A DNA stretch of 64,000 bases from Takakia lepidozioides (taxonomy: Eukaryota; Plantae; Bryophyta). The position numbers were made by a program, and so were the translations under genes. Numbering within the stretch: the first letter of the stretch is position 1; each line of letters starts with the position of its first letter. Below, piece by piece: positions 1 to 64,000 of this stretch. The notes beneath the pieces were generated by a model. That model was not told the DNA's origin, made no database searches, and saw nothing but the letters and a program-made list of their open reading frames with translations. The stretch is taken from NCBI GenBank assembly GCA_030704615.1, contig CM060732.1:31682001-31746000 (forward strand), given 5' to 3'.

Positions 1-461
1 CCGTAAATTCCATCAACTCACGACGACTCGACCCACTTCAAGGCAAAACTCGTGTCCACCTAGGATGCGCGTTTTCTTGGCAATTTTTTGTCGTATTCAA
101 TTCGGGTCCAAACTCAAAACACCTGCCCAGATGCACGTCCAGGGAGTTTCATCGTGAGTTTAGGTTGAGAAGGCTCGTGACAACATAGGGTCCCGCTGTG
201 AGAGCACTCGCCTGCAACTCACGGCCAATCAATCTGTGTTTAACGATTCCTAACAAATTTACAAAAATTTGCGGAGGGAAAGCAAACTTACGTCGAAATT
301 GCGTTTTTTAACAACTCACGATGAAACTCAAGTCTGAATTTACGGATAACTCTAATGTGTCAGCTTAACATGGATTTTCTCATTTTTGGATCAGATGTGT
401 CGTCCAGATCTATGCATGCAGTTGGCCACCTCACCCTGGCTTCTTTACTACACGTCTTGTG
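1..461. mobile_element. Possible end of a CACTA/EnSpm-like DNA transposon (subterminal repeat field)
   Basis: AACTCACG/CGTGAGTT motif repeated in both orientations (about 15, 153, 217, 313); region ends ...ACACGTCTTGTG (CACAA on the minus strand) just before the PPR fragment. The other end is not in the window. Confidence 0.3.
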
Positions 462-473
462 TTATTCTTAGTC

Positions 474-601
474 TTATCATGGAATATCATGATCGTATAA
501 TATGCACAGCATGGGTGTGGCAGGAAAGCCTTGGATACCTATGAGCAAATGATATGGGAAGGGGTAACACCCGACCAGGTCACATTTGTGTGTGTTCTTA
601 A
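474..601 (+). pseudogene. PLS-class PPR gene fragment, left half of the piggyBac target site
   Basis: Translates SWNIMIV*YAQHGCGRKALDTYEQMIWEGVTPDQVTFVCVL(N); in-frame stop; ends at TTAA 598-601. Confidence 0.85.
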
Positions 602-1403
602 CCCCTCAAGGACGAGGCGACCCGTATCGGGTCGGGTCGAAATTTCGATTGGATGATAAATGCGCAGATCATGTCGGATGAAAACGATTCCTGAACGAAA
701 AGTGTAGCCTATAAATATTTACGGCCCCCTGTGTTGATTGCACCCTAAAAAATCTAATCCCCCGCCGTCAGGATTTTTTGGAATCTAGAGGGGTACCCAA
801 AATCATGTGGTTTTGGGCCCGCCAGCAGGTTGATTGGCAGACGTGGCAGGCAGGATTGGGGGGTGGGTGGGCGTTTGCCGGCAGTGGGTGACAACAGGGG
901 GCTGCATGTCCGCCCGTGCGGACAACGGCGAACTCCTGGCACGCATGAAACGCCAGGCACGTGGCCCAATCAGGTGGCGGGTCGCGGGGGCGGGAGATCC
1001 TCACCCGCGCAGGGTTTAGGTGCGTGGCCCAATCAGGTGGGAGATGGCGGGGACGGGAGCTCCTCTCTCGCTCTCTGCATTTTGCATATCGTGTCCTAAG
1101 TGCTACGATTGTCTCCTTGTAATCGAGCTTTTGCTTCGTTCTTTCTTGGCTTTTGCTTCGCTTTGGCTTTGCTGCGTCGATCTTAATATTTTGCCTATGA
1201 TTGCTCCGTTTCATTTTTTTGGGAGCTCATGTGCCGCTGTTGAGGAGCAGGGGGTGGCTGCACGTCTGTTCCGTTCGCTGGGATCATCCTCGACTTTGCC
1301 TTTACAGCGGCTCCTTCTCTTTACACCTGCTCATTACCTTCGTGTTGGGGCGCATGCGCAGTGATGGCGCTTCACAAGTATTGCGTAGCCATCTAACCAC
1401 TTA

Positions 1404-2131
1404 TGTCGCGCACCTCACTTCGGTAAACTCCCCTTCAAGTCATAGTTACTCGCTTTGATGCGCGCGCCTGACTCCCAACCTGGCCGCCGGGCCAACTTGG
1501 AGCTTTGGCTGCTCACCGGGACATAACGGTCCCCTTCGCTCCCCCACTAAACCCTCCACCTATTTGGGCCTAGTGGAATTCCCTTTGGTAGATGGCAGTC
1601 CGGAACAGCTCCCCACTCTTTGGTCGCTTTCCGGCTCGCTCGCTCGCTCACTCACTAGTTTTTGGTCACCAACGGGCTTGCACCGTTCTCGGGGTTACTA
1701 CTCCCTATATATACTTCTGTAGCTGTCCGCGGGGGTTTCACAACCAGCCATGCCATTTTATGGCGAACCACCACGAAACCCCTCGACTCCCAGTGATGAG
1801 TCGCGGTGAGTTTTGGCCCACTCATCACGGCCCCTATGGACCGTGCTGAGTCCCAAGACTCCCCACGACTCCCACCACGAGGTCTCCGCCCCCATGGTGA
1901 GTCCTATGCCACCCCCACTAAGTCCCGCTAAGCTACCACCCCTTGTGGAGCCACCCCCACCGCAACCCGGTGTGCGGGGCTCCACCTAGTGAGCGCCTCC
2001 GCCTCCTTGAGTGCCTTGGGCACTCAAGGGTGCTTCAGGCCCCCCATCCTATCGCTGCCGCTACCCCCACCACAGGGGCAGCCCCTTACGTGTCCCGACC
2101 CCCCCTGCCCTCAAGGCAAAGGGCCGCGACA
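1404..2131 (-). repeat. 3' LTR of the gypsy element (728 bp)
   Basis: Near-identical to 7653-8377 (about 7 substitutions and two small indels by eye). Confidence 0.97.
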
Positions 2132-3036
2132 CACACCCCTACCAACAGGGAGTCGATGTCCTCATCGACTTGTCCATTTTGTAGAAACGAACATCCAAGT
2201 TGTGGCGTCCCACATCAAGGAGTTTGTTTCCGTACCATGGCGTCCCATGGCAAAGAACCAAACCCCACACTTGACTCTACTCTCCACTAGCTAGTTCGGC
2301 CGATTTCCTCCAAGTCCCGGCCAAGGGTGGAGCCTCTCCAGCTCCTCCCAGTGCACTCTTCTTGGCCTACTTCAAGGCCAATGAACGATCCTCCCCGAGG
2401 ATCGAATCGCCTTACTGCAACAACATTGCTTGCGACCACTCATGATGCCGCTTTTGGCATCATCTTGAGCAAGGGTTCACCTGGAACCCTCTTTGACTAG
2501 GAAAATAACCTTGAACCAACCGTGCGCCCCAATCACTACAATTGGGTCCGCCTTGGAATGCTGGCCTGAGGTACGGGAACACGCCGAAGCCGCACTACGA
2601 CTTCGTCCCGAGGCTACACGATTATAGTACGTGAACGGAAGCACGTGGCTTCCGCGTTAGCCCGCACTACAAGGCGACCCCCTCGGTAGCGCAGTGCTAG
2701 TACGTGCACGTGCCAGGTGCGCACTAGCACGTGAACTCCCAAAGAAGGCGCAAGTTTCCTTGCCCCTCGGATGGGGGTCACCCGATTTCGGCACTACGCA
2801 AACACACGATTAACCCAATTTACCTCTCCCACTTTTATAAGCTAGCATGCATTCTACACACTAGCCAACCATACCATGCATCACCATTCCAAACAAAATA
2901 GGACGCACAACATTTGGAATCCATTTCATTTATAGCACGTTTTGTACAATACAAGTTTTTGCAATCGGGTTCCTAAGCTAGCTAAGCCGGGCTAAGCATG
3001 CATTTCCTCCCTCACGCTCCAAGGTTGATGTCCCCA

Positions 3037-6000
3037 TCAACGCTTCTTCCGCTTTTGAGGTCGCCCTTCGAAAACTGCAACCGCCTCGGATGCGTTTCCC
3101 ATTTCTGAGGCACGCACCCAAGATGCCTCCACTTGATGATAGCCCTTCCATTTGACGAGATACTCCGTTTCTCGGTTCTTGAACCTCCTCGACTTAAGTA
3201 TTGCCTCCACCTCGTACTCAGGTTCATTTTCATGATCCAACAGCATAGGTGGCGGACGCAACACTTGATGCCGATTCGGACGCGCTTCATCTTTGAAGTA
3301 AGGCTTCAAAAAGGAGACATGGAATACTGGGTGCACCTTGCTGTTTGCCGACAGCTCCAATTCATACACATCCTCATTCATAACCTTCCGAATGCAAAAT
3401 GGTCCCGCATACGGAGGTACGAACTTCGGACTCACTTCCGGAGGTAGTCGGAAATTCTTGATGTTCAACCAGACCTCTGTGCCTGCCTCAAACTTCACTT
3501 CCCTCCGCTTCCGATTCGCCTGCCTTTCATACCGTTTCCTAGCTTTGGCGATGTTGTACTTTGCGAGCTTCAACAAACGCTCGCGTTCTTCCGGTACGGC
3601 CGCTACTGCCGGTTCCTCAACGTCCTGGGCGGCCCAACTTGTCGGCACCAGAGGTGCTTTTCCATAGACCAATACGAAAGGGAAACTCCCGTTGCGGAGT
3701 GTTCTGTGTTATTATAACAGAACTCTGCCGCGTCTAAGTGTTCCACCCAGTCTGTTTGGTCTGCCGACACGTAATTCCGCAAGATCTGCTTCACTACGGA
3801 ATTCACTCCTTCTGTTTGGCCGTTGGTCGTAGGTCGGAAGGCGGTGCTCATCTTCAGCCTTGTCCCCATCTTCTTCCAAAGTGCCCTCCAAAATTTACTC
3901 GTAAACTTTGGATCGCGGTCCGAGACAATATCCTTCGGGACTCCATGATGCTTTAAGACGTGGGCGAAGTAAAGTCGCCCTGTCTCTTGCGCCGTTGCCA
4001 TCTCCTTGGTGGGGATGAAATGGCCCATTTTACTGAACCTATCCACCACCACCATGATTGCATCGAATCCTTTTGACAGTGGCATAGCAGTCATGAAATC
4101 CATCGAGACGCTTTCCCAAGTCCCCTCTGGAATCGGCAAGGGTTATAACAGCCTCGCTTGCTTTTTGTACTCGCTCCGGTTTTGTTGGCATGTGGTGCAT
4201 GTCTTGACATACTCCTCTGCCTCCTCCCTCAGTTTGGGCCAGAAATACTCTTTCTTCAAGAGTGCCGCAGTGCGCTTGGCTCCGCCGTGGCCCGCAAGCG
4301 GGCTATCATGGCATTCTCTCAAGAGGCTATCTCTGATCCCTCCCTTCGGCATGTAGAGACGTTTTTGCTTATACCGGAGCAACCCATTTTGCAAGTGGAA
4401 CTGCGATTTAACCCCCATTCTCAAGTCCTGCATCACGGACTTCGTCAGCTCATCCTTCCGGCAAGCCTTCCGGATCTTTCTTTGGAGCGCCGTCTCGCCC
4501 CTGTACACCAACAGGAGCTGCTGCTTTCTACTTAAAGCATCGGCCACCACATTGTCCCGTCCCGGTTTGTACTGGATATCCACGTCGAACACCGCCAAAG
4601 TATCTTGCCACCTAAGTTGTTTTGGGGACAACTTGGACTGCGTGGCAAAATACTTCACTGTGACATTGTCCGTGAACACCTTCAATGGGTTGGAACCAAC
4701 ATAGTGGCGCCAAAGCTCAAGGCAATGCACCACCGCCTTCATCTCTTTTTCGTGCATCAGCCACCGTCGCTCCACTTCATTCAGTTTCTTACTTTCGTAA
4801 GCCACTGGACGTCCATCTTGCATAAGTACACCCCCAATCGCGAAGTCCGATGCATCTGTATGAATCTCAAATGGACGATTGAACTCCGGGATTTTCAAGA
4901 CTGGAGCTTCCGCCATCCGCTGCTTCAATTCAGCAAAAGCTTGGCCACAAAATGTGTTCCATACCCAGACTTTGGATTTACACAGAAGGTCCGACAGCGG
5001 CCCCGCGATCTTGGCGAAATTTCTCACATACTTCCGGTAATAGGAGGCGAGTCCTAGGAAGGATCGCACTCCCGGGACCGAAGTCGGAGGCTCCCAGTCC
5101 AAGATCGCCCTCACCTTTCTGTCATCCATTTTGATCTCATCCTGTGTAATCACATGCCCCAGAAACTCCACTTTTGTGACCCCGAATTCGCATTTTGAAG
5201 CTTTGGCATACAGCTTCCTTTCTCGCAATTTTTGGAACACCCTTTTTAGGTGCTCCAGGTGTTCTTCCTTTGTTTTCGAGTACACCAAGATGTCGTCGAT
5301 GTACACGATCACAAAGTCATCCAACCACTCCTGGAAAAGGCTGTTCATCAGCGTGCTAAATGTCGCTGGTGCATTGGTGAGCCCAAAAGCATCACCAAGA
5401 ACTCATATGAACCATACCTTGTCCTGCACGCGGTCTTCTCCTCATCTCCTTCCGCCACCCGAATTTGATGATAGCCGGAGCGCAAGTCGATCCGGCTGAA
5501 ATACTTCGCTCCTGCCAACCGATCGAAGAGGTCGTCGATCCTTGGCAAAGGGTACCGGTTTTTTATAGTCACCTTATTCAGAGCCCTGTAATCGACACAC
5601 ATCCGCAACGTCCCATCCTTCTTGTCTGCGAATAGCACCAGGGCTCCGTAAGGTGACTTACTCGGCCGGATGTACCCCTTTGACATTAGATCTTTGAGCT
5701 GAGTCTTCAGCTCGACCAACTCTCTGTGGCTCAACCGGTAGGGCGCCTTGGCAGGCGGTTCCGATCCTGGTATCACCTCAATCTTGTGGTCAACTCCTCT
5801 TCGCGGTGGCAAGCCGCTTGGCAAATCCTCCGGCATCACATCATGGTATTTCTCCAAAATTCCCTTGATCCAATCTGGGCTCGGCTCTCCATCGCCTTCT
5901 CCCTTCACTTCTCTAATGTAGAGCAAAAACTGGGGCTTGTGTGCCTCCTCCACGGCCCACTCCCTTGCTGATAGAAGGTTTATTCGCCCTCCCACGGGTT

Positions 6001-6580
6001 TGGGCGTTTCCGAAACTCGTAAGACCTCACCACCATTCCAACATGGCAGCGTGACTACCCTCTTGCGGCCATCTATGACCGCTCCGGATTTGCTCAAAAA
6101 GGTCATCCCCAAAATGAGATCCAATCCATCGATCTCGCAGACGGTGAAGTTCTCACTTCCCTCCCAACTCTCCAGTTGAAGAGGAACATCGAACGCCAAC
6201 CTCGTCGCCAATTGCGGTTCTCCTTTGGCAGAACGCACCTCAATAGAGGCCCCTACGTCAGTTGTCGGGAGTCCCAGCTTTTGTGCCGTTGCCGGTGTCA
6301 TGAAAGAGTGCGACGCTCCTGTGTCCACCAACAATGACACGTTAGTTCCGGATGTTATCCCATCCACGAACAATAAGTGACTCCCTTTACGCAATGCGCC
6401 AGTTTCCTGATACAACTCACAAGAATATTTGCCTACCTTGCAAGTCCCGGCGACCACCGCTTCCACCAAGCGACTGATGGTATCTTCCGACAGTTCTGTG
6501 GTCGCCCAAGTCATGTTCAATTGTCGGGGCTTCGTGCACTTCTTAGCCATGTGCCCGGGCTCCCCACAATTGAAACACAC
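3037..6580 (-). pseudogene. Gypsy pol (zinc knuckle, protease, RT, RNase H, integrase, chromodomain), disrupted
   Basis: [14 protein letters not shown]; [10 protein letters not shown]; YIDD; TDASD; HHCC (CHD...GHG...CTTC); SMDF/SDRD/GQTE; GPF; EYEVEAIL...YLVKWKGY. Split across ORFs 5348-6580, 4143-5348, 3603-4139 and 3037-3672 by frameshifts and one stop. Confidence 0.93.
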
Positions 6581-6598
6581 TCCATCAAAGGTTGCCTT

Positions 6599-7597
6599 CT
6601 ATCGGCCATAGGCCGCTCCACCCGCTTTTCCTTTCGAAGCACCGGGTGCCGCCTTGACTTGTGATGGCCCTCCCTTTGATTCCCACATGTTGTTGTCGTC
6701 GCGTGGCCTATCCCACTTCTTTTCCGGTCGGAAGGAGTCACCTTCCCGCCGGGTCTTCATGTGGTTCAGCTCCGTACGGCCTTGTCTTTCACCCCTAGGG
6801 ACATCTGAGAAACATTCAGCCCTCTCAATTGCCTCGTTCAAAGTCTTAGGTGGCTTCTCTTCCAACTTCCGCCTGGCCCATGGGGCCAACCCCGCCACAA
6901 AGTTGAAGACCATTTCTGGTTCCGCCATATCCGCGACTTCGAGCAACAGCACATTGAAAGCCTGGACATATCCCCGAATGTCATCTGTTTGCTTCAAATT
7001 CCTCATCTTGTCCCGGGCAAGCCAGGACGCATTGAGGGGCACAAACTGTCTCTTCATCAATTCCTTGAACCCACTCCAGTTCAAGGTTTCCGGACTTGGA
7101 CCTCGGTCGTGAAGGCGTTTCTGCCACCATTGTTGAGCATAGCCCCTCAAATAGGTGGGAGCCACTTCCACCCGATCCTCGTCACTCAATTTGGCCGCCC
7201 GGAAGTACTGTTCTAGCTCCAAGAGCCAGGTGTTGAGTGCCTTCCGATTTCGGACGCCCTTGAAGGTGTCGGGTTCCTTAGGCTTCACCTTAAACTTTGC
7301 CTTAGTGGAAGTGGCATTAGCCGCCTTCAACACGTCTTTCAACGTCCCGCCAAATTGCGCCAACAACCCTTCCCAAAAGGCTGCCGGCATGGGAGGCATC
7401 TCTTGGTTTGTCGGAGCTCTCAAGGATTCCTCGGGCTCCGACTCCTCGGATTCATCCCGCTCTTGAGCGGCCTCGTTTTCGGAAACATGCATCGCTTCCT
7501 CAAACGGCCGCCTCGGTGACACGTCGCCCCCATCGGGCTCACCAGGATCATCATCTTTTGGGCCGTTCCGCTTTCGCTTTGGCTTGCCCGACCCCAT
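6599..7597 (-). CDS. Gypsy gag (retrotransposon gag domain)
   Basis: PKEPDTFKG...WLLELEQYF...LRGYAQQWW...LKQTDDIRGYVQAF...FVAGL; likely start MGSGK near 7597. Confidence 0.88.
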   Translation of the reverse strand: MGSGKPKRKRNGPKDDDPGEPDGGDVSPRRPFEEAMHVSENEAAQERDESEESEPEESLRAPTNQEMPPMPAAFWEGLLAQFGGTLKDVLKAANATSTKAKFKVKPKEPDTFKGVRNRKALNTWLLELEQYFRAAKLSDEDRVEVAPTYLRGYAQQWWQKRLHDRGPSPETLNWSGFKELMKRQFVPLNASWLARDKMRNLKQTDDIRGYVQAFNVLLLEVADMAEPEMVFNFVAGLAPWARRKLEEKPPKTLNEAIERAECFSDVPRGERQGRTELNHMKTRREGDSFRPEKKWDRPRDDNNMWESKGGPSQVKAAPGASKGKAGGAAYGR

Positions 7598-7652
7598 GAT
7601 TAGGCCAATCCCAAGGACGATCGCGTACTGAACTCTAAGCTTTGATACCAAG

Positions 7653-8377
7653 TGTCGCGCACCTCACTTCGGTAAACTCCCCTTCAAGTCATAGTTACTC
7701 GCTTTGATGCGCGCGCCTGACTCCCAACCTGGCCGCCGGGCCAACTTGGAGCTTCGGCTGCTCACCGAGACATAACGGTCCCCCTTCGCTCCCCCACTAA
7801 ACCCTCCACCTATTTGGGCCTAGTGGAATTCCCTTTGGTAGATGGCAGTCCGGAACAGCTCCCCACTCTTTGGTCGCTTTCCGGCTCGCTCGCTCACTCA
7901 CTAGTTTTTGGTCACCAACGGGCTTGCACCGTTCTCGGGGTTACTACTCCCTATATATACTTCTGTAGCTGTCCGCGGGGGTTTCACAACCAGCCATGCC
8001 ATTTTATGGCGAACCACCACGAAAACCCTCGACTCCCGGTGATGAGTCGCGGTGAGTCTTGGCCCACTCATCACGGCCCCTATGGACCGTGCTGAGTCCC
8101 AAGACTCCCCACGACTCCCACCACGAGGTCTCCGCCCCCATGGTGAGTCCTATGCCACCCCCACTAAGTCCCGCTAAGCTACCACCCCTTGTGGAGCCAC
8201 CCCCACCTCAACCCGGTGTGCGGGGCTCCACCTAGTGAGCGCCTCCGCCTCCTTGAGTGCCTTGGGCACTCAAGGGTGCTTCAGGCCCCCCATCCTATCG
8301 CTGCCGCTGCCCCCACCACAGGGGCAGCCCCTTACGTGTCCCGACCCCCCCTGCCCTCAAGGCAAAGGGCCGCGACA
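7653..8377 (-). repeat. 5' LTR of the gypsy element (725 bp)
   Basis: Adjacent to the PBS; matches 1404-2131. Confidence 0.97.
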
Positions 8378-9153
8378 ACTTATGCATTTGCATTTGCTTG
8401 ATATTGTCTGCCTGCTTTGCTTGATTATGTTTGTGCATTGAATGTTTGTGGTTTGTGGGTGGCAGGGATTCCATGGCGCCGAAACGCAAGGGATCTAAGC
8501 TGCTTGAGCCCCCACCACCTGAGCATACAGCTGCGGCAGAGGTTATAAGGGCGTGGGCGCAGGAGGAGCAGCATTGCACTGCAGAGCAATGCAAGGTAAT
8601 TCTAGGTTGTCTTTGTTTCTGACCTCTTTGCCTGTTGCCAAACGTTGGCCGCGCCATCCTCGTTCACATAACTTTCGATTTCTCTGGCGGAGGCAAGTGG
8701 CTTCTATTCTTGGTTGGAGAGAGAGAAGAGAGGAAGGAGAGAAAGAGGGGTTCAGTGATGCTGTCAATTCCGTTTTGAGAGAGGATGTCTGGCCTGATAT
8801 CGACAGTCAGGGATTTCAAGCAGCAAGCTCGTGCCAAACGGCAAATTCCTGCAAGTGTGAGAATGGCTCCCAGGGGTGTGGTGAGGAGAAGGAACAAGAC
8901 ACACCGGAGTGCTTGTGGGGGTGAGTCCAGTCACGATTTTTGTTCTTGCGTTGATTGTACAAAGTCTTAGGTGTGCTTTGGGAGTGTTGCATCCGAACAC
9001 CATGCATATCGTTGGAGTCGTTGGAGTCTCTGGTTCCTGTTCTGCTCCTGGCGGCGAACACCATGGCCCCCAGTCTGAACTTGACGATTTTTTTTTGATG
9101 ATGATACTTACGTTGGGGATTCTGCCGACGAGGCAGACTGGGACACTGACCTT

Positions 9154-10730
9154 TTGGGAATGGAAGATGACGGTGACGAGGCACCAAACCTCGCTTTTGA
9201 GCAGCTGTTCCAGCCTAGCTCATGGGAAAAGTGTGTTGAAAGTGAATTTGTTAGTGATAGGGAGGCATTCACTGGCCCTCAGCCTAGTCTCTGCCTCCCG
9301 GAGATGAAGGGTTCTGCTCCAATTTGGTTCTTTCTTTTGTTTTGGAGGCAAAGTGTGCTGGAGAGGGTATGCAGGGAGTCGAATGCATATGCATCAGAGC
9401 CTTTGGGTGAGAGCACACGTGGTGGGCCTAGGTGGAAGCTTTTGACGGTGAGTGAGCTCCGAGCTTGGATTGGCATCTGTGTTTTTATGGGGATAAAGAA
9501 ACTACCTAAAACTAGATGTTACTGGCAACACTCCGAGTCTTTTTTCTCATGCCCTATCATCCGCAAGGTCATGACCCTGCGTATAAACCCTAAGCGATAC
9601 TTCGTTGTTTGCATTTGGTGGACAATGCCACTTTGCATGATCGTGGGAGCCCTCGATTTGATAAGCTCGGCAAGATTTAGGTGGGCTTATGATGAGGTGG
9701 TTGATAGGTGCAAGAGCCTGTGGAATCTCAACAAGATGTTGACTGTTGACGAGGTGATGATCCGTTACAAGGGGAAATACTATGCGCCTAAGAAGCCATG
9801 CAAGTGGGGCATCAAGGTGTGGGCGTTGGCTGACTCGGAGACCAGCTATGTGTATGATTTTCAGGTATACTGTGGGAAAAATGCAGGGGGCCCTGATGGT
9901 GAGAGGCTGAAAAGTGGGAAGGGTAAAGGCTATGATGTGGTGTGTGGGCTTGCCAGGGACTCCATGGTTTGGGCATGTAATTGTCACTGATAATTATTTC
10001 ACTTCTGTTCAGCTTTTGTATGACTTGGCCAAGCTTGGTACATGGGCCACTGGTACAGTTCGTGTGAACAGAAAAGGCCTCCCTCCCTCCTTGCTATCCA
10101 AGAAAAAATCCAAGACTGTCAAGCAAGGCTAGTCCTGGTACAAGATGCATGTTTCCAGGGAACTTGCGGCCGTGTTGTGGTGGGACAAAAAGGGGGTATT
10201 CATGTTGTCATCTGCAGCTACACCAGCATGCAAGCCTTCTTCTCCTGTTACTGTGAGATGCTTTGTGGGACAGTAGAGAGTCTTGGTGCCATCTGTGCCT
10301 GCCCATGTGCAATATCAAGCCTATATGCGAGGGGTAGATGTCCAAGACCAGCTCCGGGGAGCATATACTTTGCAGCTGCGCACTAAGAAATGGTGGCATC
10401 GTCTATTTTTCTTCCTGATGGACAAGACCTTGGTGAATGCATACATCTTGCATTCAGCCCATGCCAGAAAAGATGGGTCGGAGGCCCATGACGCATTTGG
10501 AGTTCAATCTTGCTGTGGCATACGCCTTGACAGCAGGTCAGTGCACTGACAACATGGACAGGAGGGAGGATGGCTCTTGCACCTTTGTGCATCAATGCCT
10601 TCACACACCACAACGGCGGTTGTGTGTTGTATCCCATGTCCACACTCACCACTACTGCCCTGGATGTGATGGCAGCCATATGTGCCTTGGTTCTTGCTGG
10701 AATCATGCACACTGCCACCCAACGAGGTGA
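9154..10730 (+). pseudogene. piggyBac (PGBD/DDE_Tnp_1_7-type) transposase, frameshifted
   Basis: FFLLFW...SNAYA; WKLLTVSELRAWIGI; TVDEVMIRYKG (D1); KPCKWGIKVWALAD..YVYDFQVYCGK; TDNYFTS (D2); YMRGVDVQDQ (D3); KKWWHRLFFFLMD..VNAYIL; C-terminal Cys/His-rich RRLCVV...CPGC...CLGSCWNHAH. Several frameshifts and a stop. Confidence 0.92.
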
Positions 10731-11240
10731 CTGCTGCATACCTTGGATTCTCTTTGGGTTGTTGGTGGGCTGGCAGGTGTGCTCTTGGCGGCTGTGGATC
10801 AGTGCGTGTGTGGGTGTGCTGGGTGTGTGGGGCAGATCAGGGGGTTCAAGTCCCTCTCAGTTCATAGCTCGTGTTTTTTAGTATGTTTCTTGGTGTGGTT
10901 GTGGGAAGCGGTTGGCCGTTGGCAAGGGAGAACACTGAAACGTAGGGTGGAGGCCCCCGTGACTTGGTTTGCGATGACGTGGCCGGATTTTTTTGGCCGG
11001 AAATGTCCACCGGCTCCGGCAATTCTTGGCCGGAGTTGGGATTCAAGTAGGGATTCGGTTTTTTGGCAATCTTTGCTTGCAAACAGCTTAGAACGTGGAA
11101 ATTTTTTTCCAGGGTACTCGGTAGGTAGGCAAACAACAACATGACCAGAGGAATTTGGATTCCCTCACAAATTGCCCCACATTTGGGGGGATGTGGGGAT
11201 CCCATGAGAGAAATTGGCATTTTGACCCCCCCTCCTTTCC

Positions 11241-12018
11241 GGAAGATAATAGGAATAATGTAAGAACTTAATGCACATGTGCAACCTTTGACATGATGAT
11301 ACGCCGGTTTCCGGCATGTCAAATCTTCCCCACCCTCTCTTGAGAGTGACATGGAACTGAAGGAGTGTCAACTCCAGTCGGGGTTACATCGGGTTACACA
11401 ACGAGCCGTGTAACTCCACTTGGGGTTACATCAGGTTACACAACGAGCCGTGTAACTCCACTTGGGGTTACATCGGGTTACACGACGAGCTGTGTAACTC
11501 CACTTGGGGTTACATTGGGTTACACGACGAGGTGTGTAAATCCACTCGGGGTTACATAGAATGGAGTGTAACTACACTTGGTCTCAAAATTTGACTAAGT
11601 CCAAATGTGGCTAAGTATAAAATGGACCAACCAGAGTTACATGAGAAATCAGGGTTATAGAGGGTTACATCAAATGGAAGGTTACATCGATCGGGGTTAC
11701 ACTAAGTGGAGGGTTACATCAACCCAGGTTACACTACCACAGCCTCCCATCAAGAATTGAACCCACAACCTCGCCGCCTGCATTGTTATCACCTTGTCAT
11801 CAAGCTATCCACCGCAACTTGGATCCCATCGGATTCATAAGTATTTTCACACTTGGATCCCATCTGGATTCATAAGTATTTAATAGTGAAACGAGGTAAT
11901 GTGGGGTGGGAAGGATTTGACAGGCCCCGCCGGAGGAGCCCAGGTTGCCGGAATCCGGAGAAAGTACTGTCAGATCACAAGCGTCCATTAAGTTCTTACA
12001 TTATTCCTATTATCTTCC
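11241..12018. repeat. Perfect 33-bp inverted repeat pair (11241-11273 / 11986-12018) enclosing a GGTTACA array
   Basis: GGAAGATAATAGGAATAATGTAAGAACTTAATG and its exact reverse complement. Confidence 0.9.
11365..11735. repeat. 42-bp tandem repeat (about 4.5 copies, 11365-11557) plus dispersed GGTTACA motifs
   Basis: Unit GTGTAACTCCACTTGGGGTTACATCGGGTTACACAACGAGCC; internal palindrome TGTAACTCC-ACTT-GGGGTTACA. Confidence 0.9.
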
Positions 12019-12421
12019 CTGTTTTCCCATACAAAGCAACCATTATGCATTTTTGGAATTTGGCTCTCGAATTTTGGGAGGCTTTGCTGTGGGTGCCATA
12101 TAATTTGAATCCGGGTAGGCTGTATCAATGAAAAGTAAAAAAGGTTGGCAATCTCCTTGGTCAAACCAAATTTTCATGTTGAAAATATATCCAACAAAAA
12201 AAAAAGCCTAGAACTTTTGTTATAATCTTCCAAATTAGACGGTCAAATCTCCGAAATTTTTACTGCAGGTGCATGAAGTAGGTAGGATGACTTTGGAATG
12301 GTGGTGGAAAAAATGAAGGGGAGGTTGGGGGGCCGGGATGTAGACCGCTCCGCAAATTGCGGTGAGGTGAGTTGGGACTTAGGCGTTTTTGCGAGTCCCC
12401 CCTCACTGTCAATGAACGGTT

Positions 12422-15400
12422 TTCCTCATATATTCTCCTTGCACCTCCTAACAGGATTCTTCTTCGTCCCTGACCTCTCTCCCTTCTATTCCCTCTACTA
12501 GGCATTCCTTCTTCTCATCTTTCATCCGGCTACTCCATCTCTACTGCTCATTAATGAGCCACATTCTTTTGGCTGCGGCGCGGCTCCCCAAGACAGTTCT
12601 CTGGAAGTGTTTGCACTTTGCATGTATTGCCATTTCCTGAAGGCTGCGGGGCTTTTTATGATTCTGATCTGCACTTCCAGCTAATGCCTGCAAGCATCGT
12701 CCCTCACACTTCATGAAAGTCTGCGGAGTTGAAGCGGAACTGACCTGCGCAGCTCACCCTGGCCGCTTTCCATAACGCGCTGGCCTACATTGCGGCGATG
12801 GAGTATCGGGAGGTGATCTCTCCAACCCCCTCTTTATGACTCCATTGCAGCTCGGTTCTTGTTTGCTTCCTCCCTTGTTCTGCAATTACTTGGTCAGGCT
12901 GCATTTCCGGCCAGCAGCGGTAGCATTAACAAACAAGTCCCCGTGTAGGCACTCACAAGTTGCTGAGTGCAGTCCTGGTCCCTCCCACTTTGCTAGTGTT
13001 TCGGCTGCTCATCTCTTGCTTCAATTCGATCCTTCCTAGATATCCTCACTATGGCCTAGAGGATCTGTGGTTGTGGCTGGAGGATTTCTGGGCAGGACCT
13101 TTGCTTCCTATCTTTTGCAGGAACCATGAATGCCAGAGGAGCACCAAGTCATCGAGGCAGCAAAGGCGGTTCTGCTCGTCGATCAGGCTCAGCTGTGGCA
13201 ATCGGCAGTGGGAGGTCAAAATGGATAATGAAAAACTACTCCACTTCCAATGGCTCAAGGGACTCAATCTTGGGCAAAAGTCCAACCCAATCGGCCGATG
13301 TACACTCCCCTAGTGAAGAGGACGCCGTGTGGGAGGATTCCATTCCACAGGAGGTGACCGACCGGCCAGTTCTAGTCTTGGACAAAGAGAAGCTCCGATC
13401 GCAGGAGCTGAAGCTCACTCAAAGGGGGATTTTGATCTACTTCCCGGGGAAAACCAGACCCAGGCTGTGGGTACGTCGCTGGATTGTTAAACATCTTGGA
13501 GCTGACGGAGGTCTTGCCCACCACTACAGCCTCTCCATGGGCAAAGGCTTCTACCTGGCCTTGTTCAGTTCCCCTGAAGAAGCAGAGACACCTCTGAAAT
13601 TTAACACTCAGCTGTCAGCTGTCAAGGTCTTCCTCTTCCCCTGGACCCACGATTGGGGTCTCAGGAAAGGCGTGATGTGGAAGCCAAGGGTTATTGTGAT
13701 ACCCTTCCTTCCGGCTACTTATATGTCCTCTCTCCCTGAAATAGGCGCCAGCTTCGGCACCTTCATGGGCTCACTGAATGTTTTTGAGCCGATGCAGGAC
13801 AACATAAGGAGTGTGGATAATGAAGCGGCAAACTTTGACTTCTACAAAGATGGAGGGGTCCCTAAGTTAGTGGTCCTCATGCCGGAGAATGAGCCCATTG
13901 GTTCCTCAATCAAGCTTCCTACCCTCGATGATTCTTTCATCGTCATAGCGATCAAAGAGGAGCTAATATCTGCAACATGCTTCATCTGTAATGGAGAAGG
14001 TCACCTGCGTTCCAACTGCCCTAAATGATCCAAGCCACTCGATTTTGAGGCCCCCAAACCTCCTCTTTCGTCAAATACCAAAGCGGGCTCTTCGTTTGAT
14101 GCAGCAGCGGTTACTGTTTCCTTGGAACACGACGAAGGAGGTTTCCAGCCGGGTCAGTCTTCCAAAAAAAGGAAACGCAGTGAGGACTCCACCAAGTGGC
14201 TCCATCCTAATCGGCCATACGATCTCCATCCTGTAATCATAAAGGACAAATGGGCTTCGTTTCCTTTTTCACAGGAGGAGCTGCACCTTTTGGATAGCAC
14301 CAGTCTCGCTATCTCCTTCCTCGAGCTACACTCTTTCCCAAGGAGACCGCAGCCTGAGCCCCAGGTTCGCCGTACGCAAGGGACAGGGCAGCTATCTGTG
14401 TGACCCTTCTCGTCTACACCTTTTTTGACAACTACACAAACTTTTGTGTGTCCGACGAAGGGGAAGGATTCCGCTCTGTTGGGTCACAGAATCGATGGCC
14501 AAAGATTTTGGCGTTGGGAATGAAAAAGGAATTACTTTGTGCCTCAAGGCTCAAATTCTCAGGGAGTTTTTTCCCCAAATCTCCCTCTCCCTTCCTCACA
14601 TTCTCAACATAGGAATTATGGTGGAGAACAATCCTGCTCTGGTCAATCTGGCAGTCGTTCATGTGCTTCCCATCTTTCATGCCATTGACCTGCAGCTATC
14701 GGTCAAACCTCTCAAGGGTTTGTGGGCAGATGGATTTGGCCTGTCCTGCAGGGTAAATGATCCCAACACCTAGGCTCGCAGCTCCTTAATTTTGGAGGAA
14801 GGGCAACGCATGGTGACTGAACTCACCGGTCTGCAGAAGCTCAAGGGTCCAGCAGTTCAAGCACCACAGGAAGATCACCACATCCCCACTGAAGTCCAGC
14901 CAAATAACAGAGAAATCGTCCTATATAATGAGGCAGACATGCTGCACTCCTCCAACAGGGCACACAACAGTTTTGAAGAAATGAAGCAGCCCAAGGAGAC
15001 GGTGGACTTGCCCCCGGCGCTGTTTCCAGGTCTTCGGAAGAACGTGGCAGGCTGCTCATCAATGATTTTCACCAGTCCTGGGGGGAAAATGATACTCTCA
15101 GAACCATGCTTCCCAACTTGCGATTCTATTGGAAAGTCACCACTCCAGCTCATTGGACTGTCCCCTGGTGAAGGAGACGATGCAGATTTTAATTGGAGAC
15201 ACAAGAATCCTCGTGTGACCAAGTTCAGGACCCAGTTGAGGTTTTAGCTTGTAGTACTCGGCCCTCTTTCATCTTTTCTCCTGGCTTCCTGTCATGGAGG
15301 AGGATACAACCTCCTTGAACTATCTGAAGTCTTCTTAATCTTCCCTGCCCATCATCATTCTTAGGCTTAGTTTTATATTACTTATCAGGCCTAGATTTCT

Positions 15401-15644
15401 GGTTCCAGTTTTCTCTTGGTGCACGGGATGAGACATCCCTGCTCCCTCCCCCCCCCCCTTCTTTTTTCTGCTTGTAGCTCGAATGCTATGGTTACGGGGA
15501 TGTTCCCCCTCGGTGAGCCTCACGGCCTCCCTGGTGGTTATGTTTTCCACCTTTTTGTGAACATTTCTCTGATTTAATTTGATTAAAAGGGCCTCTGTCC
15601 CCCTTTTAAATTTATTGAAATAAATTAATATTTAAAAAAAAAAA
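12422..15644 (+). mobile_element. ORF1-only non-LTR (L1-derived, HAL1-like) retroelement
   Basis: Poly(A) at 15634-15646; candidate 7-bp TSD AACGGTT (12415-12421, 15645-15651); L1-type ORF1; no endonuclease or RT motifs seen. Confidence 0.7.
13126..15247 (+). pseudogene. LINE ORF1-like protein (DUF4283/RRM-like region plus CCHC knuckle) with long C-terminal extension, disrupted
   Basis: MGKGFYLALFSSPEEAE...LFPW...IPFLP...IGASFG...CFICNGEGHLRSNCP; the same frame resumes after the TGA at 14026 (ORF 14122-14403), then continues through frameshifts to 15247. Confidence 0.75.
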
Positions 15645-15738
15645 AACGGTTCATCCCCTCGGATGTTTGTCAAATGGGAGATATACCCTCATTGGTGAGG
15701 GTATGTCTGGTTTTGGACGGGGCCCACCAAAAACGGGG

Positions 15739-16030
15739 TTAATGCTTGTGCGAGCCTGGGAGCCCTGGAGAACTGGAGAAAGGCAAAGTGGTCCATGGTG
15801 ACATCAACAGCCCAAATTGCCCAAAATGTCATTCTGGAGACTACCCTAGTTGACATGTATGCCAATTGCGGTAGCATGAAGCATTCAACAACATGGCTCA
15901 ACAAAATGTGGTCTCACGGAACGCCATGATTGCAGGATATGCCCAGCATGGGTGTGCTAGGGAGGCCCTCCAAGTCTTTGAGCAAATGCAACAGAAAGGC
16001 TGGAAGCCAGATGGTTTCACCTTTACAAGT
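15739..16030 (+). pseudogene. PPR fragment, right half of the piggyBac target site
   Basis: NACASLGALE..KGKVVHGDI...LETTLVDMYANCGS...MIAGYAQHG...; 8-bp duplication CTGGAGAA causes a frameshift. Confidence 0.85.
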
Positions 16031-16337
16031 GCTTTCCCTCTGCCAGGCATTTACTCTTGATGCACTCCTGCAAGTGACAGACTTAAGTATCAGAGTCTGC
16101 CACAATGCCTCCTTGGTTCAAAGTGTGCAGTGCCTCTTTCAGTAGCCCTGCCTCACATGGCATCCTCACATGCCCAGAATCGCCAGAAGAGGCGCTGTTG
16201 ACTCCCTCTCTTGGTCCTCTTTCGGAAGCTGTGGTCATGGTGGAGGTGCCTGATTTTACCGACTGTGCAGCTGCTGCTGCTTCCAGTTGACCATCTACCC
16301 ATGCAGGTTTCTTGTAGCTACTCATCGAAGGAATCAT
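16030..16337 (-). pseudogene. N-terminal fragment of a PPR gene, paralogous to 46840-47040
   Basis: Nucleotide match such as TTCAAAGTGTGCAG(T/C)GCCTCTTTCAGT at about 16117 and 46922; LKEALHTLNQ motif in both. Confidence 0.7.
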
Positions 16338-17561
16338 AGGTAAGATTATGCTTGAAATCCGGCCCTCTTGGATGACACTCCATCCCTGCTCCTTCAGCTA
16401 TCCTGCCTCCGCACCAATAATGTAGAGATCCTTTGCCTTGCTCCTAGCAGCTGACAATGGCAGCCTAGATTGTTCTTGCAAACACCCTAACTTATCACAC
16501 ACTAGTTCCTATGCTGAATTGCTCCAAAGACTTTAAAAATGTGCTGGGGATGACAATTTCCAAGAAAGATTTGCCATGCATCTCGTTCTCTGTCTCTCTC
16601 TGTAATCTAACAGGCACTCACCTTTCTGCTTCGATTGTCCCACCATTGACTGGGGTCTGAAAAGTATTCATTCGAAAGCTTCTACTGACCTCTGTTATCT
16701 GTTTTTAAATACTTTCCTGTTGGCACATTGGCAGTAACATGTCAAAATCAATCCAAACCACAATGAGCTAACTTGGAGAATTCAACATGAAAACTTGGGG
16801 ACGACCTGAAATGTGTTGAAGAAGAAGATGCCCCCACCACATGGTCCTTGACCTAGTGTCAAGAAAGCAGCTAGCTTTTCTTTCACCCACGGAGGATTCA
16901 ACGGACCATGTACCCAAAAGGACATCTTTTGTGTGCTGCTTCTGTCTGGAGGCGGGTGATCTCGGATTGGTCTGTGAGAACCACCACGGGGCAGCTGAGC
17001 TTAAACACGGCCTCTTAAGACCAAGCTGATCCTCCCAAGTATCTTGTAACACATCATGATACTGACAGGAAGAGCCCACATTTGCATGCCCGACAAACCT
17101 CTTCAGATTGTACATTGTGAAAGCCATACCTTGAGATTGTGGTTGTCCCACCATCGTGAAGGATCTTTAAAAAACTGATGCCAGCGCTGCTCCATGCAGC
17201 TCCACGCTAGACCTTTCTGCCCGGAAATTCAACAACATCAACATTTCATTTTGACAAGTTCCTTTCCGTAGAGTGGTGGTGAGCTTTGCAGCAAAATTCA
17301 TGCAAGTCACTTTGGGCTCGATTGGACTGTACACAGTCAGGAACATACAAACATGTGCCATAGCCACCATATGCAAGAGACTCTGTCGTCTACGCATTGC
17401 CAAGCGGGATGGTTCTTTCACCTCCACAGCACAGCCCTTTAATCCTTATCTATATATTTATACATCATTATCTACAGATACAAACGTAACTCGGAATTGT
17501 GAAACGTGCCATCGGCCTAAGTCTTCCCCGCAGCCCCGGTCGCTTGAAGAGTGAAGGAGGA

Positions 17562-20500
17562 ATGGAGGGGCGTGTGCTCTGCTGCTGCTCCAGTTTGCAT
17601 GGAAGAAGCCGAGCTCCAGCAAGTGTGCAGCGACCATTTCAACGAGCGGTGCACATGAGAAGCTCACTGACCTTCTCCCAGTCCTTTCTCTCTCGAATCT
17701 CTGGTTCCCAAAATTCGGTTTCTGGAAACTCCCCCTTCCTTTGCGATGTGTCTTTGTCTTCATGTCTATTAGCTGACCGGCCGCTTCCTGCAGCCCATTC
17801 TCTTCGTTCTTCGAACTTCTTTTATCAGATATTATTAGGGGACAGAGCTATAGAAGGGAAACGATATGGAAGAGAGAGGCCCGGCGTTTGTGAGAGCAAG
17901 TTGACCACGGAGACGGGGGTCACAGAGCTGTCAGATGCTGAGGTATGCAGTACTCGATTGAAGGCTCTTTGATCAATCTGCACATGTTTTAAATGCCACT
18001 AGATCTGTAGCCTGCAATTAAACCCCGACTATCGAGATCATTCTGCGGAGAATGCGAGGAATTTTTTTGTTGATTCTCGCTACATGCTTGGGTGAATTCG
18101 GTCTCGGAATAGTTATTTCATCTCGTTAAGTCAATTCGTGGAAGCTTTCAAAGAATTTCCTGAAGCCGTGAATTTTTGTTGAAGTGCCGTCTAGCTGGCG
18201 GAAGGAGCAGGGAGGGGTGGGGAAGGGAGCAATGGAGGCGGAGGGGGACGAGGTGGAGGTGGGGGCGAAACAGTAGGCTGGATATCAAGTGCCCTTCTGT
18301 TTGCCTTCTATGGGGCCCTCCTCTACTATGTGGCCGTCTTATCTCCTGCCCAAACTCCTGTACGTCTCTCTCTCTCTCTTTTCTCACCAGTGGGACTGCC
18401 AAGTGCACCCACACCCACAAGTGACATATCTGCTACCGGCTACAACAGCGAATTATGTGAGCTGTAGCATTCTCTATGATCTCAAGAGACTCTCCTCCAC
18501 CAAAAGGATGTCAATGCCGGGCCTCAAATCAAACCCCAGCTCCCTGTAACCAAATCCTTCTTGGGCAGGCTAGCTCTACTGTATTTTCAGGCAGAATGTG
18601 ATACCTGGAAAACAGATCTCTTTCTCCTCATGGCCACAAGGTTACAGGCAGCACAGACTGGTAAGACTAGTAATTTTTTTGTTTCCATTTTTCCTAAGAT
18701 TGTATTCGGTCCATTCATGGCTGTGTTTTGTGCAATTAACATATGACAGGTTGTTTCTGGGATTGTCTTGAACTTGCACCTACTATTAATGTGATCAAGA
18801 TGTTTCAACATTTTCAGATTGGTTGTTCAGTACAGGGACCAATATTTTCTGGAGAAGTTGGTTGGGCTGAGGGGAGATGATGGGTTTGTCATGAACACAG
18901 TCCTTGTGTGCGAGTTTTACATCATGGGGCTATGGCCTCTCATCTACTCCAGCCTTTTGATCCCGTCTGGCCGCAGGTAACTAGCTAGTTTTCACATCTG
19001 TGCATCATTTAGGTCCCCTTTGTCCATTGAACATGGAAAGGGAAAAATGAGTGGAAAAGATCTCTGTTGTCATCAGGATAAAGCTTAGGGAAAGTGCTCT
19101 AGTCTTGTGTTAGTTTGCAGTGTGTTTCAGTGTGATGGAACAGAGTTTTATTATGATGTTGTACACCACGTTACAATTTGACACCAAAGACTAGGCTTAG
19201 GCACCTGAGCAGAAGGGTTCAATTTGAGCTGATGATTGAGAGTCATTGGTTTGAGTGAAAGCTATATCTTCTGCAACTGATGTATCCAGCTGATTTGGAT
19301 AACAGATGGAGTGTTTCTATGTAGGCAAGCAAGACATTACTCAGATCAAAATTTTGCTTCGTATTTTTCGTAAATTTATGTTTCCACTTTGGTGGTATGG
19401 CAGTGAAAGGGGTGTTCCTGTGTGGCCCTTTCTAGCTGTGTCCTTTGCTGCCGGGGCCTATGGTCTGGTTCCATATTTTGGGCTATGGCAGCCACCACCT
19501 CCTTCCGTGAAGAATGAGGAGCTCCAGCGGTGGCCACTCAATTTTCTGGAGAGCAAAATTTTTGCAGCAGTTTGTCTCTCTCCTATTCCCTTTGACTTGA
19601 ATGAAGCCATAGAGGAATGGTTTGTTTTTTAGTCTAAGTGCCTTTGTCGATTTGTAATTTTCACGCAGAGGATAGTTTGCAAAACTAGTTGGATAGTCTA
19701 GCGTTCTCACTTTGAGAAATTTTTGAAAGGTATTGTTCTTATGATGTTCTCTCTCATGGGTGCAGGTAGTGCTCGTTTCTGGAATAGGTTTGTCAGTGGC
19801 TGCAGCATTGGCTGGTACTGATGCTTGGACGGAATTTTTTCAGTACTTCAGAGAGAGCAAATTTGTATGTTGTCACCTCTACCTGACCCTTTCTTATAAC
19901 AATAGGGAATCGTGCTAAAGAAGGGGGTCGTCATTTGTCTCTAGGTCCTAGACGGTATTGTAGTGGTCTGGTAGTTTTTGCCTGTCTGGTTGCTGTGGTT
20001 CTTGGTCCCATAAGCTCAAAGCTTCTTGTGGAGGTTAAATGGCCATCCTAGAGAGTCACCCCACATTTATCCTGACAATCTACTTAAAGTCTCTTTCTTC
20101 CCCTCTATTCCTCTCTACCTTTTCGAAACTTGCCCTAACTGGCGTGGGGTCTATGGCCTTAAGGCTACACCAAACAACGTCTCCTTATTACATTCTTTTC
20201 AAAACTTAGTAGAATGCTGTGCTCTTCTGAGGTTAATGTCTGCTAATGTGTTTCTGCACAACTTACTCCCTTTCTTGCATGCATGGGTTGACAGATACAT
20301 GTGATGTCTGTTGACTTTCTAACGCTGTCATCATTGGCACCATTCTGGGTCTACAATGACATGGCTACCCGCAAATGGTGAGGTTGTCTTTTTTGTCTAA
20401 CTCTCCTCTTATCAACACCCTCCATTCTCACGGTTTCTCTTCTCTCACAGCTCTTATGTTGCTGAGTTGTCGCATTCACTTCATCTGCAGGAAGTGTGCC

Positions 20501-20970
20501 CTTTTTAGTCTTTGTTCCAAAAGCCAGAAAGCACTTACAGTGTGGATGCAGAACTGAATGAACAAATAAACGTTACCTTCCTTCCATTTGAAGGCGTTTG
20601 GCAGAAGAGTAAAAACCTCATACTACTTCAATACATGTTTAGTTTTCCAAACAAAACCTTCTCCAGGTGGAGGGCCTGTCTTGGATTGCTCAAAACTTTT
20701 ATGTGGTCAATACTTTCATCCTGATGTCGGTTTGCAGCAGATAAGCAAACAAACAGGAGAGGCTCAGGACTGCTGTCTCTCATCACCCAAAAGGCTGGAG
20801 TGGTTCTAAGCTATGGCAAAGTTGTGAATGCTTGCAGGTTGGACAAGAGTTTGTGGGTGCTACCACTGTCACTGATTCCTTATATTGGCCCTGCCCTGTA
20901 TCTTGTTCTGCGCCCACCTCTTCCATCATCCATGCTCGAAGAAGAGACTGGAGAATTTTCTGACTCGTAA
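17562..20970 (+). CDS. Multi-exon conserved plant membrane protein, probably plastid-targeted (DUF2834-like / At2g04360-like)
   Basis: Approximate exons 17562-17942, 18195-18359 (GWISSALLFAFYGALLYYVAVLSPAQTP), 18831-18976 (YRDQYFLEKL...MGLWPLIY), about 19403-19569 (VPVWPFL..SFAAGAYGLVPYF), about 19766-19864, about 20295-20377, about 20838-20970 (IPYIGPALYLVLRP); GT-AG boundaries; Ser-rich N-terminus. Confidence 0.8.
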
Positions 20971-21755
20971 TAGTCCTCATTGAAGGGTTTGCAAAGAAGT
21001 GGGCAGACAGGAATGGGTGAGCTGGTGAGGGAGATGCCTATGAGGATGATCCTCAAGTCAAAAAAGAATGTCATGCAGCTAGCAATCAACTGGACCTATT
21101 AAAAATGCACATTACACAAGTTTACGCTTTCACTGTCCCTTTTGGTGTGTCTTCTAGTGATAGTCCCTTCCTGTGGTGGCCACTAGCATTAAGAGTGGCC
21201 ACCCTCTTCACTGAGTATTGCTCTGCATTTTCATTGCCAGATAGCTGATCACTATTCTTTGAGCTCCTTCGGACAGGACAGCTCTTTTGAGAGGAACTCC
21301 AAACCCTGCCAGCACTTCTGACGCCATGGGTCCTCCCTGGTAACATGAAAATAATAGAGGAAAGTTACCAAGGCCAAAGGATGCTGCATGAAAAGGTCCT
21401 TCACCTTCACATTTGTCTCGGGACTGAAGATGGGATGACTGGTACTTCAACTAACCAAGTATCGGACACGTCATGTGAATTTGAAGTTTGGTTCGCAAGA
21501 GTTGCAGTCTACACCATGCCTTATGTTCAATTTTATGTTTACATGTGCATTCACAGGAATATCTCTATCATTCCAATGATCCATGTACAGGACAGTGACC
21601 TAAAACCCAGTAAGTTCAAAAGTCTGCTTACATTTGTGGATTGATTCTCTCGAGTATTTCATACACACAAAGGTGTTCCAAATGGCATGGTAGGTAGTCA
21701 AAGAGGATCTGTCAAAGAGAAATGGCTGGACTTCATTTGACAAAGAGGTCCAAAC

Positions 21756-23217
21756 CAGTGTTGGGCGGGTATTACTTTTTCTAATACCAGCCGGGTCCGG
21801 GTATTGAAAAGAAATTATTGCAATACCAGCCGGTTCCATAGTATTGAAAGATTCCCTTAATTTTAATACCCGCCGGTTCTCAATAGTAGTATGATTTTCG
21901 ATTTGCGGATGGGTATTCCAATCTAATACCATCCGGTTATCAACCCGGGTATAAGTAATAAAAATAAAAAATAAAAAAAACCACTAAATCATTAATATGT
22001 ATTGAATTTAGATTATTTCGGTTGATTTCACAAAGAAATTAATTATTGTGTTGCAAAATTCAGTCTTTGCATTACATAATAACAATGTTGCAGATTTTAG
22101 TATCCAAATTGAAGCAAGCTTAGTTAAAAGAAGATTGATTGCAACCACATAAGACACCCTACATGCGCAAAAAATAAATAAAGAATAGGGGCGGGCCCGC
22201 CCTACATGTGCTAAGAAATGAAGCATACAATACATAGCGGAGGCCCTTGGGGCGGACATACCCTCCTTGACATGTGCACCAGTGTTGGTATGGAATCTGG
22301 GTTTCGCAGGGTATCAACCCGGGTCTCTCCTAACCTAACCTATTGTTCTTTGTTCCCGTAAACATTTGTAGCACCCTACCAAAAGGTTTATGAGTTCCGT
22401 GGCGGCCCCCAAACCCTAACAAGCGGCAGTTAGGGTTCTCCTTTCCCCGCCCCCTACCAGAGCTCAACTGGTCGCTGCAGGTTTGTTCGGATATCATGTT
22501 AATATGCACATATAGACATTATGGATGCAAGGTTTCATGTGTTTATGAGCGCCTCTTTATGATCTTCATTTGCGAGACACTATGGATGCAATTCTGATTT
22601 AGTGTATAATTTTATGGGGTTTGGTATCCTATGGGATGAGTAGGTTTCCCTTGTGGGTTTCTTGAATATTCAAATGGCCATTTGAATAGTTCATATGGCC
22701 ATTTCAATATTGAGTTGGAATTTGAATACTAGTACCATTTTTATTTTATTATTTTTTAATACCATATCCGAGTTCATATTTCTAGGTTATTGACATTCAG
22801 ATACCATTGCTCTTATCCGGATTGATTTTCTTTTTAAAAACACTCTATGCATACCAGTCACTCTTTGAAAAAATCAGAGGCTGCATTATTGGAAAACCTA
22901 CCTGCCTTAAAAAAATTCAGCATTGCATACCAAGACCCTTTTGGTATTTCCAATTCAAGATACCAGACCAACACTGATGTGCACCCTCTTCTCTTACCCT
23001 GAACCCTAACATATTGTGCATCTAGCCAATTTCCTATTCATACCATGGTATAGTCCTTGTTTTTGCCCATAATACGGGTATGCACCCGGGTATTGCCTTG
23101 GCAATACCAGCCGATCCGGTTATCAACCATAGTATTGGAATTTCCAAGACCAGTCGGGTCGGTTATTCAATACCCTGGTTGATACCCGGCCAGACCCTAT
23201 ATACCAGTCCAACAGTG
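21756..23217. mobile_element. Non-autonomous hAT element (outer)
   Basis: TIR CAGTGTTGG / CCAACAGTG (1 mismatch); 8-bp TSD GTCCAAAC (21748-21755, 23218-23225); subterminal ATACC/GGTAT motifs. Confidence 0.88.
22280..22976. mobile_element. Non-autonomous hAT element (inner, nested)
   Basis: Perfect 10-bp TIR CAGTGTTGGT / ACCAACACTG; 8-bp TSD ATGTGCAC (22272-22279, 22977-22984). Confidence 0.92.
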
Positions 23218-23334
23218 GTCCAAACGTCCAACCTTCAAATACGGATGACGCCATTTGGTGATTGGCAATGAACGGTGGTCGTGGGAGCCCTTATAAAGTT
23301 ATCGGTAGGAGCCGTGTCGCTCAATTCTTTTCAG

Positions 23335-23618
23335 CGACGCTCTCGCTCGTTTCTCGAAGTTCTTGCTCAACAACTCGAGAAGTTGAGAGCGAGAAGAACT
23401 CCCAGAAGCAACGCTCGGCTCCAGAGCAACTCGAGAAATTGAGAGCAAGAACTCCCATAAGCGACGCTCGGCTCCAGCAACTCGAGAAGTTGAGAGCAAG
23501 AACTCCTATAAGCGACGCTCGGCTCCAGCAACTCGAGAAGTTGAGAGCAAGAACTCCTAGAAGCTCGAGCGTCACTTATGGGAGTTCGTGCTCTCAACTT
23601 CTCGAGTTGCTGGAGCCC
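23335..23618. repeat. 51-bp tandem repeat (about 4 copies) followed by an inverted copy
   Basis: Unit GCTCGGCTCCAGCAACTCGAGAAGTTGAGAGCAAGAACTCC(C/T)ATAAGCGAC; reverse-complement copy at about 23575-23615. Confidence 0.85.
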
Positions 23619-23621
23619 TCA

Positions 23622-24252
23622 TGCTATCGGTTTGGCTTCTCAAATTGTTGTTTCTGGATCTGATCTCGTATTGAGTCGCTTGCGTTAGAATTCGTCTTGA
23701 ATCTTGTGTCCCTCACACACATGCTGCTGCTGGGATCCTTTGGGATTGTGTTTGCTGCCAAGAGTCGACTTCCTAGCACGGAAGCAAATCAAGAATGAGA
23801 CGAGGGGTTGGAGCTGCCACACTGGGGTACGCCTCCAAGGAATTCGTATGAATTTATGAGTGATTCGATCCAAGTCCAGCACTGAACCGGTGTACTTTAA
23901 GAGGTATAATCGCCATGAAGACTCAACCATTGCTTCTCGAGTTCTTGCTATCGTTTGGCTTCTCGAATTGTTGTTTCTAGATCTGATCTCGTATTGAGTC
24001 GCTTGCGTTAGTATTCGTCTTGAATCTTGCGTCCCTCACACTTGCTGCTGCCGGGATCCTTTGGGATTGTGTCTGTTGCCAGGAGTCTGACTTCATAGCA
24101 CGGAAGCAAATCAAGAATGAGAGGAGGGGTTGGAGCTGCCACACTGGGGTACGCTTATGGGGAATTCATATAAATTTATGAGTAATACGATCCAAGTCCA
24201 TCACCGAACCGGTGTGCTTTAAGAGGTATAATCGCCATGAAGACTCAACCAC
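23622..24252. repeat. Tandem duplication of an approximately 320-bp unit
   Basis: 23622-23930 and 23946-24252 both run TGCTATCG...GATCTGATCTCGTATTGAGTCGCTTGCGTTAG...AAGACTCAACCA. Confidence 0.88.
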
Positions 24253-24393
24253 CATTGTTTGTGCATAGCAACGTCACACAATTGTTTTTAGAATGATACT
24301 TCCTACAAAGAACCAAGAAGAGCTTAACGTTGGCTGTGCCGTGAGGGGTGTTGGAGTTTTCTATATCTGGGAAGATTGTTCATATCAAACCAA

Positions 24394-24460
24394 CCAGTAG
24401 CTCAGTTGGATACAGGCACTAAGTGCCACCCAAGGCGATTCTAGGTTGAAACTTCTCCCC
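24394..24460 (+). repeat. Degenerate tRNA-derived (SINE-head-like) sequence
   Basis: A-box TAGCTCAGTTGG and B-box-like GGTTGAAACT at roughly tRNA spacing; no intact cloverleaf. Confidence 0.35.
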
Positions 24461-26349
24461 CTTCCCTTGGGCAGTGTCTCATCTTACAGCGGTATCGGTG
24501 CCTTATTCCTTTTGTTATCCACCATCAGTTGGATAGAAGTATGCACTTCAGTCTGCTTACCATAGTTGTATGTCCCATCACTGCAAGAAAAGGACAGACA
24601 CATCGAAAGATCCGGGCGGGGGGGGGGGATGTGTTGCCATCTAATGTGCAGTGGAGGCATGGTAGCACAAGCAGCACAATTCCCCAGAGCTTTTGTCGAA
24701 GCTTAGCAATTCTGAACAACATTTTTCTCTCTGAGCATTGAACTAAAAGATTTGTTTTGGACTGTTGAAGGTGGGGCCTACTACCTTTGGAGTATCTGGG
24801 CAGTACTTTCACCATTTCTCATCTAGGTCACAAGGTCGAATCATGGCCAAGCTTGGCAGGTCCAACCACTGCTTTGCTGCTTGCTTCTCTCTTTTCATGG
24901 TTGTCCATGTATGGATGAATTATGAGAATTCAGGGTCTCTGCAAATGCCTTGAAGCTGTACTTCTCTGTGCTGCAATTGTCAAACTATCTTCCTCAATTG
25001 TTTGGCTTAACTTTCGCCATGAGATAACTACTCTTAACATTCCCATTTCTTTCAGTACTCTTTCATTTTCACAAAGGTAGCACCTATTCCTTATATTTCC
25101 GCCCAAACTGGGCGGGGAGTCTATGGCTAGAAGGCTATGGCAAAAAAGTCTCATAAGTACACTCTCATCAGTACTTTTTCATTCTTTATCTTCTGTAATC
25201 CCTTTCCCCCCTTGACAATGTAGTATTTTTTCATTCTTTTTCTTCTCTAATCCATTTTCCCTTCTGACAGTGCAGATGACAAACATACATAGTGGTTGTT
25301 TCTACAAAACATGTGGTGTTTTTCCTATTGAGATGAATGACCCTTCGCCTTGCAAATCTCACTCGCCCCCTTGGTAGGGTCCCCTGCTGCTGGTGTGCCT
25401 CTGCGGGTGTCGGAGGACACGTCCATTTGGTACACTACAAAAAATAACAAGGTACGAATTACGAAGGGTAGGACTTGTTACCTTGCCCAGTATGATCCTG
25501 CCACTGAGATCGGGGTCGTCTTTCTTTGTACCTCATTTGGATTTGCAGGGGTAAATACAAATAGATTCGTTCTTATTTATGGTGGGGCCGTAGACGAGGA
25601 AGGTCCTCCCTTGTCGGTGGTCATAAGACCTATGCTGCTTATAGTTCCTCCTGGTTCCTTCGATACGACATTTTATTTGAACATCTCGCACCTACTTAGG
25701 GTGAGGGTTGTTCATGTGGCTTCGAAGTTTACTGCGTTGAAGAAGCAGGTTTTTCCTAAGGCCCCTTCCCCACCTGTTGGCATCAGATAGCATACTTAGC
25801 AAACCCCCATCTAGAGGGGGGTCACATTAAATCCAGAGTCTGAGGCTGAGTTCTGGGTGCTGCACACACGCTACCATAAGGCGCGACCTATTGGGGATGG
25901 GGGTGGTGGTACTTGTTGCAGGGGGACATGGAACTGGGGCTGTTGGAGGGAGGGCCATTGGAGGGGAGGGGGTGGGGGTGGTGGGGTTCAGGTAACTGCA
26001 GCGGAGGGAGCTATGGGTGGAAGTGGTGGCAGTGTGGATGTTAGAGAGTTTCTTCTGCCTGATAGAAGGTGGAAGGGGGTGGAAGAAATGTGTTGCACCT
26101 TGGGGGAAGATTGGGCGATTCCGTATCAGATTCGATGTGCCCTTGGTCACTGAATCGCTTGGTACAGATTCCGACTCAGACTCCGAGACGGAAGACAACA
26201 TTCCAATCTCGGATTTTGTGTTGGGTGTACTACGTCTTTGTGATCTTACCTCCAACTTGGAGGGGTCCATTACGGAAGAGCCGAATGAGTTTGAACTAGA
26301 GAAGCAATTGATGGGTAATTTTTGTGGTAGTTTCCAAATCTATTGATAC

Positions 26350-29100
26350 ATGAATAAAATTGCTGCACCATTGAAAATGCAGACATGTTGCCAGAACATT
26401 GACCTTATGAATGTGCAATTGAATTGCAAGAAAGAGCTCAACCACCATTCGGCCCGATCTACAATTTATCTCAGACAGAGCTGGCTGCTTTACACGAATA
26501 CATTGATGAAAATTTGTCAAAGAATTTTATTTGACATTCGACATTCGAAATCATCCGCGGGAGCACTTATCTTATTTGTGAAGAAGAAAGACGGATCGTT
26601 ACGCATGTGTGTGGACTATCGTGGGCTCAACAAAGTCACTATAAAAAAATCGTTACCCACTACCGCTGATTTCTGGACTCCTCGAACAACTTGGACGAGC
26701 AAATTTTTTCACAAAGATCGACTTGAGAGGAGCTTACAACCTTGTACGAATAAAAGAAGGAGACGAATGGAAGACTGCTTTTCGCACAAGGTACGGACAT
26801 TTCGAATACAGTGTTATGCCTTTCGGTCTTACAAATGCTCCAGCAATTTTTTAACACATGATGAATGACATCTTTCGAGAATTTTTAGATGACTTTGTGG
26901 TCATCTATTTGGACGACATTTTAATATTTTCATAGAATGAAGAAGAACATGGTCGCCATGTACGCCTTGTCCTTGATAAATTCAGGGAAAAAAGACTATA
27001 TGTCAAGTTGAAAAAATGTCTTTTCCACCGATCTGAAGTCGAATTTTTGGGCTACATTATTTCTGACAAATGAGTCTTTATGGATCAGAAGAAAATACAA
27101 ACCATCATCGAGTGGATTAAACCAACTTCGGTCCGAAATGTACAATGTTTTCTAGGATTTGCAAATTTCTATAAAATATTCATCAAGGACTACTCCAAAA
27201 TTGTTGTACCATTGACACGACTCACAGGAAAGGACAAATTTGTGTGGGACGAGAAGGCTGACCAAACATTTGAAAGGCTCAAGCAGACATTTACAACGGC
27301 TCCAATACTGATACATGCAGACCTATCTAAACCATTCTTTTTGGAAGCAGATGCATCGGACTTTGCACTTGCCGCGATACTCTCTCAATATGGTACGGAT
27401 GGTCGACTTCACCCTGTTGGTTTTCGTTCTCGCAAATTTTCCGCTGCGGAGATCAATTATGAAATCCATGACAAAGAACTTCTAGCGATTATCAATGCTT
27501 TTGAGGAGTGGCGTCATCTATTGGAGGGAGCTAAACATCAGGTCACAGTCTATACCGATCACAAAAACCTCGAGTATTTTATGAGTGCTCGTGTTTTGAA
27601 TCGACGTCAAGCGAGATGGAGTATGTCACTAGCAAGGTTTGATTTTGTTATTACCTACCGTCCCTGACATCTTCAAGGAAATCCAGATGCTCTTTCTCGA
27701 CGATCGTATCTTGCGCCGAAAGAATGGGATGCAGTTTTTGACCAACAGAAATCCATCATCTTGAAACCAGCAAATCTCCAATTGAATATGTTATTCATGT
27801 CCACCTATGATGATGCAGAGATCATAAAGGAGATTCAGGAAGCACTGAAGAGCGACCAATTTGCTACGACACTACGAAGTCAACTAAATCGACCTCGAGA
27901 CAACCCATATATTACAAACGACTTCGAATTCAAATATGACTTACTTTATTTCAAGAGACTTCTCTATGCTCCTCCAGGACCTACACGACTTCAAATTCTT
28001 CAAACATGTCATGATCTTCCGGCTGCAGGACATTTCGACTTCAACAAAACAATGGAATTGATATCCAGGAACTATTGGTGGCCGCAGATGTGGAAACTCG
28101 TGATTTTTTTTATAAAATTTGCGACACGTGTGCTAGAGCGAAGGGACCACGACATCGACCTTACGGCCTTCTTCAACCATTACCCATTCCCTCTTCTTCA
28201 GCAATATCTACCACATTCATGGACTCTCGAAGGACATCGTATCTGATCGAGGACCACAGTTCATATCAAATTTCTGGAGGGGATTATTTCACATATTTGA
28301 TACTAAGATCAATCCCTCTACAGCTAATCATCCACAGACTGATGGTCAAACCGAATGTGGAAACCAGATTTTGGAGCAGTATCTTCGCTGTACCATAAAT
28401 TATCACCAAGATAATTGGATGGACCTTCTGTCATTAGCTGAGTTTGTCTACAACAACACTATACATTCTTCGACCAAGCAAACTCCATTTTTCTCCAATT
28501 ATGGTCATCATCCTCGAGCAAACCCTTTCCACATGAAGATTGTTGAAAGCTTTGCTGTTGAAAACCTTGCTACTCATCTTGCTACGATTCACAAGGAGCT
28601 TACATTCCACCTCGCAGAAGCTCAAAAACAATACAAGGAGTATGCAGATCAACGTCGCCAACTCCAACCCCAGTTCAAGGTCAGAGATCGTGTGTGGCTT
28701 CTTCGACGGGACATACAAACCTCGCGACCATCAAAGAAGTTGGATTATCAACGCCTGAGACCATTCAAAATTATTCGACAAATAAATCTGGTCAGTTTTC
28801 GGCTTGAACTCCCACGAAGTATGCGTATCCATCCAGTCTTTCATGTTTCATTATTAGAATTATATCATTCATCGAATATTCCAGGGAGAGTCTCCGTACC
28901 ATCTCTACCAATCGAAGTTAATCAGGAAATTGAATATGAAGTCGACGAAGTCCTAGACTCTCGCATCAAGTATAAACGTCTTGAGTATTTCGTACATTGG
29001 AAAGGCTACGACATCAGCGAACGAACGTGAGAACCTTCATTTAACCTCGCTAATGCTTCTGACAAAGTCCAAGAGTTTCATCAACGATATCCAGCTAAGA
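26350..29100 (+). pseudogene. Decayed Ty3/gypsy chromovirus pol (RT-RH-INT-chromodomain), Tcn1/Tf-like
   Basis: [19 protein letters not shown]; YLDD; EADASDFA; CHDLPAAGH; HPVFHVSLL; EYEVDEVLDSR..LEYFVHWKGY; many stops and frameshifts; probable LTR remnant at about 29100-29322. Confidence 0.92.
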
Positions 29101-29322
29101 CTTGAGCTTCACGTCAATAAGACGTCACAATGATGATGTCAGCCAAGTTATCTTCAAGGTGAAGACTCCACATTCAATGTACCTGATAGACGTTAAGGAG
29201 GGAGGAGCACCACACATTAGTATATATAGCTACACTTCCAGCACTCTTGCATCTTGTATTGGCAGTATGAAGTCACAGGAACCAAATACATTGAAGTTGT
29301 CGCTTATCCAGCTACCAGATCA

Positions 29323-29770
29323 GCTGTTCTGATGGCAAGTGGAGCCATTGTGGACTATATCATAATGGACAAAATTTTGTTCCCCCAGTGTGCCAATGTG
29401 TTGATCGACAGAACTGATATTGGTACCTCTGACCACTTCCTGGTTTGGACTGAGGTCAAAAGGTGTTTTCCCACCACCAAGAGATCTGTGAAACGTTCGA
29501 TTCGGAAGTGGCGCATAGAAGAATTCCACAATGAGGAGGTCAAGGCTGAGTACGTCCAGGCCTTGCAAGAGGCTCTCCCTTATTTTGTCCAATCGCTCCA
29601 AGAACTTCAGTCACGCTCTGTTAACGCAAGAAATGAAGTCGAAAGAGCAGTGAACTCTTGGGAGAGATTCGTTTCCTCCGTGGCTGACAAGATCATTGGG
29701 AGGAAACTAATTGTCTGCGGTAGAGCAGTTAATTGGTGGACCAATGAGATTAAACTCAAGATAGCTGACT
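29323..29770 (+). mobile_element. Non-LTR retrotransposon fragment (end of the AP-endonuclease domain and linker)
   Basis: IVDYIIMD...SDHFLV...KWRIEEF...NWWTNEIK. Confidence 0.7.
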
Positions 29771-30084
29771 GCATGGTCCCAAGTTCAAGGTGTTGGACAC
29801 TATCGATGGTTGTAGGGACCTATAAATCATTTGAGTCAAGAACGAAGAGCCGAATACTTGGCAAGTACCATTCGCCGGATTTTGGGTTTTCTCCAACTCT
29901 AAGCAAGTCCAAGATTTTACCGCTCCTCGAAGAACTCGGCGCTAGAGGAGGGGTGATATCACGGACATAGCCCAAATGAACTTACGCATTTTGATTTTTG
30001 AAGTTGTCTTCAAACATGATTTTGTTACCCTCTAGGTCCGAAGCCTCAACCTCCAACAGAATTATCCATGTATGGTCCCTAAAT

Positions 30085-31900
30085 GGAATGTTATCCTCAT
30101 CGGCATGTGCAATGCAGTTGCGTCTTCCTAGTGCGCATCATATGTGTCAGGGATGTAAGAATTGAAATAGACATTATTCTCAATCCTCTTTGTGGTAGTT
30201 TGTCAATCCACACGTCTTCACAAAATTAGCTCCATATACAGCATGGAATTTTGCCCATGTTGCTGGTCTCGGGTTTTGTCTCCGGTACCAGGCGTGTGCC
30301 TTAACAAATATATTCAGCTTGACCACCTCGATCATCTTGTCTCCTCCATACTCCCTTACCTCTCTAGCCATATGCCGAATCGATCCAACCAATGCTCTAC
30401 ATCCTCGCTCTCTCTCCCACTAAAGAAAATGTCTATTCTTGATGGGCTAGTCATGATTACCAGGACAGTGATGTGCCTGCTTTCACTATCCACTTTTAAC
30501 GAAATCAAGGAATGCGTATCCACCTATTGTTCAGCAATATCTCCACCAACACCTGAACCTACCCCATACAGCTACAACCACCCTACTACGTACCCTCCAC
30601 TATATAGCCACTCGGCCTCTCACTACCCTCATCCTAAACAAACGTAAGATCGAAAGCGGCCAATTGGGCACGCGGTAAGCCGAGCTACATAGATAGAGCC
30701 CACCCCCCAAAGGGAACAGTACCTGCAAGGGGAAGAGGTTTTTATGTACGCTCACTTTGGTTGGCGTCATATATATATATATCCCATTGCTAATGGGCAT
30801 ATACCACGTTGGATGTGGTTGTGGGTTCAAACCACGGTCTGGTGTGTCATGAAGGTGTCCACCTTTCAGCTGAAGGCAATGGCCTTGTGGTGAAATGACA
30901 CCATAAGTTACGCTCCCTTCAGGAGGCGTCAAATATATATATTTTTCTTTCCTAAGTACCCCCAACTCCTTGCCCAAGTCCGCGAAGTGTGCTGATTCTT
31001 CTTAATTTCCATACCGGTGCCATGTGATGAACTACGTCAGGCCAACGTTTGTGGTTGCCTCAAGGTCCTTTGGCAGTCTCAAATTACTTTCAAAAATTAA
31101 AAAAACAATTGGGACCGTCAGGCCAGCGCTTGCAATTGGCTGGCAGTCTGTGGCGGTCTCGATTACTAAAAATAATTGAAAACAAAAATTTACGTATCTC
31201 TTGATCGGTAGTATTGGCTGCGACAACTGATCCCAATTTTTTATGATTATTTTGAATAAATTAGGACTTCCATATGTTTTATGTCATTTGAGGCCACGTT
31301 GATTTTTTTCCATGTATTTTAGCTGAGGTAGTACATATTTTTATTCCCTATTATTTGTACTAATTTTTATATGAAATTGACATGATGCAGGCCCGCATCA
31401 GCGTCAGTCTGATAATTTGACTTGTATATGACGGTCTTTAGGATCCATTACATGTAAAACTGTCTCCAATTAGTGTTGTTTATCTCCCCCTTCCAATGTC
31501 TCAACAACCTACCATTTCCCTTTGCATTTCCCTTTCCATTTCCCCTACCTCACCTATGTTTGCCTCAAAACCACCTTCCAAAATTCTGATGGGTGGTCCC
31601 CAATTGAAATGTTGTCCTCATCGGCCCATGCAATGCAGCTGCGTCCTCCTGGTTCGCATCATATGTGTCATGGATGCTAGAATTGAAATACACTTTGTTC
31701 TCAGTTTTCTTGTGGTAGTTCATCAATCCACGCATCTTTGCAAAATTAGCTCCACATACGGCATTTGCCCTAAAGGTACATGATATTTGATTTATATACA
31801 GGCATTCTTCCCACAATGTCTGGTGCATCTCCTCCGTCCTAAGCCGGAAATGTCTATTCGTACAAGACGCGACGTCCATATATCCGTTCCTTGTCTACAC
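30085..31900 (-). repeat. Two diverged copies of a gag-like remnant (about 30085-30450 and 31605-31900)
   Basis: Shared TCCTCATCGGC...GCGCATCATATGTGTCA...AATTGAAATA block; minus-strand KAHAWY...PATWAKF resembles retrotransposon gag. Confidence 0.5.
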
Positions 31901-32607
31901 CTAGCGATCCATGGTGTTTCTTTGTGCTACCAGATTCACCTTGGCTACCATGTACATCAACTCAACAAATTTTGGAGAAATTCACCATATGACTAGAGAG
32001 ATTTTAATGTTTTAATAGGGGTTTTTGGGTTTTGCAAAGTATCAAATTTGAGCTTTGACCAAGCTATTTGAGTGAGGGGTTGATTTTTCTTGCTTCTGCC
32101 ACATATCCTACCCAACTTACTATTGTGAAAATTTCAAGCCAAACAACACTTGTTTTATTAGGGTCCTTTGTATGTGTTTTGGGGGTTGGGGGGGACGGGT
32201 GGGGGGTTCAAAATTACTTCCATAGCTTGGCATTTCAAGGTGAGCCCATTCCAAAAATTGACCCATCGATGATGAAATGTTTTACTCAATCCCTATGGTA
32301 AGGTTGTGGAATGCATTACTTATTGAGCCTGGTCAAGACAAATTTTAGATCAGGGTAGAATCTACAAAATTTACCACCAGAGTGAGCCCAACTATGGGCC
32401 AATTATGTCTCGCCATGTGGACAGTCAACTCAACATGGCCCTCTTGCATGCTCCAATTTGATGACCCATGCGTTTTCTAAAAAAATTACAGGTAGGAGAA
32501 TTCGATAAAATGCACTAGTTTGAATGTGAAAAGGTGGACCAAGTTGTCAGAATGTAAATGCAGTTGGAAACATTTAAAAAATACATAAAATAAGTCTAAT
32601 TCATCAA

Positions 32608-32643
32608 AACCCCAAACGGGTCTCTTGGGCCCTTGAGGGTTAA
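32608..32643 (-). mobile_element. Second piggyBac-family terminus (orphan end, reverse orientation)
   Basis: Reverse complement TTAA|CCCTCAAGGGCCCAAGAGACCCGTTTGGGGT versus TTAA|CCCCTCAAGGACGAGGCGACCCGTATCGGGT at 598. Confidence 0.65.
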
Positions 32644-35149
32644 GAGGTTATTTTCAGCTCTCACTATTAAGTAAGGGGCCTGATTTGTGAGCGGTTGCTC
32701 CGCCGGGTGTTTCCCTTTGTAGAAAGGAAAGATCTCAAGCTCTCAAGGGCTTCCTCCCTTTTTTCCAAAAGATAAAAAAAAAGAAAAGGAAGAAAGCAAG
32801 CCTTAACAATCTATGCATCTCCTTATATATGGTTATGCGTTTCTGAAGCAAGCTTCATTGATTTTTGTAGAGCTTCATCATCGAGGCAGACAGAAAGAAA
32901 CAGCGGCATTTCCGCACCAAAAGTTTTCTTTTTTTTCTTTTTTTGGAATATTTTTTGAATATTGTTTTTAAGAGAACAGGGACTTGGTTAGGTTTATTGC
33001 AAATTATTCGGGGAAGTTTTGCGAGATTGGGCAACTTGATTGAGTAGAGGGTTCATATATCCTAATAGGTATTTGAAGGGTTCCCCGTTCCCGCCCACGC
33101 TAACGGAGGCCCCGTAACAAGAAGCTAACGTCCAAACATTCCTTTACCTAACTATCTCCACAATCAAGCAACCACGTACAACACGCGGCACCTCCAGTTA
33201 CTGTGAACGTTACATACGCGGGCACAAACAGCGTGACCTGGCTAGTGGCGAAACTGCTGGCGAGCCAAATGCCGCACGTCATTGGCTCGCCACGCTGGCT
33301 ATACTTATCGCAGCGTCGAGGCGCCGCGCCCATTTGCCCCACCGGCAGAACACCCGCCACGTGTCCCCTACTCGTCAGAACATTTCTGGAGCCGGTCACG
33401 TTTCTTTGGGAATCCCCCCTGGCAGCCGGTTCCCAGGTCACCCGATGCTGGGTATATTCCGCACGTTGGATTTGTGGGCCAGGATAAGCGTGCATTAGCG
33501 ATGGATGACAGCATTCGTTGAGAGCGACGATGATGGATAAATTCATCTATTCCGGTGTGTATGTGGATGAATTTCTCACTGTGGATGGAAGTTGTGCCTA
33601 CCCGAAAGTCGGTAAACGGGAATATCCCAATTTGGGACGGGCAGGGGCAGAAAATAGATGTGACGGGGAGACATTTACTTTGGGGTAAACCGCAAGGCAC
33701 GGCATGTGGAAGTGACATATGGATTGGAACATGGATTGGAGCGCGGGTGGCCAGCAGCCAAGAAGGCTCGGTTGAAGAGACTCATTGCTGGAGCTCGCTC
33801 GATCTGCTGCTTATAATCACATGCGCGATCCCAGCATGTCCTGCATCACTGGACCTCTCAAATTCTCGACCTTTTTTGCCTTTCCTGTTGTGGCGTCTGT
33901 GTTGCGCTTGCGCCTGCGTGCATGGATTGCACCGCTGATGCTGCAGTGCTGTGAAGCACGAGGAAATTTTCAAGTTTGCCTGCGTGTTGCTCCGTTTCCA
34001 CTGGATCATACAGCTGAATCTGGTAGGACTTCTATATTTCTGTATGCTTTTCTTCAATATGCTTAGGAAAGTAGCGACTGGTGAGGAGTGCAGTAATTAA
34101 TGTTACACTGTTACGTCCGATGGAGAAGTGCGTGTAGTTTTTGCAGTACATGTGTGCAAACCTTGAAATTGTCAAAGAAGTTTCTTGATTAGGGGGCTGT
34201 CTTGGCCAGGAGAAATGATGCTTCTGTCCTTGCAGCCTCGTCGTTACCGTACCTTTCACCTGTTTTGATCGAATTAACTTCTGTAATAAATCTTCTGGTT
34301 GATCGGGGAGTAACAGACCAGTTGGACACTTCCCTTTTAAATCATAACTGGTTTCAATGTTTTTTTTGCATGCGCGGAAGTGCAGTGCTTTCCTATCTTT
34401 GCCTCTCATGATTTGTAGCGATCAATTCCCTTGTTTCCAGTAGACGGCATATCAGACCATTTGTCCTGGTGAACGTAGTGTCACCCAGGGTGTGATGCAC
34501 GTGTGTGTGGTTTAGAAAGGTCAATTCTTACCTAAAATCGAATGTAGATAAATTGGAACACGATAAGTACACACACTGGAGCAGATCAGGAGTATGATGC
34601 TATCTTTGATGATCACATATCCGTGCATTCAAAGAGGGCTAAATAGGTACGAACGGCATAAGAGTCTAATTGTGTTCAGCACAATGAATGTGATTGTCTT
34701 CCTGCATCTGGAAGTCGTCGTTAGATATGGAGAATTCTTTTGGTACGCCAAGGAGTGACAAAAAATGGACTAGCTTATCTCTCGTCATAGTTTTGTCGAT
34801 GATTCCTGTGACTGGTAGGCTATCTGTATACCAGAACCCAGGGACTCAATACATGTAAATGTAAAAGCCCCTGATTCCTTTGACAAATGACTCTAGCTGT
34901 AAAGAAAGAGAGACGTAAAGAAGAATCACGATAGGATTTGGGTTGCATCAACTTTGTCTGATCCTCTTTGATGTTTCCATTAGAACTTCAAAGTACATGT
35001 TCATATTCAGGAAGAGCTTCTCGACTGGGCTAGAAAGTAACTACCAATCCTACCACGTGGTTTAAGGAAGTGGAGAGATATATCATCGACATGGTCAGGT
35101 TGGAAATGTGTGTTGCAGACCACCACCTCTGTGGAGAAGAGAGTCTGCA

Positions 35150-41414
<6,265 letters not shown>

Positions 41415-42001
41415 AGCTCAGCCAACTTTGTACTATTCATCACTCGGTGTGGGCACCAACTACAGCCGCAAGGTTTGCCTGTGCTGTCCAATGCCAGGGA
41501 ATACTGGAGCCCATGTTTGGCTTTGGCACAGCAAGCCAAGTTTTGATTGAGTTATTCTTCAGTTTTTTTGTTGATCCTTATATGTGAGTGGTAATTGTTT
41601 CTCTCTAAAAAGAGAGATATGGATTGAAGTTAAATTTGGAAGCATTCAGCAATCCCTGCTTTGGTGCGCTGAGCTGGTTTGACATTTTACAGGTTGCAGT
41701 CTGCATAACACAGCTTCTATGTTGGACCTGCACATCCACATGTTGAGAGACACATGAGCTTTACCTTGATCAACTAAGTGGGCCCTATCCCTACAAAATC
41801 ATTTGCTCATGAACTTAAAAGTGTTGTGAAAACGTCCTTCATTCATCAACCAAGGTGCAACCATTGTGCAGCAGTCAAGTTCCTTGACATGTGCATGAGG
41901 GAATGGATTGCTGAAGTGAACTCTCCCATGTACCTGCATATGGCATGGAAGTCGACACAGATCCATATTCTGAACAGTGTGTGCTGAACTTTGGAGACGG
42001 A

Positions 42002-43309
42002 TCAGTACAACTGTGCAATCGCTGGGCAGCAATAGACCTCTACTTCCACCAGAGTTGCGTTTAGCTCCTCCCCAAATAAGGAATCTTTGCCATCAGCTCT
42101 TACTGCGTATGAAAGTCCTAGTCGTGATCGTGCCTCGCTCAGTTCTCCTCCCCCAGAATTAGTATCTGGGCCTGCAAATCCGCCCATCACTGGTGCACGG
42201 GGAGGGCCTATGAGCAACCCATCTGCCCCAAACTGGGGTCCACCTCTTGCATAGTCAAAGAGAGCTGCCCCGCTGCCTCCCACTTTGGGAAGCACAATTG
42301 GTGGTTGCCCCTCAGCTGGCCAGTAGAAGAGGAATGCATCAAATGTGTCATAATAGTCATCGGTGCTCCTGTACCAACACAAGCGCAGGAAAACCTCAGC
42401 TTTCATGACCATGGTCAAAGCAAGATGAACGACTGGAAGAACAGGATCAGACATATGATCCCTGAAGTGCCTTCCATAGAAAACTATAGTGGGGTGCAAA
42501 TGTACCTGTAGCCTTCAGGGTTGAAGGCCCCAAACTGGAAGCCATTGCTGGTGCGCCCGACAATCACACAAGGCCCTTTGAAGTCACAGTACTTGTGAAA
42601 TTGGGCAGCACTGAAGCCATCGAGGGATGCCTTGTAGCAGCACCGCAGTTCCCTCCCTGTCTCCCTTTGCAGTGAGTTCAAAAGCTGGATGCAATATGCC
42701 CTTTGTTTGTCTCTCTCTCTCTCTCTCTCTCTCCAGTAAACTCTGGTGGTAATTTGCCCACAAAATGCTCCCATCCTTGCGGAAACCAGGCTTTCAAATA
42801 AACAGGAAATAGACCGTATGCTAGAGTGTTTGTGTAAGGAGAAGACCTGCTAGAAAAGATTCGGCGAGAAGAGAGGGTGGGAAAGGTATGGCAATGTCAT
42901 GGAACTGGATATGTGGCTTGGTCGAGTCCTCGGCAGTCTTCCTTCCAAACAGGCCTCCAAACAAACACACAGCCGAATCGCTGCCATTGCAACCCGTTCT
43001 CCTTTCAATCACTAGCCCCCCAGCCTGGGATACAGAATTCTCTAAGAATGTGGAACGCAAGACGCTATACATACAAGAGGAATGCCTTCTATGCAGCTTG
43101 CCTACACCCAAACTTGAAGCGCCAGTGACTTGTGCAAGAGCAGTCCAGGAAGGGATTGGAAAACTGGCATGAGCTGGATGATGCAAGGTCGCGACCATGG
43201 TGTTCTTCGAGTTGGAAGGGACGAATTGGTCTGGAAGGCAGTATGCAACGCGTGAGCAGAGAGCTCCGGTGGCAGCCATGGGCTGCGAGATGACGAGGAG
43301 CAGCACCAT
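42002..43309 (-). CDS. TLDc-domain protein, 3 exons, probable plastid transit peptide
   Basis: Approximate exons 43309-42846, 42659-42506 ([23 protein letters not shown]...FGAFNPEGY) and 42368-42002 (AFLF...[12 protein letters not shown]...VEVEVY). Confidence 0.9.
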
Positions 43310-43399
43310 TAGTGAGGAGCAAAGAAACGGTGAGTACCTTCACGAAGGTATTCTTTATTACCTTGATGGAGGTAATTTTAATTGCTCTCTTTCCCTCTG

Positions 43400-43776
43400 A
43401 AAGAAGAGAGATTCATGCACCATACCCAACCTTATGTTCATGAACTCTGTATATGTTCACATGATGGTCACTGCGCCCCACGGAAAGGATACTTCTGCAG
43501 ACCTGGGAAAGTCTACCCGGATGCGCGTGTCTGCGGATATGAGGTAGGATATGATCTGTCACCTTCTCCCTCATGTTCAGTGGATGCTCCACCTCTACCT
43601 CCTCTAGGCCAATTGCCTTTACCATTGCTCAAGAAACTGACTTATCCGCTTCATTCCTTCATACTGGTGTAGTTGGACCCAAGAGCCAAGTTGGACCTCT
43701 CCTCTCACTATTAAGGGGCCTGATTTGTGAGCTGTCGCTCCCAGGTGTTTCCCTTTAAAAAAAATTAAAAAAACAA
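43400..43776 (+). repeat. Probable 3' end of a non-LTR retroelement with A-rich tail; related copy at about 32655-32800
   Basis: Shared CTCTCACTATTAA..GGGGCCTGATTTGTGAGC...GGTGTTTCCCTTT followed by A-rich tails at both sites; left boundary uncertain. Confidence 0.5.
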
Positions 43777-45084
43777 ATCCAGGGCAATGGCAGTTCGGAT
43801 TTTTTTTTATTTTGAAAAATCGGGACTGCCACTAGACTTCTCTTGCAGCCCAGGTGTCCACCAAAGTGATGGGAAAGGCTCTAAAATTTGTAATTATAGT
43901 TTTACCAAGCAACACTTGCAGGTAATGTAAGGCAGGGGTAACTTAACCACTCCCAGCTTGTGGCAAATAAATTATCTAAGGGCTCTTTGTGTATGTGCAA
44001 GGATATCCTTTTTGTAAAATGATAAGTTTATCTATCATCACTTCTACCTCTCCCATGGTATACTTCAGAGGTATCTTCACATTGCTCAAGGGCATGGGTT
44101 TGTAAGAAAAAATTGCTTATTTTTACTTGTCATGAACACATTGTACTGGATTAGGGAGTCCGGCTCAGGTCACCTCTCCTCAAAGCCACACTAAGCCGAG
44201 CAGTCTCCAAACCGGCATTTGTCTCTTTGTAGAGAGCAGAGGAAAGACAATTCTGCTCCTGCTTCACTTCTTGCGTGGAAGGTATCTCGACTGGTATATG
44301 ACTAATTCATCTGCCTGCCTTGATGTTGTATTGTGCGCAAGGTGAATCTGATCTGGAGATGGTGGGGAATCTGGATGACAAGGAGATGTTATCCTTGTAA
44401 AGCTGGAGTTCTGAGTTGAGTTTGGGGTGAGAGATGGGGTGGATTCTAGGTGTTATCACATGCAGCTTCCAAATCTTTTGAAAATCTGCATTTGTCCGGC
44501 TATTGCAATGTTGTGCATAAGGCAGATCACAACAGAGGGTTGAAGAGCCTGTTCCTGTTCTCCCTCGTACCTCTGGGCAAATCAAATTGGTGGACATTTT
44601 TGTGCGCAGTTGGGTATTGTATGTAGGCACCGGCTACTCCACTTACCAGCAAATTCGTGCCTGCAACAGCCAAATTTCTTGGATGTTCAGTGACCTGGCA
44701 GCCATTTGACCCTATCTAGGATGCATATTTGATCTGAAGAAAGGCTGAAACACATGTCCAGAGCTTGCCACATTATGTCTGGATAATTCCAGAGATGTGT
44801 TGCTTTGTGCCTTCTGTGCGCCCAGCTATTTTGTTCAGGAAAGAGGTCTGGCAACTAATTTCCACTCCTACATGCCCACGCACTAGTAACACACTATCTG
44901 GTGTGAATCTCTTTCAGGGTCAGCATTAACCCAGATGTGAAAACATTTCAATATTTAAATGTGAGTTAGCAAGTAGGTAAGTTACCTGCAAGTTTGACTG
45001 GGCCATAGTGAGCTTGGTGAGGTGCAGCTATAGGCATACTGCACCTCCTTCATCTGGGCATAAATTGTCTGCGTAGCACCCTCC

Positions 45085-47040
45085 TCAGCTCAGCTTGGAT
45101 TTCCTCAATTGTGGATGAATGTCTCCTAAAATATGCTGTGGATTGCAGTCAAGTAGACCTTTAACCACACGTTTGGCTAGCTCCACGTCACCATGAATTC
45201 TGCAGGAAGTGAGCAAGGCACCCCACACTGGGATTTTCTTAATGAAGTCCTCAGCATCATCCAATCGTCCTGCGCGGCCAAGAAGGTCAACCATGCAACC
45301 AAAATGCTCCACTGTGGGTGGCAGGCCATGATCTCCACTCATGGAACGGAAGTAGTGACGGCCTTCATCCACTAGGCCCACATGGGTACATGCAGAGAGA
45401 AGACATATAAAGGTACTGCCGTTTGGCTTCAAACCTTCATGTTGCATTTGTTCAAACAGTTGGAGGGCCTCGATCAGCGTGTTCCATGTGGCCACATCTC
45501 GATGAGCCATATTGTCGAACATATGACGTGCATCATATATGCTCCCACATTTGGCATACATGTTGACAAGCGCACTTTCCAGAATGATATCTGGAACAAT
45601 TCCAGCTTTGCCAATGTCAGCATGAACATCTTTGCCTTTTTCCAGGGCTGCAAGGCTGGCACAGGCATTGAGAACACAAATGAATGTGACCTTGTCTGGC
45701 ATCACCCTTTCACAAATCATTAGCTCATAGATCTCCAAAGCCTCTCTACCCACCCATGCTGACAGTATCCTGTGATCATCGCATTCCAGGAAACCACATT
45801 TCTTTGAGCCATACTGTCGAACAATCGACGTGCATCAATTATGCTCCCAATTTGACATACATGTAAACAAGCGCAGTCTCAAGAATGATATCTGGCACAA
45901 TTCCAACTTCAATGATGTCAGCATGGACATCTTTCCCCTCTTCAGGGCTGCCAGCCTGGCACACGCATTGAGCACGCAAATGAATGTGACATTATCTGGC
46001 TGCACCCCTTCCTGAATCATTTCCTCATAGATCTCCAATGCCTCCCTACCACAGCCGAGCTGGCATAGCCTGCTATCATCAGAGTCCATAAGACCACATT
46101 TCGTTGGGCCATATTGTCAAACACTTGACGTGCATCCTTTATGCTCGCGCATTCGGCATACATTTCAACAAGGGCAGTCTCCAGAACACTATCTGGCACA
46201 ATTCTACTCTGCTGATGTCAGCATGAACAACTTTGCCCTTTTCCAGGGCTGCCAGGCTAGCACAGGCATTGAGAACACAAATGAATGTGACCTTGTCTGG
46301 CATCACCCCTTCCCGTTTCATTTGCTCATATATCTCTAAAGCCTCCCTACCATACCCATGCTGAACATATCCTGCGGTCAAGGCGTTGCATGATACCACA
46401 TCTCGTTAGCCATATTGTCAAACACATGACGTGCATCCTTCATGCTCCCACACTTCGCATACATGTTAGCCAAGGCAGTCTCCAGAATAATATCAGGTGC
46501 AATTCCAGCTTTCATGATGTCAGCATGAATCTCTTTTCCCTTCTCCAGGGCTCCTAGGCTGGCGCATGCCTTCAGAACACAAATGAATGTAACCCCATTT
46601 GGTGTTACCCTGTCCTCTATCATTTGTTCATAGCTCTCAACTGCCTCCCTACAAAATCCATGCTTGGCATATCCTGCCATCATTATAGTCCACGTAAATA
46701 CATCTCGTTGAGACATTTTGTCAACCACTTCCCGTGCATCCACCACACTCCCGCATTTGGCATACATGTTGACAAGGGCAATGAGGAGAAAAACGTCTGG
46801 CTTGAATCCAGTTTGGGTAATGTGGGCATGCACCTGCTTCCCTCTAGCTAGGTCTTTAATTTTGATGCACTCCTGCAAGAGACAGATGTAAGTATTGTAG
46901 TCGGCCGAACTGGCTTTTTGGTTCAAAGTGTGCAGCGCCTCTTTCAGTTTGCCTGCCTTACATAGTGAACAGTCCTTGTTTATTCCCTCTCTTGCTCCTC
47001 TTTCAAAAGCAGTGGTGATGGTGGGTTTGCCTTGTGAAAA
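45085..47040 (-). pseudogene. PLS-class PPR gene with partial E domain, frameshifted
   Basis: Repeated VTFICVLNACASLAALEKGK / ALVNMYAKCGS motifs over several frames; EHFGCMVDLLGRAGRL...VWGALLTSCRIHG; no DYW domain seen. Confidence 0.9.
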
Positions 47041-48035
47041 CAGCTGGGCATGATTTATCCCTGCTATCCTGCAGAAGTCAAAGCTCTTAGGTACAAAACC
47101 TTTATACTCGTGTCAAGGCTCCTAGACACTTCAAAGAATGATCTCTACAACAGGGTACAGGGCTACTGCATCATAAAACGTGCCAATTCTTTCTGTTTAA
47201 GGTGGAACCCTCATAAAATAATACCTGCAGTGTTCTTGAACTTGATCTCCATGGTGTGCATCGACATTAGGACAGTCACCAAATTGTGCTGGACCTTGTC
47301 TCATGGCAGCTACCTCTGTGTTCTGCCAAACAGAGTTTGACCAATTAACAATCCGAAGAGCATCCTTTGAGCACTTATGTGACGTTGGATACACCTGTGA
47401 AACCCATGAGATCCAGATCATTTCAGAGTAAAACTGGCTCCAACCACCGAAGCTCCATGTCACTCGAAGATGTATCTCGAGCTCTTTCCTGTCGCTTGGC
47501 CTCTAAACTCTAAACCCTTTCTGTTAACAAAAAAAAAAAAAAAATCTAAACGAAAAAGACCAATTGTAATGGAGCCTGCAAAAACTTTCCCGCGCATTTT
47601 CAAGTGGTCCGCTTGGCTCTCAGGCAGCGTGCCTGTCTGATATGCAATGGCGTTTCTGCGATTTCGTATTGCACAGAACGGATCTCTTGGATTACTAGAC
47701 GTTATGAGCATGAAGGTAGGGAGTATGTACAATTCGGCAATGGAGAAGTAAGCAGCGGTGGCAGAGAACAGGCTGAGCAGGTGTGCTCCGTGTCCTTAGA
47801 AGAAAATGCAGGGGTTTGTAGGTTTTGAGCTGAAGGAAAGTTCTTAGCAACTCTTTATCGACAGCTTGAGAAATTTCGAAAGACGATTTGCATCTTGACG
47901 TTCCTCCAAGTGCTCCTTTCTCGCAGCATTGCAGTGGGATGCAATATACGCAACACACCATCACAGTTCTTGACTTAAGACCTAAATGAGCTTGTGTGCT
48001 CCGAAGTTTGAATCAACACTTGCCGGGTGTGCAGG

Positions 48036-51000
48036 ATGGGGGTGGAGAACTACCATGTGATTGAGCTGGTGGGTGAGGGCTCGTTTGGGAAAGTCTACAA
48101 GGGCAGGCGCAAGTACACAGGCCAGGTTCGTTAAACTTTTGATTTTTATTGACGGTGCAAAAGCTGTGGCCAGTGGCCTTGCTGCAGCTATCCCGTGACA
48201 ACCGATTGACCTTCTACTCGGCGTACATTGCCTGTGCTGCATGCAGACTGTGGCAATGAAGTTCATATTGAAGCATGGCAAAAGCGACAAAGACATTGAA
48301 AATCTCAGGCAGGAAATTGAGGTGAGTGGTTACTTTCCATTGGTTGCCTACTTGAAGGATGAGTGTGCTCTCCTGGGAGGAAAGGAATGAAGGAATGGAC
48401 TGCATAAACTGGAGACAAGAAACAAAGAAACAAATATTAAACCAGGCCTAATCGCTGCACCAGGACCGAGTGCCTGCGTTCCTGATTTTCATGAGTAAAT
48501 GCCTCTCCAAGGTTGGGAAAAGAGAGTAGCATCTCCCTCTAGTCAACAACTATTCAGGGCAGGAGAATAGGAAATGGTTTTTCTATCTCACTTCCTGGAT
48601 GGTGCAAAATGGACAAATGTATTCTCACACGGACTGTTAAGCCATCTGGCTGTCACATCTGGAGATTGTGAGAACTCACCCTGAAATTTCTCGGAGCCCT
48701 CGGAAGAGGGACTATATGCATACATGCAAGTGCTCCTGTCCCTCCATGTGAGTACGCATAACTCCCATTGAGAGACAAAAATAAAGAAGGAAGGGGGCTT
48801 GATTCGTTCACAAAAAGCCCAAAGGGTCTTAGTGAATCCTCATATGTTCCTCTTTTCCTCAGCAGAGGAAAAGTTTGAAGAATCTGAGTATTCCGTCGTC
48901 TTGATTCTTGTCCTGTTGTGCCATGTTCTGTAGCTAACCTATTGAACAAGTGTATTATGAGTCATGGCTTGAAAATTTACATCTTAGAGCTTTTCTCTGC
49001 AGTGTCCACCACATCCAGGTATCTATCCGAATGGAGAGAATACTTTCTTACTGTAATACTTTCTTTACTGTTCTTCTCTGGGTGCATCTTTATTAACACA
49101 GTCTTCCATATCAATTTGTGGCAAATGCTGCTTAGCCATGCATAGGCTGACCTCCTGTCTGGTATTGATTTTTTGCTTAGATATTGCGGCAATTGAAGCA
49201 TGAAAACATCATAGAGATGCTTGATGCATTCGAGAGCCCACAAGAATTTTGTGTGGTGACAGAGTTTGCCCAGGTTCAAATATTTGCCTCCCACTTTCTT
49301 TCATTGAGTGCTAATCATTTGGGACGACTTCCCTTAGAGGGTCTTGTGAATGTGAAGTATTTTTTGTAAGGCCACAGGCAAGAAAGTAAGAAATGAAATG
49401 AAATGAAATGGTGCTTTATAACGTCTTTGATCCCTTGGAAAAAGGCATGGATGTTAGTCAAAGTGGAGTGGAGGCAAGAGATACAAACATTGTGATGCAA
49501 TGGAACAGCCAGATGGAAAGGCAACCTGTGAAAGGACGGTGACATGCAGACACTCAGGATTCAAGAAAGGGTTCAGGAGGAAGGGTAGGATTAACAATGA
49601 ACTTTTGACAGCACTTCAAATTCGCAGGACTGCGTCAGATAAAAGGCTTAGTTCTCAGCAAGTGTTTCGGTTGAGTTTGAGATCAATAATGCTTTGGAAG
49701 ATTGAGATTGTTTGTGACACCTCCTTCCTTCATCTTGTGGGCAGGGGGAGCTGTTTGAGATTCTTGAGGATGACAAAAGCCTCCCAGAAGTGCAAGTCCA
49801 AGCTATAGCCAAGCAGCTGGTGAGCCCTTCATCATCAAAATGCAACTTCTTTGTATGAACAACTACATGAAGACTATCAGAAATGAAATGAAATGAAGTG
49901 GTACTTTACAACGTCCGTGGAAAGCTCAAAGAGTTATGGGACAAAATGGTGAAAAAAAAAGAGAGAGGAGACAAAACCAGAGCCCAACAGCAGCCCAAAA
50001 GCAACTACTGCTCAGTGGAATCTCCCATGGATCTCATAATATAGAGGGCAATAAAAGAAGTGTTCTTCAGTTTCAATTTCCTGGTTGTGCCCCGTGCAAG
50101 CTGGGCATACGCGGTCCTCCCGTTGCAGGTTTCCCATCTACCAGTCTCTATCCGTAGATTGTGGGAGCCCACCCTGAACCGCCCCAATGCCCTCAGAATG
50201 GAAGGAGATAAGCCCCGAAAGGTAATTGGGCTGCAAGATTTGATCATCACGGAGAACCAAGAAAGTCTCTCGATAGAAATGGAGTTTTGTCGTGAGAGTG
50301 GGTAGCTTCCAAGTTCTGCTGACATGTAGTTCCATAAGTTCTCTTCTAATGAGTCTATTGCGATCCTGTTTGGACGTGATTTCCACCCCTTCTGGATTTT
50401 GTGGCAATAACGAAGCAATAGCATTGAGAAAGAAATGAAATTATACTTTTATGATATAATGTCCATGGAGAAAAGAAAGCAAGAAACAAGGCCAACAGTG
50501 GGGTCCAAGAAATGAAATGAAATGGTGCTTTATAATGTCCGCGGAAAGCTCATAGAGCTTATGGGACAAAATGGAAGAAAACATGAGAGGAAACAACCAG
50601 AGCCAGAGATAAAAACTATTGTTCGAGTGATTGTCTAAGGGTGAGTGCCTCGTGCAGGTAAGCTGCCAAGCATTTCTGATCTTCATAGTGAAAGACTTCA
50701 GTGAGAGATTGGGTTCCAAGGAATAGACAGTGGAATCTCCCACAGATGTCATAGTATAGAGGGCAATAGAAGATGTGTTCTTCAGTTTCACGAAAGAAAG
50801 AAACTTATGAAGATATGAAGCTTCCGCCTATGCCGTGGTTCAAATCTTTGTGACAGAAAATAGGCAAGGAATATCCTCGTCCACTGCAGCTATTTTTGTC
50901 TCAATCAGACGGTTTTAGCTGTTGATCTCAAATTGGGTTGTGCTCCACTGCAGGTGAAGGCACTGCATTACCTCCACTCGCACCGCATCATCCACCGGGA

Positions 51001-54000
51001 TATGAAGCCACAGAATATCCTTATTGGTGCCGGGGGGATTGTAAAGGTATGAGAATGAAATTTGTTCTCCAACTTCCATTGAAATTAAAGGTGGCTCAAG
51101 TGACTGCTTTGCCTATCACTTTACTGTTGCTGATTGATGGCATTTAAACGCAAAGTGTTGGAAAACCACTAGCGTATGGTCGGGCTAGGGATTGAACCTA
51201 GGACCTCCCCCATTCCGGTGGGGTGCTCTACCACTGAGCTACCCGTCCCCTTTCTGTTCTCAGAGTGCCGTGCAAGGGCTATAGCCTTGACACCTCCAAC
51301 ACTCCCCCTCAAGGCATAGCCTTTATAGCTGATGCCCACCCATTCTGACCACCGCCCCAACCTTGGCTCTGATACCATGTTGGAAAACCACTAGCGTATG
51401 GTTGGGCTAGGGATTGAACCTAGGACCTCCCCCATTCCGGTGGGGTGCTCTACCACTGAGCTACCTGTCCCCTTTCTGTTCTCAGAGTGCCGTGCAAGGG
51501 CTATAGCCTTGACACCTCCAACACAAAGAACCACAGCAGTGTTGAAGTTTAGAAATGACTTGGTCTGCCTACTTTTGAATTGACATGACCAATGACATTC
51601 AGTGGATCCAATTGTACTCAACAGAGTTTCAACTACCGAAGACAGTTTTCCACAAGCCTTTTAACTCTTTGCGACAATAGAAAGACTGGCCCTTACAGGA
51701 TCAAGCCTCTCCTCATGGTGGGCTTACATGTTTGACGTGTCTTTTGCGGGTATCAGCTCTGTGATTTTGGATTTGCAAGAGCAATGTCCTGCAACACTAT
51801 GGTGCTGCGCTCTATCAAAGGTTGGATCCCACTTTCCCAACCTATCTGAGATGAATTGAAATGAAATGAAATGAAATGGAATTGAAAGAGAGAGAACTAT
51901 ACAAAGACTTCTCAGATGGACAGTAATAATCTGCAAATCTGTTCATATTATGTCTCATCCCCCTAAGAGACAAAATTAACCAGCCACATTGAATTGAGGG
52001 GGAGTGAATGTTGGACATAGCGTCCTCCCCCTTGCAATCATCACTTTTGGGGAGGGATGGGTTTCTTGGACTAAAAATGATGAGTAGTTGAACACTTGGT
52101 GATATCAGGAACACCGCTGTACATGGCTCCAGAGCTAGTGCGGGAGCAACCCTACAACCATACAGCCGATCTGTGGTCCCTTGGTGTCATACTGTAAGTC
52201 TTCATGTTGATGGTGAACATCTACTGTATCATTTGTCCCACTCTGGCATGGAATACATTTCATATGTACAAGAAACCTTGTTGCGGTTTTAAGGTAAATA
52301 CTTGAACTTGGTGTAACAGGTACGAGCTGTATGTGGGACAACCTCCCTTCTATACAAATTCTGTTTACACTCTTATACGACACATCGTCAAGGTTCATCT
52401 CTCCCTGTGGCCCCTCTGCCTGCCAACCTCTATTGATCAAGTGATTCCGTAGTTATTGCTTTTAGAGCATATCTTCTTTTTCCAAGCATATGTTGCATTG
52501 AAATGTCTCTCTACTTTGTCCCATGGGCCTCTCAGACCCCTGTTGGTGTAATAGAGTTTCTTTCTCTTCAGCTGCCCTGGCTGTGGTCTTTCACCTCTGT
52601 CCTATGAACTAGTAATAATTTCCAGTGTTTTTCTCCTTCTCTGTCTCATATCAAATTATGCTTTCTACTGCCAGCCTCTCAATCAAATTCAATTCCCAGT
52701 AACAAGATTGTTGCTCACTTTGCATGATGCATGAGCAATTCTTGGGCTGAGTTTGTTCCTGTGCGTACTTCCAACAGGATCCTGTAAAGTACCCTGACAG
52801 CATCAGCCCAAACTTCAAGAGCTTTTTGAAAGGTCTTCTTAACAAGGTATGCTGTGAAGATACCGACACACCCTCTGTTGGACCCAAAAATAAAGTTCTC
52901 CTTCGTAGATGTTTGCAAAGGCTTTTTGTTGCACTACTGTAAGCAGCTGAGACAAGTGTCTTTGAGCAGGTGTCACAGAATCGACTCACATGGCCTGGCC
53001 TATTGGAGCACCCGTTTGTTCGAGAAACGTCGGATGAGCTGGCAGCTAGAGTAAGCACATTATAACATTTTTCATTGCCCCTCTCATATATATTTTCTCA
53101 TTGACTAAACACTTATATACATGTCTCTGTGTCTCTGTCCGTGTGCCACAGCATTAGTCAGTTTATGGGACCCAGTGGGTCAGGCATTCAGCAATTGGCA
53201 GCTGCTTGTTGAGTTGCCATGTGCAGGAAGCCCGTGCAGTAACTGCTGCAGCAAGGGGTTGTGATGCTGCATGGAGAGGGGAAGTCAACATCACCTTATC
53301 TTCCCCTTTGGCAACCTCCCGCATCCCTGGTTTAAGCCCTGCTGGTTTGTGCCTTACCCATGTTACTGACGATGGCCATTAGACAAAAATCAATCGTGAA
53401 CTGAGGGCCAGGTTCCTCAGATGCTGCGGAGCTTAACGACAGGGGTATTGGTAGTTGCTGAGAGGTCACCTCTGCGCTTGTGCAGCCATAGCTAGAGCTT
53501 TTCCTTGGAAGACATGTCATTCTGGCTGTTGCATAAGTTGGCACGAGGAGCTTTTGGCTTGATTATGTCTGAGATCTGATTGAGAGAATGAGATCTGATT
53601 AATTGTTGCTGTAGCCTGTGGCATGAAGTTCCTGACCAATCATGACAAGAAGTTGTTCTTATTCATCATTAGATTTTGAGTTTTGACGTAGTGGTTGTCT
53701 GCTATATGGTTAGGGGGAAGGGGGCGCACACATGAACTGCTGGATCAGACAACAGAGAGCACCCCTCCCCCAGAGCGCCCGGCATTGATCCCTCGAGCTC
53801 CTAATGGATATCACCAGCAACAGCAGCAACAAGCTCCTACTGTTGCTGCCACTTCAACCAGCCCCAGCCCTTCCAACATTGGTAACTCACATTTTGACGA
53901 GATAAATGTCACCCCCAGAAGCTTTACTGCTAAGCTGGAAACCACCACTAATATTAGGTGACAAAGGTGAACCATTAGCTTACTCTAATGTTTGCGCTTG

Positions 54001-57000
54001 TGGAGTACCCTTTACATGATATTCTGGTCTGTGTCTTTGGCTGATGAGATTGTGATTTTCCTTTGGTGTTGCAGGTGCTGAAGTGTCATCAACCCTGGAT
54101 AAGATAGAGAGCACATCACGGACCGTGAAGGGAGCACAGGCGATTGGCCAGGACCGGGGGGCACTAGCCCATATTCTACACCCTTTCCGCAATCTTCATG
54201 CAAAAGGAACTGCAGCTCTTGCAAGGCCAGTATTCTTAGCAGACCCTGTGCTTCATTACAATGCTGACAGGGCTTGGGTCCGTAATCTTCAAAGATCTAA
54301 CCAGATTTCTATTTTAATGAATGCTGGTAGTTTGTTCTTAACTAGTTCTGTTGAACAGTTGTCTTTATTCAGCCCATCCTATGGTTATGTAAGTTTGATC
54401 AAGGAAGTGGGTTCTGTCTTGGCCTTTTTGAGTCGCCATCTCTATACTTTGGTTAAATCCTATTAGTCTTGATACTGGAAGTATGGAGAGGTGCAATCCC
54501 GTCACTGGTGAAAAGTTGGTGCAATATTGTGGTAGACTGCAAATACAAGGCTGCTCTGTGCTGATGCCAAGGACATGTGGTACTTTCTGTAGGCTTACAG
54601 CCATTAAACCCATGCTATACTTGCATAAGAGAAAGGTCACTTAGAAGGATCAAGGTGTCAGACATGAACTGATTCTTTATAACATCCTAAGAAAGCTCAA
54701 AGAGCTTATGGGACGAGAGAAAGCAGGATACAAGAAATAATGTAGGACCCTCAACAAGCAGCCCATCAAGACATTGTCTAAGGCAGAGAGCCTTGCGTGG
54801 GTATGCTGGCAAGCATTTGTGGCCTCACAGTGAAAGACGTCAGTGAGGAATGGCTGTCTGGGAAAGTATTAGTATTGACCCCAGACTGCCAGCGAAAGAA
54901 CTGAAATGAAATGGAACTTTATCACGTCCACAGAAAGCTCGAAGAGCTTGTGGGACGAGAAAGCAAGAAAGAAGAAAGAGGGGTGAATTTTCAAAGGGGG
55001 CATGAGTCAAACAGAGAATCAGGAAAGGGTTGGAGTACAGAAAGGAAGAGTCTAGGTGTCTGCTGTCTGAAAAGAGTGACACATGTCGGCAGTGAGCAGG
55101 CAAGTGCAGCTGCCAGTCAGGCAATGCGAGTGCTGTCGAATCTGCTTGCAGGCAATGCAATACAACAAACAGTGGCTGTGGAGGATGTTATTCCAACTGT
55201 GGTAGTTTTGTTGCGGGCCACACTAGCAGCTCCCAATGCCCAACATGTTCACCTTCTTATCAAGGTGTGCTCTTTGGAATGAGAAGATTGGGTCAGATGT
55301 GTCAGCAGTTTCCTATCGTATTATGGGACACGTACATTTTTTGAAGTCCATAGAATGAGGCCAGGATTGTGCCTACTCACTAATCACTGAAGCAATGTCT
55401 GTGATTTTAAGTTCACCTACAACATCTTACAGGACCACTGGTGCGCAGCCTCTACTGTAGCCATGCATATAATCTAGTAACTCTTCTTGCAAATGTAGTG
55501 TTGTGCATGTGGACAAGACATGCAACACAATTTATTTATTCTAGTCAGACTCATTCAATATTGTTTCATTTGACCTGTCTGCGAAATCCTGCAGGGATTA
55601 GGGGTGCTGCGCAAGCTAGTAGAGGTAGGGGCAGGAAAAATGGACAGCTCCTACCTTCACCACAGTGTTGCCCTGTTACGCCTCTACCCTCAGGTAACTG
55701 CTCTTATTGCACGGAATCTGCCCTGACACAACAGTTCATCACAGCTTATGCAGGCGATTATTTGGCTCTGGCTCCATCCAGGATGTTGAGAAAGCTTTTG
55801 TATATAGTGATTTCTTTGACTGGCACAGAGACCCTCGACACCATCACTGCATGCAGCAGAGCTCCTAAACTCTTTCTCTTTTTCTCTGGCCACAAGGCTA
55901 CGGCAAACAACATCTTAGGTCCATTTCTTTTTCTCTGGACCACACATATATCGCATTAAAAGTGAGGAGTATTGCGCAGCACTGAATCTCTTTTCAAACA
56001 TCCAATCACATCAGCAGTTAACTGGCATGGATGGCAGGCTGTGGCATATGCCCATGACCAATCAGGCCGTGTATTGTTTGAGTCAACAGCTTGTGTGGCA
56101 GTCTTGCTCACACGTGTTACAGCAAGACTGGGAACTCTGGTGGCACCAGGTGGTGAAGTGCCTGAGAATGTCGGAGGGGCAGCAACTGTGGAAGGACAAA
56201 CTATGGCACAAATAATTGGGCAGGCCAGGGTACTTGGAACAGGAGATCATCTTTGCTCCTGCTTGGGTACAACAGGTTAGGAACTTTGTTTGAATTTGGT
56301 CGCATTTTTGGTGCATATGGATCTTTAAGGCCTACATAACATGTATCTGGAGTTTTTTGCTATTATATCCAGGCTCGGCAGTATCTCATTATTGGGATTT
56401 GTCCAAATGGTCAGTAATATTTTTTTGTGCATTTTGTTAGAGAGAGTGGCCATATTCTCTTCCTTTATCTACTGCAAACACTGACACAAGCCAGTTGGTG
56501 TGGTGGTAGAACACAAGTACTTTCCAAAAGGTCCAATCCTAGTCTCTTTGTGAACGAACATGGGAGTCCCTATACAGAGGTCTGCCAGCTGGGGTGTGTG
56601 CATGCCATTTTGATGCCTATACGTCTTTGCGTGAGCAGCTGTGCGAGACTGTTGGCTAGGTCTATCCTGACCATCACATAAGACCAGTGATCTTCCCATG
56701 GAGCTTCATTAGTTACATCACACCATTACCTTCCAACCGCGTTTCTAACTTAAATGTCCAATGACAGGTGCAAGCCTCATATCTGGTGCATGCACGTCAG
56801 CCCCGTTGTCAGGTGAAGCATATAAAGCACTTTGGGCTCTCATAAGGGGCCTATCATTGGCAACTGGAAAGGGGGAGCAGAAGCAGGGGTTTCCATTGAC
56901 GGTCACCCGGGGTATATGGCACAGACACGAGAAACGGGGTCATTGACGACAAGAAGGCTGAGAGAGAAAGAAAGGTGCTGAAGGCTTGGAGGAGTAAGGA

Positions 57001-60000
57001 ATTCGTAGTAGATGGTGACTGACTGTGTTGCCAAGTCACAGGGTGTCCAAGTGGCTGGATGCTATGCTCCTTCACATGGGTCTGACACTGCACTTTCTGC
57101 TATCATGCAGGTACTACAACTATAGTTCTGTCCTCTTTTAGAACGGTGTTCTCTATAGTTTATAGCTTCACGTGAACTTTTCCCTTGAGGGGGGAATGAC
57201 ATAGACACAGCTAAAGTCGGAGGAAATCACGTCATAGAGAGCTAGAAGCGCTGGACATGTCAAGTGAGTTTCCATTATAGATGTATCTGGAGACGTACAT
57301 AGGTAGAGCCAAAGGCAAAAGACAGACTGAGAGAATGGTAAGAGCCATCAAAGCCATGGGGAGACACTGCAGCCGACACAGAAACACAAGTCATTTATAA
57401 TTTGTGGAGCCTACATTCACTTCTCCTCTTAACTAATTGACAATTTGACAACTGCAGGTTCTGCTCCGATGTTGCATTCTCTCTCCATTGGTGTGTGATG
57501 TTCTGGCAGGCATTCCCATACAAGAGCCACCCTCTCGGAGCCCAACGAGTGGAGGTGGGGATGGTACTGCAGTGGGTGCCATTTTCAGAGTTCTGTCAGT
57601 TCATAGCTCCCCAGTCATAGCAACTGCCAATGGGGAAAAGACAGGCCCAGGCACATTGAAGGAAATGGATATAATCAGCAAGACAGGGACAACTGAGGTT
57701 CTTATCACCCAGGCATGCCTGACCCTCTCAGCTATTGCACAGGGACTAGCTGTCAGGGGCCGACGTGGGGCGTCATGTATGCTCACAGGCTCACAGCCAA
57801 AACAGCGAGCCCGACTGGCAGCATTGGCCCAACAAGCCTCGACAGACAGTATACCTGGAGACTCTCTCCCCACCCCACAATGCGCAGCTGCCCAGCTGGC
57901 ATTGTCATCCATACTGGCACTTGAGCAGGGGCTGGACACACTTGGTGGAGGAGCTTCATGGGCAGCTGAAACTGCCCTCTCTTTACTCCCCTCTTTCTCC
58001 ACCCTCCACAATTTCCTGAAGATTCCCTACATAAATAGTCAAACAGCTGCCTCAATTCACAATGATGAGCAGAATGTATCTGGCAGAACTGCTGGGATGT
58101 TGACTAGTTGGCATGGTATCAGAGACGGGTGTGTAGGCATCCTTGAAGCCAGGCTCAGGTGGGGTGGGGTTAGCGCTACTGAACAAGGGTGTACTCTGGG
58201 GTTCCCTCTTCTTCTGGTAATGCTGCTTGCTGGAGGCTTGAAATGTGTAGAGGATTGCGATGAGCCTACTGGGCTGGGGGAGGACATAATTGGACTGTCC
58301 CCCATTGGTGTGACTTGGGGAGTCTCTTCCATTGCCCGTACTCTCCCGGCGGGAGGTTACCGGGATGTTTTGTTCCGACGGGAACCCTTGCTTGCCTTGC
58401 TGAGTTTGATTGACAGAGTGCATCTCTCGCACCTCCAGCTCTGGGAAGGGAATGGGGGCGGTGGAGAAGGCTTACGGACAATTGTTGATGGGGTTGTTAG
58501 TGTGTTGGAGTTTCCCTTTCTGCAGCTACAATCTGCTCCAGGGTCTCCGTCAGCCTCAGCTTCGGTACTTAGTGTGCCTGTTCTGGGGACCTGCGCACCT
58601 GGTGGGAGAGGGGGGGTTGACCCAGGGGGGGAGCTCGCCAAAGCCATGACTGCCAGCATGCCACAATATTGGCAACTTTTGCAAGAGGTGCGTGCAGTAT
58701 ATTGCTATGTTTTGTTAGCCTTCCCTCTTTGCCTTTTTCTTCCTGCTGAACTACTTGTCATCTGTTTCTCACCTTGGGTAAAACTCTGAGCATTTGAGCA
58801 TTACCCTTTGCTGTCTATCAACCCAGGTTACTAATCTTTATTGAAGGTTCTCATCCTCTTCATTTCTTGAAAGGTATGAATTTGACAGAACATGCTGAAA
58901 TTGGAGATGCTTTCTCATAGGTCTTCCATGCTGTGAAAACATATACAGGTGCATGCTGCAGCACCTCTTGTGCGATGCTTGGATCTTCTGAGCATGGATG
59001 ATGTGGGGAGACCAGTTGGGCTGATAACAAGAATGGTTCAGAGTTCCAGGCTCCTGGCCACTGAGGTGGTGACAAAGGGTTTCCTTGGGACATCTCTCAT
59101 GGCCAAGCTGCTGCACCCTGCGTCCCCTAGGGATGTCATTCGTGATGTGCTTATGACAGTTTCCAATCTTGCTCGCATGTCCAAGGTAGCCTCTCCCTTT
59201 ATCCAATTCTAGAATACTTAATTTACTCCATGTCATGTGACAAAAGAAAGTGCAGAGTATGTAGACACGTGATTGGAAGCTTTTTGGAGTGGCTGTATCC
59301 ATTATTCAAACATTGTGAAGCTTTTTCTTAAAACAAACTTACAGGTCACAATTTTGCCACATAAATTGCAAATTACATTAGCAAAATACAATCAGATAGA
59401 GCACACTTTCATCCTCATTGAGAAAAACCATTCAGTTCATGTTGGCTGAGAATGAAGTCTCAAACAAATAATGGGTGGCAGGAGTTTTACGAAGCAATAG
59501 GGCAGGCGGACATATGGGAGGCATTGAAGGCATGTCTCGACCACCCAGATGCCAGCATTCGATCCAAGGCCTGTAGTGCCCTCGGCAACATGTGCCGCCA
59601 CACTCCCTTTTTCTATGATGCTCTGGTAACAGTTTGAAATCTATAACTCCAACTCTCCTTGCAGTCTTCCTTCTTGAGGTGCTATTTGTTTTGTATTTTG
59701 AAATGTGGGAACTTGTCAAGTTATAAACAATGGATAATGAAAGCATTTGTCTTGTTTGTGAGCATACTGTCTTTCAGCACATAACTGGACAACAGTGACA
59801 TGGAAATTCTAACCTGCTGTGTCTGCCATCGTCATGCAATTCCTCCAGATCAAACATGACATTGTAAACCTTCTCATTGACCGCTGTGCTGACCCAGACC
59901 GACACACGCGGAAGTTTGCATGCTTCGGGGTACTTTTCCAGCCCGCCAATGACACTGAAACATGCTAGAGAAGAGCTTCCTTATGTAGCCGTTCTTCTGG

Positions 60001-60804
60001 ATGTTCCACATCAGTTTAGAGGGAGAATGGGACAGCGGTCTTGCTAGTGTCACAGTTTGGCAGGAAGAGTAGTGACCAATGTACACATCAGACTGTATTT
60101 GTGGTCTTTAGACGGTGTGGTGAAGACAACCTCACCTAGTCTTTCATGTAACTTGAGATACTAAAGCAAATGACTCTGTGGTCCCTTGGAATGTGGATGT
60201 TTCCATTTTGGGACACAGGTTGGGAATGCTGCATACCACAATGACCATCTCTATGACCAGCTGCAGCGCTGTATCCCCCACCTCACCAACTTGTTACTGA
60301 GTGATGAGGAAGATAAAACCAAGGCAAATGCTGCTGGGGCTCTCAGCAACCTTGTGAGAAACTCCAGCCGACTGTGTGAAGACATAGTCTCCAAAGGGGC
60401 CATGCAGGTCTGCAATTGGTCCCCTTGAATGTCCAAATCTTTGTTTTGTTTCTTGAAGGATTGAAGTTCAGTGGATTCCGAAAATGAACTAATATGAGGT
60501 TGAGGTATTATTTCCAATGGTTTCTAATGGCTGACGGTGTTTGAAAATGCAGGCCTTGTGTCAAGTGATAGCTGACTGTGCGGCTGCCCCCAATAATGGA
60601 CGACGGGAGATGAGCACTGAATCCCCTCTCAAGATTTCTCTTTTCTCACTTGGAAATATGTGCATTCATGGGCCATGCCGACATCACCTCCGGTCACCTG
60701 AGCTTTTCAAAGTGCTCATGAAGCTGAAAAAATCGACCGACCCAACTATTGTGAAATACATCACCCGCATAACCAACAAATTCCCTGATGCTACCACCCG
60801 CTAA
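48036..60804 (+). CDS. TIO: FUSED-family Ser/Thr kinase (TWO-IN-ONE-like) with C-terminal ARM/HEAT repeats; multi-exon
   Basis: [30 protein letters not shown]; VAMKFI; [10 protein letters not shown]; [11 protein letters not shown]; GTPLYMAPE; [12 protein letters not shown]; GNAAYHND; [17 protein letters not shown]; stop TAA 60802-60804. One exon (about 56910-57015) looks frame-disrupted. Confidence 0.93.
49880..50790 (-). mobile_element. Two or three stacked 3' fragments of an RTE-X/L2-like LINE with (ATTTC)n tails
   Basis: [18 protein letters not shown] and [15 protein letters not shown] (ORF2 C-terminus); 3' UTR ending in GAAAT repeats on the plus strand; shorter relatives at about 49390, 54670-54860 and 54900-54960. 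Confidence 0.75.
51177..51248 (-). tRNA. tRNA-like cloverleaf within the TRIM 3' LTR (probably not a functional tRNA)
   Basis: GGACGGG TA GCTC AGTGGTA GAGC A CCCCA CCGGAAT GGGGG AGGTC CTAGG TTCAATC CCTAG CCCGACC A: 72 nt, intact D and T arms, A and B boxes; C33 instead of U33; one acceptor-stem mismatch. Confidence 0.75.
51399..51470 (-). tRNA. tRNA-like cloverleaf within the TRIM 5' LTR
   Basis: Same as 51177-51248 with two extra transitions in the acceptor stem. Confidence 0.7.
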
Positions 60805-62776
60805 TACCCCCTTCCCCGACTCTTCTCCTCGTTAGAAACTGGAAGGTTTATTGCTCAGAGTTGCAGCAAGAACATCCACCGAGTATAGTTCGCCTTCTCT
60901 CTGGTTCCTGCTTTACATGTATAGTGATCTCTGCTTGCATTGATTCATGGTGAGAAACTTCAACTTTTAAGTCATGAAAAGGACTATGGGGCCATAGCCA
61001 ACTAGTTTAGTGCTCTAAACTAGTTTAGTTTACTTCTCTGAACTAAACGCAGTAAATCACCCACGTATATTCTAGTTCATCAGCTCTTGTTGCCTGGGGA
61101 GATTTGCACAGTTCCTTATTACCTATCTCTCTGAATGCACTCCATATCTGATGCCTGTTGGTGATGGCAGAATGGCCTTCATCTAAGCGTTCCTGTGAGG
61201 GAACACTCCAACTTAGAAACGTATTTGCTCGCATTTCCATCTCCGCACAGATTTCATGAGGGGTTATTTGCAGAGTGTGCTTGCACCTTCTTTCTCTTGG
61301 AAGCTCCTGCTCTCAGGTAGGTAGGGTCATACTATTTTTGATGCAAAGAGTACTGCAGGCATTCTGTGTCCTTTGTACCTTCACTGACGTTGAGGTGATT
61401 CCCATTTGGTTTGATGATGCCAAAGCCCTTATAGTACCTTGTGCTAGTACAACAAAAGGTAAAGAGCCTTTGGGGTTTTGCTGATTCCAAGATTTGAAAC
61501 ATCTTCATGACAGTGTACAGTGCTCAAATATGAATTACCCAAGAATCAATCCCTTGGGATTTCGTTGGCGAAGACATCAAGACTCTCACATGTGTATAGA
61601 TGCTCATTACTGCTTGACTCGGGTAGGGTTTGCTTTGTCAAACTTATTAAGTGGGTGGGTACTGCAGTCAAACCTGGATCTAACATTTATACATGATTAT
61701 CAATCTAACGCATAAAGAGGTGAGGAACTTTGATTGAAACATCATTTGCTATACATATGTAACTAAATTTACATTAAACCACACTGCGACTTCATCAAAG
61801 CCCTATCAAATTGAAGGCCAAAGGTCACATTGCAGAGGCAAAAATAGTGCTTTTGTTGGCCCTGCCCGACAGGGTAGGGACTACGCATCAAGTTGGCCAA
61901 AGGCCCTTAACCTTATATCATGGGTTGTTCCCATGAGACTTAATGGGAACATGAAAGTTTCTAGTTCCCAGTTGGGCACATGTTACCCTCATTTTTTCAT
62001 TTTTTCATTTTTTTGTTGGCCTTGACTCCTTGAGCAGTGACTACATTAGAATGCATGCATATGCAGCATCAAGTACCTTATACCTCGAGTGGGTCCCAGC
62101 TGGGCACATGCTCCTTATGTTTTTAATGTGTTCTATTCATGGCTGATTGTCTATGTATATTCATCTACTCATAGATCAAATGATAATATGTGATTACATC
62201 CCAAGTGATCACAGATTCCTCATGTTCTTTATGTGTTCTACTCGAGCCCACAATGCCAAATTTTTTTCCCCCTCATTGCCAAAAAGGCAGGTGATAAGTT
62301 ATGAATGAGGACATAATATAATATGAAAATATATATGTAATATGCTATAATAAACAGTACATATATTTTAGTTTTCTTTTTTCTTTTTTTTTTTTTTTTC
62401 TTTTAAAAAAAAAATAGATACCAGTGGTGTATTGGTATATAACTTAGGAGACTGATATGTGCACGGTATATGCACTGCTATTAAATACCAAATTAGTCAA
62501 CAACAGGGCTTAAGTGTTTGTTAGGCATAACATCAAAACTTCATATCAGTAAAACAAAGGCAGGGCCTCCGTGTATCTCACGGCTTGTTGATCACTTCTC
62601 ACCTCCACTGAGAATCATCTGTCTCTCTGCCCCCGTCATGCCTCCATGGCTCTGAAAGGGCCTCAAGGCTCTTGTTGCCGGGGCTAGTATTTCCCTGGAA
62701 GAGGAAAAACAAAACAGTGCGCTGTTCCCTTTCGTTTAAATAGATCAAAAATGGAACTAAAAACTTAATAGAACTA

Positions 62777-63215
62777 CCGTATTAATTACGAGTATGGGAA
62801 TACTGCGTTGCACAGTCAGCATTTTTTTTGTGAAATTTGGAAACAGCATGACTGGCTACAGAGTTTTGCGAAAAATAGGCATAGATTCTGTTCATCCATT
62901 CAAATTAGGATAGAATCATCTACCTCCATACTTTAATCTATTGTATCATCCATATTTGGAAAATTCATCCATAATTTATTTTGTATTTGGAGAAATTTGG
63001 TGATTTCATCCATGAAAAGACAGGGAATTTGTGACAGAATATTCTTTTTAAAAATACTCATATATGTTTTAAATAGAAGCTTGTTTCTCTGCTTGGCCTT
63101 TGGATGACCAGAGATAATACCGTCGTGGACAACGGATTAGACAATAATTATATTCAAAATGAAATTGCCTGATCAATTCTGTGAATTTTTCAGATTTTGG
63201 CCTAATTGTTGGGAA
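62777..63215. mobile_element. Older fragments of the same Tc1/mariner-like MITE family
   Basis: 62820-63045 is an imperfect reverse complement of 63633-63870; TA|CCGT starts at about 62775 and 63118. Confidence 0.55.
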
Positions 63216-63494
63216 ATTATGGGACCAAAGTGCCTAATGCCCAAAAATTCCACCAAAAAACTTGCAAGCCTCTTCTCATGTTGTTTGTAATAAGATCAAA
63301 ATTTCTTTGAACAAAAATCAATACAAATATATGCGTGCAGAAATAACTTCCCACTAATCGCAATCTATTTGCGAGAGCTCCATGTAACTTTGAAAGGCCC
63401 TTGCATGGACTCCACAATGTCATCATATTCATCATCCTCACTAGTCCTCATGATCTCTCCATCTACCTCGTCCACCACATCGAGATCAGGGATA

Positions 63495-63980
63495 TTGTCC
63501 CTTATCAACCGTTTAGCCATTTTTGTCCTTATCAACCGTTTAGCCATTTTTGCGCCTAATAATTATAAACCAAACGAGTCGGTTAGGCACGTTTCTTGAA
63601 CCATTTCTCACATTAGGCATTTTCATGCTATGAAATATTCTGTTGCAAATTCCCTGTTTTTCCATGGATGAAATAGTCAAATTTCTCCAAATGAAAAATA
63701 AATTATGGATGAATTTGCCAAATATAAATGATATAAATGGATGATATAAATGGATTTATGTAAGGACATGGATGATTCTGTCCTAATTTCAATGGATGAA
63801 CAGAATGTGTGGCTATTTTTTGCCAAACTCTGTAGCCACTCACGCTTTCTTTCAAATTCCAAAAAAAAAAAAAAACAAAAACTGGTTTCCTTGCAATTAG
63901 GCCATTTTGAAAAATTCCCAAAACGCGTTAGGCACTTTCAATTTGAATTAATTATCGCCTAAACGGTTGATAAGGGACGG
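63495..63980. mobile_element. Tc1/mariner-like MITE with TA target duplication
   Basis: Perfect 20-bp inverted repeat GTCCCTTATCAACCGTTTAG (63497-63516 / 63959-63978); TA at 63493-63494 and 63981-63982; joining the flanks restores a minus-strand frame HIENED-IPDLDVVDEVD. Confidence 0.8.
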
Positions 63981-64000
63981 TATCCTCATTTTCAATGTGC

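Follow-up and report, generated by a model that had tools for sequence, protein, structure and literature searches.

A decayed piggyBac-superfamily transposon inserted in a PPR pseudogene of the moss Takakia lepidozioides

The window analyzed here is a 64,000-nucleotide stretch of the Takakia lepidozioides assembly (GCA_030704615.1, contig CM060732.1, positions 31,682,001 to 31,746,000), and near its left edge lies an insert of 15,137 bp (602-15738) between two copies of TTAA at 598-601 and 15739-15742 (neither assigned a strand), which together form the 4-bp target-site duplication that characterizes the piggyBac superfamily. The insert begins with CCCC (602-605) and ends with GGGG (15735-15738), as a first-pass annotation of this DNA had described. 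On the left it interrupts a PLS-class PPR repeat whose translation ends ...VTFVCV (470-597, plus strand), and on the right the PPR repeat resumes as ACASLGALE... (15743-15900, plus strand); the host PPR, whose frame shifts immediately after GALE, is also a pseudogene. Excising the insert together with one TTAA restores a continuous PPR repeat: positions 579-601 joined to 15743 onward read VTFVCVLNACASLGALE in frame, and the rejoined site is colinear, across the junction and without an indel there, with the minus-strand PPR paralog at 46131-46395. The in-frame rejoining of the flanks and their likeness to PPR repeats at 46.2 to 46.4 kb, both proposed earlier, therefore hold, the latter as a gapless alignment. 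The duplication was delimited by inspection of the ends, rejoining, and paralog alignment, and the flanks by rejoining and paralog alignment, together with translation on the left.

Most of the length of the insert is owed to three nested elements, one more than had been counted at first pass. The largest is a young Ty3/gypsy chromovirus on the minus strand that occupies 1399-8382 including its 5-bp duplication (ACTTA at 1399-1403 and 8378-8382); LTR alignment, the duplication, and a domain search place the element proper at 1404-8377, with TG..CA-ended LTRs (1404-2131 and 7653-8377) that are 99.0% identical and with gag, protease, RT, RNase H, integrase, and C-terminal chromodomain encoded between them, the full set of features of a Ty3/gypsy chromovirus. 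The second is a high-copy MITE of 778 bp (11241-12018, no strand assigned), recognized by repeat analysis and by its depth in DNA runs; its terminal inverted repeats are 36 nt long (97%), 42-bp units are repeated in tandem in its interior, and a 9-bp duplication may surround it (7 of 9 positions match). Contigs break off precisely at 11241 and 12018 into AT-rich flanks that differ from one contig to the next, and DNA runs cover the MITE at about 45 times the depth of the transposase region, a ratio that does not translate into copy number. The third is a poly(A)-ended retroelement of 3,348 bp (12297-15644, plus strand) with a 300-aa ORF (13126-14025) that terminates in a CCHC zinc knuckle (Pfam zf-CCHC); no reverse transcriptase was found within the 3,348 bp. 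Other copies skip exactly this interval: in X1 and in X4, one contig joins 12296 directly to 15645. As a lead, the ORF may resemble DUF4283/CCHC proteins of Streptophyta (Atlas score 0.89). With the nested elements set aside, the core measures ~4.8 kb with the MITE or ~4.0 kb without it, revising the earlier figure of about 4.9 kb.

What remains is organized as a transposon. A left terminal inverted repeat, CCCCTCAAGGACGAGGC (602-618, plus strand), occurs once in the window and is followed by a left subterminal non-coding region (619-1398, plus strand) that contains a 54-nt direct repeat (955-1008 and 1018-1071, 81% identical, spacing 63 nt) and whose ORFs have no Pfam signal. Beyond the chromovirus come the remnant of an upstream ORF (ORF1; 8553-8921, plus strand) and a transposase pseudogene (9002-10730, plus strand), and then a 3' non-coding region in two parts, 10731-11240 and 12019-12296 (both plus strand), on either side of the MITE; multi-copy contigs run colinearly from the transposase region into the first part, and the second joins 15645 directly in other copies. 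The right subterminal region, ending in the leftover GGGG of the right terminal repeat, spans 15645-15738 (plus strand) and was delimited with contigs of other copies. Searches for tRNA genes and Rfam families gave no match within positions 1-17000.

The transposase belongs to the piggyBac family. Pfam DDE_Tnp_1_7 (PF13843), the profile whose search had been suggested in the first-pass annotation, matched two pieces, at E = 6e-26 over 9154-9990 (92 bits against a cut-off of 22.4) and at E = 3.8e-9 over 10283-10549, and a protein search recovered 5,979 homologs at E <= 1e-3; the gene was further delimited by tblastn with the relatives P0001, P0003, and P0004, a frame map, PDB alignments, and alignment of its tail. 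All three catalytic aspartates have aligned counterparts: D1 (LTVDE) aligns to LSLDE of piggyBat, D2 (VTDNYFTS) to VCDSFFSS of the relative P0004, and D3 (RGVDVQDQ) to KGVDRADQ in a solved transposase, with phmmer matches to piggyBat (9c0f) at 5.4e-10 and 1.2e-5 and a match to Trichoplusia ni piggyBac (6x67) covering D1 and D3. The earlier description of a DDD transposase with a Cys-rich tail stands in its first half; for the second, six relatives could be aligned to the tail pattern RR.C..[C>S]...C..C.....C...C...H, four of whose Cys columns are invariant, while one tail Cys is Ser in this copy and Pfam PF13842 was not detected. As a separate observation, the look-alikes of the transposase in the ESM Atlas are generic arthropod piggyBac clusters alone and are uninformative on origin.

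The reading frame is broken. It runs in frame 1 to ~9957, in frame 2 from ~9962 to 10507, and in frame 3 from 10467 to the stop at 10728-10730, with frame changes at ~9957-9974 and 10467 and in-frame stops at 10130-10132 and 10274-10276; translation probably began at the ATG at 9002, with a further frameshift in the T-run at 9088-9096. The lesions of this copy add up to two stop codons created by C-to-T changes, no fewer than three frameshifts of a single base each, and the loss of 14 bp from within the right repeat. An autonomous copy needs an uninterrupted ORF, and here the frame breaks and the two stops interrupt it; an autonomous or mobilizable copy needs both repeats intact, and 14 nt are gone from the right one. 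Because of these lesions, the copy is not autonomous and is unlikely to be mobilizable, and "complete," the term applied to it at first pass, does not fit in a functional sense.

The upstream ORF ties this element to its relatives. The segment 8553-8921 matched the ORF upstream of P0247 in locus L013 (BLASTP E = 7e-9), and tblastn placed the same module at the equivalent position in L012, L013, L014, L002, and L003; the alignment has twelve invariant columns and the consensus ...LS.P...W....R(Y/F)LW.R.A..LGW.(E/D)RR..F...V...(L/I)R.... In the nearest relatives the module precedes the transposase as its own ORF or is fused to it N-terminally, and at least four members of the clade carry it (P0004, P0231, P0247, and this copy). 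Here the N-terminus of ORF1 is truncated or degenerate and the C-terminal module is kept. ORF1 matched no Pfam family and no PDB sequence, and a PDB profile search with the module gave only noise (E ~1). We had considered 8473-8595 and the following 'gt' as transposase exon 1 with an intron, and dropped this model because the relatives have the homolog of 8553-8921 as an ORF of its own, upstream of the transposase.

Other copies of the family, about ten or more, are represented by contigs in public sequencing runs made from the same organism and were compared over 6 kb including the right boundary. In the DNA runs, 8 to 12 distinct contigs per site carry the alternative base, and the comparison demonstrates that the lesions of the present copy are private to it: the first stop has C at position 10130 in every other contig, the second has C at position 10274 in 8 of the 9 contigs that cover it, and the other copies have one additional base at 9956 and at 9970 and one fewer at 10468/10469, exactly where the frame of this copy breaks. 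C-to-T changes predominate among its private differences, the pattern that a silenced repeat resident in the genome would be expected to show. The same contigs restore the right end. Between 15734 and 15735 the present copy lacks 14 nt that other copies retain (five contigs from X1 and three from X7); these contigs run past 15734 into the repeat and then into GGGG and TTAA, reading ...AAAAC, AGGCTCGTCCTTAA, GGGG, TTAA, a sequence that mirrors the left end of this copy in inverted orientation. The left repeat is the reverse complement of that right-end consensus at ~15 of 18 positions, so that the CCC...GGG terminal inverted repeat typical of the superfamily is present, its right side being read from other copies, through whose contigs alone it was established. 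The right ends of GGGG plus TTAA in these contigs bear out the expectation that other copies would have TTAA boundaries. Separately, 16 matches to the pattern TTAACCCCTNANGGACGAG among metagenome contigs were set aside as chance hits, since none has DNA or protein similarity to the element.

These data bear on whether the TTAA-bounded unit and the transposase belong together. One could suppose a composite, in which the unit is another TTAA-targeting or non-autonomous element and the transposase relic a passenger or nested fragment, and two observations lean that way. The two ends of this copy share no inverted repeat past the 4-nt CCCC/GGGG (self-alignment score 13 against a shuffle mean of 11.9), and the summed contig depth over the 3' non-coding parts exceeds that over the transposase, a difference in depth, not in copy number, from which deletion derivatives sharing the ends probably exist. 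The missing inverted repeat is explained by the 14 nt lost from the right repeat, however, and the left 17 nt are the inverted complement of the right-end consensus, in contigs colinear with this element's own right subterminal region. Moreover, the summed depth of the contigs that join 12296 to 15645 resembles the depth over the transposase region, the transposase is not enclosed by a second pair of ends, and ORF1, transposase, and 3' region follow the same order as in the relatives L012 and L013. We consider a composite origin very unlikely. It is still less probable, to the point of being extremely unlikely, that the gene is a domesticated, PGBD-like host gene with no transposon behind it. 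In favor of this reading, a contig of 1,151 nt, 95% identical over the transposase region, occurs in a run guessed to be RNA, and some copy of the family is therefore probably transcribed; against it stand the frameshifts and stops, the retained transposon ends, the TTAA duplication, and the many diverged copies. Domesticated genes are usually single-copy and conserved and lack transposon ends.

The nearest relatives of this element come from metagenomes. In a FastTree phylogeny, into which the broken transposase was entered as a read-through with X at each break, the Takakia copy groups with P0001, P0003, P0004, and P0247 in a clade of 13 members (SH-like support 99); the insect and lamprey sequences, its only labelled hits and both distant, lie outside. 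The metagenome piggyBacs P0001, P0003, P0004, P0247, and P0231 (loci L001-L004 and L012-L014) share the clade, the short Cys-rich tail pattern, and the ORF1 module; in L002 and L003, TTAA is followed by CCCTTTAATG..., which resembles the CCCCTTAAGG... of the Takakia family, and several come from series that also hold bryophyte nuclear genes. They are only 30 to 41% identical to the Takakia copy, however, and their transposases are 720 to 1,164 aa long, with large N-terminal regions. The structurally characterized T. ni piggyBac (IFP2; 6x67/6x68) and bat piggyBat (9c0f) have the same TTAA duplication and CCC/GGG ends, the same DDE_Tnp_1_7 core with three Asp in ..DE.., ..DN(F/Y).., and ..GVD..DQ, and, like the Takakia element, a C-terminal Cys-rich tail in a transposase of ~575 to 600 aa, but they match the Takakia protein only remotely and over part of its length (phmmer E = 5.4e-10 and 1.6e-7, query residues 79-267). 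Compared with these two, the Takakia tail has a shorter spacing between two Cys pairs, the Takakia terminal repeat itself holds TTAA (family consensus CCCC-TTAA-GG), an extra conserved ORF precedes the transposase, and the host is a land plant.

The last of these differences invites the question of contamination, the more so since the nearest protein relatives all come from unlabelled metagenomes and a 2017 survey documented piggyBac across eukaryotes except plants, which were long considered to lack it (PMC5381638). The premise of the first-pass annotation that these elements are rare or absent in land plants is partly out of date: a 2025 mining study defines a piggyBac "Group 4" of fungi, land plants, and algae (PMC13461360), the sole published statement we found that places piggyBac transposases in land plants, and the Takakia element is comparable to that group as a piggyBac of a land plant. 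We found no published catalogue of the present family in the literature on piggyBac and bryophytes, Physcomitrella, Takakia, or Sphagnum. A piggyBac of an associated fungus, alga, or animal mis-joined to plant DNA has, in our assessment, a practically negligible probability: a plant PPR repeat is split at a single TTAA with a perfect duplication, the insert carries a plant-typical chromovirus and a DUF4283/CCHC-type retroelement, and 28 to 54% of the words sampled from the stretch occur in runs from three samples and three studies of the same organism. The mainly C-to-T private changes fit a silenced resident repeat as well. The PPR flanks, the plant-type nested elements, and a multi-copy family in independent runs uphold the earlier view of a genuine insertion in plant nuclear DNA.

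We conclude that the locus very probably holds the fossil of a piggyBac-superfamily DNA transposon that is native to a bryophyte genome and present there in multiple copies. The original element would have combined CCCC-beginning terminal repeats of at least 17 nt with two ORFs, ORF1 upstream and, behind it, a transposase of ~575 aa that carried the DDD triad and a Cys-rich tail. By homology, the transposase would bind the terminal repeats, its RNase-H-like DDD site would cut and join DNA, and integration would duplicate TTAA. An element of ~4 to 4.8 kb very probably entered the PLS-class PPR gene or pseudogene at TTAA by this cut-and-paste route. Decay through C-to-T stops, single-base indels, and the 14-bp loss in the right repeat presumably followed; the MITE and the poly(A) retroelement would have hit the copy as well, and the chromovirus, with its 99.0% identical LTRs, is likely the most recent arrival.

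With this copy, the presence of native piggyBacs in land plants is confirmed. Its TTAA flanks, and an empty site that can be rebuilt within a plant gene family, constitute clean, contamination-proof evidence of a resident, amplified lineage. A dated fossil in itself, the copy can serve in family annotation as a reference for the boundaries and the empty site. The contigs suggest that there are better-preserved copies, which are probably transcribed; the closest protein in the searched collections is at most 41% identical, and an intact family member is therefore inferred and not read. The idea of a plant-native vector does not apply to this broken copy and could apply solely to such other, intact copies, which, if they exist, would offer a candidate plant-derived, footprint-free vector and a route to the function of the conserved upstream ORF. 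Tentatively, and with rather less than even confidence, we raise the possibility that the family is still alive, with an intact, transcribed ORF1 helper and transposase and CCCCTTAAGG... ends, transposing in this early-diverging moss. If so, Takakia would possess a cut-and-paste system native to plants and specific for TTAA, from a deep clade and at most 41% identical to any labelled sequence, with a helper gene that the insect and bat elements employed as tools lack.

Our piggyBac copy is bounded by TTAA target-site copies at 598-601 and 15739-15742, and the insert between them opens with CCCC (602-605) and closes with GGGG (15735-15738). Once the left flank (through 601) is joined to 15743 onward, the two sides read in a single frame as GVTPDQVTFVCVLNACASLGALE, and when this rejoined site is aligned over 272 nt with a paralogous minus-strand PPR repeat (46131-46395), no gap falls at the junction, where TTCTTAATGC of the rejoined site pairs with TTCTCAATGC of the paralog. 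The gap-free junction indicates that insertion of the 15,137 bp duplicated a single TTAA, and the empty site that the first-pass annotation had reconstructed from a PPR gene is upheld by the in-frame flanks and the colinear paralog. The host PPR is degenerate, with a frameshift directly after GALE and another further along. PLS-class PPR repeats are abundant in the window, and the insert flanks together with 45085-46926 (minus strand) form a cluster of closely related PLS-class repeats or pseudogenes; the paralogs at 45.1-46.9 kb retain longer ORFs, and the host copy is frameshifted.

The transposase was matched by the Pfam profile DDE_Tnp_1_7 at 9154-9990 (E = 6e-26) and 10283-10549 (E = 3.8e-9), in agreement with its initial assignment. 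Its coding path, traced by tblastn with the best full-length relatives, runs through frame 1 (~9091-9957), frame 2 (~9962-10507), and frame 3 (10467-10688), with in-frame stops at 10130-10132 and 10274-10276. A start at ATG 9002, with an extra frameshift in the T-run at 9088-9096, is plausible and would give ~575 aa. The DDD designation holds, all three catalytic aspartates lying in expected motifs: two of these, LTVDE and RGVDVQDQ, find counterparts when aligned with the solved transposases of piggyBat and T. ni piggyBac, and the third, VTDNYFTS, does so in the related transposase P0004. As to the proposed Cys-rich C-terminal domain, an alignment of 10467-10727 with six relatives shows the pattern RR.C..C...C..C.....C...C...H; one of the cysteines is a serine here, and the tail received no Pfam score.

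Public sequencing runs allowed this copy to be compared with others of its family. Six runs labelled as one organism contain 28 to 54% of the window's sampled words, and contigs from four runs (X1, X4, X5, and X7) were compared over 9850-15849 (6,000 nt). The DNA runs contain many contigs of the transposase region at 80 to 99% identity, and the alternative base at each site is carried by 8 to 12 distinct contigs, which suggests a family copy number of about ten or more. At the first base of the first stop (10130) the window copy has T whereas every other contig has C, and at that of the second (10274) it has T whereas 8 of the 9 covering contigs have C; other copies also have one additional base at 9956 and 9970 and one fewer at 10468/10469, exactly the frame breaks of the window copy. 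Many more of its private differences are T against C in other copies, as would be expected from deamination of a methylated, silenced repeat.

Past 15734, other copies (five X1 and three X7 contigs) continue through AGGCTCGTCCTTAA to GGGG, TTAA, and unrelated flank, and this right end is the inverted partner of the window copy's left end, CCCCTCAAGGACGAGGC. The family therefore has terminal repeats of at least 17 nt ending at TTAA, and the window copy's right repeat lacks 14 nt, which is why self-alignment of its ends gave just 4 nt. These right ends validate both boundaries of the insert. The description of the element as complete is not supported in a functional sense, given its frameshifts, two stops, and shortened right repeat. 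Over 15602-15742, related copies in X7, a separate environmental run labelled plant metagenome, also end in GGGG followed by TTAA, which places the family, or its host, in that sample as well.

Three nested insertions were found rather than the two first described. The first is a minus-strand Ty3/gypsy chromovirus at 1404-8377, flanked by the two copies of a 5-bp duplication, ACTTA (1399-1403 and 8378-8382). Its LTRs, of 728 and 725 bp, are 99.0% identical with TG..CA ends, and it encodes gag, protease, RT, RNase H, integrase, and chromodomain. Adjoining its element-sense 5' LTR is TGGTATCAAAGC, one mismatch from the initiator tRNA-Met primer site. This chromovirus is young and every domain is recognizable, yet pol is divided among several frames; a second Ty3/gypsy element at ~26.3-29.0 kb is AT-richer and only distantly similar. 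The second insertion is a 778-bp MITE at 11241-12018, with 36-nt inverted ends (97%) starting GGAAGATAATAGG and at least four tandem 42-bp repeats inside (11370-11579). Contigs with many differing AT-rich flanks have loose ends exactly at 11241 and 12018, and a 9-bp duplication matching at 7 of 9 positions is possible. The MITE is very high-copy, its summed depth exceeding that of the transposase region ~45-fold in the DNA runs; ARAGORN called no tRNA in a tRNA-like stretch at ~11740-11810.

The third insertion is a 3,348-bp poly(A) retroelement at 12297-15644, with a 300-aa ORF that ends in a CCHC knuckle and has DUF4283/CCHC look-alikes from Streptophyta, a lead only. Other piggyBac copies lack it, their contigs passing from 12296 straight to 15645. 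In the DNA runs it is near single-copy, its last ~200 bp being far more abundant, and contigs of X5, a run guessed to be RNA, cover it with 0 to 3 differences (e.g., 1,494 nt with one). Two readings are possible, a non-autonomous retroelement that is transcribed or a young retrocopy derived from a DUF4283/CCHC gene. With the retroelement and the chromovirus plus its duplication (6,979 bp) taken out, 4,810 bp remain, against the ~4.9-kb core proposed earlier; that figure retains the MITE, without which the core is ~4.0 kb. Two 54-nt units in the left subterminal region (955-1071; spacing 63 nt, 81% identical), each with GGCCCAATCAGGTGG, may be transposase-binding or promoter elements.

Upstream of the transposase, 8553-8921 (frame 3; ORF1) is homologous to an ORF in the same place in relatives; it matches the ORF upstream of the transposase P0247 in metagenome locus L013 (BLASTP E = 7e-9), and tblastn finds it at the equivalent position in loci L012, L013, and L014 and within the P0004 N terminus in L002 and L003. 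The alignment has 12 invariant columns, and Pfam and PDB sequence searches with ORF1 were blank. A reading of this region as transposase exon 1 plus an intron was dropped, given its homology to the relatives' separate upstream ORF. In P0004 (1,164 aa) an ORF1-like module is fused to the transposase N terminus. In L002 and L003, CCCTTTAATG comes after TTAA and the right end matches; the P0004 element (L002:4961-4990 plus L003:1-6157), with TTAA and CCCTTTAATGTGCC on the left and GGCACTCTTAGGGG and TTAA on the right, appears to be complete at ~6.1 kb.

Among 1.84 billion representatives searched, the best protein matches are at most 41% identical and all unlabelled (Logan, ENA, JGI), and a profile from the closest four relatives recovered 44 more, all environmental. 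FastTree grouped the window transposase with P0001, P0003, P0004, P0009, P0247, P0261, and the P0229-P0235 group in a clade of 13 members (SH-like support, 99), apart from labelled insect and lamprey sequences, in a tree whose branches are long and in which the joining of P0261 is a possible long-branch artefact. Several relatives come from JGI/Logan sample series in which a bryophyte FUSED-kinase-like gene is present as well, a circumstantial association. In the window itself, 57488-58789 holds an ORF that forms a large exon of a gene for a FUSED/TIO-like kinase; its best labelled match is Sphagnum (65% identity), which suggests a bryophyte host.

The ratio of MITE to transposase depth is ~2.4 in X5 versus ~45 in the DNA runs, a difference consistent with our guess that X5 is RNA. 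One X5 contig of 1,151 nt is 95% identical over 9850-10677 and has the family versions at the sites listed, and another copy is thus probably transcribed, evidence that is suggestive only.

The wealth of PLS-class PPR repeats and the Sphagnum match contribute to a tentative placement of the host in Takakia, which has a 325-Mb genome with expanded PPRs (PMC13120521). The premise that piggyBacs are rare or absent in land plants is partly out of date, as they have already been reported there. Angiosperm MITE superfamilies include PiggyBac (PMC10004981), which is also among the superfamilies present in every group that another study covered (PMC4438587). We found no description in the literature of this family from bryophytes. 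The piggyBac observation is genuine and its interpretation is to be trimmed: the window element is a dead copy, invaded three times, of a resident piggyBac family, whose interest lies in possible intact, active two-gene copies elsewhere in the genome.
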